Below are positions 1 to 64,000 of a stretch of 64,000 bases of DNA, piece after piece. The stretch is taken from positions 6,072 through 70,071 of the forward strand of contig JADHWR010000001.1 in assembly GCA_016783355.1 (NCBI GenBank), written 5' to 3'. The stretch is from Candidatus Omnitrophota bacterium. Its GTDB lineage: Bacteria; Omnitrophota; Gorgyraeia; Gygaellales; JAHJCI01. The translations under genes and the position numbers were made by a program. A model generated the notes under the pieces. That model was not told the origin of the DNA and ran no database searches. It saw only the letters and a list, made by a program, of their open reading frames with translations. Position 1 is the stretch's first letter. The number at the start of each line of letters is the position of its first letter.

Positions 1-61
1 CGCTAATCTCTACAACAGTCACCGGCAAGAACTTCCCACTCTCAGAATAAATATGCGTCAT
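1..61 (-). CDS. rplC: 50S ribosomal protein L3, N-terminal fragment; the gene runs off the window
   Basis: The minus-strand translation from the ATG at 59-61 reads MTHIYSESGKFLPVTVVEIS, matching the L3 N-terminal motif (D)G..PVTV(I/V)E. Its position downstream of rpsJ matches S10-operon order. Confidence 0.55.
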   Translation of the reverse strand, partial: MTHIYSESGKFLPVTVVEIS

Positions 62-92
62 CCCTAATTTTTTCCCCGATAAGTCTGGCATT

Positions 93-392
93 TTATTTAA
101 TCTCTACATCCACCCCTGCCGACAGATTCAATTTTCTTAATGCATCGATTGTTCTGGCTGTCGGTTCTAAAATCTCTAAAAGCCTTTTATGCACGCATAA
201 CTGAAATTGCTCGCGCGATTTTTTATCAATAACCGGCGAGCGTAAAACCGTATAAATCTCTCTCTTTGTCGGAAGAGGAATCGGCCCAACCAAGTTTGCG
301 CCAGAGCTCTGGACAGTAGCGATAATATCCTTTACCGCCTGATCCAAAAGACGATAATCATAGGCCTTTAGCTTAATGCGTATCTTTTGCAT
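93..392 (-). CDS. rpsJ: 30S ribosomal protein S10
   Basis: A 99 aa ORF reading [18 protein letters not shown]..., typical of S10, placed immediately downstream of tuf. Confidence 0.95.
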
Positions 393-435
393 TTACCCTC
401 GTTTCACTCGGGAGAAACCAGACTCTGGTTACTAT

Positions 436-1638
436 TTATAGAGCAACTTCAGAAACTACACCTGCACCGACAGTACGTCCGCCTTCACGAATAGCAAAGC
501 GCGATTCTTTCTCCATAGCAATCGGTATAATCAGCTCTATCTCTAAGCTGACATTATCTCCGGGCATAACCATCTCTACGCCATCAGGTAACTTTGCTAT
601 TCCGGTAACATCGGTGGTGCGGAAATAAAACTGTGGACGATAACCGCTGAAGAACGGCGTATGTCTTCCTCCCTCTTCCTTGGTTAAAATATATACCTCT
701 GCTTTAAATTTAGTATGTGGAGTAATTGAACCAGGATGTGCAATGACCATTCCGCGCTCCAGGGCTTTTTTCTCCACGCCTCTCAGAAGCAGTCCAACAT
801 TATCCCCTGCTTGTGCCTCATCAAGAATCTTTCTAAACATCTCCACGCCTGTAACAACAGACTTAAATGGCTCGGCTCGTAATCCAACAATCTCTATCTC
901 GCTGCCAGTCTTTACCCTGCCACGCTCAACCCTGCCTGTGCCAACAGTTCCCCGGCCCTCAATGGAAAAAACATCCTCCACTGCCATCAGAAATGGTTTG
1001 TCCAATTGACGAACAGGCATAGGAATAAAATCATCTACAGTCTTCATTAACTCTAAAATTGGCGCACATTTGGGACAGTCATCTTTGGCACAACCACAGC
1101 TCATCGCGTTTAAAGCACTCCCCTTTACAATTGGAATTTTATCCCCGGGAAAATTATATTTAGTCAGCAGCTCCCTAACTTCCATCTCTACCAATTCAAT
1201 CAATTCCTTATCCTCAACCGTATCTACCTTATTTAGAAACACAACTATTGCCGGAACATTTACCTGGCGCGCCAGAAGAATATGTTCACGTGTCTGAGGC
1301 ATCGGTCCATCAGCAGCAGAAACCACAAGGATTGCTCCATCCATCTGTGCAGCGCCGGTAATCATATTCTTAATGTAGTCGGCATGTCCCGGACAGTCAA
1401 TGTGAGCGTAATGCCGATTTTCTGTCTGATATTCAACGTGGGCGATATTAATTGTTACTCCTCTTTCTTTTTCCTCAGGTGCATTATCAATCGAATCAAA
1501 TGTCCTTACGGATGCCAATCCCTTTTTATTGAGCACCATCGTCATTGCTGAAGTCAATGTCGTCTTTCCATGATCAACATGACCAATGGTCCCAATATTT
1601 AAATGTGGCTTTGTCCGGATAAACTTTTCTTTTGCCAT
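436..1638 (-). CDS. tuf: Elongation factor Tu
   Basis: A 400 aa ORF with [10 protein letters not shown] and DCPGHADY motifs and EF-Tu domain 2/3 sequence. Confidence 0.97.
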
Positions 1639-1650
1639 TATTTACCTCCT

Positions 1651-3729
1651 TTATCCAGAAACCTCTGTTTTTCTTCCAATAATCTTCTCTGCTATATATG
1701 AAGGCACCTGCGCATAATGCGAGGGCTCCATTGTATAAGAACCGCGACCTGTCGTCAAGGATCTTAGTGTGGTTGCGTAGTCAAAGATCTCTGCCAGAGG
1801 AGTAAAAACGTTAATTATTCTCAAATTCTTCCGTTGATGAAGAGCATTGATTCTCGCTCGCCGACTATTCAAATCTCCAATTACCACACCCATAGATTCC
1901 TCAGGAACAACAATCTCCATATCCATAATCGGTTCTAAGAGTATAGGCCCTGCCTTCTTTATTCCGTCACAAAAGGCAAGACTTGCTGCCATTTGAAAAG
2001 CTAAGTCAGAAGAATCCACCTCATGAGAAGAGCCATCCATTAATGTCACGACCACATCTATCACCGGGAAACCTGCAAGTGCTCCGCTTTTCGCTGCAGA
2101 CATTATTCCTTCTTTGACTGAAGAAATAAACTCCCGCGGTATTGCTCCACCCTTCATTTTATTAACAAAACTCAATCCCGCTCCCGGGGTCTCTTGCGGC
2201 TCCATTTCTATCACCACATGGCCATACTGGCCCCGACCGCCGGTTTGCTGAATAAACTTACCAGTAGAGACCACCTTTTTCGTAATTGTCTCCCGATAAG
2301 AAACAAAGGGCCGGCCCATCCTGGTTTCAACATTAAACTCGCGCAATAACCGCTCAGCCATAATCTCTAAGTGAAGTTGACCCATTCCTGAAATTAGTGT
2401 CTGGCCAGTATCTTCATTGTGAGTTAATATGAAGGTTGGGTCTTCGTCTTGTAATTTTCGTAAAACCAAACCTAATTTATCCTGTTCATCCTTTTTTACG
2501 GGCTCTATACTCATCGATATAACCGGTTGAGGAAAACGAATCTTCTCCAAAAGAATCGGTGCCTCTTTTTCACAAAGGCTATTTCCTGTTCGTGTCTCCT
2601 TTAAGCCGACTAATACACCAATGTCTCCCGCCTGCAACTCCTCTACAACCTCCTGGCGATTGGCATGCATACGAACAATCTTGCTTACCCTTTCCTTTGT
2701 TCTTTGCGTAGCATTATAAATATAGGAACCAGTAGATACTCTTCCAGAATAGACGCGCACAAAGTGTAATTTTCCGACATAAGAATCAATCATTACCTTA
2801 AAACACAAAGCGCAAAAAGGTGCATCAGTCGAGGCCACCCTCTCTTCATAATCATCAGTCCGAGGCTGTATTCCTTTTACTGGCGGGACCTCTAATGGAG
2901 AAGGAAGATACTCGCAGATTGCATTTAACAAAGGTGCTATCCCTTTATTTTGTAGAGAGGAACCGCAGAGGACCGGCACAAATTTATTTTTAACTATTGT
3001 ACGCCGCAACGCTTTCTTAATCTCATCCTTTTTTATAGGTTTATTATGAATAAATTTATCCATAATTATATCGTCTGCTTCTGCCAAATGCTCAATAAGA
3101 ATTGTGTGGTACCGATTGGCCTCTTCTCTTATATCTTGAGGAATAGGCTGCTGTTTTTCTTCTTTACTCGATTCATCTCCATAGACAATCAATTTCTCTT
3201 CCAATAAATCAATGATGCCTTTAAATTCATTCTCCTTGCCATAAGGCAACTGAATGGGGGCTATATTCGCTCCTAACCTGCTCTGCATCTGTTTAATCAC
3301 AGCAAAAAAATCTGCCCCGGTTCTGTCCATCTTATTGACAAAGGCAATACGTGCAACTTCATATTTATCTGCCTGGCGCCAGACAGTCTCTGATTGCGGC
3401 TCAACTCCGCCCACGGCACAAAAAACAACCACACATCCATCAAGAATCTTTAAAGACCTTTCCACTTCAGCAGTAAAATCAACATGTCCGGGTGTATCAA
3501 TAATGTTTATCCGATGATTAACCCATTGACAAGTCGTTGCCGCAGCAGTAATCGTAATACCCCGTTCCTGTTCTTGCTCCATCCAATCCATTACTGCTGT
3601 ACCCTCATTAACCTCTCCTAACTTATAAGTCCTTCCTGTAATATACAGAATACGCTCTGTAGTTGTTGTCTTGCCTGCGTCGATGTGGGCAATCAGACCA
3701 ATATTGCGAATATTCTTTAGTTTATGCAT
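1651..3729 (-). CDS. fusA: Elongation factor G
   Basis: A 692 aa ORF with [12 protein letters not shown] and DTPGHVDF GTPase motifs, sitting between rpsG and tuf. Confidence 0.97.
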
Positions 3730-3733
3730 TTAT

Positions 3734-4204
3734 TTACCATTTAAAATGGGCAAATGCCCGATTTGCCTCAGCCATCTTATGCAAATCGTCTCGCTTTTTA
3801 ATCACTGCCCCTTCTCCCCGGAAACTTGCTACTATTTCATCAGCCAGCTTCTCTTGCATTGACTTTCCCTTTCTTCCCCGCGCAATATTTCTCATCCAAC
3901 GCAAGGCTAAAACAATACCCCTCTCCCTCCTTACCTCTGTGGGTACCTGGTAAGTAGCGCCTCCAATGCGACGAGACTTAACTTCTAATCGTGGACGAGT
4001 ATTATCTAAGACCTTAGAAAAAATCTTTAAAGCATCTGATTCGCCAAGGCGCTCTTTTGCCAACTCAAAGGCACCATAGACAATACGTTGGGCAGTGGAT
4101 TTTTTGCCATCAAGCATAACCATATTGATAAATTTACTTACTACCTTATTCTTGAACCTTGGGTCTAATTGAATTTTCTTCTCTGGTACTCTTCGCCTTC
4201 TCAT
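3734..4204 (-). CDS. rpsG: 30S ribosomal protein S7
   Basis: A 156 aa ORF with S7 family sequence (..[10 protein letters not shown]..) following rpsL. Confidence 0.95.
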
Positions 4205-4572
4205 TTCGGCCTCTTTGCCCCATACTTGGAGCGTGACCTCATCCTCTTCTCCACCCCTGCTGTATCTGATGTCCCACGAATAATATGATAGCGCACGCCG
4301 GGTAAATCCTTAACCCGGCCGCCTCTAATCAAAACAATAGAATGTTCTTGTAAATTATGACCCTCGCCAGGTATATATGCCGTAATCTCCATGCCTGAAG
4401 TTAACCGCACACGTGCAATTTTGCGCAAAGCAGAATTTGGCTTTTTGGGAGTCATTGTACGTACCTGCACACATACACCCCGCCTTTGCGGACATCGGCC
4501 CAATGCGGGGGATTTGGTTTTTTTCGTCTTTCTCTTCCTTCCCAATCTGATTAGCTGTACAATTGTAGGCAT
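4201..4572 (-). CDS. rpsL: 30S ribosomal protein S12
   Basis: A 123 aa ORF reading MPTIVQLIR...[10 protein letters not shown], the canonical S12 sequence. Confidence 0.96.
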
Positions 4573-4579
4573 AATTTTA

Positions 4580-7500
4580 CTAAGTTACCTTTTCCATCTG
4601 CGCCTCTCGATGTGCAATAAAGCCGGTTCCTGCAGGAATTAAATGTCCAACAATCACATTTTCCTTCAATCCATATAAAACATCCCGTGCACCACGAGAA
4701 GCAGCATCGGTCAAAACCCGTGTTGTCTCCTGGAAGCTTGCTGCAGAAATAAAGCTATCTGTGCTCAATGATGCCCTGGTAATACCTTGCAACTGTGGTG
4801 TGGCTGAAGCAGGAGTGCCGCCCTTTTTCATCACACGCTCATTCTCGGTTTTAAATCTCAATTTATCCACTAATTCTCCAGGTAAAAATTCTGTATCTCC
4901 AGAGTCTTCTATACGCACTTTCTTCAGAATCTGTCGAATAATCAATTCAACGTGCTTATCACTAATCTGCACCCCTTGTAAACGATAGACTTCCTGAATC
5001 TCATTCAAAAGATACTCTGCAAGTCTTTTGTCTCCACAAATACGCAAGATTTCCTGAAGCACAACTGGTCCATCTGTAAGCTGGTCGCCGGCGCTGACGC
5101 GGTCCCCTTTATAAACGTTGGGGTGCTTACCATGGGGCATAATATACTCACGCTCCATGCCTGTCGGTGAACGGACAATAATTATTCGTTCGCCTTTCTT
5201 GCCTTCTCCAAATTCTACAAATCCATCAATCTCACTAATTATTGCCGGATTCTTTGGTCGGCGTATCTCAAATAATTCGGCAACGCGCGGCAGACCTCCT
5301 GTAATATCATGGGTTTTGGCAATGATGCGTGGGGTCTTCGCTAAACAGGCTCCTGCATTAATCTGCTCGGTATCCTTAACTAAAACATGGGCGCCTACGG
5401 GGAGCGGATAAAGACTGAGCACATCTTCTTTCTCATCTAAAATAACAATCTGAGGATGATATTCTTGTTTATGCTCCATCACTACTCGCTCAGTAACCTT
5501 GGTTACAGGATTAAACTCATCCTCAATACTAACTCCTGGAATTAAATCCTCAAATCTAACCCGGCCAGCTACTTCTGTCAAAATCGGAGAGTTATAAGGA
5601 TCCCAATGGACAAAAGCCATTCCCTTCTCAGTCAAAGTCTTATCAGCAAAAGCAACCAGCCCTCCATAGGGTACGGTATAACGTTCAAGTTCCCGGCCTT
5701 CCTGATCATTAATACTAATTACGCCATTACGATTAAGCACAAGAAATTCTTTGCCCACCCTTACTATTTTTAAGTTATGGTAGGTTAATATGCCTTTGTT
5801 TCTTGATTTTATCGAAGAGCGCTCAATCACACGAGAAGCTGTTCCGCCAATATGAAATGTGCGCATAGTAAGTTGTGTGCCGGGTTCGCCGATACTCTGA
5901 GCAGCAATTATTCCTACTGCCTCGCCTAATTCAACCTGCTTTCCCCGGGCAAGGTCCCGGCCATAACAGGTGGCGCAAATCCCCCTTTCTGCCTCGCAGA
6001 TAAGAACACTGCGTATCCTTATCTTCTCAATACCTAAACGCTCAATAATATCTGCCTTCTCTTCAGTAATCTCTTTGCCTGCCTCAACAATAACCTCATC
6101 AGTAATAATATCAACAATGTTATCGAGGGCAGTCCTTCCCACGATACGCTCGCGAAGAGGTATAACCACCTCATCTCCTTCAATAAGTGCGCTAACTGTA
6201 ATTCCATTAAGTGTACCGCAATCCTTCCTGGTTACAATTATATCCTGAGCAACATCTACCAATCGGCGAGTAAGATATCCTGCATCAGCTGTCTTTAGGG
6301 CTGTATCAGCGAGTCCTTTTCTTGCGCCATGTGTGGAGATAAAATATTCAAGAACGGTTAAACCCTCACGAAAATTTGCTGTAATAGGAGTTTCGATAAT
6401 CTCGCCTGATGGTTTTGCCATCAATCCACGCATTCCGCAAAGCTGCCTCACCTGCAGGCGCGAACCTCTTGCACCAGAATCAGCCATCATAAAGATTGGG
6501 TTAAAGGGTGTCATTTGCGAAAAGAGATAGTCAGTAACCCTATCTGTAGCATGTGTCCAGATATCAACAACACGATTAGATTTTTCTCTCTCTGTAATTA
6601 TGCCGTCTTTATAAAGCGTATCTACTTTGTCAACCTCGTTCTGTGCCTTCTTTATAACCTCTGCTTTTTGTGAGGGAATATGCAAATCCCCAATGGCAAT
6701 CGTGATACCCCCTAAGGTGGCAAATTCAAAGCCTTGTTCTTTTATTTCATCTAACAACTGAATTGTTCGTGCGTGACCAAAGCGTTTGTAGCATTCATCG
6801 ATTATATCGGCAACCAAGAATCTATTTAATTCCCTATTTACAAATCCAAAACCCTCCGGCAGCACTTGATTGAAGATGATTCTTCCCACTGTTGTTGTAA
6901 TTAGCCCTGTTGAGTCTTTAGCCTTTCTCTCATCCAGATCATATACCTTATTGACTTTCGTCTTTATCAATTCATGTAGGTCAATTATCTTATCGTTGTA
7001 CGCAGAGAGTGCCGCCGCAGGCGTGCTAAAGATTAAATCCTTTATCTTGCCGGCAGAGCCTTGCTTGGTAAAATAATTGCAACCCAGAATGATATCCTGT
7101 GTAGGCGATGTAATCGGCCGGCCATTGGCAGGAGAAAACATATTATTAATCGAAAGCATTAAAAGCTTTGCCTCCATCTGTGATTCCAACGACAGGGGGA
7201 CATGCACAGCCATCTGGTCACCATCAAAATCAGCATTAAAAGCGGCACATACCAAGGGATGGATCTTGATTGCCTTGCCCTCAATAAGTCTTGGTTGAAA
7301 TGCCTGCATACTTAAACGATGCAAGGTTGGTGCGCGATTCAAAAGCACGGGATGGTCACTTACAACTTCCTCGAGAATATCCCAAACCTCAACCTTTCCC
7401 CGCTCAACCATTCGGCGTGCCCCCTTAATTGTATGAACAAAGCCTTTCTGGCATAACCTCTTAATAATAAATGGCTCAAATAACTCAACCGCCATCTGCT

Positions 7501-10500
7501 TGGGAAGACCGCACTCTTGCATTTTCAGTTTTGGCTCAACAACAATTACCGAACGACCAGAGTAATCTACACGTTTACCTAAAAGATTCTGCCTGAAACG
7601 ACCCTGCTTTCCTTTAAGCATATCCGCAAGGGATTTTAGGGGTCGATTATTCGCCGTCAAGACTGCGCGGCCATGTCTTCCGTTATCAAAAAGCGCATCC
7701 ACTGCCTCTTGAAGCATTCTTTTTTCATTGCGAATAATAATATCCGGAGAATTTAACTCAATCAGTTTTTTTAGACGGTTGTTGCGATTAATCACCTGAC
7801 GATATAAATCATTCAAATCAGAAGTAGCAAATCTACCGCCATCTAAAGGAACCAGAGGCCTTAGGTCTGGCGGTATAACAGGAAGAACCTCCAAAACCAT
7901 CCATTCAGGCTTGTTGCCTGACTTTTTATAATCCTCGACAAACTTAAGATTTTTTAATAACTTTCGACGAGAAAGATTATCTTTAGACTGAGCGAGGGTT
8001 TTTTTCATTCTGGCAATCAGCTCATCTAAATCTGCTTCCTTCAATAAATCCTGAATTGCCCCTGCTCCAATTTTAGAGACAAAACCTTTATGTTTTTGTC
8101 GTGCTTGTGTATTTTCCTCTTCTGGAAGAAGTTGGCCCCTTTTATACGGCGAATCGCCTGGCTCGCTCACAACGTATGCCTCATAATAAATTATCTTTTC
8201 CAACTCACGCAGCCCCAAACCCAATATGGCCGAAAGCCTGCCGGAGACAACCTTAAAAAACCAGACATGTGTTACGGGTGCGGCTAATTCTATCTGTCCC
8301 ATGCGCTGACGGCGCACCATCGAATGCGCCACGGTTACGCCGCAACGGTCACAGGTAATTCCCTTAAACTTTATACCCTTATATTTGCCGCAGTGACACT
8401 CCCAGTCCTTCGCTGGCCCAAAAATCCTTTCGCAAAAGAGTCCATCTTTTTCCGGCTTAAGCGTACGATAATTAATTGTTTCTGCCTTTCTCACCTCGCC
8501 GCTTGACCAGCTGCGAATAACCTGTGGCGAGGCGATCTTTATACCTAAACTTTCAAATTGATTTGGGTTCTCCTCCCTTAGCTCCTGCTTTTCTATACGA
8601 ATATCAAGACATAAAGCTTGTAATTCTTTCATCAATACATGAAATGACTCGGGAATTCCGGGAAAAATCCTTTGTTCTCCTTTGACAATTGCCTCGTAAA
8701 TTTTTGTCCGGCCGCTAACATCGTCGCTTTTCACGGTAAGCATCTCTTGTAAAATAAAGGCAGCGCCATAGGCCTCTAAAGCCCAAACCTCCATCTCTCC
8801 TAAGCGCTGACCCCCAAACTGTGCCTTTCCTCCTAAAGGCTGCTGAGTAACTAAAGAATAGGGGCCTATAGAGCGGGCATGAATCTTCTCCTCAACAAGA
8901 TGAATCAACTTCATCATATAAATATATCCCACAGAGATATTTTGGGCAAAGGGCTCGCCTGTATAGCCGTCAAAGAGTGTAATTTTACTATCCTCAGGTA
9001 GCCGTGCTTCTTTAAGCATTTGCCTTATTTCTTCCTCGCTTGCTCCATCAAATACAGGAGAGGCAACTTTTATACCCAGACTATGCGCTGCCCAACCAAG
9101 ATGAGTCTCTAAAATCTGGCCGACATTCATGCGCGAAGGAACGCCTAAAGGATTTAAAACAATCTCGACTGGTTCCCCCGATGGCAAAAAGGGCATATCT
9201 TCTTCTGGTAAAATTCTTGCAACTATCCCCTTATTGCCATGACGGCCGGATAACTTATCTCCCTCTTGAAGCCTGTGCTTTGTAGCAATATAGACGATAA
9301 CCTGCTTAAGAACACCGCTCGGTAATTCATCGCCCCGACGCACTGCTTCAATCTCCTGCTTCATCTGAATATCCAATGCCTTGATCTGTTCTACATAAGG
9401 CTGGTTTATCTGGTTTGTTTCAGGATACGTACTTAAATCTAAGTCTGTTAATTCCTCTCTATCTACTTTTAAAACGTCGCACAGCCGCCTCATTCTTTCT
9501 TTATTAAGGAATTCCCTCTCTTCCTTATAATATTGTTTTATCTCCTTAATTCTTTTCTGCTGGCGCAACTTCTCTTCTTTAGACTTCCTCCCTCGCTCTC
9601 GACGACTAAATTCATCAATATGCACGACGATACCTTCGATACCGGGCGGAACAACTAACGAGGTATCGCGCACATCTTCAGCTTTTTTACCAAATATTGC
9701 GCGCAAGAGTCTCTCTTCCGCAGAAAGCTCTGATTCAGTGGTCGGTGTAACCTTGCCAACAAGAATATCCCCTGGCTCAGCCCAGGCGCCAATGCGCACA
9801 ATACCATTTTCGCCAAGACTAAGCAATGCCTCTTCGCTAACATTAGGAATATCCCGCGTAATCTCCTCGTTGCCTAAGCGCGTCTCTGTGGCTTCGATTT
9901 CCAACTTCTCGATATGAATAGAAGTAAAGGCATCTTCCTTGACTATCTTTTCAGAAATCAAGATTGCATCTTCAAAATTGTATCCTCGCCAGGGCATAAA
10001 GGCCACCAATAGGTTTCTGCCCAAAGCAAGTTCTCCATCTTGGGTTGCTATCCCATCGGCAATGATCTGACCTTCTTCTACAAAATCCCCTAACAAAACC
10101 AGCGGTCTTTGATTTATGCAAGTATCGGCATTGGTGCGCAGGAATTTCTTCAATCGATAAGTCTTTTTTCCAATGATGATTGTGGAGGCATCAACAAAGG
10201 TTACCTTGCCGGCCTCTTCGGCAATCACAACTGCACCAGAATCCTCTGCTATCTTCCTTTCCATCATTGTTCCTACAAGAGGTGCCTGCGGATTAAGCAG
10301 TGGCACTGCTTGACGCTGCATATTGGCTCCCATCAATGCGCGATTGGCATCATCGTGCTCTAAAAAAGGAATTAAGGAAGCGGATATCGAAATCAATTGC
10401 TTACAAGACACATCCATAAACTCCACCTTTTTGGCCGCAAGCTTGGGAAAATCAGCTTTAAAACGACAAGATACATCCTTCTCTAAAAGATGACCCCCCT

Positions 10501-11980
10501 TATCCAAGGCAGCATTAGCCTGCGCAATCACCTTTTGCTCATCCAGATCAGCAGTTAGGTATTCAATCTGCTTGGTTGCTTTTGCGTCTTTTACTTTGCG
10601 ATAAGGTGTCTCTAATAAACCGAGGGGGTTAATCCGGGCATATGTAGTCAAGGAAGTAATCAAGCCGATGTTTGGACCCTCGGGGGTTTCTATGGGACAG
10701 AGACGGCCATAATGTGAAGAATGTATATCTCTTACCTCAAAACTGGCGCGCTCGCGCGAGAGGCCACCCGGACCCAAAGCACTCAGCCGGCGTTTATGGG
10801 TTAACTCCGCTAATGGATTTACCTGATCCATAAACTGCGAGAGTTGACCGCGTGTAAAAAAATCATGGATTTGATTGGAAAAAATTTTGAAATTTATGAG
10901 ATGGTAAATGGTTAAGTCTTCTGTCTCGCCCATCAATGTCAATCTTTCTCGAATATTACGTTCAATTCGCGCAAGCCCAATGCGCACCTGATTCTGAGCT
11001 AATTCTGCTACAGTACGTACCCGCCGATTACCCAAATGGTCGATATCATCAATCTTTCCTTTTCCCTCTTTTAAACCGATAAGATAGTTAATAACCTTAA
11101 TTACTGTTTCGTAATCAAGAACTCTTTTATCCAGAGGGGTATCCATTCCTAATTTGCGGTTGAGGATAAATCTGCCGCAGCGACTGAGGTCATACCGGCG
11201 CACATCAAAAAATAAGCGGTAAAATAACTCGGCTGCTGCCTCGGGCGTAACCGGCTCACCCGGCCGCATCTTACGGAAAAAGTCTAATAGAGCTTCTTCT
11301 TTACTCTTTGTGTAATCCCTTTGCAGTGTATTGTTAATTACTGTATTATCTTTTCCAAAAAAACTTTGAATTTCTTCATCAGAGCTTAAACCTAATATAC
11401 GCAGGATCTGTGTGACGGGAAATGTCCGTCGACGATCAATAACTGCCAATATGGCTTCTGAAATATCATATTTAAATTCCAACCATGTTCCCCGATAAGG
11501 AATAATCCTTCCATAAAAAATGCGCTTTCCTGTTATATGCGTTTCCTCTTCAAAAGAAACACCGGGAGAACGATGAAGTTGAAAGATGACAACACGCTCA
11601 TCGCCATTAATAATAAAAGAGGCAGTAGGGGTCATCAAAGGAACCTCACCAAAAAACACATCCTGTTCTAATGTCCTGCTGGCAGAGATAAATCTAAATC
11701 TTACCCATAGTGGTGCAGCATAAGTCATTCCTCTTGTTTTACATTCCTCAATATCATATTTTGGATTACCCAATACATAATTGATAAACTCAAGCCGTAT
11801 GTGCCGGCTCGGTGTTTCAATAGGAAAGAAATTAAGAAACTCTTCCTGTAATCCTGAGCATCGCCTCTCTGAAAAAGGAACATCTTTTTGCAAAAAATCC
11901 TTATAGGCCTTGAGCTGATGCCTCAGAAGATTGGGTACTGAATATACTTCCTTTAGTTTTGCAAAACTCTTTCTCTTCAA
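4580..11980 (-). CDS. rpoBC: DNA-directed RNA polymerase beta-beta' fusion (RpoB-RpoC in one continuous 2466-codon ORF)
   Basis: The N-terminal ~1150 aa are RpoB and end ...[20 protein letters not shown]. The RpoC N-terminus follows with no intervening stop (...[41 protein letters not shown]...), and the ORF ends with the RpoC C-terminus. Confidence 0.9.
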
Positions 11981-11993
11981 CTTATGTCCTCAC

Positions 11994-12383
11994 TTATTTC
12001 AATTCTACGGTTGCTCCTGTTGCTTCTAATTTCTTCTTTAATTCCTCTGCTTCTTCTTTGGATACGTCCTCTTTTATTGGTTTAGGCGCAGAATCCACTA
12101 AATCCTTAGCCTCCTTCAGGCCAAGACTGGTTACCGCACGAACCTCTTTTATGACAGATATCTTATTGCTGCCTACACTGCTCAATACTACTGTAAATGT
12201 TGTCTTCTCTTCCTCTGCCGCAGCGCCTGCAGTAGTTGCTGCACCAGTATCTGCTGCGCCTGCAACAAGAGGGATATTTCCTGATACACCGAATTTCTCC
12301 TCCAGTGCCTTTACCAACTCGGAAAGCTCTAAAACACTCATTCCTCCAATTGATTCCATCAACTCTTCTACTTTTGTGGCCAT
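11994..12383 (-). CDS. rplL: 50S ribosomal protein L7/L12
   Basis: A 129 aa ORF reading [33 protein letters not shown] with an Ala-rich hinge and L12 C-terminal domain. Confidence 0.95.
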
Positions 12384-12397
12384 TTTTTACCCCCTTT

Positions 12398-12494
12398 AAT
12401 GAGTCCGCCAAAGTTCGTTGGCGGACGAATTAATCCCGCTGAGTGTGCCAAAATTATAAAATAGAATTTTGGCACATATTACGAAGCGGGATAA
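12398..12494 (-). ncRNA. Structured leader repeat, copy 1 of 3 (about 100 nt), directly upstream of the rplL ribosome-binding site
   Basis: Its AATGAGTCCGCCAAAGTTCGTTGGCGGACGAATT hairpin is identical to that in copies 2 and 3. A long nested hairpin follows (ATCCCGC...GCGGGAT enclosing GTGCCAAAATT...AATTTTGGCAC). The inner stem differs from copies 2 and 3 by compensatory changes. Confidence 0.6.
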
Positions 12495-12496
12495 GT

Positions 12497-13042
12497 TTAA
12501 CCCTTTACAGGTCTATGCTTCATTTTGATCTCTTTCAACACATAGACTAATTTACTCAATAATTGTCTTAAGCCGAACGCAAGCCCAAATATGGGCAGAT
12601 TTAGCCCCCCGGCTATACGGGCATAAAGAGAAGCTAAAGATGGGACCAAAGAAAGAGAATTTAAATCCTCTGCTGTGATAATTCTCTTTTTACTAATCAA
12701 CCATCCTCCCTTTATTTCCAAATTGCTGTTAACTTTCCTAAATTGCGAGATTATGTGCGAAACAGCAATAATGTCGAATTCTGTAAAAATCAAACCAATC
12801 GGCCCCTTGATTAAAGAAAGGAATTTATGCTCACAATCTCTCTCTTTTAAAATTCTGCGCAAAACAGAATTCTTACTTACCAGAAAAGAGGCATCCGTTT
12901 TTCTTAATGACTTTCTTAAATCGTTTAAACCTGTGGCCTTCACGCCTGAATAATCAACAACAAAGAAGTTATCTGCTTTATCGAGTCTTTCGTTAATTGC
13001 CTTGGTTATCTCTTCTTTTATCAGTAGGCCTATCTTTTTCAT
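12497..13042 (-). CDS. rplJ: 50S ribosomal protein L10
   Basis: A 181 aa ORF with L10 family N-terminus, placed between rplA and rplL. Confidence 0.92.
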   Translation of the reverse strand: MKKIGLLIKEEITKAINERLDKADNFFVVDYSGVKATGLNDLRKSLRKTDASFLVSKNSVLRRILKERDCEHKFLSLIKGPIGLIFTEFDIIAVSHIISQFRKVNSNLEIKGGWLISKKRIITAEDLNSLSLVPSLASLYARIAGGLNLPIFGLAFGLRQLLSKLVYVLKEIKMKHRPVKG

Positions 13043-13045
13043 CTT

Positions 13046-13726
13046 TTAAATAATAATACTTAAGCCCGGATTCATTGTTGAGCTCAAAATTGCCCTCTTA
13101 ATAAATTTCACCCTTAGCCCCTCTGGTTGAGCAAGCTTCACTGCTTCAATTACAGAAGATATATTAGCCAGAAGTTTCTCTGGAGCAAAAGAAATTCTGC
13201 CAACAGACAAATGAATCCCGCTAAGTTTGTCAACTTTAAACTCAACCTTGCCCTTTTTTAATTCTTCGATGGCGCCAGCCACATTATTGGTAACAGTGCC
13301 TGTTTTTGGACTGGGCATAAGTCCGCGCGGACCGAGTATTTTTCCTAAGCGAGAAACAGTCTTCATCATTTCGGGCGTAGCAATAACACGCTCAAAATCC
13401 AGGAAGCCGGCAGCCACCTTCTGTATTAAATCTTCTGCCCCTACAAAATCTGCACCTTTATCCTTTGCTGCTGCTGCTTCTTCGCCTTTAGCAAAAACAG
13501 CAATTCTCACTTTTTTCCCTGTTCCATGCGGCAACAATACTGTGCCGCGAACCATCTGCTCTGACCTCTTTGGGTCAACGCCTAAATGCAAATGTAAATC
13601 CAGAGAGGTATCAAAATTTGCCTTTGTTACTTCTTTTAAAAGCGCAACAGCTTCCTTTAAAGAATACAATTTCTCTTTATCGATGAGCTTCTCTATTTCT
13701 TTGTATCTTCTACTGCGTCTTCTCAT
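13046..13726 (-). CDS. rplA: 50S ribosomal protein L1
   Basis: A 226 aa ORF with L1 family sequence following rplK. Confidence 0.93.
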
Positions 13727-14150
13727 CTGAACCTACCTTAATCCCCATGCTTCGCGCTGTTCCTTCGACAATCTTCATTGCTTTATCCAGATTCTCCGTG
13801 TTTAAATCGCCCAATTTCTTTTTGGCAATTTCCTCAACTTGTTTTTTTGAAACCACGCCGATTGAATCTCGGCCTGCTGTCGCTGAGGCCTTGGCTAAAT
13901 TAGCCGCACGCTTTAAAAGGATAGAAGTAGGGGGGCTTTTTATAATAAAAGTAAAAGATCTGTCTTTATAAACACTGATCACAACGGGTAAAATCAGGTT
14001 TTCTTTGTCCTTTGTTTGTTCATTGAACTGCTTACAGAATTGCATGATATTAACACCGTGTTGGCCGAGGGTCGGACCCACAGGAGGCGCAGGATTTGCC
14101 GCACCTGCGGGAACATGCAATTTTATCTGCGCTTTAATTTGTTTTGCCAT
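13710..14150 (-). CDS. rplK: 50S ribosomal protein L11
   Basis: A 146 aa ORF reading [36 protein letters not shown], the L11 N-terminus. Confidence 0.95.
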
Positions 14151-14677
14151 TATATCTTTTCAACCTGCCAATACTCCAGCTCTATGGGCGTTGCTCTTCC
14201 AAATATAGAAACAGTAACTTTGATCTTTCCCCGCTCAGGATTAGCCTCATCAACTGCTCCATTAAAATTCACGAACGGTCCTTCTGTTATGCGTACCTGC
14301 TCTCCTTGCTCAAAAGTAATCTTGGGGCTTGGCTTGACTTGAGTACTGGCCATTCTTTTTAGAATATTATCTACTTCTTCTTGTGAAACCGGTGTAGGCT
14401 TTTTGCCCGTGCCAATAAAACCAGTCACACCCGCTGACTTTCTAATCAAGGAATAAAGAGTATTGTTCAACTCTATCTTTAGCAGGAGGTAACCAGGAAA
14501 AAGCTTTCTCTGAGTTACCCTCTTTTTGCCTCCACGAATCTCAGATACCAGCTCTGTCGGTATAATAATTTCCGACATAAGATCCTCTACGCCCGCCTCT
14601 TTTGTTCTATATTCTAAGGTGCGCTTAACCTTTTCTTCGCTTCCTGCCTGACTATGAATGATATACCATTCTTTCAT
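14150..14677 (-). CDS. nusG: Transcription termination/antitermination factor NusG
   Basis: A 175 aa ORF with NGN and KOW domain sequence, placed between secE and rplK. Confidence 0.93.
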
Positions 14678-14683
14678 TTGAAA

Positions 14684-14875
14684 TTAACGAAACAGCCAGC
14701 TTAAAATCCGTGACAAAAACAAATCAATGCTCCCAATAAAAGTAGCAACAATAAGAATAATGATAATCAAAGCGATTGTTGTGGCAATCAGCTCCTGACG
14801 AGTTGACCAGGAAACCTGTATCAATTCTGCCTTTACCTCTTTGAAAAAAATACCCGTTTTTTTAAATAAATTCAT
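14684..14875 (-). CDS. secE: Preprotein translocase subunit SecE
   Basis: A 63 aa ORF with a single C-terminal transmembrane segment in the conserved position upstream of nusG. Confidence 0.85.
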   Translation of the reverse strand: MNLFKKTGIFFKEVKAELIQVSWSTRQELIATTIALIIIILIVATFIGSIDLFLSRILSWLFR

Positions 14876-14885
14876 CTCAGCAAAA

Positions 14886-14956
14886 CAGGAGCGGCAGGAA
14901 TCGAACCCGCAGTCACGGTTTTGGAGACCGTTGGTTTACCGTTAACCGACGCTCCT
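14886..14956 (-). tRNA. tRNA-Trp (anticodon CCA)
   Basis: The minus-strand sequence folds as a cloverleaf with acceptor AGGAGCG/CGCTCCT, anticodon loop CTCCAAA and T-loop GGTTCGATTCC. It sits in the classical position upstream of secE. Confidence 0.85.
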
Positions 14957-14970
14957 TCAATGGGGCTCAC

Positions 14971-15120
14971 TTATTTTCTCTCCCGATGGACTGTATGCTT
15001 TCTACAAAACCGACAAAACTTTCTTAACTCCAAACGCTCAGTATGCTTCTTCTTATTTTTGGTTGTGGTAAAATTTTTATTACCACACTCTTTACATGCC
15101 AAGGTTATAATCTCACGCAT
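14971..15120 (-). CDS. rpmG: 50S ribosomal protein L33 (49 aa, below the ORF-track length cutoff)
   Basis: Manual translation gives [49 protein letters not shown], which has the L33 YTTTKNK...KLELKKF pattern. Confidence 0.85.
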
Positions 15121-15134
15121 AATTCTCAAACCTC

Positions 15135-15206
15135 AGCTGCTGATGGGGATTGAACCCATGGCCTCATCATTACCAATGATGTGCTCTACCACTGAGCTAC
15201 AGCAGC
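15135..15206 (-). tRNA. tRNA-Thr (anticodon GGT)
   Basis: Cloverleaf GCTGCTGTAGCTCAGTGGTAGAGCACATCATTGGTAATGATG...GGTTCAATCCCCATCAGCAGCT with anticodon loop TTGGTAA. Confidence 0.85.
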
Positions 15207-15224
15207 ATATGGACATAAAAAATT

Positions 15225-15252
15225 AGTTTAACATCAAAAGTTATTTTGTCAA
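15225..15252 (-). promoter_or_regulatory. Sigma-70-like promoter for the tRNA-Thr/rpmG/tRNA-Trp/secE-nusG-rplKAJL transcription unit
   Basis: On the minus strand: TTGACA, a 16 nt spacer, then TAAACT, about 18 nt upstream of the tRNA-Thr 5' end. Confidence 0.45.
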
Positions 15253-15302
15253 ATCTTTTTTGAAGATTTTTAAGGGACCTTTTAAAAATATTTTTAGGGG
15301 GA

Positions 15303-15656
15303 TTAAGCGGAAGTAATACGATTGTTCTCGCAAACAAAGACAGTCTGTGGTTTTATTGTTTTTGCCTCATTTTCATCTACTAAGGCATAAGCAAGAATAA
15401 CTATTTCATCCCCTACATAACCAGAACGTGCAGCAGGGCCATTAAGGCAGACCTTTCCTGAATTCTCGGCTGCAGGGATAGCATATGTTTCAATACGTGA
15501 ACCATTATTAAGATTCAAAACTTCAACCTTTTCACCCTCCATAATATTAGCTGCCCGAAGAAGCGCCTTATCAACAGTAATGCTGCCTGAATAAAAAAGC
15601 GCAACCTCAGTTACCTTTACTCTATGTATTTTTGACTTTAATACTGTAATTAACAT
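15303..15656 (-). CDS. panD: Aspartate 1-decarboxylase
   Basis: A 117 aa ORF reading MLITVLKSKIHRVKVTE...YSGSITVD, the PanD pyruvoyl-enzyme family with a Gly-Ser cleavage site. Confidence 0.9.
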   Translation of the reverse strand: MLITVLKSKIHRVKVTEVALFYSGSITVDKALLRAANIMEGEKVEVLNLNNGSRIETYAIPAAENSGKVCLNGPAARSGYVGDEIVILAYALVDENEAKTIKPQTVFVCENNRITSA

Positions 15657-15672
15657 TATGTTTAGCCCAACC

Positions 15673-16326
15673 TTATTCTAAGGCCTTTAAAAGCTCCTCA
15701 CCGAACTCTTTAGCTGCAAATGGACCAGCGGCAGTAATAATATTGCCATCTCTTACTACAGCTCCCCCTGTATAGTTAGCTCCTGCTTGTTGTAACTTCC
15801 CTGCTTCACTTGACCAAACAGTGGCAGATTTACCTTTAAGTAAGCCTGCCTTCGCCAGGATTACAGGAGCAATACAAATTGCGCCAACGATTTTATTTGC
15901 GGCAGAGGCATCCAATGCAATCTTATGGGCTTTGGCATTATCCCAATAAACGCTTGCACCACTGCCACCTATAAAAACCACAGCATCAAAATCAAAAGGA
16001 CTTAGCTCTTCAATCGTTAAATCAGGCTTTATTTTTGCTCCTAACATGCCCTGGGCATAATCTTGCGTAAAAGCAGCAACCTTAACTTCACAGCCTGCAT
16101 CCTCTAAAACCTGTTTGGGAATAAGTAGCTCTTCATCTCTGAAATTTTTCTGCGCAATAATCATCACTACTTTTTTCATCTCTTGGCCTCCTGCCTGCCC
16201 CGTTAGAAACTTTGTTTTTAACGGGGCCTGCGCCCAAACAACCTTTAAGAAAAAGGCACAAAAAAATCCAACCATTAAGCAAAAAACTGTTGTCCATTTC
16301 TGAAGTAGAACAAGATTCTTATTCAA
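15673..16326 (-). CDS. DJ-1/PfpI family protein. The start is ambiguous: either the long ORF has a signal-peptide-like N-terminus, or translation starts at the internal MKKVVMII
   Basis: The class I glutamine amidotransferase-like DJ-1 core has the nucleophile-elbow context ICIAP. A family-1 mini-element lies in the N-terminal extension at 16198-16226. Confidence 0.8.
   Translation of the reverse strand: MNKNLVLLQKWTTVFCLMVGFFCAFFLKVVWAQAPLKTKFLTGQAGGQEMKKVVMIIAQKNFRDEELLIPKQVLEDAGCEVKVAAFTQDYAQGMLGAKIKPDLTIEELSPFDFDAVVFIGGSGASVYWDNAKAHKIALDASAANKIVGAICIAPVILAKAGLLKGKSATVWSSEAGKLQQAGANYTGGAVVRDGNIITAAGPFAAKEFGEELLKALE
16198..16226. mobile_element. Family-1 miniature palindromic element (29 bp) flanked by CCTG direct repeats, in the 5' part of the DJ-1/PfpI ORF
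   Basis: The sequence is CCCCGTTAGAAAC-TTTG-TTTTTAACGGGG. CCTG occurs at 16194-16197 and again at 16227-16230. Confidence 0.6.
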
Positions 16327-17389
16327 CGCGCTTTTTCGTAATTAAATTGTAGGTCTTGCAGGCAATCATTAATTCCTCATTTGTTGCCACAACTAAAATT
16401 TTTGGTATTTCTTTAAAATAAGAAAAGAGGTCTTGGCAGATTTTTTCTCGAAGATTAGCCTCATTTTCACCTATGCCTGCGGTAAATATTACTGCATCGC
16501 AACCACCCATAATCCCTGCGTAGGCACTAATATACTTTCTGATACGATAAACAAAAACATCAATTGCCAAACGTGCGCGTTTGTTGCCATTTTGGGCTTC
16601 CTTTTCTATGATGCGCATATCATTGCTCAGGCCGGAAATTCCCTTTAATCCACTTTTTTTATTGAGAACATTTTCTACCTTTTTGCTATCCCAATGTCTT
16701 TCATGTTGCAAATAAGTAATTATTGCCGGGTCAATATCCCCGCAGCGTGTACCCATAATTAAACCCTCTAATGGCGTAAAACCCATACTTGTATCAATGA
16801 CCTTACCAAACTTTATTGCGGTGATACTACAACCATTGCCTAAATGACAGGTAATCAGCTTTAATTTTGCCAAAGACCGGCCTAATCTCCTCGCTGCCTC
16901 CTGGGCAACATACTCATGACTCGATCCGTGAAAACCATATCTTCTTATTGCATACTGCTGATAAAAGCGATAAGGCAAACCGTAGATATAGGCGTATTCT
17001 GGCAATGTTTGATGATAAGCAGTATCAAAAACAGCGACCTGAGGAACAGCACCCATTAGTTTCTTACAAGCACGGACACCAGCTAAATTTGCTGGATTAT
17101 GCAAAGGTGCAAGCAAACAACAACGCCGGATATCAAGAATAACCTCCTTGTTAATCAAAACCGGCTTTTTAAACTGCTCGCCACCGTGAACAACACGATG
17201 ACCAATACCGTCAACCTTGTGTTTAATCGAAGATAAAACCACCTTAAGCCCGGCGTAATGATTCTTTGTCTTTGCGTCCTTTTCTCCAATATGGTCGATT
17301 AGACCTCTTTCTAATACCTCTTGCTTAGGCATGGAAAAGAGCTCATATTTAATAGAAGAGCTGCCACAATTAATAACCAAAATATTCAT
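16319..17389 (-). CDS. ackA: Acetate kinase. The likely start is MNILVINCGSSS, which overlaps the pta stop
   Basis: The NCGSSS(I/L)K N-terminal motif and the HGSSHEYV motif identify the acetate/propionate kinase family. The gene is adjacent to pta. Confidence 0.85.
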   Translation of the reverse strand: MNILVINCGSSSIKYELFSMPKQEVLERGLIDHIGEKDAKTKNHYAGLKVVLSSIKHKVDGIGHRVVHGGEQFKKPVLINKEVILDIRRCCLLAPLHNPANLAGVRACKKLMGAVPQVAVFDTAYHQTLPEYAYIYGLPYRFYQQYAIRRYGFHGSSHEYVAQEAARRLGRSLAKLKLITCHLGNGCSITAIKFGKVIDTSMGFTPLEGLIMGTRCGDIDPAIITYLQHERHWDSKKVENVLNKKSGLKGISGLSNDMRIIEKEAQNGNKRARLAIDVFVYRIRKYISAYAGIMGGCDAVIFTAGIGENEANLREKICQDLFSYFKEIPKILVVATNEELMIACKTYNLITKKRVE

Positions 17390-18321
17390 TTTTGTGCCCG
17401 TATTGCTGTTACTGCCACACAATCAACAATATCTTCAACACTACAACTACGCGAAAGATCAGAACACGGCCTTTTCAGACCCAAAAGCAAGGGTCCTAAT
17501 GCACGAGCTCGAGCTAAACGCTGCACCAATTTATAACTAATGTTTCCTGCTTCTAAATCAGGAAAGATAAGTACGTTTGCCCTTCCGGCTAAAACCTTAT
17601 CTGCCTGTTTTATACGCGCAAACTCAGGGATGATTGCTGCATCAACCTGCAGCTCTCCATCAATTAAAAGTTGTGGTCTTATCGAACAAGCAATATTTAG
17701 TGCCTCTTTTATCCGATCAATCTCCCAGCCACTTGCTGAATTTTTAGTAGAATAACTTAAGAAAGCCACTCGTGGCTCTATAGCCAGAACCTTCTCGGTG
17801 AATTGCGCTGCTTCTATTGCAATATAGGCAAGCTGCTCAGGGCTTGGTTGAGGAATAATGCCGCAGTCCGCAAAAACAAAAACTCCCTCTTCGCCGTAAG
17901 AGCAATTTGGCACAATCATAACAAAGCAACTTGAGGCAATACCCATTTGCTCATCAATTCCTAAACAGTGAATTGCTGCCCGGGCAACCTCTGAAGTTGA
18001 ATGAGAAGCACCCGCAACAAAGCCATCTGCTTGCGCCTCTCTAACCATCATTGCTGCATAATAGAGTAGCGAAGATAGTGCTTTGCGGCTGTCTTCAAGG
18101 CTATCCCCCTTAGCTTTACGCAAAGAAAAAAAATCCTCTGTATATCTTTTTTGCTTTTCTTTATCAATATTCTCTGGTGTTAAAAGACAAATCTTGGCAA
18201 TCCCTTCTTTTTCAATAATCTGCGCTGCCTGCTTTACCCGCTGATCATCATATTCAGGCAGAACAATCCTCTTTCTTGTTGCTTTCGCACGTTCTCTTAT
18301 CTTGCTAATTATATCAGACAT
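17386..18321 (-). CDS. pta: Phosphate acetyltransferase, short 311 aa form
   Basis: Phosphate acetyl/butyryl transferase fold (..VLPEYDDQRV.. .GASHSTS..), placed upstream of ackA. Confidence 0.85.
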   Translation of the reverse strand: MSDIISKIRERAKATRKRIVLPEYDDQRVKQAAQIIEKEGIAKICLLTPENIDKEKQKRYTEDFFSLRKAKGDSLEDSRKALSSLLYYAAMMVREAQADGFVAGASHSTSEVARAAIHCLGIDEQMGIASSCFVMIVPNCSYGEEGVFVFADCGIIPQPSPEQLAYIAIEAAQFTEKVLAIEPRVAFLSYSTKNSASGWEIDRIKEALNIACSIRPQLLIDGELQVDAAIIPEFARIKQADKVLAGRANVLIFPDLEAGNISYKLVQRLARARALGPLLLGLKRPCSDLSRSCSVEDIVDCVAVTAIRAQK

Positions 18322-18384
18322 AATTACTTAAGATACTATAGATTTTATCTATATGCAAGCAAGAAAATCACTTCGTGATATCTT

Positions 18385-19005
18385 TTATCCTTTTATCTTC
18401 CTCATAAACTGCTTGAGCTTAATCGGGTCTTTCTTGCCCGGATATATCTCAAGCGAGCTTGAGGCATCTATCCACTGAGGATGAACAATCTCTATTGCCC
18501 TTTTTATATTGTCGGGGTTAAGTCCGCCAGAAAGAAACAGGCACTTGCCTGTCACCCTAAAAAAACCTTTGAGGGCCTGCCAATTAAATGTCTTGCCTGT
18601 TCCGCCAAATTGACAAGGAGTGAAACTATCAAATAAGTATGCCCACACATCTTTATATTTAAATATGCTTTTGGGTTTTATTTTATCTTTTATGCGAAAT
18701 GCCTTGATTACTTTATAATCCTTAAAACAAGAGCAGAATTCGGCAGATTCTTTTCCATGGAATTGCAAGACATCTAATTTTAGGTCTTTAGCAATCCTCC
18801 TAATTGTTGACTTTCGTGTATTCACAAATACTCCAATTCTTAATATCCTGCGGGGTAGCTTTTGTAAAATCTGTTTTGCTTTGACAGGATTTATATAGCG
18901 TGGGCTCTTTCTGTAAAAGATAAAACCCAGAGCATCTGCGCCAAACTTAGTGGCGCTTAAGGCATCTTCTAAGTTGGTTATTCCGCAAATCTTAACCTTT
19001 GTCAT
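18385..19005 (-). CDS. trpF: Phosphoribosylanthranilate isomerase. The likely start is MTKVKICGIT; the longer ORF runs to 19083
   Basis: VKICGIT...ADALGFIF PRAI motifs. Confidence 0.85.
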   Translation of the reverse strand: MTKVKICGITNLEDALSATKFGADALGFIFYRKSPRYINPVKAKQILQKLPRRILRIGVFVNTRKSTIRRIAKDLKLDVLQFHGKESAEFCSCFKDYKVIKAFRIKDKIKPKSIFKYKDVWAYLFDSFTPCQFGGTGKTFNWQALKGFFRVTGKCLFLSGGLNPDNIKRAIEIVHPQWIDASSSLEIYPGKKDPIKLKQFMRKIKG

Positions 19006-19018
19006 GGATGGAAGGTGG

Positions 19019-19804
19019 TCAGACTCTAAAGATTTCCTGAATCTTTGACTTGATATCTTCGGCAGCCATAAATGTCTCACCAATTAAAACAGCTTTTACC
19101 CCTAAGACTTTTAGGAATAATATATCCTGATGGCTCTTAATTCCGCTCTCAATAACGACAATCTTTCCGCTGGGAACAAGAGGAAATAACCTTTCCACAG
19201 TCCGCGGGTCCATCTCCAGGGTATGTAAATTGCGGTTATTTATCCCAATCAAGTCTGCGCCTGCCTTCAGTGCCTTTTTTAAATCCTTTTCTGAACTTAC
19301 CTCAACAAGGCAGTCTAAATTGAGGTCCTTTGCTAATCCGAGAAACTCTCCCAATAAAGCCTGCGGTAATAAATCGGCAATTAAGAGTATTGCATCAGCG
19401 CCAAATGCCCTTGATTCATAAATCTGATAAGGGTCAAAGATGAAGTCTTTTCTTAAGAGAGGTAAATCTACGGTATCGCGTATCTGACTGAGATAATTTA
19501 TATCACCTTGAAAATAATCCTCCTCTGTTAAAACAGATATACAAGAGACGCCAGCCTCTTCATAGATCAAGGCAATCTCTTTTGCATCAAAATCTTTACG
19601 GATAAGCCCTGCACTGGGAGAGGCCTTTTTGATTTCAGCAATAAGGGATAATTTGTGGGGTTTATTTATCGCCTTAATAAATGGTCGCCGCGGCCCAGAA
19701 TTCCTGGCTCTTGCTAATAACTCATTTTCCTTAATCGCAAGTTTAGCCTGAGTAAGTCTTTCCCTTTTCTTGGCAACAATTTCATAGAGAATATCTTTTT
19801 TCAT
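19019..19804 (-). CDS. trpC: Indole-3-glycerol phosphate synthase
   Basis: A 261 aa ORF with IAEIKKASPS(A)G and typical IGPS barrel sequence. Confidence 0.9.
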   Translation of the reverse strand: MKKDILYEIVAKKRERLTQAKLAIKENELLARARNSGPRRPFIKAINKPHKLSLIAEIKKASPSAGLIRKDFDAKEIALIYEEAGVSCISVLTEEDYFQGDINYLSQIRDTVDLPLLRKDFIFDPYQIYESRAFGADAILLIADLLPQALLGEFLGLAKDLNLDCLVEVSSEKDLKKALKAGADLIGINNRNLHTLEMDPRTVERLFPLVPSGKIVVIESGIKSHQDILFLKVLGVKAVLIGETFMAAEDIKSKIQEIFRV

Positions 19805-19807
19805 CTT

Positions 19808-20896
19808 CTATCGCGAATATTGACGTAACAACTCCAATTTTTCCAACGCCTTGCCAGAATCAATTGTCTCTTTAGCTAAATTTAGTGCCTCTTTCAGGTC
19901 TCCTGCCTTTCCTCCTAAATAAAGACCAGCAGCAGCATTAAAAACAACAATATCCCTTTTTGCCCCTTTCTCTTTACCTGTTAGTATATCGGTTAGAATC
20001 TTACTGTTTCCCTTGATTGTCTTACCAGATAACTCCTCAGGATGGACTAATCTAAGGCCGAAATCCCGGGGATCTATGAAGTAGTTCTTAATCCTGCCCT
20101 CAAGGGTTAACTCAGAGACCTTGGTTTTGCCTAAAGTTGAAATCTCATCCATTCCACGTTTCGCTTCTCTATCATACCCATAGACAACCATTGCTCTACT
20201 TGCACCTAAAAGCTTAAGGGCTTGGGCAAGCATTGGTGTCAACTGCGGTTGATTTACCCCTAATAACTGAATTACCTGCGGCTGTCTCAGTTTCTTGCCT
20301 TGCTTTCTTAAGGAAGAAAAAACAGGATTAACCAGCGGCCCAAGAATATTAAACACAGTAGGAATACCTAATTCCCGACGAACCTTTTGCACATTCTTAA
20401 AGGCCTGATGATATAAAGGTGCAAAGATAAAGGAAATACCTATCTCCTTTAAAGCCACAACTGCCTTTATCGGCTCCATATAGATATTAATCCCTAAGTT
20501 TTCTAATATATCCGCACTTCCGCATCTGGAGGTGATGGCACGATTTCCGTGTTTGGCAACCGTTATCCCATTAGCAGCTAAAATAAACATGACTGTTGTC
20601 GAAATGTTGAAAGTATTAATTGTTCCTCCTCCTGTGCCACAGGTGTCCCCTAATATTGATACCTCTTTTATCTGTCGCGTGGGGATCTGACGGGCCATGC
20701 TTCTTAATCTAAAAGCAAAACTGGCAAGCTCCCTTGCATTTACTTGCTTTATTTGCAGGGCAGTCAAAAAGGCAGCCTGCTCGGCCTCTTTGACCTTGCC
20801 GGACATAAGTGTTGTCATTGCCAAAGACGCATCCCTGGGCGATAAATCCCTTCCCTCCATAAGTTGCTCAATATAAATTGTTAATGATTGCTTCAT
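19808..20896 (-). CDS. trpD: Anthranilate phosphoribosyltransferase
   Basis: A 362 aa ORF with the GTGGD-like motif (GDTCGTGGG) and TrpD family sequence. Confidence 0.9.
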   Translation of the reverse strand: MKQSLTIYIEQLMEGRDLSPRDASLAMTTLMSGKVKEAEQAAFLTALQIKQVNARELASFAFRLRSMARQIPTRQIKEVSILGDTCGTGGGTINTFNISTTVMFILAANGITVAKHGNRAITSRCGSADILENLGINIYMEPIKAVVALKEIGISFIFAPLYHQAFKNVQKVRRELGIPTVFNILGPLVNPVFSSLRKQGKKLRQPQVIQLLGVNQPQLTPMLAQALKLLGASRAMVVYGYDREAKRGMDEISTLGKTKVSELTLEGRIKNYFIDPRDFGLRLVHPEELSGKTIKGNSKILTDILTGKEKGAKRDIVVFNAAAGLYLGGKAGDLKEALNLAKETIDSGKALEKLELLRQYSR

Positions 20897-21456
20897 AGCT
20901 TTAAAAAGTTTCCTAGGATATCCTTACCAACCTTTGTCAATATTGACTCAGGATGAAATTGCACACCCCATAGAGGAAATTTGCGGTGTTTTAGAGCCAT
21001 AATCTCTTTATCTTTTGTCCGGGCAATCACCTTCAAGACACGAGGTAAGTTCTTATTACTTACGCTCAAAGAATGATACCGCGTCGCCTCAAAAGGAGAG
21101 GGAATATTCTTAAAGATATCCTTGCCATTATGGAAAATTTGTGAGGTTTTTCCGTGCATCAGTCTCCTTGCCTGCACAATCTTTGCTCCAAAAACATATC
21201 CTAAGCATTGATGGCCAAGACAGACTCCTAAAACAGGAATTTTACCGGCAAATTCTTTAATTAGATGAGTCGATATCCCCGCATTTTCTGGTCTTCCTGG
21301 ACCAGGAGAGATAACAATCTGCTGAGGTTTCAGTTGTCTAATCTGTGTTATGCTAATTTTGTCATTTCTAAATACCCTTAATCTTGCGCCCAGCTCGCCC
21401 AGGTATTGAACAAGATTATAGGTAAAGGAGTCGTAGTTGTCAATTACTAATATCAA
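20893..21456 (-). CDS. trpG: Anthranilate synthase component II / glutamine amidotransferase
   Basis: A 187 aa ORF with IDNYDSFTYNL and a GVCLGHQ catalytic Cys context. Confidence 0.9.
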   Translation of the reverse strand: MILVIDNYDSFTYNLVQYLGELGARLRVFRNDKISITQIRQLKPQQIVISPGPGRPENAGISTHLIKEFAGKIPVLGVCLGHQCLGYVFGAKIVQARRLMHGKTSQIFHNGKDIFKNIPSPFEATRYHSLSVSNKNLPRVLKVIARTKDKEIMALKHRKFPLWGVQFHPESILTKVGKDILGNFLKL

Positions 21457-22715
21457 ACTTTGTGCCTCCGGATTTTTGCTCCAACGCTTCTTAATTTTCC
21501 CTCCAGATTATCATAGCCCCGCTCAAGATGATAAATACGCAAAATTTGCGTCTTTGCGCGTGCTGCCAATCCAGCTAAGATAAGGCTTGCCGAAGCCCTC
21601 AGGTCTGAAGCCATAACCTTTGCGCCTGAGAGCCTCTTTACCCCTTCGACAATCGCATAGGGTCCTTCGCGTTTAATTCGTGTCCCCATTCGATTAAGTT
21701 CAGCGATATGCATAAATCGATCAGGATAAACCTTCTCTGTAATTATGCTTACTCCCGGTGTCACAGCCATCAGAGCCATCATCTGTGCCTGCATATCAGT
21801 GGGAAATCCAGGATAAGGGAGGGTGGTAATATTTACTGGTTTTAACTGAGCGCGGGCTTTAATTACAAGGCAATGCTCAGACTTCTTAATCCACGCTCCT
21901 GCCTGTTCCAATTTATCAATTACTGCACCAAAATGACGCCAATTAACGTTCTTAAGTTTCAGTTCGCCCTTCGTAATCAAACTGGCAATCATAAATGTCC
22001 CTGCCTCGATACGGTCAGGGATAATCTTATGTGTTGCGCCATAGAGTAACTTTTTTCCTCTGATCTCTATAATTGGCGTGCCTGCTCCCTTAATTTCTGC
22101 CCCCATCTTAATCAGAAACTCTGCCAAATCAACAACCTCTGGTTCACAGGCAGCGCCTTCAATAGTAGTCGTGCCAGAAGCTAATGTCCCTGCCATCATC
22201 ACATTTGCTGTTGCCAGAACAGAAGAGCCAAATTCGCCCTCTAAAAATATGTGATTACCGCAAAGTCCCTTTGTCTTTCCCAAAACATAGCCGCTATTAA
22301 TATCAATATCTGCACCCAGAGAAGATAATCCCTTAAGATGTAAGTCAACTGGCCGCACACCAATAACACAACCACCAGGCAAAGAGACCTTTGCCTTTTT
22401 TAACTTTGCTAAAAGAGGCCCGAGCACGCAAAAGGAGGCGCGCATTGTCGAAACCAACCGATAATCGGCAATCCACCGGGTCTTCTTTGTGTGTCTTACG
22501 CAGATTCTGCCATCTTGAAAATCTACGGATTTGCCCAGACTGCGCAATATCTTGATCATTGTCTGGGTATCGCGAAGCCTGGGTGCACCCTCTATATTAC
22601 AGGGCTCCTCAGTCAGAAGTGTTGCTGCTAAAATTGGCAGGAGGGCATTCTTTGCGCCAGAAATTGTAACTTCGCCTTTTAATCTGTGGTCGCCTTCAAT
22701 AATCAACTTATCCAT
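21453..22715 (-). CDS. murA: UDP-N-acetylglucosamine 1-carboxyvinyltransferase
   Basis: A 420 aa ORF with ISGAKNALLPILAA and EPSP-synthase fold sequence. Confidence 0.92.
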   Translation of the reverse strand: MDKLIIEGDHRLKGEVTISGAKNALLPILAATLLTEEPCNIEGAPRLRDTQTMIKILRSLGKSVDFQDGRICVRHTKKTRWIADYRLVSTMRASFCVLGPLLAKLKKAKVSLPGGCVIGVRPVDLHLKGLSSLGADIDINSGYVLGKTKGLCGNHIFLEGEFGSSVLATANVMMAGTLASGTTTIEGAACEPEVVDLAEFLIKMGAEIKGAGTPIIEIRGKKLLYGATHKIIPDRIEAGTFMIASLITKGELKLKNVNWRHFGAVIDKLEQAGAWIKKSEHCLVIKARAQLKPVNITTLPYPGFPTDMQAQMMALMAVTPGVSIITEKVYPDRFMHIAELNRMGTRIKREGPYAIVEGVKRLSGAKVMASDLRASASLILAGLAARAKTQILRIYHLERGYDNLEGKLRSVGAKIRRHKV

Positions 22716-23529
22716 TTTGTGCCACGATTACCCTGTCTATCCCCTGATAATCCTTAACCACATCTATTATCTTAAACTTCTTTGACTTCTTTATCAATTC
22801 TTTTATCGGCTCGCATTGGCCAAATCCCATTTCCATTATTAAAAAACCATGCTTTTTTAAATAACAACCTGCCTGCGCAATTATGCGAGGATAGAATTCT
22901 AATCCATCTCTGCCACCGTCTAAGGCAACCCTTGGCTCGCAGCACACCTCTGACGATAATGCTTCTATCTCAGCAGTAGGAACATAGGGAGGATTGCTTA
23001 CAATCAAAGTGAAAGGTGAAAAGTGAAAGGTGAAAAGTGAAAATAAATCCCCTTGAATAAATTTAACATTATCGAGGTTATTTAGTCTTGCATTATCCTC
23101 TGCTATTTCTAATGCTTCACCTGAGATATCTATACCGATTACTGCACAATGAGGTAAGAATTTTGCCAAAGATATGGCAATATTTCCGCTGCCTGTTCCC
23201 AAATCTAATACCCTTAACCTTTTACCTTTTACCTTTTCCCGCCTCTTCCCGCCTCTGGCGGGAAACCCTTTACCTATATTTAACGCTGTTTCTACCAAAA
23301 TCTCTGTTTCGGGCCGCGGTATAAAAACATCAGGGGTCAATCGTAATTTTGAATCCATAAATTCTATTTGACCTAAGATATAGTGAATCGGTCTTCCCTT
23401 GCATCTTTGCCTCAAAACACTGGCAATAAACCGACCTTGCTCCCGGCTAATCTTTTTTTGACGATTAAGATAAACCTCGGTTCGGTTATAATTCAAAAGG
23501 TCTGTAAATAATAGCTCTGCTTCATTCAT
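22708..23529 (-). CDS. prmC: Release factor glutamine methyltransferase PrmC/HemK. It contains in-frame low-complexity tracts
   Basis: NPPY motif (SNPPYVP) and [11 protein letters not shown]-binding motif, placed downstream of prfA. Confidence 0.88.
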
Positions 23530-24575
23530 CCTTCGATTCCTTTCAGTAAGGCATCGGAAATCCTATCCAAATCTCCATCCAGGATTGCTTCTAATTTATG
23601 GAGGGTTAAACCAATGCGATGGTCTGTCACGCGCTGACCAGGAAAATTATATGTGCGAATCTTCTCACTGCGTTCACCACTGCCCACCTGAGTTTTTCTT
23701 TCGGAAGAACGCAAACGTGCAGTCTTCTCTTTCTCTTTCTGGAGGAGCCTCGCTCTTAATACCCTTAAGGCCTTATTTTTGTTTTTTAACTGCGAGCGTT
23801 CATCCTGGCAAGTAACAACAATGCCTGAAAACAGGTGAGTAATCCTTACTGCTGAGTCGGTAGTATTTACGCTCTGACCGCCATGACCCCTGGAGCGGAA
23901 AACATCAATCTTTAAATCATCAGGTTTAATCTCTAATTCTATCTCCTTGGGCTCTTCCAAAACAACAACTGTTGCCGTAGAGGTGTGAATACGGCCGCCT
24001 GTTTCTGTCTGAGGGATGCGCTGAACACGATGAACACCACTTTCCCATTTAAGCCGATCATAGACTCCCCTCCCACGCACAGAAAATATAATCTCTTTAA
24101 ACCCTCCTAATTCTGTAGGATGAGATGAAAGTATCTCCACCGCCCAGCTTTTCTTGAGTGCATATTTCGTATACATTCGGTATAGATCTGCGCTAAACAG
24201 CCCTGCTTCATCGCCTCCTGTTCCTGCACGTATCTCTATAATAATATTTTTCTCTATCTTCTCTTTCTCTTTCTCCTGCAGCGAATCATTGAGTTTAGAT
24301 AAGCAATGCTGGTTTTTTTTCTCTAAATCTTCGATCTCGGAATTTATCAAAGAAAGAAACTCAGGTTCATGTTTCTCCCGAAGAAGATTAATAAGCTTTG
24401 AAATCTCTTTTTTTCTTTTTTTATATTCCCGAAAAAGATACACTATGGGAGAAAGAAGACTTAACTCTTTTGCATAAAGATTGTAGCTTTGGCGATCCGC
24501 AATCACCTCATGGCTACTCATTAATTGCTCTAATTCTTCGTAGCGCTTTTCTATCTCCTCAAATTTTTTATTCAT
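23526..24575 (-). CDS. prfA: Peptide chain release factor 1
   Basis: A 349 aa ORF with the GGQ motif ([17 protein letters not shown]) and PxT-region context. Confidence 0.93.
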
Positions 24576-24777
24576 TTACTTTCTTTTTATATTTCTTCAT
24601 AAATTTCTCGACCCTCCCTGCAGAATCAAGAAATTTCTGCTTACCTGTAAAAAACGGATGACAGGCAGAACAAACCTCCACATGAATACTTGGTTTTGTC
24701 GAACGGGTATGTATGGTATTACCGCAAGAACAAACAATTGTACAATCTTGATATTTTGGATGAATCTTGTCTTTCAT
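24568..24777 (-). CDS. rpmE: 50S ribosomal protein L31
   Basis: A 69 aa ORF reading [11 protein letters not shown]...CSCGN...[10 protein letters not shown], the zinc-ribbon type of L31. Confidence 0.92.
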
Positions 24778-24965
24778 AATTCCCCCTTTCGTATAATCTG
24801 TCTATTAGCCTTGCTAAATTCCAATATACAAACCACAAATTACAAACAATATACAATTCCGAATACCAAAATTACAAACAGAACCTGAAGTCTTGGTCAT
24901 TGTGATTTTGGATTTGTGATTTGTTTGTGATTTGGAATTTGTAATTTCATCTTTCACCTTTCACC
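24778..24965 (-). promoter_or_regulatory. Low-complexity inverted tract between the rho stop and the rpmE start. Plus-strand CA-rich decamer repeats are followed by their TG-rich inverse
   Basis: ACAAATTACAAACA-type repeats at 24828-24880 face TTTGTGATTT-type repeats at 24899-24947. As minus-strand RNA the region directly after rho is C/A-rich and G-poor. Confidence 0.4.
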
Positions 24966-26267
24966 TTATTGGTTCATTGTATTTAAAAACTCCTTATTGT
25001 TCTTTGTCTTGGATAACTTCTCAATCAGTAACCCCATTGCCTCTACATTGTTTAACTCATTAAGGACCTTTCTTAAAATCCAAATCTTTTGTAACTGTTC
25101 GCCAGGAACAAGAAGCTCTTCATGGCGCGTATTGGACCTTTTAATATCGATTGCTGGATATATCCTTCTTTGAAATAAGCTTCTGTCTAATTGTAGCTCC
25201 ATATTGCCTGTTCCTTTAAACTCTTCGAATATTACCTCATCCATACGGCTGCCTGTATCTACTAAAGCAGTAGCAATTATTGTCAGACTCCCTCCTTCTT
25301 CCACTGTGCGTGCAGCTCCAAAAAAATGCTTGGGTTTCTGAAGAGCATTGGAATCTATACCGCCGGAAAGAACCCTGCCGCTGTGTGGAACAACTGCATT
25401 ATAAGCACGCGCAAGACGCGTGATACTGTCCAATAATATTACTACATCCTTTTTATGTTCGACCAATCTTTTGGCCTTTTCCAAAACCATCTCCGCTACC
25501 TGAACATGCCTCTCTGGCGGTTCATCAAAGGTAGATGAGATTACTTCACCTTTAATATTGCGCTCCATATCTGTAACCTCCTCGGGTCTTTCGTCGATTA
25601 AAAGAACGATTAAAATTGTCTCCGGATAATTACAAACGATTGCATTGCCAATCTTCTGCAATATAACTGTCTTGCCGCTGTAGGGAGGAGCAACAATCAA
25701 AGCCCGCTGTCCCCTACCAATAGGCGTAAGTAAATCCATAATACGAGTAGAAGCATCCTGGGGAGAATTTTCTAAAACAAAACGTTCATAGGGATATACC
25801 GGAGTAAGATTATCAAACAACACCCTATCTCTTGCTTCTTCAGGATGTCCGAAGTTAACAACTTCAATTTTAAGAAGGGCAAAGTATTTCTCTCCTTCTT
25901 TTGGTGGCCGGATTTGCCCGCTTACTGTATCGCCGGTTTTTAAATCGAATTTTCTGATTTGTGAAGGAGAGATATAAACATCATCCGGGCAAGGTAGATA
26001 ATTATAATTTGGAGAACGTAAAAAACCAAAGCCTTCTGGTAAAATCTCTAAAACCCCCTCCCCAAACATTAAGCCTTCCTTTTCTGCCTGTGCCTGGAGA
26101 ATTTTAAAAATAAGGTCTTGTTTTTTCAAGCCGCTTAATCCATTAACCTTAAGCTCCTTAGCAAGCTTGAGAAGCTGAGTAATCTTTAACTCCTGTAAAT
26201 GCTTGATATCTAATTTTTCTATCCTTTTATTTATGGCTTGTGTCTTTTCCATTTCTCCCCTCCTCAT
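24966..26267 (-). CDS. rho: Transcription termination factor Rho
   Basis: A 433 aa ORF with an N-terminal RNA-binding OB domain and the RecA-like ATPase motif [10 protein letters not shown]. Confidence 0.95.
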
Positions 26268-26913
26268 TTAAAACATCCCAAATCATCTTAACCTGTTTTT
26301 TTGTCTCAGATTTCGTCCCACTATTATCAATAACAAAATCAGCTAAATTTAGCTTCTTTTTTAATGGCATCTGCAAATTTATGCGCTTTTTAATTTCCGA
26401 AAGGCAAAATCCCTTTTTTTTAAGGCGCAATTTTTGAATGTCTGACCTTGCCCTTACGGCAATTATCTTATCCACGATTCTCGCCAGTCCTGCTTCGATT
26501 AATAAGGGTGCATCAATTATAATAAACTTAAAATTTCGGGCCTGCTGAATCTGTATTTTAATTTCCTTAATTATTCCTGGATGCAGAATTTCGTTGAGCT
26601 TCTTTAGGGAATGCTTATTTCTGAAAGCACTCTTAGCTAACCTTTTTCGATTAATCTGTTGATTCCTGGAAAGTATCCTTTCCCCAAATGCCGCAAGAAC
26701 CCGCCTGTAAGCCCCGTTCGAAGTAAGGCGCCCAAGGCGACTGCCCCGCCAAATTCCGTGGCGGGGACTTCTAACGGGGTAAGCCTTTTTCTTGGGCTCG
26801 ATTAACTGATGCGCAATCCTATCTGCATCAATAATCTGAGCGCCTAATTGTTTAAAATAGTGCGCGCACGTCGTCTTCCCTGTGCCAAAACTGCCGGTAA
26901 TACCAACAATCAT
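26227..26913 (-). CDS. coaE: Dephospho-CoA kinase. The likely start is [15 protein letters not shown]. It carries an in-frame family-1 element
   Basis: P-loop [12 protein letters not shown] and CoaE family sequence. About 24 aa ([23 protein letters not shown]) are encoded by the inserted palindromic element. Confidence 0.85.
26712..26779. mobile_element. Family-1 palindromic element (68 bp) inserted in frame in coaE
   Basis: Termini CCCCGTTCGAAGT...ACTTCTAACGGGG with an inner CCCCGCC...GGCGGGG hairpin. TAAG direct repeats flank both ends, and element plus 4 bp equals 72 bp, which is 24 codons. Confidence 0.7.
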
Positions 26914-28295
26914 TTTAAAAGGTGGTGGTAAAGCCCAATATAATTCCGGGCGGCAGTGGTCCAAGAAAAATTACAACCCATACCTCGCTTCATTAAAGAA
27001 AGCCGCCTGTTTTTATCTTTAAAAACTAAAAGCATCTCTTTGATCTTTGCCACGAGGGCCGATGGCGAATACTGATCAAAAATAAAACCATTCTTTTTAT
27101 CAATTGTATCAGTAAGGCCGCCTGTCTTAAAAACCAATGGAATTGTACCATATTTCAGGCTAATCATCTGCCCCAAGCCGCAGGGTTCGTATTTGGAAGG
27201 CATCAGGAATATGTCGCAGCCAGCATATATCTTATGAGCTAATACGTTGTCGAACTTAAGAAAGGTGCGTAACTTTTTAGGAAACTTTCTGGCTAATCTT
27301 TCTAAAATTCGGTGATAATTCAGCTCTCCTGTTCCCAGAATAACCAATTGAAGCGGAAGTGAACATATCTCCTCCATTGCCTCACTTAAGATATCAAAGC
27401 CCTTCTGCTGAGTGAGTCGAGAGACAATACCCAAAAGAGGAATATCGGACCTTGAAGGCAGCTTTGATAATTTGCATAGGGCCTCCTTATTTTTAACTTT
27501 GCCTTCAATATTGTCTTTGTCATAATTCTTGAGAATAAATTTATCGGTCTTTGGATTCCAAAGCTGATAATCTAAACCATTCAATATACCAAATAGATTA
27601 TCTCGCCGCCTGATCAAGACCCCTTCCAAGCCACAACCAAACTCCTTCGTTTGTATTTCTTTGGCATAAGTAGGACTTACTGTATTTATAGCGTCAGAAA
27701 AAACAATCCCGGCCTTTAATAGATTGACCTTACCGTAAAACTCCAATGCCTCCATATTAAAAAGCGACCAATCTAAGCCTAATTTAGGAAATTCCTCTTT
27801 ATTAAATAGTCCCTGATAGGCAAGATTATGAATTGTCAATAGTGTCTTTATTCCTTTATAAAATTCATCACCTTGAGCGGTTGTTTTTAAATATACGGGA
27901 ACAAGCGAACTCTGCCAGTCATGACAATGAAGTATCTGAGGCCTGAATTCTATTTCTTTTAAAAGTTTTAATGCCTCTCGGCAAAAATAAGAGAATCGGT
28001 TGAGATTATCGGGAAAGTCACCTTCTTTTTCTCCGTAGAGTCCTGGGCGATTAAAAAACTCTTCTTTCTTAATAAAATAAACCTTAATCTTTTTTCCTAT
28101 GGTTGTTGTAGAAATTTTCGAATTTAAGTCCTCAATTTTAAATCCTGCTGCCTTTGTCTTTTTGTAAAAGGGCATAATCACGATAATCTCATGTTTTAAT
28201 CTCTCCAAAGGCAAAGGCAGAGCCCCGACTACATCAGCAAGACCGCCGGTCTTGGCAAAAGGCACAACCTCTGATGCAAACATTGCGATTCTCAC
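26910..28295 (-). CDS. glgA: Glycogen synthase (ADP-glucose type)
   Basis: A 461 aa ORF reading MRIAMFASEVVPFAKTGGLADVVGALP, the GT5 GlgA N-terminal motif. Confidence 0.92.
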   Translation of the reverse strand: MRIAMFASEVVPFAKTGGLADVVGALPLPLERLKHEIIVIMPFYKKTKAAGFKIEDLNSKISTTTIGKKIKVYFIKKEEFFNRPGLYGEKEGDFPDNLNRFSYFCREALKLLKEIEFRPQILHCHDWQSSLVPVYLKTTAQGDEFYKGIKTLLTIHNLAYQGLFNKEEFPKLGLDWSLFNMEALEFYGKVNLLKAGIVFSDAINTVSPTYAKEIQTKEFGCGLEGVLIRRRDNLFGILNGLDYQLWNPKTDKFILKNYDKDNIEGKVKNKEALCKLSKLPSRSDIPLLGIVSRLTQQKGFDILSEAMEEICSLPLQLVILGTGELNYHRILERLARKFPKKLRTFLKFDNVLAHKIYAGCDIFLMPSKYEPCGLGQMISLKYGTIPLVFKTGGLTDTIDKKNGFIFDQYSPSALVAKIKEMLLVFKDKNRRLSLMKRGMGCNFSWTTAARNYIGLYHHLLK

Positions 28296-30964
28296 TTAAT
28301 CTCCTCCATCTCTAACCAATTCTTACCCTTCTTTATTACTACCTTTATGGGAACAGAAAGGGCTAAGGCATTCTCCATCTCATAAGATATCATCTCAATT
28401 GCCCTCTGCAATTGCCCGTTCGGTATCTCAAAAATAAGTTCATCGTGAATTTGCAGGAGGAGCTTCGCCGAAAGCGTTCTTTCCTCAATCTTCTGATATA
28501 TCTTAATCATCGCCATCTTAATTAAATCTGCTGCCGAGCCTTGGATGGATGAATTTACTGCCTGCCTTTCGGCAAATGCACGAACTGCGGCATTCTGATG
28601 ATTAATGTCAGGGAGATAGCGATGGCGACCTAAAATAGTTGTTACAAAATTGTCTTTTTTTGCCTTTTCAATCTGCCTGGCGATATAATCTTTTACTCTG
28701 GGATACCTTAAAAAATAGGCATCAATAAAGCGAGTTGCCTCCTCCCTTGAAATTCCTAATTCCCTTGCTAAACCAAAGGAAGATAGACCATAAATAATTC
28801 CAAAATTTATGCGCTTTGCTACTTCTCGCATCTGATCATTGACAATAGAATCCTCTGTGCCATAAACTAAAGAGGCAGTGGCACGATGTATGTCTTTGCC
28901 TTGCGAAAAAGCATCAATCAGCACCTTCTCGCCTGATAAATGTGCCAGAACCCTTAATTCTACCTGAGAATAATCAAAAGAGACCAAAAAATTATCCTCG
29001 CAACTCGTGATGAAAGCCTTTCGTATCTTGCGCCCTAACTCTGTCTTAATCGGTAGATTTTGCAAATTAGGATTAGAGGAGCTCAGTCTTCCCGTCTGTG
29101 TTCCTGTTTGATTGAAGAATGTATGAATGCGCAGGGTTTTTTTATCTGCCAGTTCCATTAAGGCATCGATATAAGTAGATTTTATTTTACAAAGCATACG
29201 ATATTCCAATAAAATTTTTGGTAAGGGATGCTGGCTTGCTAAGACAGCAAGAACCTCCTCATCGGTAGAGGCGCCTGTCTTTTTCTTTTTTATCACCGGC
29301 AGTTTTAATTTCTCAAAAAGAACCTGACGTAGCTGTAAGGGTGAGTTGATATTAAACGGCCCACCAGCAAGATGATAAATTTTACTGACCAGGCCTTTGC
29401 GCTTTTCTTCAATTTCAATGCCCAAGGCTTTAAGAAACTCTAAATCAAGCTTTATACCCTCTAATTCCATCTGCGCTAAAACAGGAATCAAGCGAATCTC
29501 TAAGTCGCAAAAGATGCGAAAGCTATCTTTAAGCTTTAGTTCTTTCTCTAAAACCGACTTAAGTGTTCCAATAACAACACAAACCTCAAGTGGACTTATC
29601 TTTCCTGCCCCGTTCGAAGTCCCCGCCGTAGGCGGGGCAGTCGCCCCGGGCGTCTTACTTCGAACGGGGCCTGCATCCAAAATTCTCTTCAGATAATCCC
29701 AGCACAGGCTCTCAAGACTATAATCAGACCGGGACGGATTCAAAAGATAAGCAGCAATCATCGTATCAAAACCTAACCCTTCTAGGGCGATATTATGCCG
29801 GGCTAATCGCAAAAAGATATCTTTTAGATTGTGGCCGATTTTCTTAATCTTTGGGTCTCTAAGGACAGGTTCAATGCTCTTTAAGGAGCCTTTCTCTAAT
29901 TCTAAAAAAGAATCACTCTCTGGAAGATAAACTGTCAACCCCTCCTCATTCATATAGAGAATCAACTCACCTGCCTGCCTAAACTGATCAATCCCGGCAA
30001 CCTGCCTGTTGGCACTTCGACGGAGTTTATCCCGAGCGAAGTCGAGGGACTCAGTGCTAGCACTCCGACTTCGCTCAGTGCCAACCCTGAGCTTGTCGAA
30101 GGGTTGCTCAGGTAAATCTTTAAGAAATTTTTTAAATTCTAACTCACGAAAGATTTCATAAAGATTTCTATAGTCAGGCTTCTTTATCTTTAAACTTTGC
30201 GCATCAAATTCTATATCTAAATCTGTCCTTAATTGTGCAAGATAATGACATAGTTTTATTTGCTCAATCTTTTCTTTCAAGCGAGAACGAAGCTTTTGTT
30301 CTTTTATCTGATCCAAATTCAATAAGAGATTTTCCAGAGACTTAAATTTATCCAGGAGCTTGGTGGCGGTCTTTTCTCCTATGCCAGGAACACCCGGGAT
30401 ATTATCAGCTGTATCTCCGGCAAGAGCAATAAAGTCAGCAATTCTGCCGGGTAAAAATCCGTATTGGCGCTTAACCCCTGCCACATCATAAATTATCTTT
30501 TTGTCTTTATGAGGATGCAGAACAATAACTCCCTCATCCACTAATTGCAAGATATCCTTATCAGCGCTGACAATCATTATTGTAAAATCCTTCTCTTTTG
30601 CCTTCCTGGTTAATGTCGCAATAACATCGTCTGCTTCAAAGCCCTCCTTCTCAAATATATTAATTCCAAAGGCCTTGATTATCTTTTTAATGTAAGGCAG
30701 TTGAGTCACTAAATCCGCAGGCATAGGAGGACGTTGTATCTTGTAACGCGCAAATTCTTTTTGGCGAAATGTGTGCCTTGAGACATCAAAACATACACCC
30801 ATATACTGCGGATTTATCTCTTTTAAAACCTTATTCAGAAAATTCACAAAGCCATAAATAGCATTGGTACAAAGACCGTAAGAGGTCGCAAGCCCCCTTA
30901 TGGCATAATAGGCGCGGTAACAGATGCCGTTGGCATCAATAAGTACTACTTGGGCTTTATCCAT
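28292..30964 (-). CDS. polA: DNA polymerase I (5'-3' exonuclease plus polymerase domains) carrying two different in-frame repeat insertions
   Basis: An 890 aa ORF with 5'-nuclease N-terminal sequence, Klenow-like motifs (..DYSQVELRVLAHLS.. ..QIHDELIFE..) and two inserted peptide segments that match the repeat families. Confidence 0.92.
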   Translation of the reverse strand: MDKAQVVLIDANGICYRAYYAIRGLATSYGLCTNAIYGFVNFLNKVLKEINPQYMGVCFDVSRHTFRQKEFARYKIQRPPMPADLVTQLPYIKKIIKAFGINIFEKEGFEADDVIATLTRKAKEKDFTIMIVSADKDILQLVDEGVIVLHPHKDKKIIYDVAGVKRQYGFLPGRIADFIALAGDTADNIPGVPGIGEKTATKLLDKFKSLENLLLNLDQIKEQKLRSRLKEKIEQIKLCHYLAQLRTDLDIEFDAQSLKIKKPDYRNLYEIFRELEFKKFLKDLPEQPFDKLRVGTERSRSASTESLDFARDKLRRSANRQVAGIDQFRQAGELILYMNEEGLTVYLPESDSFLELEKGSLKSIEPVLRDPKIKKIGHNLKDIFLRLARHNIALEGLGFDTMIAAYLLNPSRSDYSLESLCWDYLKRILDAGPVRSKTPGATAPPTAGTSNGAGKISPLEVCVVIGTLKSVLEKELKLKDSFRIFCDLEIRLIPVLAQMELEGIKLDLEFLKALGIEIEEKRKGLVSKIYHLAGGPFNINSPLQLRQVLFEKLKLPVIKKKKTGASTDEEVLAVLASQHPLPKILLEYRMLCKIKSTYIDALMELADKKTLRIHTFFNQTGTQTGRLSSSNPNLQNLPIKTELGRKIRKAFITSCEDNFLVSFDYSQVELRVLAHLSGEKVLIDAFSQGKDIHRATASLVYGTEDSIVNDQMREVAKRINFGIIYGLSSFGLARELGISREEATRFIDAYFLRYPRVKDYIARQIEKAKKDNFVTTILGRHRYLPDINHQNAAVRAFAERQAVNSSIQGSAADLIKMAMIKIYQKIEERTLSAKLLLQIHDELIFEIPNGQLQRAIEMISYEMENALALSVPIKVVIKKGKNWLEMEEIK
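29608..29669. mobile_element. Family-1 palindromic element (62 bp) inserted in frame in polA
   Basis: Perfect TIRs CCCCGTTCGAAGT / ACTTCGAACGGGG with an inner CCCCGCCGTAGGCGGGG hairpin. CCTG direct repeats sit at 29604-29607 and 29670-29673. The element encodes GPVRSKTPGATAPPTAGTSNGAG. Confidence 0.75.
30008..30113. repeat. Family-2 palindromic repeat (about 100 bp) inserted in frame in polA. It encodes DKLRVGTERSRSASTESLDFARDKLRRSANRQ
   Basis: Imperfect palindrome GAGCGAAGTCGAGGGACTCAGTGCTAGCACTCCGACTTCGCTC plus the CCTGAGCTTGTCGAAGGG core shared with the array at 31007-31198. Confidence 0.65.
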
Positions 30965-31006
30965 TTAGAAAATCAAGCATAAAATAAAAATAGGAATGGG
31001 TTGACA

Positions 31007-31198
31007 CCTCGACTTCGTCCCTCGACTTCGTCCCTCGACTTCGTCCCTCGACTTCGTCCCTCGACTTCGCTCGGGACGACCCTGAGCTTGTCGAAGGGTC
31101 GCTCGGGACGACCCTGAGCTTGTCGAAGGGTCGCTCGGGACGACCCTGAGCTTGTTGTCGAAGGGTCGCTCAGTGTCAATCCTGAGCTTGTCGAACGG
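31007..31198. repeat. Tandem array of family-2 units upstream of polA: five copies of a 13 bp unit then three copies of a 32 bp unit. This is not a CRISPR array
   Basis: CCTCGACTTCGTC appears five times. CGGGACGACCCTGAGCTTGTCGAAGGGTCGCT appears three times, followed by a partial CCTGAGCTTGTCGAACGG. There are no unique spacers. The array generates the spurious 68 aa ORF at 30973-31179. Confidence 0.8.
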
Positions 31199-31207
31199 AT
31201 TGAATTA

Positions 31208-32152
31208 TTAGTTTTTAGGGGTTAATTCCGTGGCTATCTTTTCTAAAGTCTGCTTTGCAGTTACAATATCATCCTGCTCATAGAATCTGATCGCATCTTG
31301 AAACTTGGCCTGCATAATAGCGATGTGTTCTTGTTTTTGTTTTTCTTTAATCTCTTTATTTATTTTATCTATTAAGGTCAAAAATGAGTCTCTGTCTGAC
31401 GGGTCCAAAGAAATGGCTAACACCAGTGCATTTTTTGCTTCCTCTATTTTGTGCTCTTCATATAAATCATCAGCCAGTTCCTTAAGTTTTTGAATCTCTT
31501 TTAACTCTGTTAATCTGACTGCCTTTTTATGAATGGCGAGCTCACGCACTAAACTAAGCGTCTCTTCCTCTATCAACTCCTGCTGAAGAGAAGGCTGAGT
31601 CTCTGCGATGGCCTGGCGTCTGCGTTTCGCCCACTCCACCCAAGACTCACCGGGAATTCCCAATTCTATACGTTTTTTCCAATAATCAAAAGCCTTCTTT
31701 AGTTCTCTTTTTTGCTCATAAAGCATAGCTAAATTTGAATATAAATTATGATACTGGGGATTTAATTTTAGTCCAACTAAATAAATCTTCTCTGCCCTAT
31801 CAAGTAAACCCTTGGCCTCAAACATAATTCCTAAATCATTGTAAGCAATAACATAAGCAGGGTCTAACTCAATTGCCTTCTGATAACAGACTGTGGCACT
31901 ATCTAAATCACCGCGCTGCTGAAACTGCAAACCTTGACTTCGAAGAAGACGTGCCTCTTTTTGAAAAGTAGTTTGTTTCTGCGCAAAAAGTGAGGTTGGG
32001 AAACAGAATAAGTTAATTGTTATAAATAAATTAATTGCTACAAAAGAGATAATTCCCTTTGTAAACCCCGTTCGAAATTCCTCCAATCTTTGCTTAAGGC
32101 TTAATGATACATAAGTAGCCGAGGCTTTTGAATCTATCTTAAATCTATGCAT
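31208..32152 (-). CDS. TPR-repeat protein with an N-terminal transmembrane/signal segment. The annotated start codon lies inside family-1 element A
   Basis: A 314 aa ORF with a hydrophobic segment (IISFVAINLFITINLFCF) and several TPR-like helices (AYNDLGIMFEAKG...). Confidence 0.7.
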   Translation of the reverse strand: MHRFKIDSKASATYVSLSLKQRLEEFRTGFTKGIISFVAINLFITINLFCFPTSLFAQKQTTFQKEARLLRSQGLQFQQRGDLDSATVCYQKAIELDPAYVIAYNDLGIMFEAKGLLDRAEKIYLVGLKLNPQYHNLYSNLAMLYEQKRELKKAFDYWKKRIELGIPGESWVEWAKRRRQAIAETQPSLQQELIEEETLSLVRELAIHKKAVRLTELKEIQKLKELADDLYEEHKIEEAKNALVLAISLDPSDRDSFLTLIDKINKEIKEKQKQEHIAIMQAKFQDAIRFYEQDDIVTAKQTLEKIATELTPKN

Positions 32153-32171
32153 ATCTAAATTTCGAACGGGG
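32046..32171. mobile_element. Family-1 element A (126 bp) with perfect 13 bp TIRs. TAAA flanks it on both sides
   Basis: CCCCGTTCGAAAT at 32046-32058 and ATTTCGAACGGGG at 32159-32171. TAAA is at 32042-32045 and at 32172-32175. Confidence 0.65.
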
Positions 32172-32433
32172 TAAACCCCGTTCGAAATAGGAAACGCTTT
32201 AATCTATCGTTCAAATAGCGTTTACCCTTTCCAGACTTCAGGTGTTTTTCTCTACTCATTGCATCATATTTATTTAGACAGGCTTCATAATAAATAAGCT
32301 TAAAGGGGCCTCTATTCTTAGTAGAAGACACCTTTCCTGAATTATGCTCACTAAAGCGTTTCCGTAAATCATTCGTTAAGCCTGTATACCATTTTTTATC
32401 TTTCTGGCTTTGAATTACATAAACATAATGCAT
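32155..32433 (-). CDS. Small GIY-YIG (URI-domain, UPF0213/YhbQ-like) nuclease, 92 aa
   Basis: MHYVYVIQSQKDKKWYTGLTNDLRKRFSEHNSG... shows the GIY...YIG spacing, the conserved Arg, and Glu in YYEAC. The last 9 codons (RTGFTPFEI) are read from TIR sequence. Confidence 0.8.
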   Translation of the reverse strand: MHYVYVIQSQKDKKWYTGLTNDLRKRFSEHNSGKVSSTKNRGPFKLIYYEACLNKYDAMSREKHLKSGKGKRYLNDRLKRFLFRTGFTPFEI

Positions 32434-32454
32434 TGCTTGTTATTTCGAACGGGG
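32176..32454. mobile_element. Family-1 element B (279 bp). Perfect 14 bp TIRs enclose a complete GIY-YIG nuclease ORF, and TAAA direct repeats flank both ends
   Basis: CCCCGTTCGAAATA at 32176-32189 and its inverse TATTTCGAACGGGG at 32441-32454. TAAA is at 32172-32175 and 32455-32458. The GIY-YIG ORF (32155-32433) starts 21 bp inside the right TIR boundary. Confidence 0.6.
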
Positions 32455-32511
32455 TAAATTGAGGCATCTTGATTTTAAGATACATTAAAAAAGCAAAAAG
32501 TCAAGAAAATA

Positions 32512-33384
32512 TTAAACGAGCTCTGCCCGGCGTATTAACTCTGGCACCAAATTGCTCAAGCCCAAAGGCATAATGTGGACTCCCGCGCACATTGGCTTCA
32601 ATTCTTTAATCAATCCAACAGCAATCTTCATTGACATCTGCCGCCGATCCGAGGCCTTCTCCATTTCCTTTATTAGATTATCAGGAACCTTTATACCGGA
32701 AATATTCTTATTCATATAACGTGCCATTTGAGCAGATTTTAATGGAATTATACCGGTTAATATAGTTGTTTTTAAATGTTTTATCTTTGATAAAAAGACA
32801 ACGAATTTTTCTATATCGAAAATTGCCTGGGTCTGGAAAAACTGGGCACCGTGCTCAATCTTTTTCTCCATCTTCATAATTTCAGGTTCAAAAGGCTCGG
32901 CGCCCGGATTTACTACGGCGCCAGCACAGAACTGGGGACTCCTTCCTTCCAGGGGGGCGCCACTCATATCAAAGCCCTCCTCTAATTTCTTTATTACACT
33001 TAAAAGCTCTATTGAATTTAAGTCAAATACTGCTTTTGCTTGCGGATGATCTCCTTTATCCGGAGAATCTCCTGTTAAAATCAAGATATTCTTAATACCA
33101 AAGGCTGCGGCGGCTAAAATATCTGATTGGAGGGCAAGCCGATTCCGGTCACGACAGGTAACTTGAAAAATAGGCTCAAAACCATTTTGTTTTAAGATGA
33201 TTGAACCGGCAAGAGAACTCAAGCGCATTACGGCACTCTGTAGGTCTGTAACATTTATGGCATCGATGCTTGCACCTAAAATCTTTGCCTCCTCTAAAAT
33301 TAGAGCCGAATCTGCGCCTTTTGGTGGCCCAATTTCTGAAGTGATTAAAAATTTTCCTGAGTGAATTTTTTCTTGAAAAGTCAT
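32512..33384 (-). CDS. metF: 5,10-methylenetetrahydrofolate reductase
   Basis: A 290 aa ORF with MetF TIM-barrel sequence (..SFEFFPPK-like SEIGPPKG.. LTGD..), adjacent to folD. Confidence 0.85.
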   Translation of the reverse strand: MTFQEKIHSGKFLITSEIGPPKGADSALILEEAKILGASIDAINVTDLQSAVMRLSSLAGSIILKQNGFEPIFQVTCRDRNRLALQSDILAAAAFGIKNILILTGDSPDKGDHPQAKAVFDLNSIELLSVIKKLEEGFDMSGAPLEGRSPQFCAGAVVNPGAEPFEPEIMKMEKKIEHGAQFFQTQAIFDIEKFVVFLSKIKHLKTTILTGIIPLKSAQMARYMNKNISGIKVPDNLIKEMEKASDRRQMSMKIAVGLIKELKPMCAGVHIMPLGLSNLVPELIRRAELV

Positions 33385-34226
33385 TTTTTCCTTTGTATCT
33401 TTGCTGCCTCAACAAGATTGCGCAAAAGCATCATTACAGTAAGGGGGCCTACGCCTCCAGGAACTGGTGTAATCCAGGAGGCCCTCTTTGCTGCTTCTTC
33501 AAACTCAACATCTCCCACAATTTTACCATTAGCCCTGTTTATCCCGACGTCAATCACAACGGCACCTTCTTTAATCCATTTACCCTTAATTAATCCTGCT
33601 CTACCCACAGCAGAAATAAGAACCTGCGCTCTCTCTACATGCTTGGCTAAATTACCCTTTTCGCTGGTTGCAATATGGCAGACCGCAACTGTAGCAAACT
33701 TCTCAAGAAGCATCAATGCCAGGGGCTTACCGACAATCCTGCTGTGTCCAACAATAACCACCTCTTTACCATATAAGTCAATACCAGTTACCTCCAGTAA
33801 CTGCATTACTGCTGCTGTAGTAGTAGGTAAAATCAAGGCATCCCCAACAATAAGACTCCCCAAATTACTCAGAGACACCCCTTCTATATCCTTTTGGGGC
33901 GAAAGTATACTGCTTATCTTTTTATGATCAATATGGACAGGTAAAGGGAACATTACAACTATCCCGTTTACGTGTTTATCCTGATTTAATCTCTGAATCA
34001 GACCGCTGAGGTCTTTTTCTGTTATAACTTGAGACAATTTATGCAATTGACACTCAATTCCTAAAGCAGAGGATTCTTTTTTCTGTGCTTTAATGTAGGA
34101 ATCACAACCGGGATTATCTCCTACCTGAATAGTTGCCAAAACCGGCCTGATCTTAAAATCAGAGATTTCTTTTGCTAAAGAATTCTTAATCCTGCGCGCA
34201 ATTGGTCCTGCCTCTAATAATCTCAT
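33381..34226 (-). CDS. folD: Bifunctional methylene-THF dehydrogenase / methenyl-THF cyclohydrolase
   Basis: A 281 aa ORF with the FolD motifs VGDNPGCDSYI and TPVPGGVGPLTV. Confidence 0.92.
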   Translation of the reverse strand: MRLLEAGPIARRIKNSLAKEISDFKIRPVLATIQVGDNPGCDSYIKAQKKESSALGIECQLHKLSQVITEKDLSGLIQRLNQDKHVNGIVVMFPLPVHIDHKKISSILSPQKDIEGVSLSNLGSLIVGDALILPTTTAAVMQLLEVTGIDLYGKEVVIVGHSRIVGKPLALMLLEKFATVAVCHIATSEKGNLAKHVERAQVLISAVGRAGLIKGKWIKEGAVVIDVGINRANGKIVGDVEFEEAAKRASWITPVPGGVGPLTVMMLLRNLVEAAKIQRKK

Positions 34227-34334
34227 TGTTTCATTTCAGAAGTCCTGACTTGCGAACTATTCAAGCGGGTCCTGGCAGCCCACCGCCTCGCCACCCGCTT
34301 GGTATGCAACCTTACGAAACCTTCTCTGTGTCCA
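34227..34334 (-). promoter_or_regulatory. GC-rich structured intergenic element between fchA and folD. It is a perfect 9 bp stem with a GC-rich loop
   Basis: CAAGCGGGT-CCTGGCAGCCCACCGCCTCGCC-ACCCGCTTG. The composition differs sharply from the AT-rich surroundings, and the element lies in the 5' leader of folD. Confidence 0.35.
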
Positions 34335-34868
34335 TTATTTGGTAGACAATACATCGTTACATTTTTCCTCAATAAAAGCTCTTCTGTTTCTAACATAGCG
34401 ATAACTTAGCTGAAGTTCTTTAATAATCTTTGCGCTTCTTTTTTTCTCTAAATTCCTTAGATTTATCTTAACATTAAAATAAGCACTCCCAAATCCTGCC
34501 TCAAGCAAAACCGCGGCTACAGCGACATCACTAATTAAGTTTTTATTTGCCTTCGGGAAAAGCAGGGCACATAGTTTTATTCCTTGCTTAGAAAGCCGGG
34601 CTACCTTCAAGGGTACATTTAATACTAAGTTTTTCTTTCCGCTTTTAAAAGCAAAAATGTCCAGATCCACCAGTTTTAAAAATTCCTTTCTTAGGCTTTC
34701 GGATTTGCGAAGTCCCCCCCTCATCTCTCCTTTACTAAAATTAATGACCATGCTGATTAAAGCCATACCCATCGCCGAGGTTAATGCCGCAGCTGCTCCA
34801 CCGCCTGGAGTGGACTTCCTTGCCGATAAATCATCCAGATAACTTTTGAGTGATTTATTATAATACAT
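34335..34868 (-). CDS. fchA: Formiminotransferase-cyclodeaminase C-domain protein (methenyl-THF cyclohydrolase FchA-like)
   Basis: A 177 aa ORF with KSTPGGGAAAALTSAMGMAL, the FTCD_C signature. Confidence 0.8.
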   Translation of the reverse strand: MYYNKSLKSYLDDLSARKSTPGGGAAAALTSAMGMALISMVINFSKGEMRGGLRKSESLRKEFLKLVDLDIFAFKSGKKNLVLNVPLKVARLSKQGIKLCALLFPKANKNLISDVAVAAVLLEAGFGSAYFNVKINLRNLEKKRSAKIIKELQLSYRYVRNRRAFIEEKCNDVLSTK

Positions 34869-36402
34869 TTTTTAGCCGGGGCTTCTTTGGCAAGCCGGGC
34901 ATAGTCTGAATATTGCCACAGTAAACCAGGATAAATCCTGCGCCCGCAGCAATCCTTAAATCACGCACAGATAAAGTAAATTTTGAAGGCGCGCCTTTCA
35001 ATTTCGGATTATGAGATAAAGAAAGATGTGTTTTTACCATGCAAACAGGTAAATTGTTAAGGCGCTTTAACCTCTTTAATTTCTCTCTAGCCATCGAACT
35101 AAATTTTACTCTCCCTGCTCCATAGATGAGTTTTGCAATCGTCTCAATCTTTTTTTCTAAAGGCATCGCCAATGGATATAAAAATCTAAAATTATTCCTC
35201 TTTTGTTGCGCTGCCTCAATTACTGCCTCTGCTAAAGAAAGGCCTCCACGGGAGCCTAACTGATGAACCTGGCAAATTTCAGCCTTTAGGGCACCAAACT
35301 CGATCGCCTTTTGTTTAATTAAAGCCAACTGGCTTTGTGAGTCTCCCTGGAAGCGATTGATTGCCACAATCACAGGAATTCCAAAAATACGGACATTCTC
35401 AATCTGTTTTTTCAGGTTCTCTAAACCATGCACTCTTAATGCCCGCATAGAACAAACCAACACAGCTACATCGGGCTTGAGATGTCCTTGTCGGCATTTA
35501 ATGTTAAAAAACTTCTCTGCGCCGCAATCTGCACCAAAACCTGCTTCGGTGATAACAAAATCAGAAAGCGAAAGTGCAATCTTATCGGCAATAATGGAAT
35601 TTGCCCCGTGGGCAATATTGCCGAAGGGGCTTGTATGGACAAAACAGGGCGTCCCTTGCGCTGTCTGCACTAAATTTGGCTTTATTGCATCTTTCAGTAA
35701 ATCGGCTATTAATGAGTCGAGCTTTAAATCTTTTAAGGTGATACCGTTGCCGCTAAGATCATTACCAATCTCTATTCTTTTTACGCGCCGCTTTAACTCA
35801 TTAAAATCATTACACAAAGAAAGCACAGCCATAATCTCAGAAGCAGCTGTAATATCAAAGCCTGTAATATAGGAAAGCGATTTGTTATTCACTGCTTTTA
35901 TTTTTCTTAAAAAACGGTCGCTTATCTCTAATGTCCTGTGCCAATAAATTCTCTTTGCATCTATATTTAAAGGATTGCCGCGATAGACTAAATTGTCAAT
36001 GAATGCAGCAATGAAATTATTGGCCGTCTCAATAGCGAAACTGTCACCTGTAAAATATAGATTGATGTCTCTGTAGGGAAAAACCTGTGAATAGCCGCTA
36101 CCTGTGCCTGGGCCCTTGCGTCCGAAAAGAAGCGCAACGGAAGGCTGACGAATACAAACAAAGCTTTTTTTCTTCAGGCTATTTAAGGCCATTGATAAAC
36201 CAATAGCAATGGTAGTTTTTCCCTCACCAAGAACCGTAGGGGTCATTGCTGTAACCAAAATATACTTACCCTGCTTCCTTTTTTTTATTTCATCAAGAAT
36301 ACCTAAGTCTACCTTAGCAATATATGGCCCGAAATGAGTAAGGTAAATTTTGCCAATATTTGCCTTGGCTGCTATTTTTTCGATTGGCTGTAATTTTAAC
36401 AT
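34858..36402 (-). CDS. fhs: Formate--tetrahydrofolate ligase
   Basis: A 514 aa ORF with the FTHFS motif PTVLGEGKTTIAIGL and C-terminal family sequence. Confidence 0.9.
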   Translation of the reverse strand: MLKLQPIEKIAAKANIGKIYLTHFGPYIAKVDLGILDEIKKRKQGKYILVTAMTPTVLGEGKTTIAIGLSMALNSLKKKSFVCIRQPSVALLFGRKGPGTGSGYSQVFPYRDINLYFTGDSFAIETANNFIAAFIDNLVYRGNPLNIDAKRIYWHRTLEISDRFLRKIKAVNNKSLSYITGFDITAASEIMAVLSLCNDFNELKRRVKRIEIGNDLSGNGITLKDLKLDSLIADLLKDAIKPNLVQTAQGTPCFVHTSPFGNIAHGANSIIADKIALSLSDFVITEAGFGADCGAEKFFNIKCRQGHLKPDVAVLVCSMRALRVHGLENLKKQIENVRIFGIPVIVAINRFQGDSQSQLALIKQKAIEFGALKAEICQVHQLGSRGGLSLAEAVIEAAQQKRNNFRFLYPLAMPLEKKIETIAKLIYGAGRVKFSSMAREKLKRLKRLNNLPVCMVKTHLSLSHNPKLKGAPSKFTLSVRDLRIAAGAGFILVYCGNIQTMPGLPKKPRLKNVL

Positions 36403-36403
36403 C

Positions 36404-36787
36404 TTAATAAATGTAACCTGTGTCGAGACTAAAGGCGTTCTTAAACAAATCTATTTGCGGATTTTCTTCGAGTAAAATCGAGATAACATCGAAACGCGCC
36501 GGCTTAGTTAACAGTGCATTTCTCTTGAGAAAACCTAAAGCAGTCTTTGCTATCTTTCTCTGTTTGTTCCTGCCCACGGCCTCATAGGGCAGGCCAAAGT
36601 GAACGCTGCGCCTAAGTTTAACTTCAATAAAACAAACTATGCCTTTATCCCTGGCAATAATATCAATCTGGCCAAGTTTTGTATGGTAATCCGTAGTAAT
36701 AATCTTATAACCCCTCTTTTTCAAAAAAGCCACTGCCATTCCTTCTCCTGTCTTTCCTAATTCTAAATTGTTCCGCCTAGTTATCAT
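36404..36787 (-). CDS. yraN: YraN-family (UPF0102) predicted endonuclease
   Basis: A 127 aa ORF with GE..A..FL...GY.I...N......GEIDIIA... family spacing (GKTGEGMAVAFLKKRGYKII...GQIDIIA). Confidence 0.75.
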   Translation of the reverse strand: MITRRNNLELGKTGEGMAVAFLKKRGYKIITTDYHTKLGQIDIIARDKGIVCFIEVKLRRSVHFGLPYEAVGRNKQRKIAKTALGFLKRNALLTKPARFDVISILLEENPQIDLFKNAFSLDTGYIY

Positions 36788-37412
36788 TCCAGGAAAACGT
36801 TAGGCGATGTATTACCGATGAGCCAAAATTACAAAGAGCCTGACGGTGCCCCACTGTACCATAGCCCTTATGGCGGCTGAAGCCATATTCTGGCCAGCGT
36901 AAATCATATAGACTCATCAGGTGGTCACGAACGACTTTGGCTAAAATAGAAGCGCAAGCAATACTCTTTGATTTTGCATCACCCTTAATAATATTAACTA
37001 CAGGATAATCCACGGATAACCTTAGATTACCATCAAGGAGAATGCCGATGCGTCTTCTTCTCTTATCTAATTTCTCGATTAAATTCTTTAGTGCCTCCTC
37101 CATTGCCCTTTTTGTCGCCACAAGAATGTTCACTCTGTCAATCGTCCTCGCTTTAATCATCCCCAGGCCAAAGATAGACTTTTGCATAATTTCCGGAAAG
37201 GCATCAGTTCTCCTTTTTGAACTTAACCTTTTGGAGTCATCAATTTTGTTTTTAAAAGTCCAACTGGTCAAACACACAGCAGCAGCAACCACTGCCCCTG
37301 CCAAACAACCCCTGCCTACCTCATCTATTCCGATAATTGTATCAAATCCTTGCCTCTTTAGTTTTTTCTCATAATAAAGCATCCTATCTATAAACCTCTC
37401 TTCTGTGGGCAA
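36777..37412 (-). CDS. rnhB: Ribonuclease HII
   Basis: A 211 aa ORF with IGIDEVGRGCLAGAVVAAAV, the RNase HII catalytic N-terminus. Confidence 0.9.
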   Translation of the reverse strand: MPTEERFIDRMLYYEKKLKRQGFDTIIGIDEVGRGCLAGAVVAAAVCLTSWTFKNKIDDSKRLSSKRRTDAFPEIMQKSIFGLGMIKARTIDRVNILVATKRAMEEALKNLIEKLDKRRRRIGILLDGNLRLSVDYPVVNIIKGDAKSKSIACASILAKVVRDHLMSLYDLRWPEYGFSRHKGYGTVGHRQALCNFGSSVIHRLTFSWNDN

Positions 37413-37644
37413 TGTCTAAAATATAGACAGTTATTTCTTGCTTTTCAATAGAATAAATAATTCTGTATACGCCAACCCTGAAAGAATATTTGCCTTTCAA
37501 TCTATCCTTCAGGGTTTTACCTAAAAAGGGATTGGTTTTAAGGAGCTCTAAGGCATTATCAATGCGTTGAAATAATTCTTTATTGCTAATAAATAACTTA
37601 CGATAGAATTTCTCCGCGTCTCTAAGTAAGATTATTTTATACAA
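37384..37644 (-). CDS. relE: RelE/ParE-family toxin
   Basis: An 86 aa basic protein with a ...RVGVYRIIY...IL.I.HRREVYR RelE/ParE-type C-terminus. It overlaps the upstream antitoxin gene by 8 nt. Confidence 0.8.
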   Translation of the reverse strand: MYKIILLRDAEKFYRKLFISNKELFQRIDNALELLKTNPFLGKTLKDRLKGKYSFRVGVYRIIYSIEKQEITVYILDIAHRREVYR

Positions 37645-37912
37645 GGCCGAGCTCTTTTTTTATGTCATCTAAAGAGTGTCCGCGGCTGGATTTTTTTTCT
37701 TTCTCAGCCTTCGAGAGACGACGCATAAGAACCTTATCAGATTGAATATCCATAGTCTCCAAAATGCTCTCATAATCATCGATGCTCATAATTACTGCCT
37801 CAGGATTACCTCTCTTGGTTATTATATATCTGGCAAACCTCTCACTGACGCTCTTTAGAACTTTAGCTAATTTAGGCCTTAACTCTCTTACTGATATTGT
37901 TGCTATACTCAT
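37637..37912 (-). CDS. phd: Phd/YefM-family antitoxin
   Basis: A 91 aa ORF whose N-terminus has the YefM/Phd fold pattern (ISVRELRPKLAKVL...ITKRGNPEAVIMSIDDYESILET) and an acidic/charged C-terminal tail. Confidence 0.8.
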   Translation of the reverse strand: MSIATISVRELRPKLAKVLKSVSERFARYIITKRGNPEAVIMSIDDYESILETMDIQSDKVLMRRLSKAEKEKKSSRGHSLDDIKKELGLV

Positions 37913-37933
37913 CTCTTTTTCCTCCCTGTTAAA

Positions 37934-37962
37934 AGTGTACCATAATGTGTAAACTTTGTCAA
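37934..37962 (-). promoter_or_regulatory. Sigma-70-like promoter for the phd-relE operon
   Basis: On the minus strand: TTGACA, a 17 nt spacer, then TACACT, followed by GGGAGG and ATG. A TACAC direct repeat overlaps the -10 and may be an operator. Confidence 0.5.
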
Positions 37963-37977
37963 GGATATCCTGTAGCC

Positions 37978-38313
37978 TCAGGCTCTCATTGCTCGTCTTC
38001 CTACTCTTTTTCTTAAATAATAAAGTTTTGCCCTTTTTTTCTTTGTTGCCCGGCGTAAAATATCAATGTGTTTAATCTGAGGTGAATATAATGGGAAAAC
38101 ATACTCCACCCCTTCGCCGTATGAAATCTTGCGCACCGTAAAAGCGCTCGCCATACCTTTTCCCTTTTTTGCAATAACAATACCCTCAAAGGGATGCAAG
38201 CGAGCTCTCTCACCCTCAGCAATCTTTGTCAAAACCTTAACAGTATCACCCACAGCAAAGTCTGGCATTTTATTTTTGGTATAATCTTGTTCGATCAGCT
38301 TAATCTTATCCAT
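37978..38313 (-). CDS. rplS: 50S ribosomal protein L19
   Basis: A 111 aa ORF with L19 family sequence (..GDTVKV..EGERARLHPFEG..), placed downstream of trmD. Confidence 0.92.
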   Translation of the reverse strand: MDKIKLIEQDYTKNKMPDFAVGDTVKVLTKIAEGERARLHPFEGIVIAKKGKGMASAFTVRKISYGEGVEYVFPLYSPQIKHIDILRRATKKKRAKLYYLRKRVGRRAMRA

Positions 38314-38377
38314 TTTCTTCGCTCCTTCCTCACTCGGAGTGTAAAGTATTTAAGTTTTAACTTACACACTTATAAAC

Positions 38378-39148
38378 TTACACACTAAAAAGATCTGGTC
38401 TTTTCTTCTTTGTTACTTTAATTGCTTGTTTTCTTCTCCATTCTTCTATTTTCTTATGATTGCCGGATAAAAGAACAGAGGGTACCTTCATTCCCCTGTA
38501 ATCCGCTGGACGCGTATATTGTTCGTATTCTAACAAGTTATCTTTAAATGACTCGATTTGCAAGGATTTTTTTTCTCCGAGAACCCCAGGAATAAGTCTA
38601 ATTACACAATCGATAACAACCATAGCCGGAAGCTCTCCACCAGTAAGAACGTAATCTCCAATAGAAATTTCAAAATCCACTAAATATCTTCTTACACGCT
38701 CATCAATTCCCTCATAATGCCCGCAGATTAAAATCAGATGTTTGTATTTTGCCAATCTCTGGGCAATCTTTTGGTTTAATCTCATACCCTGTGGGCTTAA
38801 TAAAATAATCTTTCCCCGGCTTCGGCGGGATCCCACTTTAGCAAGAGACCTTTGACCTTTGCTTGCCCCGTAGGCCCTGCCTTTTTCAGAAAAAGCGCGG
38901 GGTCCTTCGGGGAGCTTTGAGATTATGTCTCTAATTGCATTGAAAATGGGCTCCGGTCCTAAAATCATCCCTGGACCGCCGCCAAAAGGCCGATCATCGA
39001 CCTTGCGATGTTTATCAGGAGAATAATCTCTAAGATTATGTACATTTATCATAATCTTTCTTTTCTCTCTGGCGCGCTTAATAATTGACTCATTTAAAAC
39101 AGCATCAAACATCTCGGGAAATATTGTCAGGATATCAATACGCATCAT
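38378..39148 (-). CDS. trmD: tRNA (guanine37-N1)-methyltransferase with an insertion of about 25 aa
   Basis: MMRIDILTIFPEMF...DDRPFGGGPGMIL...LLSPQG. The segment PEGPRAFSEKGRAYGASKGQRSLAKVGSRRSRG is absent from typical TrmD and maps onto a palindromic DNA element. Confidence 0.9.
   Translation of the reverse strand: MMRIDILTIFPEMFDAVLNESIIKRAREKRKIMINVHNLRDYSPDKHRKVDDRPFGGGPGMILGPEPIFNAIRDIISKLPEGPRAFSEKGRAYGASKGQRSLAKVGSRRSRGKIILLSPQGMRLNQKIAQRLAKYKHLILICGHYEGIDERVRRYLVDFEISIGDYVLTGGELPAMVVIDCVIRLIPGVLGEKKSLQIESFKDNLLEYEQYTRPADYRGMKVPSVLLSGNHKKIEEWRRKQAIKVTKKKRPDLFSV
38866..38912. mobile_element. Family-1-related 47 bp hairpin element inserted in frame in trmD
   Basis: CCCCGTAGG...CCTTCGGGG termini (one mismatch) with an internal near-palindrome CTTTTTCAGAAAAAG. 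The left flank CTTGCCCCGT matches the tgt and infB copies. Element plus 4 bp equals 51 bp. Confidence 0.5.
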
Positions 39149-39169
39149 AGTAATCTAAAAATCAGAAAA

Positions 39170-39278
39170 GTGTAAGGTGTAAAGCGAAAGGCGTAAAACT
39201 AATGTCTAAAGTTCAAAGTTTTTTTAAGAAAGTTTTGAGTTTTTAGTTTCAGTTTTGCGCTTTACGCCTTGCGCTTTG
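39170..39278. repeat. Long-range inverted repeat in the trmD-tgt intergenic region
   Basis: TGTAAAGCGAAAGGCGTAAA (about 39175) pairs with TTTACGCCTTGCGCTTTGCA (about 39258) across an AT-rich loop of about 70 nt. The TTTACGCCTTGCGCTTT motif recurs at 53443-53465. Confidence 0.5.
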
Positions 39279-39282
39279 CACT

Positions 39283-40440
<1,158 letters not shown>

Positions 40441-40531
40441 TCAGCGGAGGGAAAATAGCCAAAATATAAATGAAAGAATAATGCTTAATAATATGCAGGA
40501 AGCGACAGGAAAATAAAAACTAAAATTTTTC

Positions 40532-41569
40532 TTAAAGAAACTCCTCTTGTTTTTCTCTGTGATAAGGCAAACCTAGTCGCTTATATGCCATCTCTGTTGC
40601 CATCCGACCCCGTGCTGTTCGCTTTAAATATCCTGCCTTTAAAAGATAGGGTTCGATCGTATCCATAATTGTCTGCCTATCCTCATTGAGACTTGCTGCT
40701 AATGCCTCTATGCCCACCGGCCCACCGGAATAAGTATCAATAATGATCCGTAAAAGGCGGCGGTCAATCTGATTAAGACCATTAGAATCAATACCCAATG
40801 CTTCTCTGGTCAACGTGACGAGATCTGCATCAATGACTTCTTTATTTTTTACTTGGGCGTAATCACGGACACGTCGCAGCATCCGATTGGCAATTCGTGG
40901 TGTTCCGCGACAACAGCGAGCAATCTCCATACTTGCTTCTTTCTCAATATTGATATCAAGCCTGTTTGCAGAATGGTGAATTATTAAAGATAAATCCTCT
41001 GGATTATAAAAATCAAGGTGGTAAAAAATTCCAAATCTACTGTGCAACGGTCCAGATAAAAGGCCTGCACGCGTCGTTGCACCGATTAAGGTAAAAGGCT
41101 TAAGATTGAATTTGATTGTCTTTGCATAGGGGCCTTTATCGATCAGAAAATCGATCTGAAAATTCTCCATTGCAGGATACAAAAATTCCTCCACTACTTT
41201 CGAGAGCCGGTGAATCTCATCAATAAACAAAATATCCCCTATTTCTAAATTGGTAAGAATCCCGATTAAATCTCCGGCACGTTCAATTGCCGGGCCTGCG
41301 GTAGCTGTAATCTTAGCCTGCATTGTCATCGTAATAACATGAGCGAGGCTGGTCTTGCCCAAACCAGGAGGACCGTTTAAAAGTATATGCTCTAATGGCT
41401 CTTTTCTCTGTTTTGCGGCTGCGATCACAACTTTAAGATTCTCAATAGTCTCCCCCTGCCCAACAAACTCAGCTAAACTACGTGGTCGAAGGCTAAGATT
41501 GAGGACATTATCTTCCTCTGTCTCCTTAAGATTAATGACTGACTTGTGTTGAGTCGGTTTGCCTTTCAT
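40532..41569 (-). CDS. ruvB: Holliday junction ATP-dependent DNA helicase RuvB. The likely start is MKGKPTQ
   Basis: AAA+ motifs LNGPPGLGKTSLA and DEIHRL, plus a C-terminal winged helix. Confidence 0.9.
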   Translation of the reverse strand: MKGKPTQHKSVINLKETEEDNVLNLSLRPRSLAEFVGQGETIENLKVVIAAAKQRKEPLEHILLNGPPGLGKTSLAHVITMTMQAKITATAGPAIERAGDLIGILTNLEIGDILFIDEIHRLSKVVEEFLYPAMENFQIDFLIDKGPYAKTIKFNLKPFTLIGATTRAGLLSGPLHSRFGIFYHLDFYNPEDLSLIIHHSANRLDINIEKEASMEIARCCRGTPRIANRMLRRVRDYAQVKNKEVIDADLVTLTREALGIDSNGLNQIDRRLLRIIIDTYSGGPVGIEALAASLNEDRQTIMDTIEPYLLKAGYLKRTARGRMATEMAYKRLGLPYHREKQEEFL

Positions 41570-42296
41570 CTTTCTCGTAAGGTAAAATATTGTTTGTATT
41601 GCGGGAAATCTTAATCTCCTCAAATAGCCGGTTTTGATAAATCACTATCTCTTTAAGGCGGATCAATTCAAGAACAGCTAAAAATATAGAAATTATCTCT
41701 AATTTATTCTTTGCTGATTGGAAAAGTTGATTTAAAACAATGAGATCTTGCTTAAGTAAAAAATGAAGAATCTCATGTATCTTTGCCTCCACGCTAAATT
41801 CATCTCTGACAACCTCATAAAATAAATCCTTAGGCACTTCACGCAAAGCTTCTGTGAATGCACAAATTAAATCAAATACCGATGCTTCAAAATATGGTTC
41901 TTTCCCTTCCTCTTTATGGGGTATTTGATGTGCCCGTCTTGTAAACTGAAGATCTCTTGCTTTTTCTCTCTCCCCTAAATGCTGGGCAACTTCTTTAAAC
42001 TTCTCATATTCCAATAACTTCTCTACTAATTCCTGGCGCGGGTCCATTTCATCCTTAATTTCCTCTTTCTTTGCCTGTGGAAGCAGCATCCGTGATTTAA
42101 TCTGTGTAAGCGTTGCTGCCATAACGAGAAACTCGCCCGCAATATTTAAATCCAAAAGGCGCATTAAATCTAAATATTCTAAATACTGCTGGGTTATTCT
42201 TGCGATGGGAATATCGTAGATGTTGATATGGTCTTTTTTTACTAAATAAAAAAGTAAATCCAAAGGACCTTCGAATATCTCAAGCTTAATTCTCAT
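41532..42296 (-). CDS. scpA: Segregation and condensation protein A
   Basis: A 254 aa ORF with EGPLDLLFYLVKKDHINIYDIPIA, the ScpA N-terminus. Confidence 0.85.
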   Translation of the reverse strand: MRIKLEIFEGPLDLLFYLVKKDHINIYDIPIARITQQYLEYLDLMRLLDLNIAGEFLVMAATLTQIKSRMLLPQAKKEEIKDEMDPRQELVEKLLEYEKFKEVAQHLGEREKARDLQFTRRAHQIPHKEEGKEPYFEASVFDLICAFTEALREVPKDLFYEVVRDEFSVEAKIHEILHFLLKQDLIVLNQLFQSAKNKLEIISIFLAVLELIRLKEIVIYQNRLFEEIKISRNTNNILPYEKDERQTDSTQVSH

Positions 42297-42297
42297 C

Positions 42298-43281
42298 TCA
42301 CCACAGCCCTACCTTCTCTTTAACAGCGGCTAAAGTTTTCTCCGTAATAGGACGGACTGCCACTGCTCCCTTTTGAAGGATAGAATCAATCTGGCCTGAG
42401 TCCTCCATTAATTTCTGATAACGGGATTGTAAAGGCCGCAAATGCTCAATGATTACCTCTATCAACTCTTTTTTCAAAGCAACATAGCCTTTACCTTCGA
42501 ATCGGCGTTCTATATCTGGCCTGGGGTATTTGGTGAAGAGTTCATAAATAACCAAAAGGTTATAAATTCCTGGCCGGCTCTGATCAAAATGAATATCACG
42601 GCCTGAATCTGTAACGGCAGCCATAATCTTTGCCCGAATCTGATCAGGTGAATCAAGTAAATAAATTGCATGACCGAAACGCTCTTTGCTCTTACTCATC
42701 TTCTTTGTGGGCTCATCCAATCCCATAATACGTGCCCCTACTTCGGGAATAAGCACTTCCGGAATTTTAAAGGTTGGGCCATATATTGAGTTAAACCGCT
42801 TGGCAATATCCCGGGCAAACTCTACATGCTGCTTCTGGTCTTCTCCGACAGGAACTAAGTCTGTTTCGTAAAGCAGAATATCGGCAGCCATAAGAACAGG
42901 GTAATCAAAAAGACCAGTACTAACTTCATTTTTACACTCCTTTGATTTCTCTTTAAACTGTGTCATGCGATTCAACCACCCCATCGGAGTAAAACAGTTC
43001 AGGATCCAAGCAAGCTGTGCGTGTGCACTAACCTGAGATTGGACGAACACGAAGGATTTTTGGGGATCGATGCCGGAAGCTATAAGAAGAGCAGCTAATT
43101 GCCGTATCTGTCTTTTTAAAATCCTGGGATCCTGGTAAATAGTAATTGCGTGCAGGTCAACAATGCAAAAGATATTCTCAAATTCATCCTGCCGCAGCAC
43201 CCAATTTTGAACTGCTGCCAGGTAATTGCCAATGTGAATGTTACCTGTTGGTTGTATTCCAGAAAGTACTCGTTTTCTCAT
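42298..43281 (-). CDS. trpS: Tryptophan--tRNA ligase
   Basis: A 327 aa class I enzyme with LSGIQPTGNIHIGNY (HIGH) and KMSKS (KMSKSKE). Confidence 0.92.
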   Translation of the reverse strand: MRKRVLSGIQPTGNIHIGNYLAAVQNWVLRQDEFENIFCIVDLHAITIYQDPRILKRQIRQLAALLIASGIDPQKSFVFVQSQVSAHAQLAWILNCFTPMGWLNRMTQFKEKSKECKNEVSTGLFDYPVLMAADILLYETDLVPVGEDQKQHVEFARDIAKRFNSIYGPTFKIPEVLIPEVGARIMGLDEPTKKMSKSKERFGHAIYLLDSPDQIRAKIMAAVTDSGRDIHFDQSRPGIYNLLVIYELFTKYPRPDIERRFEGKGYVALKKELIEVIIEHLRPLQSRYQKLMEDSGQIDSILQKGAVAVRPITEKTLAAVKEKVGLW

Positions 43282-43287
43282 TATTTT

Positions 43288-45378
43288 CTATAGTTTTCTT
43301 GCTATCTTCTCAATTTTATAGCCTTCCATTATATCGCCTATTTTATAATCAGAAAAATTACCTATGGATATGCCGCACTCATAACCTTCAGATACCTGAG
43401 AAACCTCATCTTTAAAACGCCGAAGATTGCTAATCTTTCCGCTAAAGATAGTAGTGTTGTCTCTGATTATATCTATATTGAGCGTGCGCAAGATCTTACC
43501 CTTAGTTATAGTACACCCCGCCACAACACCACTTCGCGAGAGATTAAAAACCTGCTTCACGCGTGCCTGTCCAAAAGATACCTTTTTTATCTTTGGGCTT
43601 AACAACCCTTCTAAAGCCGCCTTTATCTCCTCGACTAATTCATAAATTATATTGTATGTCCTTACCTCCACCTGCTCTTTTTTAATTAATTCCTTTGCTC
43701 GCTCTTCTATATTTATATGAAAACCCAAGATTAGCGCATCAGAGACAGACGCCAGCATTACATCTGAAGTGTTAATTAAGCCCACTCCTTTATGGGTTAT
43801 CTTAAATTTTACCTCTTTTGTCTCTAATTTTATTAGAGAATCCCGCACCGCCTCTAATGAGCCGAATGTGTCTGCTTTAATAATAATCTTCAGCTCTTTA
43901 AGAACACCGTTTTTTATTTCCTGATGTAAATCCTCCAGCGAAAACCGATGTGGTGAAATATTCCTTTTTTCCTTTGTCTCGCGCAGCGAGATAAGTGCTC
44001 TTGCCCCTTTCTCGTCCTTGACAACAAAAAATCTCTCTCCTGCCTCAGGCACGGATTCAAAACCTAAAATTCCCACAGGCTGACTGGCAGTAGCTTCCTC
44101 AACTCTCTGGCCACAGTCATTAAATATTGCCTTTACCTTTGCTAAGTTCTTCCCCGCAACAAGTAGATCATTAAGATGTAATTTTCCATTCTGCACCAAT
44201 AAAGTTGCCAGAGGACCCCTGTTTGGGTCCTGTCTTGCCTCAATAACAACACCCCTTGCTATCTGATTATAATCTGCTTTCAATTCTAACATTTCTGCCT
44301 CTAAAAGAATCATCTCTAATAATTCATCTATGCCCTGACCGGTTTTGGCAGAAACCTCTACCGTTACGGTCTTGCCTTGCCACTCCTCAGGAACTAAACC
44401 AATATCAGCAAGTTGCTTCTTTACCCTATCTACGTTAGCCTGAACTCGATCAACTTTATTTATGGCGACAATTATAGGAACCTCAGCATCTCGGGCATGG
44501 TTAATTGCCTCAATTGTCTGAGGCATAACACCATCATCAGCAGCAACCACTAAAACAACAATATCTGTAATCTGTGCGCCCCGTGCACGCATTGCCGTAA
44601 ATGCCTCATGACCGGGTGTATCCAAAAATGCAATCTTACCCTTATCTAAATTAACCTCATATGCACCGATGTGCTGGGTTATGCCTCCATGTTCAAAATC
44701 AACGACCTTTGTCTTTCTAATCATATCCAAAAGGGAGGTCTTACCATGGTCAACATGACCCATAAATGTTACTACGGGTGGACGAACATTTAAATCCTGA
44801 GGCTGGCTTGATACCTCATGTAAGGAAAGCAGGCGTTCTTCTAAAGAGGGAGCCTGCTTGACTTTAAAGCCAAAATTCTCACAAACCTGCTCTACTTCAT
44901 CTTTTCCTAAAGATTGGTTAATGTTGGCTAGGATTTTTAACTTTAAAAGTTCCTGCATTAGCTGCGAGAGTTTAATTTGAAGCTTAACCGCTAAATTCTT
45001 AACAGAAATAGGGAAATCTAATTCTAATACCTTAGCTTGTGGCGCCTCTTCAACCAAAATTGCTTGTAGCTGCTGGGGTTGAGGCTCTAAGGTCTTTGCT
45101 TGAATTTTAGACTTGCGGGAGACTCTTCTCTTTGGTTTAGGGGCTATTTCTTTCCTCTTGATTTGCTTTTTGCCTGGCTCTTTTCGTAGGACCGCAGGCT
45201 TTTTTGCTTTCCTTGCCCCGTTTGAAATCCCTCGCCTAACGGCGGGGGCAGCTACCTTTGGTGTCTTACTTCGAACGGGGTTTGGCTTTGTAGAGGAAGC
45301 CCTTAAGCGAGTCTTTGAAGCCTTTCTCACTTTAGTTTTTAATGCTTTTGGTTTCTTAGGTTTTTTTATCTTTTTCAT
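43288..45378 (-). CDS. infB: Translation initiation factor IF-2 with an in-frame family-1 element in the basic N-terminal region
   Basis: The GTPase domain ([13 protein letters not shown]...) and C-terminal domains are typical. The N-terminal segment NPVRSKTPKVAAPAVRRGISNGA is encoded by the palindrome. Confidence 0.92.
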   Translation of the reverse strand: MKKIKKPKKPKALKTKVRKASKTRLRASSTKPNPVRSKTPKVAAPAVRRGISNGARKAKKPAVLRKEPGKKQIKRKEIAPKPKRRVSRKSKIQAKTLEPQPQQLQAILVEEAPQAKVLELDFPISVKNLAVKLQIKLSQLMQELLKLKILANINQSLGKDEVEQVCENFGFKVKQAPSLEERLLSLHEVSSQPQDLNVRPPVVTFMGHVDHGKTSLLDMIRKTKVVDFEHGGITQHIGAYEVNLDKGKIAFLDTPGHEAFTAMRARGAQITDIVVLVVAADDGVMPQTIEAINHARDAEVPIIVAINKVDRVQANVDRVKKQLADIGLVPEEWQGKTVTVEVSAKTGQGIDELLEMILLEAEMLELKADYNQIARGVVIEARQDPNRGPLATLLVQNGKLHLNDLLVAGKNLAKVKAIFNDCGQRVEEATASQPVGILGFESVPEAGERFFVVKDEKGARALISLRETKEKRNISPHRFSLEDLHQEIKNGVLKELKIIIKADTFGSLEAVRDSLIKLETKEVKFKITHKGVGLINTSDVMLASVSDALILGFHINIEERAKELIKKEQVEVRTYNIIYELVEEIKAALEGLLSPKIKKVSFGQARVKQVFNLSRSGVVAGCTITKGKILRTLNIDIIRDNTTIFSGKISNLRRFKDEVSQVSEGYECGISIGNFSDYKIGDIMEGYKIEKIARKL
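45216..45280. mobile_element. Family-1 palindromic element (65 bp) in frame in infB
   Basis: CCCCGTTTGAAAT...ACTTCGAACGGGG termini with an inner CCCTCGCC...GGCGGGGG hairpin. Element plus 4 bp equals 69 bp. Confidence 0.7.
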
Positions 45379-46549
45379 TTAATGGAATTGTCTTTTTTGC
45401 CTCACTAATTAATTTCTTTGCTTTCTTCTGCCCCATTCCTTTGACCTTGCATAAATCATCTATAGCCGCCCCTGCCAGATCAATAACACTCTTAAAACCT
45501 GCAGCATTTAAATTTTCTAAGAGTTTTTCTCCAACGCCGGAAAGATTTATTAAATCATCCTTGGGAGGTGCCTCCTTTAATCTCTGCTTTTCCACGTCTT
45601 CTGGGCTGCGAATATCTAACTCCCAGCCAACAAGACGACTGGCTAAACGAACATTTTGACCGTTTCTGCCAATTGCTAAAGATAACTGATCTCTATTAAC
45701 AATAACCTCCGCTCTCTGATTTGCTTTATCTAAGCATACCTCTATAATCTGGGCAGGAGAAAGGGCAGCAATAATATAATCTTTCATATTTTCACTATAG
45801 CGAACAATATCAATCTTTTCCCCTCTTAATTCATTAACAACGTTTTTCACGCGGCTACCCCGCATTCCTACGCAGGCACCGACAGAATCGACCCTCTCAT
45901 CCTTTGAATAAACAGTTATCTTCGTGCGTTCGCCTGGCTGGCGAGCAATTGCTCTGATTTCAACAATGCCCTCATAAATCTCAGGAACCTCCAATTCAAA
46001 GATTTTCTTTACAAAATTAGAGTGACTACGGGAAAGAATAATTTGTGCACCCCTGACTTGCTTACTCACCTCTAAAACATAAGTCCGGATACGTTCGCCT
46101 TGACGAAATGTCTCGTTTGGACACTGATGGCGACGTGGCAAAATGCCCTCACCTTTACCTAAGAGATCGATAATGATGCTATTTCTTTCAAAGCGGTACA
46201 CTGTTCCACTAACAATCTCACCTACCCTGTCTTGGAATTCAATAAATATGTTCTCTTTTTCTGCCTCACGAATCTTCTGAATAATAACCTGTTTTGCTGT
46301 CTGAGCAGCAATGCGCCCAAAATCGAGGTCCGTGATTTTCTTACCTTCATATGTTGCCTGAATCTCTCCATTGTTTGGGTTAATGACAACTTGAATGTCA
46401 TGACTCGATTCAAGATTCAATGTTTTCCTAATCGCACTGACCATTGCCGTCTCCACCGCATTAATTAAAACCTCTTTCTTTATTCCTTTTTCTCGTTCAA
46501 TCTGTTCTAATATTGCCAATAATTCCTTAGACATCTCTCTATTCTCCAT
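45356..46549 (-). CDS. nusA: Transcription termination/antitermination factor NusA
   Basis: A 397 aa ORF with S1 and KH domain sequence (..GACVGMRGSRV..) upstream of infB. Confidence 0.92.
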   Translation of the reverse strand: MENREMSKELLAILEQIEREKGIKKEVLINAVETAMVSAIRKTLNLESSHDIQVVINPNNGEIQATYEGKKITDLDFGRIAAQTAKQVIIQKIREAEKENIFIEFQDRVGEIVSGTVYRFERNSIIIDLLGKGEGILPRRHQCPNETFRQGERIRTYVLEVSKQVRGAQIILSRSHSNFVKKIFELEVPEIYEGIVEIRAIARQPGERTKITVYSKDERVDSVGACVGMRGSRVKNVVNELRGEKIDIVRYSENMKDYIIAALSPAQIIEVCLDKANQRAEVIVNRDQLSLAIGRNGQNVRLASRLVGWELDIRSPEDVEKQRLKEAPPKDDLINLSGVGEKLLENLNAAGFKSVIDLAGAAIDDLCKVKGMGQKKAKKLISEAKKTIPLNEKDKKT

Positions 46550-46630
46550 GTTCTTTGTCTAAATATGGGTAAATATGGGGACGGTTCTCGCTATCTTATT
46601 GTAATACAACAAGATAAAAATAAATTTTCG

Positions 46631-46805
46631 CCACAAAGTCGCCACAAAAACGTTGACGACCCGCCAAAGTATTGTGGCGGGATTTGCACCAGAAAGTCGC
46701 CACAAAGCGTTGGCGACCCGCCAAAGTATTATGGCGGGATTTGCACCAGAAAGTCGCCACAAAGCGTTGGCGACCCGCCAAAGTATTATGGCGGGATTGG
46801 CGCAT
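46631..46805. repeat. Three tandem copies of a 57 bp double-hairpin repeat between rimP and nusA, plus a degenerate fourth hairpin
   Basis: Each unit is GTCGCCACAAAGCGTTGGCGAC + CCCGCCAAAGTATTATGGCGGG. Copies start near 46631, 46691 and 46748. The repeats generate overlapping spurious ORFs on both strands. Confidence 0.8.
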
Positions 46806-46853
46806 CCGCCGGTTCTTATTGGAGGCGAATCCGCCAATTATTTTGGCGGAAGC

Positions 46854-47312
46854 TCAAAATTCCAACTTCGCCTTACTAATATTATCCCAGGGTGTCTCTA
46901 GGACCCCCTTTTCGGTTTCCATAATCAATAAATTCTGCTCCACACAAGAAATCACACCTCTAGCCTCCCACTTTCCTTGCTCAGGCTGTTTGAAAAAGAC
47001 CTTTATCTTCTTTTTGATACATCGTCTAAAATCATCTAAATTTAGCAAAGGCCGATCCAAACCAGGAGAGGCAACTTCTAATGTATAAGCATCCTCAATA
47101 ATATTCTCTTCATCTAAAATCTGAGCTATTTCATTATTTAAAGATGCGCACTTATTTAAAGTTACCCCACCCTCTGCCTTATCTACTAAAATACGAAGGG
47201 TTGAGTCTTTTCTTCTGTATTGATAACTCAGATCCACAAGAAAGAGATTTTGCCCTGCCAAATAATTGCTAACTATCTCTCGTAATCTGGACTCTATCTC
47301 GTGTTTGTCCAT
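46854..47312 (-). CDS. rimP: Ribosome maturation factor RimP
   Basis: A 152 aa ORF with RimP family sequence upstream of nusA. Confidence 0.85.
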   Translation of the reverse strand: MDKHEIESRLREIVSNYLAGQNLFLVDLSYQYRRKDSTLRILVDKAEGGVTLNKCASLNNEIAQILDEENIIEDAYTLEVASPGLDRPLLNLDDFRRCIKKKIKVFFKQPEQGKWEARGVISCVEQNLLIMETEKGVLETPWDNISKAKLEF

Positions 47313-48565
47313 TAAATCGGCCCTATATCCTTCATTGTAGTTGTGATGACCTCATCTATCTTGTCTGATTTTAAAATGCGTCTTTCGCCTGTGCGACGAA
47401 TCTTTAGCTCTATTTTATTTTCTCTTAAGAGCCTGCTGCTAATGATAATCTGCAAAGGTATGCCAATTAAATCTGCATCTTTAAATTTAATCCCGGCATA
47501 TTCATCGCGCTCATCCATTAAGAGCTCGAAATCTTCTTTTAGGCTATTGTAAATACCCAAAGCCACTTCATAAACCCTGCCATTTCTCTCTAATGGCAAA
47601 ATAATAATTTTGTAGGGGCTGACCTCTGTTGGCCAGATAATTCCATCTTCATCATTATTTTGTTCAATTATTGCTGAGATTATTCGTGAAACCCCCATAC
47701 CGTAACATCCCATAATCAGCGGCTTTTCTTTTCCCTCTGCATTAAGAAAATGTGCTTCCTGAATACCGCTATACTTCGTACCTAACTGAAAAATATGTCC
47801 GATCTCAATTGCATTTATCTTCTCTAAAGACCTACTGCAGTTTGGACAACGAGAAGTCGCAACGCTTGAGCTTACGCTATATTTACAACTCTTACAATAT
47901 TTAACAATATCCTCACCCGCCGCGGCTACTGCCATAAATTCATGAGAGATGCCTCCACCCATCAGCCCAGGGTCAGCCTCAACCTCAACAAAGGTCAAAC
48001 CCAGCCTTTTAAATATACGCGCGTAAGTCTGACGCATCTTCTTGTAGCTCATCTTTAATCCCTCTTCATTACAATCAAAGCTATAAGCATCCTTCATAAT
48101 AAACTCGCAGGAGCGCAGAAGACCAAACCGCGGACGGATTTCATCACGAAATTTAACCTGAATCTGGTAAAGAATAAGGGGTAGTTGCCGGTAAGAAAAA
48201 ATATTCTTTTTTGCCAAATCAGTAATAATCTCTTCGTGTGTTGGCCCAAGACAAAGGTTGCGGCCACGGCGGTCAGCAAAGCGAAACATAACCTGGCCTA
48301 TTTCTTTGTTGCGCCCCGAATTTATCCATAACTCTTGCGGCTGTAAGGCAGAAAGTAACAACTCTTGCGCCCCGGAAGCATCCATTTCCTGGCGAATAAT
48401 CTTCTCGATATTATTTAAAACCTTCCAGCCTAAAGGCAGATAAGTATAGACTCCTGCAATGAGCATACGGATAAAGCCCCCGCGCACAAGCAAGCTATGA
48501 CTCGCTGTCTGTGCTCCTTCAGGTATTTCTTTTAAGGTTGGAATAAATGCCTTCGTCCAGAACAT
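47312..48565 (-). CDS. proS: Proline--tRNA ligase, short form lacking the bacterial INS editing domain
   Basis: A 417 aa class II enzyme with motif 2-like FRDEIRPRFGLLRSCEFIMKDAYSF and a C-terminal anticodon-binding domain. Confidence 0.85.
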   Translation of the reverse strand: MFWTKAFIPTLKEIPEGAQTASHSLLVRGGFIRMLIAGVYTYLPLGWKVLNNIEKIIRQEMDASGAQELLLSALQPQELWINSGRNKEIGQVMFRFADRRGRNLCLGPTHEEIITDLAKKNIFSYRQLPLILYQIQVKFRDEIRPRFGLLRSCEFIMKDAYSFDCNEEGLKMSYKKMRQTYARIFKRLGLTFVEVEADPGLMGGGISHEFMAVAAAGEDIVKYCKSCKYSVSSSVATSRCPNCSRSLEKINAIEIGHIFQLGTKYSGIQEAHFLNAEGKEKPLIMGCYGMGVSRIISAIIEQNNDEDGIIWPTEVSPYKIIILPLERNGRVYEVALGIYNSLKEDFELLMDERDEYAGIKFKDADLIGIPLQIIISSRLLRENKIELKIRRTGERRILKSDKIDEVITTTMKDIGPI

Positions 48566-48575
48566 CCGTTGAATA

Positions 48576-49676
48576 TTATCTAATTTTACTTAACTCTTCT
48601 AGCAATACATCCACGCATTTTTCAACTGGAACTTTTTTTACGGGTTTACCTTTCTTGAATAATAAGCCCTCACTTTTTCCAAAGGCTATTCCTATATTTG
48701 CTTCTTTTGCCTCTCCAGGCCCATTAACCTCACAGCCCATCAGAGCTAATTTCATTGGCCGGGTTGACGCTTGAAAGTTAAGAGTTGAGAGTTTTTCTTG
48801 TAACTCTTTAACAATTTTAATTAAATCTACCCGGCACCTGCCGCAAGTCGGACAACTGATAATCTCTGGGCTAAATTTCCTTAATCCCAATACATTAAGG
48901 ATATCCTTTGCTACCCTTATTTCTTGCGCTGCCGTGTCAGTCAGAGACACTCTTATTGTATCACCGATACCCTCACAAAGCAAACTCCCCAGGCTAATCG
49001 CTGACTTTATTGTCCCTATTCTGGAAGGACCTGCAGCAGTCAGGCCTAAATGAAAAGGATAATCGCAAAGCTTGGCCATCTTTTGATATGCCTTGATTGT
49101 CTCAAAGATATCGGATGATTTTAACGAGACAACAATATCACAAAAACCAAAATCTTCTAATATCCTGATATAACCCAAAGCGCTCTTTACTAAAAGCGCG
49201 CTCTGCCTAAGGCGCGATGCCTGAGATCCAAAAGATTTTATGGAACCTGAATTTACCCCAACTCTAATGGGAATATGCCTGCGCTTCGCCTGACAGATAA
49301 TCTCATAAATATCATTCTTTTTATAGATATTACCCGGATTAAGTCTGATTTTGTCAGCCCCTGCCTCTATTGCTCCAAGCGCCAAGTTTTTATCAAAATG
49401 TATATCTGCCACCAGGGGCATCCGGGTCTGGGTTCTGATAACTTTTAAGGCCAAAATATCCTTATTGTCCTTAATTGCTAAACGTAAGATTTCACATCCT
49501 GCCTTATCTAATGCCTCTATTTCCTTTAAGGCAGCAGATACAAATTCAGTCTTTGTCTTGAGCATTGACTGAATGGCAACAGGGGTATTTCCACCGATAA
49601 TCAGACGACCTACTTTAATTCTTTTGGTCTTGCGCCGCATCATTCTATCCTGACCACCATGCCGATATCTTTTCAA
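48576..49676 (-). CDS. ispG: 4-hydroxy-3-methylbut-2-enyl diphosphate synthase
   Basis: A 366 aa ORF whose C-terminal Fe-S domain has CPTCGRC...GCEVNGPGE. Confidence 0.9.
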   Translation of the reverse strand: MKRYRHGGQDRMMRRKTKRIKVGRLIIGGNTPVAIQSMLKTKTEFVSAALKEIEALDKAGCEILRLAIKDNKDILALKVIRTQTRMPLVADIHFDKNLALGAIEAGADKIRLNPGNIYKKNDIYEIICQAKRRHIPIRVGVNSGSIKSFGSQASRLRQSALLVKSALGYIRILEDFGFCDIVVSLKSSDIFETIKAYQKMAKLCDYPFHLGLTAAGPSRIGTIKSAISLGSLLCEGIGDTIRVSLTDTAAQEIRVAKDILNVLGLRKFSPEIISCPTCGRCRVDLIKIVKELQEKLSTLNFQASTRPMKLALMGCEVNGPGEAKEANIGIAFGKSEGLLFKKGKPVKKVPVEKCVDVLLEELSKIR

Positions 49677-50727
49677 ACACGCCGTATCTTAACAAATCAT
49701 TATAAAAAACAAAGGTTATCAACAGCAGAATAAAACTGAGCCCAATCTGAGTAATTATCTTCTCTGTGCGCACGCTAAGCCGTTTCTTTCGTATCTTTTC
49801 CAAAAACAGAAATAAAAGATGCCCCCCATCTAATACCGGCAGAGGCAGAAGATTAAAAATAGCCAAACTCATACTCAATAGGGCAACTACATTCAAAAGT
49901 GGCACAATGCCCAAATCAGCAGCTTCTTTGGTAATAAAAAATATCCCTAAGGGACCGGTTACTGATTCTTTAATCGATGTCCTGCCTATAATCATCCATC
50001 CGAGAGACCTAAGTATCAATCCAGTAAGAGATAATAACCTTGCGCCTCCCTGCCAAAATGACTGTATTGGCCCATACTTTGTGATAATAAAGTCCTCTTT
50101 GGGTTTTATGCCGATTAAGCCCACACTTTTTCTCTCTCCGAAAATGGTCTCTAACTCCTTCTGTTTGATTCTCACAGGCATATTCAACTGAGTGCTTCCT
50201 CGCATAACAGTTAAATGAACTGTCTCGGTCTCCTTTCTGCAATGAATTAATCTTTGCAGATCAGTCCAAAATTCTACCCTTTGATTATCCACAGCAACAA
50301 TCTTATCTTTCGGCATCAGTCCTGCATCTTTCGCCCCAAAACCATCAATAACCTCACCAATAGAAGAACCAAGCCTCGGAAAGCCTATAAAAAAGATTAA
50401 ACAGAAGCAAAAATAGGCCAAAACATAGTTCAATAATGGCCCATAGAAAATTATCCTTGCACGCGTCCGAATAGATTTTGAAAGATATTCATCCGGTTGA
50501 TTTTTAAATTCAGAGGGTGAATCACCAGCTAACTTTACATAACCGCCTAAGGGAATAGCGCATATTAAATATTCTGTTGTTCCTCTTCTCCAGCTAAATA
50601 TTTTTGGGCCAAACCCCAAAGAGAACTCATCAACACGCACTCCCATTCTCTTGGCAACAATAAAATGGCCAAATTCATGAACGATGATTAAAATGCTAAG
50701 AACGATGATAAAGATTATAATAGACAT
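49645..50727 (-). CDS. rseP: RIP zinc metalloprotease RseP (site-2 protease)
   Basis: HEFGHF motif in the first transmembrane segment, a PDZ region and C-terminal membrane segments. Confidence 0.88.
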   Translation of the reverse strand: MSIIIFIIVLSILIIVHEFGHFIVAKRMGVRVDEFSLGFGPKIFSWRRGTTEYLICAIPLGGYVKLAGDSPSEFKNQPDEYLSKSIRTRARIIFYGPLLNYVLAYFCFCLIFFIGFPRLGSSIGEVIDGFGAKDAGLMPKDKIVAVDNQRVEFWTDLQRLIHCRKETETVHLTVMRGSTQLNMPVRIKQKELETIFGERKSVGLIGIKPKEDFIITKYGPIQSFWQGGARLLSLTGLILRSLGWMIIGRTSIKESVTGPLGIFFITKEAADLGIVPLLNVVALLSMSLAIFNLLPLPVLDGGHLLFLFLEKIRKKRLSVRTEKIITQIGLSFILLLITFVFYNDLLRYGVFEKISAWWSG

Positions 50728-51866
50728 CTTTCTGCCTCCGCGCGCGCCCAGGCATTACAAGCAAGAACATCCTCTAAAGAGGGCTTCCCAATCTTTTTGT
50801 GTCTGCCTAACACCCTTTGAATAATCTTAGGTATTTTTAAGAAATCTATTCTTTGTCTTAAAAAGGCATCCACAGCTACCTCATTAGCGGCATTCAATAC
50901 ACAAGGCAAACTTCCCCTTTCCTTTGCTACATTAATTGCCAACCTCAGACAAGGAAATCTTCCCAAATCAGGCTTTTCAAAAGTAAGCTTTTTTAATTTA
51001 AAAAAATCCACCCCTCCTGCATAAGTCTTTCTTCGCTGGGGCCAGGTAAGGGCATACTGTATAGGAATACGCATATCAGCCCGGGAAAGCAAAGCAATCA
51101 CTACTCCATCAATAAATTCAACCATAGAATGAATAATAGCTTCGGGATGGATAATAACCTCTATTTGAGAAAAAGATAAGCCGAATAAACTCATTGTTTC
51201 CATAATCTCAAATCCCTTGTTCATTAATGTGGCTGAGTCCACTGTAATCTTTCTGCCCATATTCCAACGAGGGTGACAGAGAACCTGTTTGCGAGTTACC
51301 TGTTTTAACTCTTCAAAGGGCAGGTGATGAAACGGGCCGCCGGAACAGGTCAAATAAATTTGCTTAAGATTAAGTTTATCTTGACCCTCAAGACACTGCC
51401 AGATTGCTGACTGCTCACTATCTACCGGTAAAATTTTGGCTTTCGTTCTTTTTGCCTCCTCGATAATTAAATCCCCGGCCATAACAAGGGCTTCTTTATT
51501 GGCTAAAATAATTATCTTTTTTTTCTTAATTGCAGCTAAAAGAGGTAGTAGTCCAGCTGAGCCTGTGATTGCCAAAACCACAAGATCAACATCTTTATCT
51601 TCTACTATAGACAAGAGTCCTTCCTCTTCGACGCAGATTCTACAAGAAAAGGGGCCTTTCTCCTTCTTTAATTTCCGGAAAGCAGCTTCGTTAACAACGC
51701 AGGCTCTTTTCGGCCTGAATTGCCTAATCTGTCTTGCCAATGAATTTACATCTGAATATGTGCTTAAAGCAAAAACTTCAAAACCATCCCCCAGTGATTC
51801 GATCACCCCTAAGGTGTTTTTGCCTACAGAACCTGTTGAACCAAGAATAGCAACCCGTCTCATTTT
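50715..51866 (-). CDS. dxr: 1-deoxy-D-xylulose 5-phosphate reductoisomerase. The likely start is MRRVAILGSTGSVG
   Basis: ILGSTGSVG NADPH-binding motif and Dxr family sequence. The start adjoins the cdsA stop. Confidence 0.9.
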   Translation of the reverse strand, partial: KMRRVAILGSTGSVGKNTLGVIESLGDGFEVFALSTYSDVNSLARQIRQFRPKRACVVNEAAFRKLKKEKGPFSCRICVEEEGLLSIVEDKDVDLVVLAITGSAGLLPLLAAIKKKKIIILANKEALVMAGDLIIEEAKRTKAKILPVDSEQSAIWQCLEGQDKLNLKQIYLTCSGGPFHHLPFEELKQVTRKQVLCHPRWNMGRKITVDSATLMNKGFEIMETMSLFGLSFSQIEVIIHPEAIIHSMVEFIDGVVIALLSRADMRIPIQYALTWPQRRKTYAGGVDFFKLKKLTFEKPDLGRFPCLRLAINVAKERGSLPCVLNAANEVAVDAFLRQRIDFLKIPKIIQRVLGRHKKIGKPSLEDVLACNAWARAEAERCLL

Positions 51867-52668
51867 ATACCCCAAAATGCAACACCCAAAAATAAAACGC
51901 CGGTGCAGTAAAGAGAACGCTATCAATACAATCCAAAAATCCACCCAGGCCCGGAAAGATAGTTCCTGAATCCTTAACTTGGCAGTCTCGCTTCATTAAA
52001 GATTCGGATAAATCTCCGAGTTCCCCCATGATGCCCAAAAAAATTCCCAGTATAAAAAGATGTAAATAAGAAAAATTGAGGCCTCCCATAAGGGATTTGC
52101 AACTTAAACTTGTCAGGACAGCAAATAAAATTCCTCCTAATAGACCCTCAAGAGATTTTGTTGGACTTATCCGGGAGAAAGGTCGCCTTTTGCCAAATCG
52201 ATGACCTAACAAATATGCGCCAATATCGCCCGCTTTAGTAATTAATAAAACACTGGCTAATAATCCTGCTCCACCTGGTAAATACCTCAGTTTAATCAAA
52301 AAGGTCGTAAACCAGATAACATAAAAAATCCCAAACATCGTCACAGAAATACCGACAATTACACCTGAATTTTCTCCGCGCTTAAAGTGGATCAAGATTA
52401 GAACTACTAAAACAAAACTTATGAGCAGCAATTCCCAGCCTTTTGTCAATTCAAAATGTAAAGATGTAGAAACTAAAACAACTGCACCAACTGCCATGCC
52501 GAAATATTTAAAGATTTCAATCCCTTTTTTCTCAATCATCGTAAAAAATTCATATAAAGCACCGAGGGCAAAAATACCAATCACTAATGCAGAAAGCCAG
52601 TTGATACTTACAGCAAAGCCAATAATTGAAATTAAGATTAAAGAGCTAATTATGCGTCGAATAAGCAT
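51865..52668 (-). CDS. cdsA: Phosphatidate cytidylyltransferase
   Basis: A 267 aa polytopic membrane protein with CdsA C-terminal signature-like sequence. Confidence 0.8.
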   Translation of the reverse strand: MLIRRIISSLILISIIGFAVSINWLSALVIGIFALGALYEFFTMIEKKGIEIFKYFGMAVGAVVLVSTSLHFELTKGWELLLISFVLVVLILIHFKRGENSGVIVGISVTMFGIFYVIWFTTFLIKLRYLPGGAGLLASVLLITKAGDIGAYLLGHRFGKRRPFSRISPTKSLEGLLGGILFAVLTSLSCKSLMGGLNFSYLHLFILGIFLGIMGELGDLSESLMKRDCQVKDSGTIFPGLGGFLDCIDSVLFTAPAFYFWVLHFGV

Positions 52669-52669
52669 T

Positions 52670-53437
52670 TTATTCCTTAATCCTTCGTCTTCGTCCTTCG
52701 CTTCGCTCAGGACTAATCTCTCCGAAGCGGCGATGCCTTTCTTGGTAATCCTTGATTGCCTCGCTCAAATCCTCTTTTTTAAAATCAGGCCAGTAAATTT
52801 TAGTAAAATAAAGCTCGGCGTAAGATGCCTGCCAGAGTAAAAAATTGCTCAACCGTAGCTCTGCGCCTGTGCGGATTAAAAGGTCAAGCTCAGGCAAGTT
52901 ACGAGTATAAAGGAATTGAGAAAAGACCCTCTCATTTAAGGTCTTTATCCAATCAGGGGATTTAGTTGCTAATTCAATAATCTGACGACAGGCATCAACA
53001 ATCTCTTGCCGGGCTCCATAATTTAATGCCAGAACCAGAGTCATCCCCGTGTTTTTTGCAGTGAGCTCTTGCGCTTTCTTAATCTTAAATAAAAGCCGCT
53101 CTGAGAGAGACACGCTTCGGCCAATAACGCGAAAACGCAGGTTATCTTTATTTAATTCCTTAATGTCATTATCTAAAAAATGAGAAAAAGCCCTCATTAA
53201 CATATCTACTTCTTTTTTTGGTCTTTGCCAATTCTCGCAGGAAAAGGCAAACAATGTCAGAGTCTCAATCCCTAACTGATTTGCTGCCCTGGTAATCTCC
53301 TTTATTCGCTTCATGCCTTTTCTGTGACCTGCACTGCGCATAAGCCTTCTCATCTTCGCCCAACGGCCATTACCATCCATTATTATAGCAACGTGTTTAG
53401 GAATGTTGTTTTTATCTAACATTGAAACGCCTTGCAC
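52670..53437 (-). CDS. uppS: Undecaprenyl (isoprenyl) diphosphate synthase. Its C-terminal tail is encoded by family-2-like repeat DNA
   Basis: HVAIIMDGNGRWA and cis-prenyltransferase family sequence. The 3' end (52670-52735) carries CGTCTTCGTCCTTCGCTTCGCTCAGG repeat-like sequence. Confidence 0.9.
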   Translation of the reverse strand: MQGVSMLDKNNIPKHVAIIMDGNGRWAKMRRLMRSAGHRKGMKRIKEITRAANQLGIETLTLFAFSCENWQRPKKEVDMLMRAFSHFLDNDIKELNKDNLRFRVIGRSVSLSERLLFKIKKAQELTAKNTGMTLVLALNYGARQEIVDACRQIIELATKSPDWIKTLNERVFSQFLYTRNLPELDLLIRTGAELRLSNFLLWQASYAELYFTKIYWPDFKKEDLSEAIKDYQERHRRFGEISPERSEGRRRRIKE

Positions 53438-53452
53438 TTTACGCCTTGCGCT

Positions 53453-55030
53453 TTATTGATGGACTCGATAATCTATATTGGCAAATATATTATCCCTATA
53501 TTCGATCTCAGAAAGCCAATGTTCATCAATAGAGTTTCCCTTTATCTCCTCAAAAAGCCGATTAAATCTTAAAAGATGCTGCTTTGTGCGAAGCACAGCA
53601 TAATCAACATGCGTACCTGTTGCCATAATAAAAGCCCAATCAGAGCTCTGCGAAAGCAATAATTCTCGCAGCGCCTGATTTAAGGCTCTTTTTAATAATC
53701 CAGATGCTTGAGGGTGGAACTTTACCAATTCAGTCATACGCTCTGAGGCTTCGTCTAAATGCCGGTAAATCCAGTCGTTTGTGCCTTGTAACCAAACCTC
53801 AGAATAACCCTTCCAGCCCCAACTGGAAAAAGAAGGGCTAACTTTCTGATGGCGGGGATTCTCTCTAAGATATTCGGATGGGGTAACCATTTTAATAATG
53901 TCCTGATCAAAATAGAGTTTGCGAATAAGAAAATCAAGCCATTGTGGGCCTTCAAACCACCAATGTCCAAATAATTCTGCATCATAGGGAGAAACAATAA
54001 TCGGCTTCTTTTGCAAAAAATCATAAAGATACTCTATTTGCTTCTGGCGATTAAAGATGAAATTGCCTGCATGCTCTGCTGCTTTATCTGTGGCCCTGCT
54101 TGGAATATAAACCTGCTTATCATTTGTTGCTGCAGTTATGCGATAATATTTTATTCCTGTAGCTATACGCGCGCCATCAAGATGAATATAATCTTTTATA
54201 TACTCAAGATCTAAATCAAAACCAATGTCCCGGTAGAAATCACGGTAGAAATAATCGCCAGGATACCCCTCGATTGAAGACCAAACCTGCTTCGAAGATT
54301 CAAGGTCCCGGCCAAAACAGGCAACGCCGGATTTACAATAAACAGGAGCAAATGCCCCATATTTAGGCCGTGGCTGGCCATGTAAAAGGCCATGAGCATC
54401 GACAAAGAAGTAATTTATGCCTTCGTCTTTTAGGAGTTGGTCATCGCCGGGCTGATAGCCACATTCAGGAAGCCAGATACCTTTAGGATCCCTGCCAAAG
54501 CTCTCTTTATAATGCTGACAGGCAACCTTAAGCTGGGCACGCACAGAAGGTTTTGTTGCCTCCATCAAGGGAAAGTAACCATGGGTTGCAGCAGAGGTGA
54601 TAATTTCAAGGTTACCGATGTCCTGAAAATATTTAAAGGCATTGATCAGGTTCTTTTGATAACGCAAAAATGTCTCTTTTGCTCGTTTAAAAATCTCTAG
54701 GTACATATGAGCCAGTTGATTAAACTCCGGTTGCCAACGAGTGCGCTCTGTCTCCTTAGAAGCCAACTCAATCAGGTTATTTATATGTTTTAGATACCGC
54801 TCTTGAAGCAAGGAATCAGAAAACATACTTAGAAGTGTAGGGCTCAAAGACAAAGTCATGCGAAAATCTACGTTGTCTCTTAATAAACCTTCGAATACCC
54901 GGATTAAAGGAATATAGGTTTCAGTTATTGCCTCATAAAGCCACCTCTCCTCTAAAAATTTTTCATGCTCAGGGTGCCGCACATAAGGAAGGTGACTGTG
55001 TAAAATTAAACATAAATAACCTTTATTCAT
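53453..55030 (-). CDS. GH57-family alpha-glucan branching enzyme
   Basis: A 525 aa ORF whose N-terminus ILHSHLPYVRHPE is typical of GH57 branching enzymes. Confidence 0.8.
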   Translation of the reverse strand: MNKGYLCLILHSHLPYVRHPEHEKFLEERWLYEAITETYIPLIRVFEGLLRDNVDFRMTLSLSPTLLSMFSDSLLQERYLKHINNLIELASKETERTRWQPEFNQLAHMYLEIFKRAKETFLRYQKNLINAFKYFQDIGNLEIITSAATHGYFPLMEATKPSVRAQLKVACQHYKESFGRDPKGIWLPECGYQPGDDQLLKDEGINYFFVDAHGLLHGQPRPKYGAFAPVYCKSGVACFGRDLESSKQVWSSIEGYPGDYFYRDFYRDIGFDLDLEYIKDYIHLDGARIATGIKYYRITAATNDKQVYIPSRATDKAAEHAGNFIFNRQKQIEYLYDFLQKKPIIVSPYDAELFGHWWFEGPQWLDFLIRKLYFDQDIIKMVTPSEYLRENPRHQKVSPSFSSWGWKGYSEVWLQGTNDWIYRHLDEASERMTELVKFHPQASGLLKRALNQALRELLLSQSSDWAFIMATGTHVDYAVLRTKQHLLRFNRLFEEIKGNSIDEHWLSEIEYRDNIFANIDYRVHQ

Positions 55031-55044
55031 ATTTAGTTAATTTG

Positions 55045-55731
55045 TTAATCGGGTATGACTTGTTTGCTGTCAGGCAGGAAAATCGGCTTTCCCCTTTTTA
55101 CCGGACTAGCGCCGACACCTACTCCATAAAGCCGGGCAAACATATCCTCCGTAACCATCCACTCTTGATCATTAATGCAAGAGGGGCCGGCAATTGGAGT
55201 AGAGACTATATTTGAACGCACAATCGTAAGAAATCTATTATCAGGCAAAAGTAATCCTAAATCAACACACCAGCTGCGCGCTGGTGTCTTTGTCTCAATA
55301 TGCCAATTATTGGCAAAAGAGTTAACTACAATATCAAAGAAAGAATGAGCGTTACTGCCATCAAAGATAGTATCCGTGGTATCATAAACACGTAAGATTA
55401 TCTTTGTCTTCTCATCCAAAGATGGCGTTTCCCTCCTCAACTTTTCCCACGTGGATTCGGTAATTTCCCAATAGGCATAAATCCAGTAGGGGTCACGCAC
55501 CCGTAAAACAATCTTATCCTTGCCATAACCTGTGGGTAGCTGTTGGGGCTTATCAATCTTTTGCACTTCCCGCTTCGGCTCTCTATAAAACCTGGGTTGA
55601 GTAACCTTCTCTTGCACTGCAATCTTGCTTCTAACGGCCTGCTTTTTCCCTCTTGTCCATTTTGCTATTGAGCCCGCCTTTCTGATTACTTCTTTAAAAG
55701 CATCTTTAACGCGTTGTGCTAACCGTCTCAT
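55045..55731 (-). CDS. DUF4912-like protein often paired with GH57 genes. The likely start is MRRLAQ; the longer ORF extends into a palindromic repeat
   Basis: The conserved C-terminal region is VRDPYWIYAYWEI...ILRVYDTTD. A tandem palindrome CCCTGTACCATACGGTACAGGGCCCGCT (two copies) lies at 55735-55800. Confidence 0.6.
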   Translation of the reverse strand: MRRLAQRVKDAFKEVIRKAGSIAKWTRGKKQAVRSKIAVQEKVTQPRFYREPKREVQKIDKPQQLPTGYGKDKIVLRVRDPYWIYAYWEITESTWEKLRRETPSLDEKTKIILRVYDTTDTIFDGSNAHSFFDIVVNSFANNWHIETKTPARSWCVDLGLLLPDNRFLTIVRSNIVSTPIAGPSCINDQEWMVTEDMFARLYGVGVGASPVKRGKPIFLPDSKQVIPD

Positions 55732-55826
55732 ATCTCTGCCCTCCCGCCCTGTACCATACGGTACAGGGCCCGCTCCGTACCATACGGTACAGGGCCCGCT
55801 TGTTGTCAAATGTGGAGACCTGACCC

Positions 55827-56225
55827 CTATTTTTCTTGGGCAACTTCAGCGGTTTCTTTAAGCAATGACTCTTTTAAATCTTCCTCTAATTTTTCTTTTA
55901 ATCTTTTTGTCTTTTCTAAATCTTCTTTTAATGTCTTGTTTTCTGAAATTAACTGATTTAATTTATCAACTGTCAGTTGATGTTGTATTTTTTCCTGATT
56001 AAATTCTTCTCGAATTTTTGCTAAAGCCTGTTTTAATTCTGGAATTTCTTTTGTGAAGCTCAATTTCTCTTCCTCTAAAGTCATACGACTTGCTCTTTCT
56101 TGATTGACTAAGTGTCTCTGTCTTTTTGCCCCCAAACAAGAATGAATGGTAGAAAGAAAAAAGATTATAGCTAATATCCCGAGAATTAAAATTAATCTAT
56201 TTTTTAGATCTTCATTCATAACCAT
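55827..56225 (-). CDS. Membrane-anchored coiled-coil protein (hypothetical)
   Basis: A 132 aa ORF with an N-terminal hydrophobic helix followed by a heptad-rich charged segment. Confidence 0.5.
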   Translation of the reverse strand: MVMNEDLKNRLILILGILAIIFFLSTIHSCLGAKRQRHLVNQERASRMTLEEEKLSFTKEIPELKQALAKIREEFNQEKIQHQLTVDKLNQLISENKTLKEDLEKTKRLKEKLEEDLKESLLKETAEVAQEK

Positions 56226-56232
56226 ACCTCCC

Positions 56233-56922
56233 CTATTTTATATTCTCCACCGGCTCTTCAAGTTCGATAATTTCAATTTCCTCCTCCCCTTCTAAAACTG
56301 TTGCTGGTTCTTCTAAATCTTTTGTCTCTTTGACCTTAATCATCTTCGGCAGAATTACTACTTCCACACGACGATTTAGCTGCTTACCTTCTTTTGTGTC
56401 ATTAGAGGCTACAGGCTGATACTCACCGTAGCCAACTGCCGAAGCACGCTGGGGCGAAATTCCCTTTTTATCAACAAGATAATGCAATGTACTTAAAGCT
56501 CGCGCTGTGGATAATTCCCAATTCGACTTCCAACCAGAATATCTAATTGGTTCGTTATCAGTATGTCCTTCAATACCAATAAGATATTGCGACACATTTT
56601 CTTTTAAAACACGGGCGACCTTATCTAAAATTGGAAAGGATTCTGAGCGTAGCTTCGCTTTGCCCGAATCATACAAGATATCTGCCAAAAAGGTAATCAC
56701 CAAACCTCTTTCAGCCATCTCCAACCGTACTTCTTTACGAGCAATCTCCTCTTTGAGACGCTGCTGAAGCAACTGGTGGACGTTTCTTAAATATCCTATT
56801 TCTTGCGAAAGTTCATCGATCTTCTCAATATCTGAACGTCTACCCGCTTGAAATTTAAACATGCAGCCCGCTAAACTTACTGTCATAAAAAATACAGCCA
56901 ATACTAATGCTTTTTTCTTCAT
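56233..56922 (-). CDS. OmpA/MotB-domain lipoprotein
   Basis: Lipobox LAGC after a signal peptide, and a C-terminal OmpA-like peptidoglycan-binding domain (..GHTDNEPI...NWELSTARA...NRRVEVVI). Confidence 0.8.
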   Translation of the reverse strand: MKKKALVLAVFFMTVSLAGCMFKFQAGRRSDIEKIDELSQEIGYLRNVHQLLQQRLKEEIARKEVRLEMAERGLVITFLADILYDSGKAKLRSESFPILDKVARVLKENVSQYLIGIEGHTDNEPIRYSGWKSNWELSTARALSTLHYLVDKKGISPQRASAVGYGEYQPVASNDTKEGKQLNRRVEVVILPKMIKVKETKDLEEPATVLEGEEEIEIIELEEPVENIK

Positions 56923-56937
56923 CGCTCCTACCTCCTC

Positions 56938-57031
56938 AATGAGTCCGCCAAAGTTCGTTGGCGGACGAATTGATCCCGCCGAATGCTCTAAAATTATCAG
57001 GGAGAATTTTAGAGCAGTTTATGAGGCGGGG
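56938..57031 (-). ncRNA. Structured leader repeat, copy 2 of 3, directly upstream of the ribosome-binding site of the OmpA-like gene
   Basis: AATGAGTCCGCCAAAGTTCGTTGGCGGACGAATTGATCCCGCCGAATGCTCTAAAATTATCAGGGAGAATTTTAGAGCAG...GAGGCGGGG. Confidence 0.6.
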
Positions 57032-57116
57032 TATGTACATTATTTGGGTCATTCCATAAGTCTCGTCCTTACTTATTTTAAATTATATCTATACCTTCGT
57101 CAATATCTATAAATTT

Positions 57117-58388
57117 CTATATTCTGACTGTCTGGTTACGCTGCGAACCCAAAGAAATCATGAATATCTTTATCCGAAGTAAATCTTGAATGGCTTTAAT
57201 ATAAACCTTCGTATTTTTTGGTAATTTGCGATATTCTGTAATAGTAGAAATATCTTCTTGCCAACTGGGATATTCCTGCCAGATAAGCCTTCCTTTCTCT
57301 AATACGTCTAAATCATCATAAGGGTAATTTCTAAACATCTTGCCCTTATATTTATAAGCAATACAGATCTTAATCTTTTTTAACCCTCCCAAAACATCAA
57401 GCTTTGTAATGGCAAGTTCAGAAACCCTATTAACTGAAGCGGCTGTGGATACCATTACTGCATCAAACCAACCACAACGCCGTGGTCTGCCTGTGGTTGC
57501 GCCAAATTCATTTCCTTTTTTACGCATAAATTCACTAAATTTTTTGGATAATTCTGTAGGAAAAGGACCTTCACCTACTCGCGTCGTATAACTCTTTGCT
57601 ACGCCAATTATTTTATCTATAGAAGTTGGCGCAATGCCGCAACCACTGGCAGCCCCGCCAGCAGTAGTAGTTGAGGATGTTACATAAGGATAAGTTCCAA
57701 AGTCAATATCAAGAAATGTTCCTTGGGCGCCTTCAAAAAGCAAAGACTTTTTTTTCTTTATCGCCTCGTTTAAAAAACGACTGACATCAATAATATATGG
57801 CTTTATTGCTTTGCCGTAGTCTAAATATGTTTTATATATTGAATTAAAAGAAAAACCGCCAAAGCCATAGACCTTACGAAAAATTTCATTCTTCTCTTTA
57901 AGATTATCCTTGAGCTTGCGAGAAAAAACATCGGGGTTTATGAGGTCAATTACCCTTATGCCACAACGATTAATCTTATCAGCATAGCAGGGGCCAATGC
58001 CTCTGCCTGTTGTACCAATCCGGCGAATTCTTCTTTTTTCCCGAAGAACATCCATTATCTTATGATACGGAAATATTATGTGCGAAAGAGAAGATATCTT
58101 TAATCTGCTATTAATATTGTAGCCCTTATCCTTAAAGGCCTCAATCTCTTTAAATAAAATCTCTGGGTCAACAACTACCCCATTGCCAATAACACAAATT
58201 TTGCCTTTATGCAGAATTCCGGAAGGAAGAAGATGAAAGATATGCGCCTGCGTATCAACGACAACTGTATGACCGGCGTTACTGCCTCCTTGAAAACGAA
58301 TGATACAATCAGAATCCTCAGCTAAGAAATCAATTATTTTCCCCTTGCCTTCGTCTCCCCATTGTGTGCCGATAATAACGGTATTCAT
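57117..58388 (-). CDS. purA: Adenylosuccinate synthetase
   Basis: A 423 aa ORF reading GTQWGDEGKGKIIDFL, the P-loop of PurA. Confidence 0.93.
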   Translation of the reverse strand: MNTVIIGTQWGDEGKGKIIDFLAEDSDCIIRFQGGSNAGHTVVVDTQAHIFHLLPSGILHKGKICVIGNGVVVDPEILFKEIEAFKDKGYNINSRLKISSLSHIIFPYHKIMDVLREKRRIRRIGTTGRGIGPCYADKINRCGIRVIDLINPDVFSRKLKDNLKEKNEIFRKVYGFGGFSFNSIYKTYLDYGKAIKPYIIDVSRFLNEAIKKKKSLLFEGAQGTFLDIDFGTYPYVTSSTTTAGGAASGCGIAPTSIDKIIGVAKSYTTRVGEGPFPTELSKKFSEFMRKKGNEFGATTGRPRRCGWFDAVMVSTAASVNRVSELAITKLDVLGGLKKIKICIAYKYKGKMFRNYPYDDLDVLEKGRLIWQEYPSWQEDISTITEYRKLPKNTKVYIKAIQDLLRIKIFMISLGSQRNQTVRI

Positions 58389-58390
58389 TG

Positions 58391-59632
58391 TTAAGGATTC
58401 ATTGTAAATATCTTTTCTGCAATCTCTGGATATTTGGCAACAAATTTTAATTCCTCGTCAATAAGGGGTTTCTGATTATGAACATTGGCATAACGCACAA
58501 GTTCCAGGACACGTATTGCTTGCGCATCATCTTTAAATTTAACCTCTAATTTCTCATAAACATTCCTAAATCCCTTAATTCCTGAATACTCGCCTGCTGT
58601 AATCTTACGGCCTGTTTCAACAACCTCTGGTTCACCCCTACCCAATTCCTCAAAATCATAAAGTTCGTAATTGCGCCTATCCTTCAATGCCCCATCCGCA
58701 TGAATTCCTGACTCGTGGGCAAAGGCATTGCTGCCCACGCCTGGTTGATTAATTGGTATCGGCACACCAAAGGCATAAGAGGCATATTTGCATAATTTCC
58801 AGGTATATTTCAAACTAATGCGCTCATCCAATTTATATTTGTCCTTTAATCTACTCCCATACTTTATTGCTAATATAACCGGAATCAAATCAGCATTTCC
58901 CGCACGCTCGCCCATTCCATTAATACACGTGTTAATATAAGCATCGAACCCTGCATCATTAACTGCCATTGCACCTACCACTGAATTGGCCACAGCCAAA
59001 CCCAGATCATTATGACAGTGTAGTTCAATAGGCATCTGCGCTGCTTGCGTTAATTGCTTAACTCGCTCATAAATACTAAAGGGGGAATCATATCCTAATG
59101 TATCGCAATATCTAATCCTGTCTGCCCCTGCTCCTTTTGCCACAAGAGCAAACTCAATTAAATATTCCATACGCGTCCGCGAAGCATCCTCAGCATTCAC
59201 GCCTATTGATTTTATGCCTTTTTTCTTTGCTTCTTTTACTGCCTTGGCCATCTCAGTAATTACCTTTCTGTGGTCAAGTCTGCCCTTAAATTTATGAATA
59301 ATCATCTGGTCGGATGTAGAAATAGAAAGGTTAAGATGTTCTATCTTTGGCGTTAGCTGAAAGGTAGCCTTCACATCCTGCGCTGTTGCCCGAATCCAGC
59401 CGCTTAAGCGAATTGGCGACAAAACACCCATCCGGGCTAACTCTAAATTGGCATTAATGTAGTTTGTTTCATGATGGGTAAAAGGAAAACCAAACTCAGA
59501 TTGAAATATACCCATCTTATTAAGATAGACATTAATCATTGTTTTTTGTAGTTTGGAAAGGCATATTCGCGAAGTCTGTACTCCATCACGGTTGGTAACA
59601 TCAATTATGTAAATTTTGGGGTTGTTTTCCAT
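58391..59632 (-). CDS. HMGL-like aldolase-family synthase (2-isopropylmalate / citramalate / homocitrate synthase family)
   Basis: DRE-TIM barrel with DVTNRDGVQ and HCHNDLGLAVANS metal-binding motifs. At 413 aa it lacks a long LeuA regulatory tail. Confidence 0.7.
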   Translation of the reverse strand: MENNPKIYIIDVTNRDGVQTSRICLSKLQKTMINVYLNKMGIFQSEFGFPFTHHETNYINANLELARMGVLSPIRLSGWIRATAQDVKATFQLTPKIEHLNLSISTSDQMIIHKFKGRLDHRKVITEMAKAVKEAKKKGIKSIGVNAEDASRTRMEYLIEFALVAKGAGADRIRYCDTLGYDSPFSIYERVKQLTQAAQMPIELHCHNDLGLAVANSVVGAMAVNDAGFDAYINTCINGMGERAGNADLIPVILAIKYGSRLKDKYKLDERISLKYTWKLCKYASYAFGVPIPINQPGVGSNAFAHESGIHADGALKDRRNYELYDFEELGRGEPEVVETGRKITAGEYSGIKGFRNVYEKLEVKFKDDAQAIRVLELVRYANVHNQKPLIDEELKFVAKYPEIAEKIFTMNP

Positions 59633-59641
59633 TGCTTCACC

Positions 59642-61225
59642 TCAAAGCTTTATCAATTTTGCTGCCAAAACAAATTCTATCTTCCGTATCTCGTTCATTA
59701 AATCCGGACTTACGGGACTATCCACATTTAAAATGCTGATTGCCTCGCCGCCCCGAATCTTGCGGCCGAAAGTCATGGCAGCAATATTTATATCGTGCTT
59801 GCCTAAGAGTGTGCCAATCCTGCCAATAATCCCGGGTAAGTCCTGGTTCTTCATCACAACAAGATAGCCAAAAGGCGAAACCTCCACATAGAAATCATCA
59901 ATCTTGACAATTCGAGGTTCTCGCTTTGGTGATAAAGTAGCAGCAACAACTTTACTTCCTTTATCTGTATCTATCTTAATAGAAATAAGATTTGTAAATT
60001 CTTCTTCGATTGACGCTTTTGTCTCTTTAATTTTGATCCCTCGTTCTCGTGCGAGAGCAACGGCATTAATAAAGTTAATTGCCTCTTTTAAAATCGGGGT
60101 AAGTAATCCCTTAATTACAGCAGCAGATAAACAAGATACGTCGCGCTTGGTAATCTCACCGCTATATTGAATCTCAATCTTGCTAATCCGGCCCTCTACG
60201 AATTGAGCGCTGAAATTGCCTAACCTCTCTGCCATAATTATATAAGGTTTGAGGAATTTATATTCTTGAGGTTCAATCTTGGGAAAGTTAACAGCATTGC
60301 GAATGCCCAATCCCTTTAAATAATCACGGACACATTCGGCAATCTCAACAGCGACATTAATCTGAGCCTCTTCTGTAGATGCGCCCAAGTGAGGTGTTGT
60401 AATAATATTGTCTAATTTTAGAAGTTCAGATTCTTTCTCCGGAGGCTCCTTCTCAAAAACATCTAAGCTTGCGCCGCTAATCTTGCCCTCTTTAATTGCC
60501 GCGACTAATGCCTTCTCGTCAATAATTCCTCCCCGGGCACAATTGATGACGCAGGCCCCCTTCTTCATTAAAGCGAACTCGCGATCAGAAATGAGATGCC
60601 TTGTCGCATCTGTCAACGGGGTATGCACTGTAATAAAATCTGATATTTTAAGTAAGTCGTCTAACTCTACTAATTCTATCCCGATCGCCTGGGCTGCTTC
60701 ATGAGAAAGATAGGGGTCATAAGCTGTAATCTTTATCCCAAAGGATAGTGCTCGCTTTGCTATCTCTTTTCCAATTCTTCCCAATCCAATAATCCCTAAA
60801 ACCTTACCATAAAGTTCCACCCCCATAAATTTAGAACGCTTCCACTCGCCGCTCTTTACGGAGTTATTTGCCTGAGGGATGTTGCGTGCCAGACTTAAGA
60901 TTAAACTCATTGTATGCTCGCAGGTAGATATGGTATTACCCGCTGGTGCATTCATTACCACAATGCCCTTTTCTGTTGCCGCCGCTAAGTCTATGTTATC
61001 TAACCCCACACCGGCACGGCCAATGACCCGCAAATTCCTGGCTTCGTCAATAACTTCTTTTGTAACTTTGGTTGCACTGCGCACAAACAAAGCAACATAT
61101 TCGCAAATGATTGCCTTTAGCTCCTCTGGTTTTAGTCCTGTTTTCAGATCAACCTTAAATTCGGGCGTATCTTTTAAAATCTTCAGCCCTTCTTCTGATA
61201 ATGGGTCACTAACCAAAATTCTCAT
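59642..61225 (-). CDS. serA: D-3-phosphoglycerate dehydrogenase with a C-terminal ACT domain
   Basis: A 527 aa ORF with NAD-binding GLGRIGKEIAKRA, the catalytic His/Glu region, and ASB and ACT domains. Confidence 0.9.
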   Translation of the reverse strand: MRILVSDPLSEEGLKILKDTPEFKVDLKTGLKPEELKAIICEYVALFVRSATKVTKEVIDEARNLRVIGRAGVGLDNIDLAAATEKGIVVMNAPAGNTISTCEHTMSLILSLARNIPQANNSVKSGEWKRSKFMGVELYGKVLGIIGLGRIGKEIAKRALSFGIKITAYDPYLSHEAAQAIGIELVELDDLLKISDFITVHTPLTDATRHLISDREFALMKKGACVINCARGGIIDEKALVAAIKEGKISGASLDVFEKEPPEKESELLKLDNIITTPHLGASTEEAQINVAVEIAECVRDYLKGLGIRNAVNFPKIEPQEYKFLKPYIIMAERLGNFSAQFVEGRISKIEIQYSGEITKRDVSCLSAAVIKGLLTPILKEAINFINAVALARERGIKIKETKASIEEEFTNLISIKIDTDKGSKVVAATLSPKREPRIVKIDDFYVEVSPFGYLVVMKNQDLPGIIGRIGTLLGKHDINIAAMTFGRKIRGGEAISILNVDSPVSPDLMNEIRKIEFVLAAKLIKL

Positions 61226-62358
61226 TTCAAGAATACCTCCTGACTAGCCTTTAAGCCAACACCTAATTCAAATTTATAACCCATCTGATTCAATACTTTC
61301 TCAAGACAAGCAATACAGACAATTAGATCGAATTCATCAATATAGCCCATATGGGCAATGCGAATAATCTTACCTTTCAATTGCGCCTGACCTCCGGCAA
61401 TGACCACGCCATAGGCATCGCGCATCGTCTTTACCAGTTTCTGCCCGTCAATACCCACAGGAACACAGATTGCTGTAACTGCATCAGAGGGAGCAGTTGA
61501 TGCAAAGAGCTCCAATCCCAATGCCCTCGCTGCAGCTCGGCTCGCCTGCGCCATTCTCTTATGACGCTGAAAGATATTTTCCAAGCCCTCTTCCTTGAGC
61601 ATCTTTAGTGCTTCATTCAAGGCAACAATCAAAGATATCGCCGAAGTAAATGGTGTATCAGTCTTATCGAGGGCTTTTTTTGCCTGCTTTAAGTCAAAAT
61701 AATACTTGGGAGATTTTGCTTGCTCAATCAATTTCCAGGCTTTAGCACTTACAGAGAGAAAAGCAAGTCCTGGGGCAACCATCAAGCCCTTCTGTGAACC
61801 GGCAACTACTACATCTACACCCCACCTATCAGTCTGCAAATCAACTGCACCTAAACCACTGATTGCATCAACTACTAATACAGCGCCGCTTTCCCTGACA
61901 ATTTTGCCAATTGTTTCGATATCATTAACCACCCCTGTAGAAGTTTCGCAAAGCGTTGTAAATACTGCTTTGATTCTCGATTCTCGATCAATTCTCGATT
62001 TTATTTCCTTCGGCTCCACTGCCTTACCCCACTCAACCTTGATCACCTCACAGTTTACTCCGAAACTTCGACAGATTTCTGTCCAGCGCTGGCCAAATTT
62101 TCCACCCTCAATTGTGACCACCGTATCTCCTGACGAAAGTAAATTACAGACTGCCGCCTCCATTGCACCTGTCCCGGAAGAAGCAAAGATAAATACATCA
62201 TTTTTTGTCTGAAAAATATATCTTAAATCCTCCTCTACTTCTTTCAAAACTGCCTGAAATTGTGGCGTGCGATGGTGAATTATTGGACGCGCTGCAGCTG
62301 CCATTACCTGTGGCGGTAAAGGCGTTGGCCCTGGTGTCAATAAATAACTTTTCTTCAT
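61222..62358 (-). CDS. Class V aminotransferase, possibly a phosphoserine or serine-glyoxylate aminotransferase
   Basis: A 378 aa PLP fold-type I class V enzyme ([10 protein letters not shown]...) whose start overlaps the serA stop by 4 nt (ATGA), immediately downstream. Confidence 0.7.
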
Positions 62359-62972
62359 GGATTATCTCCTTGTTCCTTAGTGATAATCACCTGATCAACC
62401 AATCCATATTCTTTTGCCTCTTGCGCAGACATAAAATAATCGCGGTCTAAATCCTTTTGAATCTTCTCTATTGGCTGTTTGGTATGTATTGAAAATATCT
62501 TATTTATGCGGTCACGCAACTTCAAAATCTCCTTTGCATGTCGTGAAATATCCTCTGCCGCGCCCTGAATTCCTCCCCACGGTTGATGAATCATCACCCT
62601 CGAATTGGGTAAAACAAGGCGCTTGCCCTTTGTTCCCGCACATAAAAGCAAAGCCGCCATACTTGCTGCCTGGCCAACACAATAAGTAGCGACATCAGGT
62701 TTGACAAACTGCATTGTATCATATATAGCTAAGCCTGCTGTAACAGAACCACCTGGACAATTTATATAGATACTTATCTCTTTATTTACATTTTCCATTT
62801 GCAAGAAAAGCATCTGAGCAATAACAAGGTTAGCAATATTATCATCAATTGGTGAGCCAATAAAAATGATGCGGTCCTTAAGAAGCCGTGAGTAGATATC
62901 ATAAGCGCGTTCATAACCACGGGCTGTCTGTTCAATCACCATGGGAACCAAGGTTTGATTTTTTATCTGCAT
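62355..62972 (-). CDS. clpP: ATP-dependent Clp protease proteolytic subunit
   Basis: A 205 aa ORF with the catalytic Ser context GQAASMAA and the His/Asp region. Confidence 0.93.
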
Positions 62973-62983
62973 TGTGACCTCCT

Positions 62984-63085
62984 CAATGAGTCCGCCAAAG
63001 TTCGTTGGCGGACGAATTGATCCCGCCGAATGCTCTAAAATTATCCCCTGCGGGGAGAATTTTAGAGCAGCTTATGAGGCGGGAT
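62984..63085 (-). ncRNA. Structured leader repeat, copy 3 of 3, directly upstream of the clpP ribosome-binding site. A TATAAT box sits just upstream on the minus strand
   Basis: It matches copy 2 but carries an extra apical CCCCTGCGGGG hairpin. On the minus strand, TATAAT lies about 7 nt before the element's 5' end. Confidence 0.6.
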
Positions 63086-63116
63086 ATACATTATTATAGT
63101 AATCTCTTAAAACTAA

Positions 63117-63189
63117 AGCGGGAGACGGGCTTCGAACCCGCGACATTCACGTTGGCAACGTGATGCTCTACCAACTGAGCTACTCCCGC
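63117..63189 (-). tRNA. tRNA-Gly (anticodon GCC)
   Basis: Cloverleaf GCGGGAGTAGCTCAGTTGGTAGAGCATCACGTTGCCAACGTGAATGTCGCGGGTTCGAAGCCCGTCTCCCGCT. Confidence 0.85.
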
Positions 63190-63216
63190 ATTCCTTTTCG
63201 CAACCTCTCCTTCTAT

Positions 63217-63302
63217 TGCCGCGGGAGAGACTCGAACTCTCAAGTCTTTGTCAGACATTAGGTCCTAAGCCTAACGCGTATACCAAATTCCGCCACCGCG
63301 GC
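63217..63302 (-). tRNA. tRNA-Leu (anticodon TAG), a class II tRNA with a long variable arm
   Basis: An 86 nt sequence, GCCGCGGTGGCGGAATTTGGTATACGCGTTAGGCTTAGGACCTAA...GAGTTCGAGTCTCTCCCGCGGCA, with anticodon loop CTTAGGA. Confidence 0.8.
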
Positions 63303-63331
63303 CAAAACCCCATCAGCAAAAACAAGTTCAC

Positions 63332-63730
63332 TGAGCCACCCGCGACTCGAACGCGGCACACCCGCCTTAAACATTTTTGTTAACTGTATGTCGCCATACA
63401 GATCAGACTATCCCATCCCCCTCACGCTTATCCTTAAAAAAGAAAGCGATGGGGGTCTCGATTATAGTCGTTGAACCTTCCCAGTACTTATTTGCTAAGA
63501 TAATTTCTGATTCAAATAAATGCCGGGCTTGGCTGCAGATTGTCTGCATTTAAGAATTTTTACCCCCGCCACAATACTTTGGCGGGTCGCCAATGCTTTG
63601 TGGCGACAGACATAAAGGGTATCTTAAAATACTCAGACTTTCCCGCAATTTACGAGATTCTCACTATTGATTTCTCAATAATGGCCCCTTTTTCGCGAGG
63701 GCGGTGCTCTACCAGATGAGCTAGTGGCCC
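63332..63730 (-). tRNA. Split tRNA gene (73 nt mature, anticodon inferred UUU, so Lys) interrupted in the anticodon loop by a 326 nt group I intron
   Basis: Exon 1 (63698-63730) is GGGCCACTAGCTCATCTGGTAGAGCACCGCCCT. Exon 2 (63332-63371) is TTTAAGGCGGGTGTGCCGCGTTCGAGTCGCGGGTGGCTCA. The two halves form a complete cloverleaf with a GGGCCAC/GTGGCTC acceptor and a CCGCC/GGCGG anticodon stem. Confidence 0.7.
63372..63697 (-). ncRNA. Group I intron within the tRNA-Lys(UUU) anticodon loop
   Basis: The 5' exon ends in U and the intron ends in G. Intron segments resemble the Tetrahymena P4 (AAAUUGCGGGAAAG), P6 (GCAGCCAAG) and P7 (ACGACUAUAAUCG...GAUAGUCUGAUC) regions. Its P5 region contains a copy of the rimP-nusA double-hairpin repeat. 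Confidence 0.7.
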
Positions 63731-64000
63731 ATTTCTATCTTAAATTTGTAATTATTGCCAAAGAACAAAATCTATATCTATTTCTGATAAGATTTTAATA
63801 ATAAATCTAAGATTTTTCTCTTTGAAATTTTTCTTTTCCAAATTCCATTCTTTCTGCTCGCATTTATATAAATTCTAGGCGAAAAATTTATCTCTTTAGC
63901 AAATCTTAATAAGTTTTCCCTTTTGGAGATTTCTATCTCAGTGCCCCTTTTATTAATTCTGCTCTTTATACCAAAACCATTTAATAAATCTTTTATCTGT

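Follow-up and report, generated by a model that had tools for sequence, protein, structure and literature searches.

A probable single-polypeptide beta-beta-prime subunit of RNA polymerase in Candidatus Omnitrophota, derived from coupled split genes

The analysed window, by which we mean the whole 64,000-nt stretch of DNA from a Candidatus Omnitrophota bacterium (contig JADHWR010000001.1), carries on its minus strand a single open reading frame for both large subunits of RNA polymerase (4580..11980). This fused rpoB-rpoC ORF consists of 2466 codons and a stop, starts with TTG, and has a product with a predicted mass of 278.0 kDa. The RpoB (beta) part, as defined by the Pfam domains Rpb2_1 to Rpb2_7 and by alignment with beta chains, corresponds to aa 1-1131 (8588..11980, minus strand) and ends with ...LCLDIRIEK, while the RpoC (beta-prime) part, as defined by Rpb1_1 to Rpb1_5 and alignment with beta-prime chains, corresponds to aa 1142-2466 (4583..8557, minus strand). 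The data showed the full set of RpoB domains (Rpb2_1, 2, 3, 45, 6 and 7) in aa 17-1131, and the full set of RpoC domains within aa 1140-2458, with Rpb1_1 to Rpb1_5 in aa 1140-2407. The NCBIfam models placed the ORF both in TIGR02013 (rpoB; 1661 bits versus the curated cutoff of 801) and in TIGR02386 (rpoC; 1742 bits versus 963.5). The NADFDGD catalytic motif (aa 1582) and the zinc-binding cysteines in the N-terminal region of the RpoC part (aa 1195-1214) are intact. The initial annotation had described rpoB and rpoC as one ORF of 2466 codons with a junction at 8480-8640, and the ORF listing, the translation, Pfam and NCBIfam all agree with this description, including its coordinates, with the ORF on the minus strand.

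The order of genes in the operon is canonical (nusG-rplK-rplA-rplJ-rplL-rpoBC-rpsL-rpsG-fusA-tuf). The fused gene is directly preceded by rplL (L7/L12; 11994..12383, minus strand) and directly followed by rpsL (S12; 4201..4572, minus strand). The rplL stop codon and the TTG start of rpoBC are separated by a 13-nt spacer (11981-11993), which contains a GAGGA ribosome-binding site. The corresponding interval between rplL and rpoB in E. coli has a long leader with an attenuator, for which this short spacer therefore leaves no room.

In another part of the window, a group I intron (Rfam RF00028, 88 bits) was detected at 63384-63707 on the minus strand, flanked by the genes of tRNA-Leu(tag) (63217-63302) and tRNA-Gly (63117-63189). 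When the region ~63377-63705 was removed in silico, using approximate splice sites, ARAGORN recognised a tRNA-Leu(UAA) gene spanning the joined ends. In this Omnitrophota contig the anticodon loop of tRNA-Leu(UAA) thus seems to be split by the intron, an arrangement known from cyanobacteria and plastids.

The region joining the two parts of the fused ORF was analyzed at the level of codons and by comparison with separate subunits. Stop codons are abundant in both other reading frames of the junction. The only start-like codons that are in frame in aa 1095-1215 are TTG1116 and ATG1117, which are located within the RpoB C-terminal domain, and GTG1163, which is located within conserved RpoC sequence; from Met1117 to GTG1163 the frame has no further ATG, GTG or TTG. 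Hence, as would be expected of a natural beta-beta-prime fusion, the beta-prime part has no independent translation start. In the alignment with solved chains the RpoB part reaches the last residues of beta, for example residues 1206-1341 of the 1342 in E. coli beta, while the RpoC part begins at beta-prime residue 5-16, leaving ~8 residues (aa 1132-1139) unaligned between them. The comparison with split relatives defined a linker of 10 residues (aa 1132-1141; 8558..8587, minus strand). It had been claimed from the initial inspection that the junction has no stop, no RpoC start methionine and no measurable linker; the scan of in-frame codons confirmed the first two points, but the last did not hold in either comparison. 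The linker is best read as the former RpoB tail followed by the former RpoC leader. There was no fused chain in the best 60 of 124 matches among solved structures, and an AlphaFold2 model of aa 1000-1480, built with 28 fused homologues, had a mean pLDDT of 57, which is too poor to define the linker geometry.

The uninterrupted ORF was reproducible in independent sequence data. A full-length search returned a 2466-aa protein from another assembly (P0121), which was listed as 100% identical and has five substitutions relative to the window; two further members of its 90% cluster (P0242 and P0243) are also 2466 aa long. Three ENA assemblies of the same species contain the 2466-aa ORF with 2-5 amino-acid differences from the window, the start residue aside. 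The contig of P0121 (L081, ERZ24794679) is 99.918% identical to the window at the DNA level; the 21,980 aligned nt contain 18 mismatches and no gap.

In public annotation this fusion is hidden, because the ORF has been cut to fit the beta-prime model. The fourth member of the cluster, MBL7080964.1 (P0241), is a 1350-aa protein annotated as beta-prime, which is 100% identical to aa 1117-2466 of the window. Its start is the internal in-frame ATG of Met1117, in the RpoB C-terminal domain (8630..8632, minus strand), upstream of which no Shine-Dalgarno-like sequence was found. The same trimming was observed in the P0123 cluster, where a 1362-aa call stands beside full-length entries of 2486 aa, and in the P0147 cluster, where a 1417-aa call stands beside full-length entries of ~2620 aa. 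Trimmed beta-prime calls were noticed in other Omnitrophota and in unclassified 'bacterium' MAGs (MCG2706645.1, 1362 aa; MBU0479343.1, 1417 aa). RpoB may be absent as a protein from the records in which beta-prime is trimmed, and such trimmed or fused calls could affect marker-gene phylogenomics and estimates of completeness that expect separate rpoB and rpoC.

Two explanations that would deny the existence of a single chain were weighed against these data. One is that the genome itself has separate overlapping genes, whose frames were joined by a one-base error of sequencing or assembly. A single base does separate the close relatives from the fused frame, and many 'fused' database entries found with a junction query are clearly artefactual, with out-of-frame, arginine-rich spacers and the RpoC methionine retained. 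However, the ORF is common to four independent assemblies, which are distinguished by SNPs and differ by no indel; the longest homopolymer at the junction is GGG; and the ancestral ATG is now AGG, with no alternative start for RpoC, so that restoring the upstream stop would leave RpoC untranslatable. As the four assemblies agree, a missing base, the concern raised in the initial annotation, can be dismissed to the extent that assemblies allow, and an artefact is extremely improbable. The other explanation accepts the ORF, and supposes that RpoC is made as a separate protein, either because translation starts internally or because a protease cuts the linker. This could be favored by the Shine-Dalgarno-like string GGGAGGAG in the linker (window ~8570-8577), and by the predicted poor order of the linker (pLDDT ~50). 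Yet no in-frame ATG, GTG or TTG can be reached from this string, the nearest TTG being out of frame and followed by a stop three codons later, and GGAGG occurs nine times in the rpoBC ORF, which makes its single copy in the linker unremarkable; for these reasons the string was rejected as an internal ribosome-binding site. The large subunits are tethered in the native enzyme of Helicobacter, according to the title of Zakharova et al. 1998 as cited in PMC9696931, which also speaks against separate proteins. Two proteins from one ORF are hence quite improbable. We conclude that the ORF in the window very probably encodes a real, functional single-polypeptide beta-beta-prime subunit in Candidatus Omnitrophota, which would have evolved from coupled split genes, and that the chain presumably stays uncleaved.

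The nearest relatives of the fused gene are mostly split. A search with the N-terminal half of RpoC returned dozens of proteins labelled Omnitrophota that are 70-78% identical to the window. These proteins carry the same unusual KAETINYRT motif as the window, yet they have a true N-terminus such as MEEIVSFDSISIKIASPQ. Inspection of the DNA verified a TAATG stop/start overlap in three split relatives (L089, L090 and L092) and an ATGA overlap in another (L091), and in all four rpoB ends with EK-x-K and the stop codon. Their RpoB identity to the window is 69-70%, which is comparable to the 69-72% of the fused relatives P0122-P0124, the nearest of which, P0122, is 72% identical and has the same gene order as the window. 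In one of these split relatives (L089) rpoC was called as two ORFs, 311-2767 and 2772-4358 (818 and 528 aa), which are 4 nt apart, and this could be either a real split of beta-prime or a sequencing error.

When metagenomes were scanned with a profile specific to the subgroup, 80 loci were obtained, 73 of them classifiable and seven unclassifiable. The genes are clearly split in 63 loci, and split in frame or by longer spacers in nine more, so that ~72 of the 73 classifiable loci are split; the only fused locus in this sample of the subgroup is L158, which is of the P0124 type. A 1-nt overlap was present in 37 of the 63 loci with measured spacing, and the junction spacing across the subgroup ranges from -14 to ~+60 nt. 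Relatives of the P0442 type are those placed closest to the window in the tree; in two such loci (L157 and L163, at ~1400-1500) rpoB and rpoC share one frame, with a ~60-nt spacer that includes a second stop between them. In L130 (~1300-1500), the 210 nt before rpoC (MEEIVSFDS...) have no similarity to RpoB in any frame, and rpoB and rpoC may be non-adjacent there.

The comparison of the junction DNA suggests how the two genes were joined. The window reads GAA AAG CAG GAG CTA AGG GAG GAG (E K Q E L R E E), while the pattern of split relatives is E K x K stop / Met E E x x x F D S. The codons CTA AGG (8576..8581, minus strand; Leu1134 at 8579-8581 and Arg1135 at 8576-8578) stand exactly where these relatives have the rpoB stop and the rpoC ATG. 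Examples of the two types of split junction are GAG AAG GCA AAA TAATG GAA GAG (L089, overlap type) and GCT AAA TAA ATG GAA GAA (L126, in-frame type). The interval from the EK to the EE codons is 12 nt in the window versus 11 nt in the overlap-type relatives, and the string C-TAAGG of the window is similar to the ancestral TAATG overlap. With the EK and EE codons as anchors, the chance of such a TAAGG relic is estimated at ~0.01, to which we assign only moderate weight.

These data are consistent with ancestors in which rpoB and rpoC were separate and translationally coupled, through TAATG as in most relatives, or through ATGA or genes abutting in frame as in the others. In the lineage of the window the stop and the start would have been turned into the sense codons CTA (Leu1134) and AGG (Arg1135). 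This could have occurred through a +1 insertion just upstream of TAATG together with ATG to AGG, or from an in-frame TAA-ATG junction through TAA to TTA to CTA together with ATG to AGG. Both routes fit the junction and either could have been taken; the in-frame route would make the TAA string in the window coincidental. As a result RpoC would no longer be translated alone, and one ribosome would make both subunits as a 278-kDa chain, which would assemble with alpha2 and omega like the tethered enzymes of Helicobacter and those engineered in E. coli and M. bovis.

The junctions of other fused genes show different lesions. In L158 the fused sequence AAG GTA AAA GAG GAA, when compared with AAG GTA AAA TAATG GAT GAA in the split loci L145 and L148, lacks TAATG, which has been deleted. 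A 90%-identity cluster labelled Verrucomicrobiia contains both a fused member (L087, AAG CAA TTT ACG AGT) and a split one (L088, AAG TAA TTT ATG AGC), and in a relative of the more distant fused proteins (L086) the two genes overlap as ATGA within an A-rich stretch. The linker of P0122, the sister fused lineage, looks unrelated to that of the window, and the two may or may not stem from one event. A TAAG string in the P0122 junction was considered as a possible TAA relic, but it is in the wrong phase and was treated as a coincidence. Since the small lesions differ across lineages, the junction is a small mutational target that has been hit repeatedly, and, P0122 aside, the other fusions arose independently of that in the window as far as sequence can tell.

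Fused rpoBC genes have been named for Helicobacteraceae, Wolinella and Wolbachia in two papers (PMC7483510, PMC9696931), and no report of the fusion in Omnitrophota or NPL-UPA2 was found in the searchable literature. In public sequence data (ENA, JGI, NCBI and Logan) we found 28 further full-length fused proteins, which are 53-72% identical to the window. Their linkers differ in sequence and length, and none of them retains the RpoC methionine. They include candidate division NPL-UPA2 Unc8, in three NCBI assemblies, and bins labelled Verrucomicrobiia. An exhaustive search of 50%-identity representatives gave at least 24 divergent full-length fused proteins of 1948-2859 aa, a count that may be inflated, since cluster representatives are possibly biased to long sequences; the gap between the RpoB C-terminus and the RpoC N-terminus in these proteins is 3-84 residues. 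The initial annotation had given Helicobacter and Wolbachia as the known cases, which matches the literature, while public data hold many divergent fused proteins beyond them. In a background sample of 80 diverse bacterial loci, one of the 60 that could be scored was fused, and it belongs to a Paceibacterota MAG; the underlying contig scan was dominated by the universal peptide EMEVWALE, returned no close relative of the window, and its scoring motif missed the Helicobacter locus. The top matches of a junction-spanning protein search were singleton gene calls of 300-500 aa running through frameshifted or stop-containing spacers, and were rejected as evidence of fusion. Most of the short database entries that span a junction result from faulty gene calling, and searches with a junction query yield many artefactual 'fusions'.

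The fusion in the window resembles the known fused systems in its arrangement. The RpoBC of Helicobacter and Wolinella (NF007172, PRK09603) has, like the window, the beta C-terminus joined to the beta-prime N-terminus in the same operon, and that of Wolbachia (NF011417, PRK14844) is likewise a natural single-chain beta/beta-prime. However, the window scored 2688 bits against the cutoff of 5372 for NF007172, and 2607 bits against the cutoff of 4632 for NF011417, both below the respective cutoff, and its fusion therefore arose independently. The window protein is also shorter than the Helicobacter RpoBC (2466 aa versus a model of 2890 positions), has a different linker, and comes from Omnitrophota rather than Campylobacterota. 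In the campylobacters, which are relatives of Helicobacter, rpoB overlaps rpoC, as in the precursor state seen here, according to the title of Zakharova et al. 1999 given in PMC7483510 and PMC9696931. The Omnitrophota clusters P0123 and P0124 and the locus L158 share with the window the phylum, the subgroup (~70-77% identity), the operon and a similar linker length, but their junction is EK-VK-EE, with TAATG cleanly lost, while that of the window is EK-QE-LR-EE, and they stand apart from it in the tree. The same topology and a linker of ~10 residues are found in the engineered beta-beta-prime of E. coli and in that of M. bovis, whose 10-aa linker is LARHVGGSGA (PMC3993855). Such engineered tethers are artificial and compatible with a working enzyme.

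The distribution of fused and split genes bears on the suggestion, made in the initial annotation, that the fusion is a potential lineage marker, and more broadly on whether it is an old synapomorphy of all or much of Omnitrophota. The 28 fused relatives, which include NPL-UPA2 and other Omnitrophota, and a first RpoB tree that gave an almost all-fused clade could be taken to favor this idea. That deep clade was rejected as a sampling bias once the split relatives had been found: a full-length query ranks fused proteins first, because they score on both halves, and equally close relatives are split. The prevalence of split loci in the subgroup also opposes it, as do the overlapping genes of L086 and the mixed fused and split 90%-identity cluster, which occur among the more distant fused proteins. 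In a bootstrapped neighbor-joining tree of the RpoC N-terminal half, the window grouped with P0122 and P0123 with P0124, each with 74% support, while the four fused sequences of the subgroup, whose junction lesions differ, were monophyletic in only 0.5% of replicates. Hence, an ancient fusion shared by a major lineage is very improbable. With relatives mostly split, fused members not monophyletic and fusions present in many unrelated lineages, the fusion does not mark Omnitrophota as a clade; a marker role could stand at a very shallow level only, since relatives at 69-70% RpoB identity are split, and the fusion is unsuitable as a taxonomic marker above that level. The junction stops that were found when related genomes were checked thus count against the marker idea, but do not call into question that the organism studied here has the fusion. 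The fusion is recent, as most close relatives keep two genes with a one-base overlap.

A further question is whether the joining of the genes was favored by selection, for example for a 1:1 stoichiometry or for enzyme stability in small, possibly host-dependent cells. This could be supported by the fact that fusions arose repeatedly. Separation of the subunits in Helicobacter pylori reportedly sensitises cells to urea, which was counted on the same side. On the other hand, the fused form is a small minority in the subgroup (1 of ~73 sampled), the split state is already translationally coupled, and so small a mutational target would by itself lead to recurrence, so that an adaptive origin is unlikely. 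It is similarly unlikely, and a little more so, that the fusions that recur in uncultivated lineages, among them Omnitrophota and NPL-UPA2, were selected with TAATG serving as a toggle between coupled and tethered subunits. The engineered beta-beta-prime with a 10-residue linker gave an active enzyme and supported growth of E. coli, and engineered fusions were phenotypically silent (PMC3993855), which is a further point against adaptation. The change in the window was probably close to neutral and a small step, because the ancestors would already have been translationally coupled, and such a change agrees with the small share of fused members in the subgroup. Omnitrophota, and by extension many uncultivated lineages, would thus join the organisms with tethered large subunits of RNA polymerase, and the mutational intermediates that relatives retain show that such a fusion arises easily from overlapping or abutting genes.

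Follow-up and report, generated by a model that had tools for sequence, protein, structure and literature searches.

How did a gene for dephospho-CoA kinase come to carry a GC-rich palindrome inside its coding sequence, and what could have put it there? The gene, coaE, lies in a 64-kb stretch of DNA from a Candidatus Omnitrophota bacterium, which was analysed as a whole and is called the window here.

The insert in coaE

On the + strand the element and its flanks read GTAAG, then CCCCGTTCGAAGT AAGGCGCCCAAGGCGACTG CCCCGCCAAATTCCGTGGCGGGG ACTTCTAACGGGG, then TAAGCC. The element itself covers 26712-26779 (68 bp), and its two arms are 13 nt long and match at 12 of 13 positions (CCCCGTTCGAAGT compared with CCCCGTTAGAAGT). 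A sequence-only reading of the locus had proposed that this is a 68-bp member of a repeated family, flanked by TAAG target duplications. Both proposals are borne out: the same inverted ends bound six further copies in the window, and the direct 4-bp copies on either side obey the rule YNNR that we find throughout the family (Table 1).

Table 1. Positions in the window of coaE, of the parts of its insert and of the other repeat-bounded copies
Feature	Position	Strand	Remarks
coaE (dephospho-CoA kinase, 228 aa), host gene	26227..26913	-	ORF intact; Pfam CoaE 2.5e-44
Left copy of the TAAG target-site duplication	26708..26711		CTTA in the coaE reading strand; fits YNNR
Left terminal inverted repeat CCCCGTTCGAAGT (P1 5' arm)	26712..26724		rare C at position 8, as in the GIY-YIG unit 32176-32454
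Inner hairpin P2, AAGGCGCC-CAA-GGCGACTG	26725..26743		from folding; one G·A stem mismatch
Inner hairpin P3, CCCCGCC-AAATTCCGT-GGCGGGG	26744..26766		from folding
Right terminal inverted repeat ACTTCTAACGGGG (P1 3' arm)	26767..26779		
Right copy of the TAAG target-site duplication	26780..26783		
29-bp minimal hairpin copy	16198..16226		CCTG/CCTG flanks; probably just upstream of a gene start
62-bp copy in polA	29608..29669		orientation opposite to the coaE copy; CCTG/CCTG flanks; reads GPVRSKTPGATAPPTAGTSNGA
106-bp copy	32066..32171		TAAA/TAAA flanks; head to tail with the GIY-YIG unit
279-bp GIY-YIG unit	32176..32454	-	perfect 13-bp repeats CCCCGTTCGAAAT; TAAA/TAAA flanks; 86-aa domain
29-bp minimal hairpin copy in tgt	39867..39895		CTTG/TTTG flanks; 11-residue reading
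65-bp copy in the infB N-terminal region	45216..45280		CTTG/TTTG flanks; reads NPVRSKTPKVAAPAVRRGISNGA

The same reading had held the insert to be in frame and translated, which agrees with what we find in the intact ORF. The length of the element is of the form 3n+2, and therefore element plus duplication add exactly 24 codons to coaE; the frame stays open because the GC-rich palindrome is used in a frame that holds no stop codon. With 72 bp taken out, the gene would read …GGCGGGTTC…CCTGTAAG joined directly to CCTTTTTC…. The Pfam CoaE match is split into two stretches, with the break at profile position 42/43, and when 13 homologues are aligned with the protein, all show a clean gap opposite the 24 residues, with a conserved block on either side. 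Such an alignment had been proposed as a check, an insert in distant CoaE homologues being the sign to look for against the proposal; the segment is absent in 13 of 13, and no homologue examined carries it. The solved CoaE structures from Aquifex (2if2) and E. coli (6ari) are likewise without the insert, and their alignments break there too.

The P-loop and the other invariant residues of the kinase are intact in the homologue alignment. An AlphaFold model built on this alignment has a mean pLDDT of 87, with the kinase fold confident throughout, and places the insert between helix 31-38 and helix 66-77; residues 45-64 have pLDDT values below 50 and no secondary structure. Judged from the model, the gene looks functional while carrying an extra surface loop, and that loop is probably floppy or disordered. 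A protein search with CoaE returned the protein itself (Candidatus Omnitrophica MAG, 100%) and then homologues that are 47-51% identical, with no uninterrupted coaE allele among them; two other assemblies of the same population both have the insert. Because this search gave no empty-site allele, the insertion is inferred from the anatomy of the element and from distant homologues alone.

Small elements in the window and in other phyla

The window holds seven repeat-bounded copies, including that in coaE, and five of them have perfect 4-bp flanks. The arm motif is not there by chance, because with up to two mismatches allowed the window has 12 matches where 0.85 would be expected, and a count of 12 is not attained in any of 100 shuffles. 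Four copies lie inside housekeeping genes (coaE, polA, tgt and infB), and for all four the length plus 4 is divisible by three and the translation has the form x-PVR[SN]…[TI]SNGA-x. The polA and coaE copies are 89% similar over 45 nt. When aligned with solved Tgt, the tgt insert lies opposite a 9-residue gap; for the polA copy the corresponding region of solved polymerases is variable in length, and no clean insertion is seen in the alignment. The 106-bp and 279-bp units have the middle TAAA in common, and both have the repeat with the rare C at position 8. This C is found in the nuclease unit of the window and in four of its six small copies, while elsewhere position 8 is A in 147 of 170 arms. 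We also note that the 106-bp copy contains the first ATG of the downstream TPR gene.

Outside the window, we scanned species-representative genomes for two arms with a gap of 14-44 nt between them. This gives at least 119 loci in MAGs, from about ten phylum-level groups among the matches listed. Among these are Patescibacteria (many classes), Planctomycetota (Pirellulales, Phycisphaerae and Sedimentisphaerales), Omnitrophota, Ratteibacteria, Thermodesulfobacteriota and other deltaproteobacterial MAGs, Elusimicrobia and Nitrospirae, as well as single MAGs labelled Clostridia, Gammaproteobacteria, Pseudomonadota, Acidobacteriota and Bdellovibrionales. With GAAR fixed at repeat positions 9-12 and the matches limited to those listed, the scan gives biased variant frequencies; for the rarity of C at position 8 we rely instead on arms that were not constrained in this way. 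The small elements of the family are 29-146 bp long, and their interiors are very diverse.

The flanks of these elements show what the family does to its target. DNA from other genomes was fetched in pieces of 4-8 kb, and with all fetched DNA pooled, identical 4-bp flanks are found in 95 of 154 unique small elements; in a further 21 the flanks match at three of the four positions, with the mismatch at any position. Other duplication registers hardly occur (3 bp in three cases, 5 bp in one, 6 bp in none), and control 4-mers taken one step further out are identical in only 1 of 113 elements. All of the 74 tabulated duplications are YNNR, mostly TAAA, TTTA, TTGA and TCAA, and non-identical flanks obey Y…R as well. 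As read from these flanks, the element family inserts at YNNR and duplicates 4 bp. The coaE element is thus found in the form expected of a MITE, that is, a small non-coding element within the usual size of about 50-500 bp, with terminal inverted repeats, a duplication of fixed length and multiple copies, and we hold with high confidence that it is a MITE-like insertion.

The lengths of the small elements cluster at values of the form 3n+2 (41, 44, 47, 53, 59, 62, 65 and 68), and length plus 4 is divisible by 3 in 75 of 114 (p=1.5e-12). Where an element is clearly genic, with at least 40 open codons on each side, the frame is restored in 31 of 34 cases. The translations of these 34 follow two patterns, 26 reading PVR[NS]…[IT]SNG and 8 reading PLE[IV]…[FL]LTG; the third frame, in which the arms contain TAG or TAA, is used by none. 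The small members of the family therefore keep host reading frames open both by their length and by their composition.

As RNA or single-stranded DNA, the coaE copy is predicted to form a 13-bp stem from its terminal repeats, capped by the two hairpins, with a folding energy of -37.5 to -41.4 kcal/mol (z = -3.9 to -5.2); the stem-loops of the elements are strong and conserved (z = -3.9 to -7.6). The subfamily to which this copy belongs is Y-shaped, in the order repeat, A, hairpin AG..GCC-loop-GGC..CT, G, hairpin CC…GG, repeat. Elements built to this plan, each with stem sequences of its own, occur in several phyla, and a P3-like stem is also present in the copy at 29608 and in one locus from Ratteibacteria (L089). 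Pairing in P2 is complete (100%) for eight copies of other genomes but 81% for the three window copies, and because of this lower pairing the window copies look old and decaying. Covariation in P2 is real but modest: a strand is 95% paired with its own partner compared with 87% when it is given the partner of another element. The divergence of the window copies, which in the coaE copy includes one repeat mismatch, weakens the case for current mobility. A hammerhead-like ribozyme was considered and rejected, the three-way junction being without an unpaired core, and Rfam gave nothing relevant for the whole window at the gathering threshold or for 26600-26900 at E<=1.

Other origins for these 24 residues can be weighed against the same observations. 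They could be a native, lineage-specific loop of CoaE in which the palindrome is a coincidence, and the protein search gave no close relative that shows the uninterrupted state, but these ends bound six further copies in the window, they are present in unrelated genes and other phyla, the polA copy is strongly similar to that in coaE, and a perfect TAAG duplication flanks the insert. The multi-copy terminal repeats and the duplication effectively refute a native loop, to which we give practically no weight. It is just as improbable that the element is removed after transcription or translation, in the manner of a mini-intron or an intein, to leave a CoaE protein without the insert. The RNA stem does bring the two ends together, but frame-keeping lengths and stop-free frames make sense only if the elements are translated, Rfam gives no ribozyme or intron match, and 24 residues cannot form an intein. 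Finally, the hairpins might serve the host as REP-like structural or regulatory palindromes, acting in mRNA stability, termination or protein binding, and spread by recombination. The strong, conserved stem-loops, with P2 and P3 kept paired in different phyla, would be in keeping with such a role; however, exact 4-bp duplications and a target consensus point to insertion and not to recombination, copies lie within essential coding regions with lengths tuned to the frame, the distribution across phyla is patchy, and no Rfam family matches. We consider a host-serving origin very unlikely.

A GIY-YIG nuclease gene between the same repeats

What could have moved a non-coding element into coaE? The GIY-YIG unit of the window lies 5.4 kb from the coaE element. 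Its ORF was called at 32155-32433, running on through the repeat, and matches PF01541 at 3.3e-19. Homologues of the protein are 70-80% identical across phyla, mostly exactly 86 aa long and ending in …KRFLSLTG, and are annotated in Omnitrophota, several Patescibacteria, Scalinduaceae and Dehalococcoidia, whereas for the organism's CoaE protein no relative exceeds 51%. The nuclease gene in the window is co-oriented with its neighbours and has no obvious promoter of its own, and for these reasons it probably depends on read-through transcription.

Eighty metagenomic loci and one viral locus were fetched by similarity to the nuclease protein alone. Taking metagenome, viral and window DNA together, 79 of 85 homologous GIY-YIG genes are bracketed in the same way, by CCCCGTTAGAGAT, about 8 nt, ATG … ATCTCTAACGGGG. 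The right repeat doubles as the last four codons of the gene (...SLTG), and for its stop codon the gene often relies on the flank (TGAA or TAAA). The nuclease-bearing units measure 274-299 bp. In 58 of 67 unique units the two arms agree at all 13 positions. A base that departs from the consensus has its mirror image in the other arm in 62 cases and stands alone in 9, and beyond position 13 the arms are unrelated. Repeat-bounded units in 1.1 Mb of fetched DNA have two size classes only, below 150 bp (163 units) and 250-299 bp (71 units), with none longer than 299 bp, and hence no cargo besides GIY-YIG is seen in this DNA.

The flanks of the nuclease units are identical in 18 of 67 cases, compared with 5 expected for random flank pairing and with about 62% in the small elements. 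At one locus (L153) two 279-bp units that are 100% identical stand in the order CTGG-unit-CTGG-unit-CTGG, a layout like that in the window, and at another (L075) a 46-bp small element lies inside a GIY-YIG gene of this subfamily. At the inner repeat positions (11-13), small elements at other loci often differ from the nuclease unit that resides with them. In one type of host gene, nuclease units are repeatedly found at a single place (…PPKRRIGLD-unit-QVEEPKVPY…). The right junction of the unit in this host gene varies between loci, without explanation. Empty-site reconstruction for this gene was abandoned, the uninterrupted versions (L159 and L162) being too diverged, and in one of the two other assemblies of the window's population (L202) a run of N replaces the nuclease unit, a scaffold gap and no empty site.

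In sequence, the nuclease is closest to the UPF0213 structural-genomics protein 1zg2 (E=2e-10). A Foldseek search with a model of the nuclease (pLDDT 88) also gives 1zg2 first and then Slx1 (1.7 Å rmsd over 71 columns), ahead of I-TevI. The subfamily consists of the catalytic domain and one conserved basic C-terminal helix (GMGKRYLKNRLKRFL), and its invariant residues are Y3, Y5, Y16, G18, R26, N31, E50, R61 and E62. By sequence and modelled fold, it is a member of the UPF0213/Slx1-like branch of GIY-YIG proteins with the catalytic residues kept. At E<=1e-3 the broader small GIY-YIG family (UPF0213) has 14,062 cluster representatives; 27 are as close as 1e-30. Carriage between phyla by phage was rejected as an explanation for the spread, as only 1 relative turned up in the viral collection.

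These observations suggest the following mechanism. A non-autonomous miniature inverted-repeat element inserted at the YNNR site TAAG in coaE, duplicating 4 bp, and is now translated as a disordered surface loop between two CoaE helices. The 86-aa GIY-YIG nuclease would mobilise its own unit and, in trans, the small derivatives, recognising as a structure-specific enzyme a paired stem with the conserved base CCCCGTT:AACGGGG, and the element would enter its target at YNNR through cuts staggered by 4 nt. That the stem is recognised in its paired form, as a hairpin or cruciform, is probable because the inner half of the repeat varies freely between units and is complementary within each, and such recognition fits a Slx1-like structure-specific enzyme. 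GIY-YIG enzymes are hydrolytic nucleases, and we know of none that joins DNA; the joining step would have to be supplied by ligation and repair from the host, or by an activity as yet not known from the GIY-YIG fold. We also note that the usual stagger of GIY-YIG enzymes is 1-2 nt, compared with 4 in the YNNR duplications.

Alternatively, the small elements could be ordinary MITEs of a conventional transposase encoded elsewhere, with the GIY-YIG gene a passenger or homing gene in the loop of one hairpin element. This would agree with the general picture of GIY-YIG enzymes as homing or repair nucleases and not transposases; to our knowledge none drives a bacterial transposon. The lower share of perfect duplications in the nuclease units than in the small elements (18/67 against 95/154) also fits, as do the repeated finds of units at a single place in one host gene type, a pattern that looks like homing, and the inner repeat variants of the small elements, which are often unlike those of the co-resident nuclease unit. 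However, 1.1 Mb of DNA holds no repeat-bounded unit above 299 bp and no other cargo, gene and repeats are tightly fused in 79 of 85 genes, with about 8 nt to the ATG and the last codons forming the right repeat, and repeat core and protein are both unusually conserved across the same phyla. A homology of 13 bp is moreover too short for classical homing by recombination. We therefore think a conventional transposase unlikely, though it deserves to be taken seriously. Our own reading of the whole, a non-autonomous MITE that is tolerated in translation and is mobilised in trans by the GIY-YIG nuclease, seems to us moderately probable. On the narrower point that the nuclease is the mobilising enzyme, we see the case as evenly balanced, and it is only tentatively that we propose the 86-aa protein as the transposase of an unrecognised class of prokaryotic element, one that would act on stems, use YNNR, pass between phyla and leave in-frame mini-derivatives in essential genes.

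Known systems and significance

The classes of bacterial transposon are defined by their enzymes, which are of the DDE, DEDD, HUH, serine or tyrosine type. The family described here shares features with several known systems without agreeing fully with any of them. In behaviour, the closest are the RPEs of Rickettsia, which are summarised as short palindromic selfish DNA of about 150 bp, lying in frame in unrelated housekeeping genes, translated and apparently tolerated (Ogata et al. 2000/2002; PMC10969869). In the work summarised there, RPEs are described within Rickettsia and with no known mobilising gene (PMC10969869). The coaE family shares with RPEs, as so described, the in-frame translated insertion in protein-coding genes. 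It differs from that description in its size of 29-146 bp, in its 13-bp terminal repeat and exact 4-bp YNNR duplication, in its presence in about ten phylum-level groups and in having a candidate coding partner, and we set it apart by size and host range and do not file it as an RPE.

The bacterial MITEs derived from IS elements (ERIC, BOX, QMITE; PMC10969869) are similar in being small, with terminal inverted repeats, a duplication, many copies and no transposase of their own, and also in having a coding relative with the same ends. The coding relative here is only about 279 bp, however, its putative mobiliser is a GIY-YIG protein and not a DDE, HUH, serine or tyrosine transposase, and the interiors of the small elements did not arise from it by deletion. 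A 2024 survey of conserved prokaryotic MITEs finds about 90% to be intergenic, whereas the coaE family is built to sit in frame inside genes; the phyla considered here and endonucleases are unmentioned in that survey (PMC11602168).

In REP/REPIN-RAYT systems, scattered hairpin repeats also flank, inverted, a small single gene that is thought to move them, with recognition probably on folded DNA. In the accounts we draw on, the RAYT is an HUH tyrosine transposase, the REPs are extragenic and without duplication, and inheritance is mostly vertical; here, by contrast, the gene is GIY-YIG (PF01541), copies are intragenic with a 4-bp duplication and the protein is 70-80% identical across phyla. Homing endonucleases of the I-TevI type are likewise selfish genes built on a GIY-YIG catalytic domain, and I-TevI cuts at a loosely defined CNNNG motif, reminiscent of the YNNR found here. 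Homing enzymes, however, have a long C-terminal DNA-binding domain, reside in introns or phage genomes, spread by recombination and are without terminal repeats or duplications. The nuclease described here is 86 aa, a catalytic domain with one helix and no separate DNA-binding domain, and its units are chromosomal and repeat-flanked, at many different sites, with 1 viral contig among them. We rejected an I-TevI-type identity on the grounds of this size and residence, and of the TIGR01453 intron-endonuclease model, for which the nuclease scores 20-22 bits against a cut-off of 56.

The closest relatives in sequence and fold are the UPF0213 proteins (BH0048, EF2693 and the E. coli YhbQ family) and eukaryotic Slx1, which cuts branched and cruciform DNA. 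We know of no reported link between these proteins and repeats or mobility, and the subfamily here differs from them by its basic C-terminal helix and by being embedded between repeats. A full-text literature search found no description of GIY-YIG or UPF0213 genes linked to terminal repeats, target duplications or MITEs, and no published description of the family of the coaE element. A family with a YNNR duplication, a frame-preserving design, a spread over many phyla and a GIY-YIG partner thus appears to be undescribed.

For coaE the result means that an essential enzyme tolerates a 24-residue loop of parasitic origin, as in the RPE cases of Rickettsia so far as these are summarised, and far beyond Rickettsia such tolerated in-frame inserts are common too, as Omnitrophota, Patescibacteria, Planctomycetota and further groups show. 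Inserts of this kind inflate or distort protein predictions, can mimic horizontally transferred genes and break MAG assemblies, as with the scaffold gap inside a nuclease unit noted above. If the nuclease is indeed the transposase, this family of minimal GIY-YIG proteins would be a new class of transposon enzyme and would set a new lower size limit for autonomous elements; at about 279 bp, made of 13-bp repeats and one tiny gene, the unit would be the smallest autonomous transposon known to us. It would also assign a function to part of the large and uncharacterised UPF0213 family.

Tandem units and repeats near polA and the TPR gene

At one of the loci fetched from other genomes and metagenomes (L153, 30-589), two GIY-YIG units of 279 bp that are 100% identical lie head to tail with a single CTGG common to both. 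Similar tandems with a shared 4-mer are found at L137 and L196 and in the window itself, where the 4-mer is TAAA. This suggests that insertion favors sequences next to the end of an element that is already in place.

In the window, the downstream TPR-protein reading frame continues through the repeat of the 106-bp family member, reading …EEFRTGFT…, and this element may provide the gene with its start or its 5′ end. In L202, a different assembly of this population, the TPR product is annotated shorter, at 292 aa. The GIY-YIG unit is replaced there by a run of N (~4660-4760) between the MTHFR and TPR genes, which begins immediately after the left repeat of the unit. Evidently, short-read assemblies are broken by the repeats. 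Contig L201 also begins ~190 bp upstream of polA, near the repeat tract found at that point.

Other repeats and the group I intron

The window also holds repeats of other kinds (see table). The second hairpin family, whose stems are similar to the P2 and P3 hairpins of the coaE element, forms three tandem units of 57 bp each at 46647-46817, and an inverted 43-nt copy (95%) lies within the group I intron. The flanks of this intron give a tRNA fold once joined, which places it in a tRNA gene; the gene adjoins tRNA-Leu(tag) and tRNA-Gly, and the identity of the split tRNA depends on the exact splice junction.

Features of the window associated with repeats
Feature	Position	Strand	Remarks
Second hairpin repeat family	46624-46817; 63565-63607		GTCGCC…GGCGAC, then CCCGCC…GGCGGG
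Conserved hairpin-rich segment, ~105 nt	12390-12496; 56930-57036; 62977-63087 (third copy)		GAGTCCGCCAAAGTTCGTTGGCGGAC…, then TCCCGCC…GGCGGGA
Tandem 13-bp and 32-bp repeats	30030-30110; 31007-31198		just upstream of polA, with related sequence inside polA
TPR-protein ORF	31208-32152	-	first ATG within the 106-bp element (32066-32171)
Group I intron	63384-63707	-	flanks to ~63310 and ~63780; Rfam, 88 bits

Two of the three copies of the ~105-nt segment are identical over 69 nt, and those at 12390 and 56930 appear to lie immediately upstream of minus-strand gene starts. Possible readings of the segment are a shared leader, a regulatory RNA and an additional repeat family. The tandem repeats associated with polA are a further in-frame repeat family: sequence related to the upstream tracts occurs within polA, translated as …PFDKLRVGTERSRSASTESLDFARDKLRRS…. 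A tRNA-Pro called by ARAGORN at 31068-31153 falls inside these repeats and is probably false.

Hosts and relatives of the GIY-YIG units

One type of host gene holds many GIY-YIG units, at either of two positions, …FDAIRQL / unit / M.PPEPKRK.IGF… or …PPKRRIGLD / unit / QVEEPKVPY… (loci listed: L120, L123, L125-L128, L145, L151, L160, L170, L175 and L187; further loci: L126, L132, L143, L146, L147, L156 and L167). In units at the second of these positions, the left junction does not vary, but the right junction shifts further into the host gene from locus to locus. Homing could explain this pattern, as could adjacent deletions or repeated cutting.

The sole relative on a viral contig, with 56% identity, is found in IMG/VR (L200, 2960-3262). 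Its repeats have diverged (CCCCGTAGGATTT … AAATCCAACGGGG), and in their inner part the arms again match each other.

A nuclease gene can itself be a host. On a Kerfeldbacteria contig (L075, PFMD01000052.1), a 46-bp element of the family at 6153-6198 lies within a GIY-YIG gene that belongs to the same subfamily, and the insertion disrupts the frame of this gene; here the small element is a parasite on its own putative helper.

Follow-up and report, generated by a model that had tools for sequence, protein, structure and literature searches.

The known parents of bacterial MITEs measure about 700 bp or more and code for established transposases, of the DDE or another type. Homing enzymes of the I-TevI and Seg types carry a C-terminal DNA-binding domain, have neither terminal inverted repeats nor a flank rule and spread only into homologous sites; characterised GIY-YIG enzymes leave 1-2-nt 3' overhangs, not 4-nt staggers. 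To our knowledge, no prokaryotic GIY-YIG enzyme is known as a transposase, the known members only hydrolysing DNA, and we likewise know of no mobilising enzyme for the Rickettsia palindromic elements (RPEs). The latter, in the account of Ogata et al. (2000) given through PMC10969869, measure ~100-150 bp and are reported from Rickettsia. REPs, as portrayed in PMC3733652 and PMC2817692, are extragenic, bear a GTAG or CGTC tag, lack a flanking duplication and have an HUH enzyme as partner. The GIY-YIG domain itself has been credited with 'extraordinary evolutionary mobility', and its recent insertion into an HsdR gene has been noted (Dunin-Horkawicz et al. 2006).

In the window, a stretch of 64,000 nucleotides from a Candidatus Omnitrophota bacterium, the inverted ends CCCCGTT(C/A/T)GAA(A/G)T ... 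TTC(G/T)AACGGGG delimit seven elements, for which the chance expectation is none (Table 1). With the paired-end pattern alone, 4 elements are recovered, each on both strands (8 matches in total), where 100 shuffles give 0.00; a search for the 13-mer end with at most 2 mismatches yields 12 hits where 0.85 would be expected. The 13-nt ends of all seven copies are complementary at 11-13 of 13 positions. The non-coding copies are 29-106 bp long with terminal inverted repeats, as in MITEs, and an exact 4-bp repeat flanks five of the seven, corresponding to the short direct repeats of such elements. The minimal architecture, represented by the tgt copy, comprises two 13-nt ends plus 3 nt. A looser scan of the window also picked out a CCCC...GGGG palindrome at 35604-35629 with TTTG/CTTG flanks, which does not belong to the family and encodes the native FTHFS motif GPFGNIAHG; palindromes of this form are therefore possible without insertion.

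Table 1. Copies of the palindromic family and associated features in the window
Feature	Position	Position with flanks	Strand	Length	Flanks	Remarks
DJ-1/PfpI-associated copy	16198-16226	16194..16230		29 bp	CCTG/CCTG	
coaE copy	26712-26779	26708..26783		68 bp	TAAG/TAAG	two-hairpin element, in frame, 24-residue peptide
polA copy		29604..29673		62 bp	CCTG/CCTG	two-hairpin element
106-bp copy	32066-32171	32062..32175	-	106 bp	TAAA/TAAA	tandem with 279-bp element
Putative autonomous element	32176-32454	32172..32458	-	279 bp	TAAA/TAAA	one GIY-YIG ORF
GIY-YIG nuclease ORF	32155..32433		-	92 aa as called		86-aa canonical core 32176-32433
trmD palindrome	38866-38912			47 bp	CTTG/AGCT	starts CCCCGTAGG, ends CCTTCGGGG
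tgt copy	39867-39895	39863..39899		29 bp	CTTG/TTTG	minimal element, in frame, 11-residue peptide
infB copy	45216-45280	45212..45284		65 bp	CTTG/TTTG	two-hairpin element, in frame

The sequence-only reading had placed in-frame palindromes in six genes (polA, coaE, infB, trmD, tgt and a DJ-1/PfpI gene). Clear intragenic copies were recovered in polA, coaE, infB and tgt, all translated without a stop in the announced pattern, ..PVR(S/N)...SNGA... The element plus 4 measures 66 (polA), 72 (coaE), 69 (infB), 33 (tgt) and 33 (copy at 16198-16226) bases, each divisible by 3 as claimed, and the flanking tetramers given for polA, coaE, infB and the 16198-16226 copy were found again, with an inexact pair at infB. 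The other two assignments did not stand. The DJ-1-associated copy is read in another frame than the PVR..SNG copies (APLKTKFLTG) and sits 16 nt upstream of AGGAGG-N7-ATG; the Pfam domain starts there, at residue 51 of the 217-aa ORF. The NCBI annotation retains this long 217-aa form, other gene callers a 168-aa one; the start likely lies downstream and the copy is probably located in the 5' UTR. The trmD palindrome has no family TTNGAA core and explains just 17 of the ~31-35 lineage-specific residues of the TrmD loop, being at best a degenerate relative of the family.

In polA, the element has perfect 13-nt inverted ends (CCCCGTTCGAAGT / ACTTCGAACGGGG) and lies within an ORF of 890 aa (28292-30964, minus strand), whose product gains 22 aa, PVRSKTPGATAPPTAGTSNGAG. 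In a protein-level alignment, this peptide corresponds to a clean 22-column gap in 59/59 of the closest orthologues, as would be expected of the lineage-specific peptide proposed earlier. The AlphaFold2 model of PolA has a mean pLDDT of 85.7 and just two segments below 50, one of which is the insert (residues 433-454), positioned between two confident helices. The insert is thus modelled as a disordered loop, in line with the surface-loop placement raised by the sequence-only reading. Similarly, the Pfam match of CoaE is broken in two, ~24 aa being missing in PDB 2if2, the solved Tgt has a 9-residue gap at the position of the tgt insert, and the extra segments of Tgt, TrmD and CoaE are not present in their solved structures. 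In IF-2, the insert peptide, NPVRSKTPKVAAPAVRRGISNGA, belongs to the N-terminal tail. Database proteins sharing 90% identity or more with the window PolA, CoaE, Tgt, IF-2 or TrmD include no allele without the insert, and the short copies of the window show no strain-level presence/absence variation, three near-identical strains having all of them.

In principle, these segments could be loops native to the lineage, lesions of pseudogenes or artefacts of assembly, and the FTHFS palindrome shows that insertion is not required for such a form. Such an origin is hardly credible and largely refuted by the absence of the insert from every PolA orthologue compared, by intact ORFs with full-length domain matches, by independent assemblies from three samples that reproduce the window at ~100% identity, and by the occurrence of the same family with the same flank rule in >100 genomes from different assembling groups.

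More than 120 short copies were found in Omnitrophota, Patescibacteria, Planctomycetota, Nitrospirota, Desulfobacterota and other groups. Flanks were counted at 120 short-copy loci, none of which overlaps the window. An exact 4-bp direct repeat borders 67 of these 120, against a permutation control that averaged 10.3 and never exceeded 20 (p ~ 1e-39 versus the permutation rate), and shifted registers give only 0-4. The exact repeat is missing in 44%, whose flanks nonetheless fit YNNR; overall, this motif is present on both sides in at least 96% of the 120 copies. 'Inverted' flanks such as CTTG...CAAG do not form a special class, since they stay at chance level (4/120). In reconstructed empty sites, G (43%) and C (52%) are enriched beside the 4-mer over a background of 22%, and the insertion-site consensus is a palindromic g-YWWR-c for both short and long forms. 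A search of 2.9 million viral contigs brought up no more than 8 short copies, plus 4 distant GIY-YIG relatives at 38-55% identity, and phages were rejected as carriers given so few matches.

To assess reading frame, 134 copies from >100 genomes were compared. Their length equals 2 mod 3 in 36/39 copies inside long ORFs versus 52/95 elsewhere (Fisher p = 1.6e-5), which bears out the length filter within coding sequences anticipated by the earlier reading. The ends, in their usual reading frame, encode a stop-free PVR..SNG, and hosts in other phyla include SecA, SMC, UvrA, DnaE, CarB, IF-2, a UvrD-like helicase and ArsA. The 62-68-bp class with two internal hairpins has a three-way-junction architecture that is constant across phyla, while its stem sequences vary. 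This conservation despite stem changes, together with one copy directly beside a ribosome-binding site, would suit elements kept by the host as REP-like DNA/RNA hairpins, for instance through effects on supercoiling, termination, mRNA stability or translation pausing, their spread being a by-product. We find this quite improbable, since the hosts are unrelated housekeeping genes, positions differ between lineages, inserts lie in disordered loops and the strict 3n+2 length filter suggests tolerance over function; moreover, an Rfam search with the copies returned no family at gathering score, only sub-threshold miRNA-hairpin look-alikes.

Two further members of the family, at 32066-32171 and 32176-32454, were absent from the sequence-only reading. 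The larger has perfect 13-nt ends (CCCCGTTCGAAAT / ATTTCGAACGGGG) shared with the short window forms, which therefore have a longer coding relative as MITEs do. Its ORF matches PF01541 with E = 3e-19 (69.4 bits, cutoff 22.6 bits), and the GIY-YIG profile matches the UPF0213 structure 1ZG2 with E = 2.8e-10. Residues Y5, Y16, R26, H30 and E62 are invariant in 32 GIY-YIG homologues and all present in the window copy; the domain score and these catalytic Tyr, Tyr, Arg, His and Glu place the protein in the GIY-YIG nuclease superfamily (UPF0213/Slx1-like). Position 76 is D in the window copy, where N is usual. The terminal repeat encodes the last codons of the ORF (..FRTG), the stop codon lying outside the element. 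At 86 aa, the protein consists of the catalytic domain alone, without a separate DNA-binding domain, and its weak best NCBIfam match, TIGR01453 (group I intron endonucleases), reaches 20-22 bits versus a 56-bit cutoff; by its total size and this score it is not a homing endonuclease of I-TevI type. Nor does the element fall into an established insertion-sequence family, the GIY-YIG gene being the sole ORF between its ends, in place of a DDE, HUH, serine or tyrosine transposase. The 106-bp copy aligns to the 5' 100 bp of the 279-bp element and may be an internally deleted derivative that retains the ATG region; the annotated start of a TPR protein comes from this copy. The 279-bp element is probably the parent of the short palindromes.

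Both ends were found 270-310 bp apart (mode 279) in 69 of the 80 best metagenomic GIY-YIG homologue loci. Their first 13-14 nt are perfectly complementary in 63/69 long copies, and variant ends covary on both sides, e.g. TCCCGTTAGAGA/TCTCTAACGGGA and ATCCCGTACGAAAT/ATTTCGTACGGGAT. YNNR flanks these copies on the left in 67/69 and on the right in 64/69, and an exact 4-bp repeat occurs in 20/69, leaving 71% without one. Where short copies lie close to GIY elements, the two often disagree at end position 11 (GAAA vs GAGA). The GIY-YIG proteins are 70-79% identical across phyla, versus at most ~55% for PolA orthologues, and a GIY-YIG gene is among the listed transfers from Patescibacteria to other groundwater bacteria (PMC12455944). 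The literature searched in full text describes neither a GIY-YIG element with inverted ends nor in-frame palindromes of this kind.

The long copies could also be explained if the palindromes were MITEs of a conventional transposase encoded elsewhere, the GIY-YIG gene being a homing-endonuclease-like passenger that colonises palindrome centres and spreads by homing. GIY-YIG homing enzymes are well known, the weak TIGR01453 match (20 bits, cutoff 56) points towards them, exact repeats are rarer at long copies than at short ones, and the GIY element occupies an identical position in diverged ORF6N genes (L148, L152, L162, L176), as homing would produce. We nevertheless judge this scenario unlikely. 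Neither the window nor 1.18 Mb of fetched loci yielded another transposase enclosed by such ends, and in the 1.18 Mb no unit of 0.7-3 kb that has these ends and flanks that match is a plausible carrier of another enzyme. Long copies are present at many unrelated sites under the same YNNR rule, and the protein lacks the DNA-binding domain of the known GIY-YIG homing enzymes. In addition, the ORF of almost every copy takes its last codons from the terminal repeat, which ties the evolution of gene and ends together.

Several comparisons bear on movement. That for the short copies is at the protein level, the polA insert being absent from 59 orthologues. At the DNA level, empty and filled ORF6N sites of a long copy differ by exactly the element plus 4 nt; these extra 4 nt, CAAG, are not a copy of the target CTTG. 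Near-identical 40-bp copies occur at two loci of one genome (L023, L041) with TTTA at each, and a tandem GIY element shows a 1-versus-2 copy difference in one assembly. The related strains L212 and L214 seemed to have lost the GIY element, but this impression came from 100-N scaffold gaps and does not reflect polymorphism. Collectively, the transposition proposed by the sequence-only reading is supported, those of its suggested checks that were run all speaking for it, with 67/120 exact repeats where ~10 are expected, but its plain 4-bp target-site duplication is not a full account, because it fails for 44% of short copies and because the extra 4 nt in ORF6N do not copy the target.

We consider it likely that the in-frame palindromes belong, as non-autonomous and MITE-like members, to a transposable-element family whose full-length form, of ~279 bp, encodes a GIY-YIG protein. 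This form would consist of a single nuclease gene (UPF0213/Slx1-like, 86 aa) framed by terminal inverted repeats of 13-14 nt. As to the enzymology of mobilisation, we infer that the GIY-YIG protein could, as a dimer, cut element ends and target alike with a 4-nt stagger at g^YNNRc-like sites, the element junction GGGG|YNNR possibly acting as a half-site mimic. Insertion would be completed by host ligation and gap filling, and short copies would be mobilised in trans. In essential genes, purifying selection would presumably remove frame-shifting or stop-containing insertions, the survivors being frame-preserving loop insertions. More tentatively, and with slightly less than even confidence, we propose that the 279-bp unit transposes self-sufficiently by means of its sole protein, the 86-aa GIY-YIG nuclease, through restriction-enzyme-like 4-nt staggered cuts at g^YNNRc, and that it has spread across bacterial phyla, seeding short derivatives by which surface loops of essential proteins are remodelled. 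The points counted against mobilisation by the GIY-YIG protein are the want of a known transposase among prokaryotic GIY-YIG enzymes, the 1-2-nt overhangs left by the characterised ones, its bare 86-aa domain, the missing exact repeats (44% of short and 71% of long copies), the CAAG/CTTG mismatch, the position-11 difference, D76 in the window copy and the lack of strain variation in the short copies of the window.

In-frame palindromic insertion in essential genes has so far been discussed mainly for Rickettsia, and this family extends the pattern to Omnitrophota, Patescibacteria, Planctomycetota and others. The 279-bp element is possibly a new, very small kind of transposon present across many bacterial phyla. 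If the GIY-YIG protein mobilises it, this would be a new catalytic class for prokaryotic transposons, with a chemistry not known for their DNA elements, by far the smallest autonomous mobile element, and a simple route to new surface loops in proteins of streamlined, uncultivated bacteria. Peptides of the types PVR..SNG and ..FLSLTG will recur in metagenome gene calls and homology searches, where their recognition averts mis-annotated starts; two such starts in the window are probably linked to family copies.

Compared with known systems, the family resembles GIY-YIG homing endonucleases (I-TevI, Seg proteins) as a selfish nuclease gene with cleavage-driven spread, including the homing-like same-site insertion in ORF6N. 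Stand-alone GIY-YIG proteins of the UPF0213 and bacterial Slx1-like type (PDB 1ZG2, 1YWL) share its minimal domain; terminal repeats, a flank rule and short derivatives are not described for them in Dunin-Horkawicz et al. (2006). As in REP/RAYT systems, short palindromes are dispersed and the enzyme gene is itself flanked by palindromes, but here the window ends start with CCCCGTT, copies lie within genes and the gene enclosed by the ends is of GIY-YIG type (PF01541). Like bacterial MITEs (Correia, ERIC, Nezha and others), the elements are small and multicopy, have terminal inverted repeats next to a short duplication, occasionally form in-frame fusions and are accompanied by a longer, coding relative that shares their ends; the sole coding relative here, however, is 279 bp long and encodes a GIY-YIG nuclease. 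Finally, the parallel with RPEs drawn by the earlier reading holds in the sense of 'works like' rather than of membership. In both, as far as the RPE account cited above goes, palindromic repeats lie in frame in unrelated housekeeping genes, here polA, coaE, infB and tgt, and are translated compatibly with the protein fold. Unlike the ~100-150-bp repeats of Rickettsiales, the elements of this Omnitrophota MAG are 29-68 bp long, and their type has sharp 13-nt ends, a 4-bp flank rule and a distribution over many phyla. The mechanism is directly testable in vitro because, unlike for RPEs, a candidate enzyme, defined ends and a target rule can be identified, the ends of the short palindromes being common to a nuclease-coding element.

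The polA palindrome (29604-29673) consists of a 62-bp element between two CCTG tetramers, and its outermost 13 nt, CCCCGTTCGAAGT and ACTTCGAACGGGG, are perfect inverted repeats. The host ORF (28292-30964, minus strand) encodes a full-length DNA polymerase I, comprising a 5'-3' exonuclease domain, an exonuclease-like domain and a family A polymerase domain. An identical protein is on deposit, named PolA and assigned to a Candidatus Omnitrophica MAG, and the orthologues ranking after it share at most ~55% identity and are ~45 residues shorter. As the sequence-only reading proposed, the insert peptide is lineage-specific: its 22 residues face a clean 22-column gap in 59/59 best PolA orthologues in a MAFFT alignment. 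In an AlphaFold2 model (input alignment of 57 orthologues, mean pLDDT 85.7), exactly two segments have pLDDT below 50. Residues 433-454 are the palindromic insert, predicted to lie between helices 417-425 and 458-478, and residues 290-322 derive from an unrelated second repeat family, not the CCCCGTT-ended one. This second segment (FDKLRVGTERSRS..LDFARDKLRRS), missing in the 59 orthologues, is encoded in frame by a copy at 29995-30098 related to a GC-rich palindromic 32-nt unit (GACCCTGAGCTTGTCGAAGGGTCGCTCGGGAC), which forms tandem repeats upstream of polA (31060-31200); the unit at 31124-31155 is missing in the near-identical strain L212. In P0012, another Omnitrophota PolA, an insert of similar appearance (YPIRDIIQGEGDISNNGL) is found elsewhere in the protein.

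A search for the family ends revealed seven bounded elements in the window. A paired-end pattern gave 8 matches, corresponding to four elements on both strands, with 0.00 in shuffles. In agreement with the site consensus derived from other genomes (below), the 4-mer is preceded by G and followed by C in 5/7 copies. The polA, coaE and infB copies belong to a class of 62-68 bp that has two internal hairpins.

Bounded elements carrying the family ends in the window
Element	Position	Flanks	Location
29 bp	16198-16226	CCTG/CCTG	upstream of, or in, DJ-1/PfpI ORF
68 bp	26712-26779	TAAG/TAAG	coaE
62 bp	29608-29669	CCTG/CCTG	polA
106 bp	32066-32171	TAAA/TAAA	MTHFR-TPR interval
279 bp	32176-32454	TAAA/TAAA	MTHFR-TPR interval
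29 bp	39867-39895	CTTG/TTTG	tgt
65 bp	45216-45280	CTTG/TTTG	infB

Six intragenic cases had been claimed from sequence. Pfam confirmed all the gene identities, and the solved structures of Tgt, CoaE and TrmD are without segments corresponding to the extra ones. The polA, coaE, infB and tgt insertions stand: they are read in one common frame, with ends giving PVR(S/N) and SNG, and element plus one 4-bp flank is a multiple of 3. The other two cases are weaker. The DJ-1/PfpI copy is present with its repeat but is in a different frame, 16 nt upstream of the AGGAGG-N7-ATG where the Pfam domain begins; NCBI annotates a long 217-aa ORF, and other callers 168 aa. The trmD palindrome exists, flanked by CTTG/AGCT, but its ends (CCCCGTAGG and CCTTCGGGG) lack the TTNGAA core, and it accounts for only about half of a 31-35-residue lineage-specific segment. 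A 26-bp CCCC..GGGG palindrome in the FTHFS gene (35604-35629, flanks TTTG/CTTG) was rejected as a family member since it encodes the conserved GPFGNIAHG motif and is thus native sequence; such look-alikes call for caution in pattern-based censuses.

Other repeats of the window include inverted repeats of AAGCG/ACGCC type in the trmD-tgt interval (39167-39281), which resemble ACGCC-rich repeats after ORF6N genes in loci L176 and L183. Repeats of 33 nt lie around 46.7 kb (46647-46787), and a DUF4912 ORF opens with a doubled 24-nt palindrome (55746-55795). At 4580-11980 (minus strand), rpoB and rpoC are fused in one 2466-aa ORF, where the Rpb2 domains precede the Rpb1 domains in a single frame. 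Beside a tRNA cluster (63117-63302), Rfam family RF00028 (88 bits) marks a group I intron (63384-63707, minus strand) that may lie within a tRNA gene, an arrangement lately described in Patescibacteria (PMC13011429).

The 279-bp element, missed by the sequence-only reading, has the same perfect 13-nt ends as the short copies. Its sole ORF encodes a GIY-YIG nuclease (PF01541, E = 3e-19), whose final codons (..FRTG) are provided by the terminal repeat, with the stop codon beyond the element. The adjoining 106-bp element shares its ends and an ATG at the same offset; identity to the first 100 bp of the longer element is modest (~55-60%), which fits an internally deleted derivative without establishing it. 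In the TPR protein MBL7080988.1 (ORF 31208-32152, minus strand), the start codon as annotated and the ~29 N-terminal residues come from the 106-bp element, though another gene caller places the start 22 residues later.

At the search threshold, the database contains 605 relatives of the window GIY-YIG protein; the best 120 of them are 67-79% identical (most 70-79%), and those with a named source come from Patescibacteria lineages, Scalinduaceae, Dehalococcoidia and Omnitrophota. In its canonical form the protein is 86 aa long, ending in ..KRFLSLTG, and a profile of the family hits two UPF0213 structures, 1ZG2 and 1YWL. A metagenome scan confirmed 579 relatives. Among the best 80 of these loci, both ends are present in 69, at a spacing of 270-310 bp (mode 279), with the first 13-14 nt perfectly complementary in 63/69; in rare end variants, both sides change together. 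The flank thus normally provides the stop codon of the gene, TAA or TGA directly following the right end in 50/69 units, versus 22/69 on the left side. One family gene, P0144, has in turn received an in-frame short copy (EAC|PVRNDRYLWHLISNGAC|LNEY).

Short copies are also widespread: at least 120 were found in species-representative genomes, some on contigs several hundred kb long. The matches listed come from Omnitrophota, many Patescibacteria, Pirellulales, Phycisphaerae, Nitrospirota, Thermodesulfobacteriota, Desulfobacterota, Clostridia, Alpha- and Gammaproteobacteria and one Aenigmatarchaeota bin. The two-hairpin architecture is kept across phyla, while stem sequences differ. Where the reading frame runs on without a stop for 50 codons or more in both directions (39/134 copies), element length is 2 mod 3 in 36/39 cases, versus 52/95 remaining copies (Fisher p = 1.6e-5), which bears out the predicted intragenic length of 3n-4. 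Thirty of these copies read PVR..SNG and six PLE..LTG, and in its third frame the common GTTAGAA end would introduce a stop codon. Among the genes that carry such copies are those for SecA, SMC, UvrA, DnaE, CarB, IF-2, a UvrD-like helicase and ArsA.

Empty and filled sites give direct evidence of insertion. Two empty ORF6N sites (L219, L220) read ..GGATTC CTTG TTGAGGAA.., and their close relatives L176 and L152 read ..GGATTC CTTG [279 bp] CAAG TTGAGGAA..; the flank alignments end exactly at the element or 4 nt past it. The unit occupies this recurrent point, the ORF6N C-terminal tail ..KRRIGF|LVEEPKV.., in L129, L146, L148, L152, L162, L176 and L183. In L211 (ENA ERZ24794679), from the window's own population, two identical 279-bp units appear as a tandem pair (TTTA|unit|TTTA|unit|TTTA|106-bp copy) at the site of the single unit in the window (32172-32458), as read from a single 659-bp, 14x contig, same-sample scaffolds having N-gaps at that point. 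Furthermore, two loci of one Deltaproteobacteria MAG (L023, L041) carry near-identical 40-bp copies, each with TTTA flanks.

A 4-bp target-site duplication had been proposed, and it is supported in part. Identical 4 nt flank 67 of the 120 copies listed (partner permutation mean 10.3, maximum 20; binomial p ~ 1e-39), versus 0-4 in other registers, and three of four positions match in 20/129. The empty sites reconstructed from these 67 read g-YWWR-c (G 43%, C 52%, background 22%). However, 44% of short copies have non-identical flanks that still follow the rule, YNNR being found on both sides in at least 96% of the 120, and the CAAG added at the ORF6N site is not a copy of CTTG. An ordinary duplication model thus leaves part of the flank data unexplained. 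Unequal flanks could instead arise if donor 4-mers were carried over on sticky ends, if copies underwent exchange with one another, or through homing among homologous genes.

The GIY-YIG nuclease is the only protein found between family ends in the loci examined, and no larger unit with another transposase between such ends was found in 1.18 Mb of loci. The simplest reading is that the GIY-YIG unit and the short copies are an autonomous/non-autonomous pair. A dimeric nuclease would cut G^YNNR on both strands and, since each junction GGGG|YNNR is itself such a site, could free the 3' ends of the element. The same nuclease would cut the target open at positions staggered by 4 nt, insertion being finished by host ligation and fill-in. 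To our knowledge, GIY-YIG enzymes are known only as hydrolases, and such a cut-and-insert role would be unusual for them.

Our literature search found no description of the inverted ends, flank rule or in-frame derivatives; a GIY-YIG gene is among those transferred out of Patescibacteria in a 2025 study (PMC12455944). Rickettsia palindromic elements, suggested as the closest parallel, are ~150-bp in-frame palindromes, and similar cases in other prokaryotes have been speculated (2024 review, PMC10969869). The likeness holds for function but not for membership, because size, host range and defined ends differ. By their structure the short elements qualify as MITEs, and they are not REPs. The 279-bp coding unit fits none of the established IS families, and it is a serious, if tentative, possibility that it represents a categorically new transposon class.

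Follow-up and report, generated by a model that had tools for sequence, protein, structure and literature searches.

A short hairpin-forming repeat read in frame in polA and uppS of an uncultured Omnitrophota bacterium

The RPEs of Rickettsia are short palindromic repeats, reported as in-frame insertions in genes for essential proteins. They are specific to Rickettsia, are tolerated at surface or linker positions, where they are translated as extra peptide segments, and also occur between genes. The BIMEs of enterobacteria combine a small number of short modules, which alternate in orientation and are joined by fixed linkers, into mosaics, and form intergenic clusters of variable length; they are not known to be read in frame in polA. 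MITEs are small, non-coding, multicopy and sometimes intragenic, and carry terminal inverted repeats. The nick-site hairpins of HUH endonucleases, found at rolling-circle and CRESS-DNA origins, combine a freely co-varying stem with an invariant loop of 9–12 nt.

GTAG- and CGTC-tagged REPs, together with REPINs, occur as stem-loop singletons, inverted dimers and tandem clusters (Bertels & Rainey, 2011, PMC3116915; PMC3733652). The REP superfamilies span several phyla and are often situated directly after stop codons (Di Nocera et al., 2013, PMC3733652). Their design comprises a GTAG or CGTC tag at the hairpin foot, a family-specific 8–9-bp stem, a 4–5-nt loop and a CCA-like tail (PMC3733652). 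Some lie inside genes, including that for DNA polymerase I, and some supply gene ends; the CGTC REPs have no dedicated transposase, and RPE-4 and RPE-6 belong to CGTC-tagged families (PMC3733652). In-frame insertion of repeats into genes, as exemplified by the RPEs and by REPs in DNA polymerase I genes, is a known phenomenon.

In the current study, a 64,000-nt stretch of DNA from an uncultured Omnitrophota bacterium (the window) was analysed. Copies of one repeat, designated family 2, are present at three sites: within polA, in the spacer before polA and at the end of uppS (Table 1). Family 2 is, with a probability of roughly three in four, a REP/REPIN/MITE-like repeat that is short, non-autonomous and able to form hairpins, and that coding DNA tolerates where the frame stays open and the protein is flexible. 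What is new is the context, in that the 18-mer core of this repeat is not lineage-specific.

Table 1. Coordinates of the repeat copies and their host genes (positions in the window)
Feature	Position	Strand	Description
polA (DNA polymerase I)	28292-30964	-	890 aa; uninterrupted ORF; host of two repeat inserts
Family-1 repeat insert in polA	29631-29675	-	Residues about 432-457
Family-2 insert in polA	30008-30112	-	Composite palindrome read in frame; 105 nt = 35 codons, P285-N319
Core element in polA insert	30009-30084	.	8-bp inverted repeat TTGGCACT (30009-30016) / AGTGCCAA (30077-30084)
B:B' palindrome within polA core element	30034-30044 / 30066-30076		GAGCGAAGTCG / CGACTTCGCTC
A-type hairpin	30083-30105	+	AACCCT-GAGCTTGTCGA-AGGGTT; 6-bp stem, 11-nt conserved loop; holds exact 18-mer core
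Mosaic array, 200-nt	31001-31202	.	Within 243-nt spacer, TPR gene stop (31208) to polA start (30964)
Array, first part	31007-31069	+	13-bp units x4.8 (31007-31069), preceded by TTGACAC and followed by one full B hairpin
Array, 32-bp units	31067-31195	+	(ACGA + A hairpin + TCGCTCGGG) x3
Array, end	31173-31202	+	GTGTCAA (31173-31179), terminal A' hairpin CAATCC..GGATTG (31177-31202)
Diverged 13-bp-unit + B-hairpin module	52681-52713	-	Encodes S-PERSEGRRRR-I of UppS C-terminal tail
uppS	52670-53437	-	Host of diverged family-2 copy

With up to three mismatches allowed, the core CCTGAGCTTGTCGAAGGG (the A 18-mer) has four matches in the window, all on the + strand (30086, 31081, 31113 and 31181; 0.04 expected), the first three being exact. 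The sequence CCTCGACTTCGCTC matches seven times with up to two mismatches (0.25 expected). The pattern GAGC-N4-5-CGARGG likewise occurs seven times, against 0.23 expected, and six of these occurrences fall in the three loci named above. An exact B 18-mer (CCTCGACTTCGCTCGGGA) is found at 31059 (+) and 30031 (-). Motifs A and B together make up a single hairpin doublet, of which they are the two halves, diverged and in inverted orientation, and each half is itself a small hairpin. The unit consists of a 4–6-bp stem enclosing a conserved 11–12-nt loop, GAGC-N3-4-TCGA, which reads GAGCTTGTCGA in A and GAGCGAAGTCGA in B; examples in the window are AACCCT-GAGCTTGTCGA-AGGGTT and GTCCC-TCGACTTCGCTC-GGGAC. 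All stems in the window are complementary and three of them differ (AACCCT/AGGGTT, GACCCT/AGGGTC and CAATCC/GGATTG).

In a set of 110 distinct copies taken from other genomes, pairing is seen in 81.8% of stem cells, compared with 57.2% in shuffles, and the covariation score is 0.63, compared with 0.21 in shuffles; none of 500 shuffles reaches this value, and slid controls score 0.06–0.22. Fully complementary 4-bp stems of 23 different types occur in other genomes. The family-2 stem is kept by compensatory changes. In this genome, the elements have an 8-bp inverted repeat, TTGGCACT/AGTGCCAA, at their ends.

The polA product matches the Taq, E. coli and Bacillus Pol I structures, and an identical protein is annotated as DNA polymerase I of Candidatus Omnitrophica; its translated ORF includes PEQPFDKLRVGTERSRSASTESLDFARDKLRRSANRQ. 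The preliminary description placed a palindromic block at 30008-30113; the block is present and ends one base earlier, at 30112. It has a GC content of 0.58, compared with 0.40 in the rest of the gene, is free of stops in four of six frames, and folds more strongly than shuffled sequence both as DNA (z = -5.3) and as RNA (z = -4.5, -54 kcal/mol). The insertion site is the variable linker between the 5'-nuclease and the Klenow-like parts of the enzyme (query residues 3-283 correspond to Taq 11-284). In an AlphaFold2 model with a mean pLDDT of 85.7, residues 290-322 form a low-confidence loop (pLDDT <50), and no segment other than the two repeat inserts falls under that value.

The peptides FDKLR and SLDFARDKL had been attributed to repeat DNA read in frame, with a comparison of polA orthologues proposed as the means of refutation. 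In the searched collections this polA has no close relative, the next best orthologue being 54–57% identical. None of 119 orthologues (54–57% identical, 835–882 aa compared with 890 aa) carries the family-2 insert, and none contains FDKLR, LDFAR or FARDK. The attribution is supported, as is the view that this polA segment is repeat DNA that was inserted, not ancestral sequence.

In the spacer before polA, the same modules form a tandem mosaic. Tandem Repeats Finder reports a 13-bp unit (x4.8, 100% match) at 31007-31069 and a 32-bp unit (x3.9) at 31067-31195; the initial description gave five and three units, respectively, over 31007-31198, and its view that the array is built of the same modules is supported. 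In the inverted repeat of the array, TTGACAC / GTGTCAA, both arms are changed and complementarity is kept. Between the TPR stop codon and the end of the terminal A' hairpin there are 5 nt. Variation in copy number had been suggested as a check, and comparison of two assemblies reveals one 32-bp unit fewer in one of them (L001); the two otherwise differ by three mismatches and one other gap over 7.6 kb aligned. This one-unit difference could be an assembly collapse instead of a real strain difference.

The third site lies beyond the last conserved motif of UppS, at the uppS-cdsA junction. In an alignment with array positions 31044-31077 that contains one gap, the copy is identical at 29 of 34 positions and scores 41, where 2945 random 66-nt segments of the window give a mean of 13.8 (sd 2.3, maximum 26). 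The suggestion that repeat DNA at 52670-52735 supplies the UppS tail holds for a diverged copy whose alignable part is confined to 52681-52713. Against 150 UppS representatives, homology stops at about residue 241 (RRFGEI), which is where the repeat tail starts. The tail extends 16 aa after RFG; among 142 representatives the median is 8 and the 90th percentile 16.

On the evidence of sample and coverage, two other contigs (L123 and L277) are placed in the same genome, and each carries family 2 as well. The polA insert shares 46 identical nucleotides with an intergenic copy on another contig so assigned, and L277, a third contig, holds a further family-2 array. The termini TTGGCACT/AGTGCCAA bound the polA and L123 copies, while the L277 copy has one extra C (AGTGCCCA). 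In an unrelated JGI sample, a PdxA gene (contig L278) contains A-TCGT-B and a 13-bp module inserted in frame, so that the insert separates the match to Pfam profile positions 1-33 from the match to positions from 34 on, and the family-2 DNA is read there in a different frame from that in PolA. Because the exact 36-nt A-TCGT-B module has only this single match in the JGI metagenomes, the composite is lineage-restricted, although its units are not. A protein search with the polA insert peptide recovers one ORFan, from the same genome, and a search with the array translation recovers 12 ORFans without Pfam domains. The peptides had been said to recur in hypothetical proteins of uncultured lineages; they do recur in short ORFans from other sources, but the core is also present in isolates and plasmids.

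The exact 18-mer core occurs in genomes of at least 17 phyla, isolates included, and in viral contigs and plasmids. The A and B 18-mers are found in at least 120 genome stretches and 101 plasmids; viral stretches number at least 120 for A and 33 for B. Culturable carriers include Moraxella and Sphingobium, the latter with replicons rich in the element. Genomes carrying the conserved loop range in GC content from 0.31 to 0.72. Copies elsewhere are mostly intergenic, and many sit inside long ORFs. An inverted partner lies within 130 nt of 95 of 272 copies and a tandem neighbour is present for 27 of the 272; partial-unit duplications are common beside the core. In Proteobacteria and viral contigs the common form is an inverted doublet enclosed by outer arms CCGTTCG ... 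CGAACGG. The window copies do not have these arms; they end in TTGGCACT/AGTGCCAA, are joined by the 4 nt TCGT, and are a lineage-specific arrangement of shared units.

Like RPEs, family 2 is inserted in frame at tolerant sites of conserved proteins (the PolA linker, the UppS end and PdxA), but it differs in sequence, has a conserved loop instead of a conserved tag and stem, and possesses a core found in many phyla. Its units do not fit the CGTC type, which sets them apart by description from RPE-4 and RPE-6. As with REPs and REPINs, the copies are multicopy short palindromes, mostly extragenic, in the form of singletons, inverted doublets and clusters. They lack, however, a GTAG or CGTC tag at the hairpin foot and a CCA tail, and combine a 4–6-bp stem of free sequence with an invariant 11–12-nt loop. 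The array resembles BIMEs in being a mosaic of short modules with fixed linkers, whereas its sequences are different and BIME PU units are lineage-specific. Terminal inverted repeats (TTGGCACT/AGTGCCAA) are shared with MITEs; in contrast to these, family 2 varies in internal content by slippage, and neither a target-site duplication nor a parent insertion sequence sharing its ends was found. The stem and loop design is similar to that of HUH nick-site hairpins, a functional analogy that may serve as a lead; no Rep or HUH gene is linked to family 2 here.

A literature match to family 2 was not obtained: the only full-text matches to the peptides and DNA 12-mers were chance hits to primers and papers on orthopaedics in German, and neither motif nor peptides were found in the text or supplements of the REP survey PMC3733652. 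Rfam has no family at the repeats, either in a gathering-threshold scan of the window or in a scan of 19 loci with typical elements. It is possible, if doubtful, that the GAGC-N3-4-TCGA loop hairpin, with its invariant loop and freely co-varying stem, represents an undescribed third REP-like superfamily beside the GTAG- and CGTC-tagged ones. The Omnitrophota mosaic, including the in-frame polA, uppS and pdxA copies, might then be one local product of that system, a suggestion equally tentative. If so, retention of the loop across genomes of 31–72% GC would imply a widespread sequence-specific partner, either an enzyme or a host factor, that recognizes it. If cross-phylum conservation of the loop is truly undescribed, whatever recognizes GAGC..TCGA becomes a concrete search target, and the loop a marker for horizontal spread of miniature repeats, possibly via phages.

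A and B units in opposite orientation, with TCGT as the joint, make up a doublet hairpin of greater length, and the elements of this genome pack such doublets and 13-bp partial B units between the TTGGCACT/AGTGCCAA termini. We infer that copies spread by hairpin-dependent copying in trans, the preferred guess being either an HUH/tyrosine-type enzyme that cleaves and joins single-stranded DNA or a switch of template at the hairpins; arrays would then grow and shrink through replication slippage. Translation of the copies would have no purpose of its own and their presence would be neutral: as four of six frames are free of stops, copies of multiple-of-three length could survive where a protein tolerates extra residues, such places in the window being the Pol I interdomain linker and the UppS C-terminal end.

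A mobilizing enzyme was not found among ORFs between inverted copies (about 270 loci), which looked like housekeeping or phage genes; clustering of ORFs within 2.5 kb of the core yielded GC-rich spurious ORFs and one cluster resembling phage portal proteins by eye. No consistent target-site duplication lies beside the copies (the TCCCAATC repeat at L123 is in a CCAAT-rich tract), and the window contains no long element bounded by the TTGGCACT/AGTGCCAA termini. Loop conservation across phyla at GC contents of 0.31–0.72 points to a sequence-specific partner or function, and a purely selfish model does not account for it.

In an alternative considered unlikely, the hairpins serve first of all as RNA or DNA signals, such as mRNA 3'-end stabilizers, attenuators, RNase III sites or a conserved host-factor binding site; the array in the spacer would then regulate polA expression, and the in-gene copies would be by-products. 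Stem covariation with an invariant loop is a classic mark of selected structure, the A' hairpin after the TPR stop and the uppS-cdsA copy occupy typical positions of REP-like RNA elements, copies at the three window loci and on L277 share their orientation relative to local genes, and the polA insert has the strong RNA fold given above. In other genomes, however, there is no orientation bias with respect to flanking co-directional ORFs (28 vs 21), and many copies lie within long ORFs. G-T wobble pairs are rare and symmetric, Rfam families do not match, and the transcribed strand of the array yielded no T-tract terminator.

A selective role at the protein level is improbable. Under this explanation, the 35 residues are a functional segment, for example an Arg/Ser-rich linker that alters Pol I behaviour. 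It would fit the presence of two independent repeat inserts in one repair polymerase and the identity of the protein in three assemblies. REP inserts are in excess in replication and repair genes, DNA polymerase I included, and Di Nocera et al. speculated on a functional role for them (PMC3733652). Against this, both inserts have pLDDT values <50 and their only homologues are repeat translations, while the same DNA recurs between genes elsewhere in the genome and in PdxA is translated in another frame.

An assembly artefact, in which reads from the repeat were wrongly joined into polA, is a very improbable explanation of the insert or the array. Assemblers do struggle at the array locus, since one contig (L002) breaks off inside the array and its length differs between assemblies. 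The insert-bearing polA ORF, however, is identical on three contigs of separate assemblies, the insert is exactly 35 codons so that the frame is kept, and the flanking sequence is continuous and identical. A guanidine-II (mini-ykkC) riboswitch, with GCTCGGG-ACGA-CCCTGAGC as its ACGR-loop hairpins, is just as hard to credit and was rejected on score, strand and context: in a permissive Rfam scan RF01068 matches 31101-31148 (+) over its full model length, but at 21.1 bits (E = 0.12) it stays below the 32-bit gathering threshold; it runs antisense to the TPR gene, all neighbours are on the - strand and no + gene lies downstream, and its hairpins are fully explained by repeat A:B junctions that recur in frame in PdxA from another metagenome.

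With family 2 taken as a tolerated repeat, the peptides PFDKLR, PELVEG, LSLSKG, LRQAQG, PSTSSG and SLDFARD become recognizable as translations of one hairpin repeat, in short 'hypothetical proteins' and in real enzymes alike. In annotation, the extra segments of PolA, UppS and PdxA should not be taken for new domains. Far beyond Rickettsia and Proteobacteria, the locus also provides a clean case of essential genes absorbing repeat DNA at sites that tolerate it.

The second insert in polA belongs to another family, as had been proposed. This family-1 sequence has inverted or direct copies within the window at 26706-26750 and 45245-45283. It is absent from the 39 orthologues displayed, with a column occupancy of 0.15 over all 119, and in the PolA model residues 433-454 have pLDDT values <50.

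Within polA, whose product is identical to a public entry named DNA polymerase I from a Candidatus Omnitrophica MAG, the family-2 repeat forms an in-frame insert encoding the peptide PEQPFDKLRVGTERSRSASTESLDFARDKLRRSAN. The insert has a GC content of 0.58, against 0.40 in the remainder of the gene, and four of its six frames lack stop codons. It comprises an A hairpin (30083–30105; A and B are the two hairpin unit types of family 2), followed by an element with the ends TTGGCACT (30009) and AGTGCCAA (30077), which holds a B:B' palindrome. The closest non-identical polA proteins (835–882 aa) show 54–57% identity. The motifs FDKLR, LDFAR and FARDK are absent from all 119 polA orthologues retrieved, among which no unrelated polA carried the same peptide without repeat DNA. 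Residues 3–283 align with Taq 11–284, and Klenow-fragment homology restarts near residue 337; the site of the insert is a variable linker after the 5'-nuclease domain. In an AlphaFold2 model of PolA (58 input sequences, mean pLDDT 85.7), pLDDT falls below 50 only at residues 290–322, the family-2 insert, and 433–454, a family-1 insert. The presence of this second repeat family in polA, noted in the preliminary description, is borne out: family-1 hairpins (CCCCGTT.GAA...) occur elsewhere in the window (16193–16232, 26706–26750, 39862–39901 and 45212–45283), with copies of the polA insert's own DNA at 26706–26750 and 45245–45283, and the family-1 residues are missing from the 39 orthologues displayed, with a column occupancy of 0.15 across all 119.

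Family-2 copies and associated features (window coordinates unless a contig is named)
Feature	Position	Strand	Remarks
polA	28292–30964	minus	uninterrupted ORF, 890 aa
Family-2 insert in polA	30008–30112	minus	105 nt, exactly 35 codons, P285–N319
Family-1 insert in polA	29631–29675		encodes about 22–26 residues, around 432–457
13-bp unit ×4.8	31007–31069		Tandem Repeats Finder
32-bp unit ×3.9	31067–31195		Tandem Repeats Finder
UppS-tail copy	52681–52713		aligns with array 31044–31077, 29/34 positions, score 41
A-TCGT-B plus 13-bp module in PdxA gene	contig L278, 520–610		in frame, near N-terminus

The tandem array claimed upstream of polA was recovered by Tandem Repeats Finder, in the 243-nt spacer between the stop of a TPR gene (31208) and the polA start. 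It is a single mosaic made up of an A' hairpin (CAATCC..GGATTG), the end TTGACACT, three A-TCGT-(B start) units, a single complete B, partial-B units of 13 bp and the end GTGTCAA. Such units undergo tandem expansion and contraction. Between the window and contig L001, from another assembly, the 7.6 kb of alignment shows 3 mismatches and two gaps, one of which is exactly one 32-bp array unit missing from L001; contig L002 terminates within the array. Array copy number, a point raised in the preliminary description, thus differs between assemblies, for which assembly collapse could also be the cause. The end of L001 (16395–16500) is a 92% copy of window 32067–32172, which suggests a repeat-induced contig break. 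A guanidine-II (mini-ykkC) riboswitch at 31101–31148 (+) was rejected. The Rfam match scores 21.1 bits, under the threshold of 32, its strand is wrong for any gene downstream, and it results from the GCTCGGG-ACGA-CCCTGAGC hairpins that follow one another in the array, the plus-strand tip of the A-TCGT-B doublet.

The UppS-tail copy repeats the layout of the left part of the array, with two 13-bp units and then a full hairpin, TCCT-TCGCTTCGCTC-AGGA. Its score of 41 exceeds the maximum of 26 among 2945 random window segments (mean 13.8, SD 2.3), so that the claim that family 2 supplies the UppS C-terminus holds, with small coordinate corrections here and in polA. UppS homology (150 representatives) ends at about residue 241 (RRFGEI). 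Orthologue tails have a median length of 8 residues, and the 16 residues past RFG put this one at the 90th percentile; PERSEG was found in no UppS orthologue. Judged by its alignment with the array, the tail is a genuine family-2 copy that has diverged.

Another copy lies in P0121, a 62-aa ORFan whose contig derives from the same two ENA samples and has equal coverage. It has 46 nt identical to the polA insert and keeps the ends TTGGCACT and AGTGCCAA; the inner 24-nt palindrome is missing. A further contig of the same genome (L277) carries TTGGCACT-GAGCGA-A-TCGT-B and then 13-bp units ×3.7. The sole exact match to the 36-nt A-TCGT-B string in JGI metagenomes is on an AT-rich contig, Ga0180007_10071381 (L278), where the module lies in a PdxA gene. 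There it is translated in another frame than in polA (..HPSTSSFDFARDDPELVEGSLG..), and the Pfam PdxA match restarts after the insert, at profile position 34. Together, the orthologue, structure-model, UppS and PdxA results show repeat DNA that is read through in frame, surviving at tolerant protein sites; the initial finding is real and was correctly interpreted. Comparison of contigs L123 and L124 (3300–5400) shows that the two ENA samples hold slightly different strains, with scattered SNPs and a 6-bp indel.

The core CCTGAGCTTGTCGAAGGG, an 18-mer inside A, has four matches in the window at up to 3 mismatches (0.04 expected), and the palindrome half CCTCGACTTCGCTC has seven at up to 2 mismatches (0.25 expected). 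On the coding (minus) strand, unit A forms the small hairpin CCCT-TCGACAAGCTC-AGGG and unit B, its inverted, diverged form, CCC-GAGCGAAGTCGA-GGG, while A-TCGT-B forms a longer doublet hairpin. Covariation was assessed in 110 distinct copies chosen independently of the 18-mer. Over five positions each side of GAGCYTGTCGA, 81.8% of cells pair (57.2% in shuffles) and double changes affect 157 cells (57 in shuffles). At 0.63 versus 0.21, the covariation score is one that none of 500 shuffles reaches, and slid controls give 0.06–0.22. Fully complementary 4-bp stems are of 23 different kinds. The hairpin unit thus combines a free stem with an invariant loop, and the loop could lengthen the stem via tandem G.A/A.G pairs and a G-C pair.

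The core is not lineage-specific. The exact 18-mer occurs in at least 120 stretches of IMG/VR viral contigs and at least 120 of GTDB contigs (one genome per species); chance would give about 17 matches in the whole 596-Gb GTDB collection (2 × 596e9 / 4^18). The 80 genome titles listed span Bacteroidota, Cyanobacteriota, Pseudomonadota, Actinomycetota, Nitrospirota, Myxococcota, several CPR groups, NC10, Planctomycetota, Acidobacteriota, Armatimonadota, Chloroflexota, Zixibacteria, Lentisphaerota/Verrucomicrobiota, Deferribacteres, Eremiobacterota and Binatia, and listed isolates include Microbacterium, Sphingopyxis, Moraxella and Porphyrobacter. A core-containing 30-mer is present in 101 PLSDB plasmids, at up to 23 places in one replicon (Sphingobium). 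The B 18-mer occurs in 33 viral stretches; since A and B have the outer arms CCGTTCG...CGAACGG in common, they form one superfamily. The GC content of host loci spans 31–72%. Some copies form inverted doublets, with an inverted partner within 130 nt in 95 of 272 copies (median spacer 30 nt) and a tandem neighbour in 27. Partial-unit duplications are often seen beside the core in IMG/VR loci (e.g. CCTGAGCCCTGAGCTTGTCGAAGGGTCGAAGG and ..GTCGAAGGGCTTTGTCGAAGGGCTTTGTCGAAGGG), and 27 of these loci have a common protein within 2.5 kb of the core, phage-portal-like by eye from its sequence.

In-frame insertion of palindromic repeats is established for the Rickettsia RPEs and, more widely, for REPs with GTAG or CGTC tags, and the symptom is familiar to practitioners, because ORFans of the PFDKLRANG/SLSKG type are common in genome annotations. 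The phenomenon is another instance of something already known. GTAG- and CGTC-tagged REPs are found inside replication and repair genes, DNA polymerase I included; flanking ORFs often take their stop codon from the end of a GTAG REP, and CGTC REPs have no dedicated transposase (Di Nocera et al., PMC3733652). Family 2 has the same organisation and behaviour but departs from the features that define those families: tag, stem, loop and tail. Classical REPs have family-specific stems and short loops, whereas family 2 is the reverse. Its motif does not appear in the text or supplements of PMC3733652, no Rfam family covers the element, and literature searches by peptide, DNA string and topic found no description. 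Family 2 itself looks like a REP-like repeat of an undescribed variety whose conservation is unusually broad, and this is the part worth pursuing.

The copies may have been spread by a trans-acting, hairpin-recognising process. An HUH/Y1-type single-strand DNA enzyme is the favoured candidate, by analogy with REPIN/RAYT systems and with conserved-loop nick-site hairpins. Two screens of ORFs at family-2 loci for a linked mobilising gene were negative, and no target-site duplications were seen at the copies examined. In the main rival reading, the hairpin would be a functional signal in RNA or DNA that a conserved host factor recognises. A DNA-level or strand-symmetric constraint fits better than a strand-specific RNA role, as the copies show no preferred orientation with respect to co-directional flanking ORFs (28 vs 21) and wobble pairs in the stems are few. 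A host-factor signal may also coexist with selfish spread of the repeat.

Other palindromic repeats are present in the window. A full-length group I intron (Rfam RF00028, 88 bits; 63384–63707, minus strand) adjoins tRNA-Leu(UAG) and tRNA-Gly (63217–63302 and 63117–63189) and contains a copy (63565–63607) of another palindromic family (GTCGCCAC../CCCGCCAAAG..). To the same family belongs a 57-bp tandem unit (×3.1, 94% match) at 46624–46817, made up of two GC-rich hairpins, GTCGCCAC..GTTGGCGAC and CCCGCCAAAG..GGCGGG. A repeat of about 106 nt with a GAGTCCGCCAAAGTTCGTTGGCGGAC hairpin, another interspersed family, has three copies (12391–12496, 56931–57036 and 62977–63087), two of them 100% identical over 69 nt. 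Finally, a 26-bp palindromic unit, CCCGCTCCGTACCATACGGTACAGGG, is in tandem (×2.2) at 55743–55800, and a related hairpin, CCCCGTACCGTACGGTACGGGGC, lies just upstream of the family-2 array on L277 (2117–2140).
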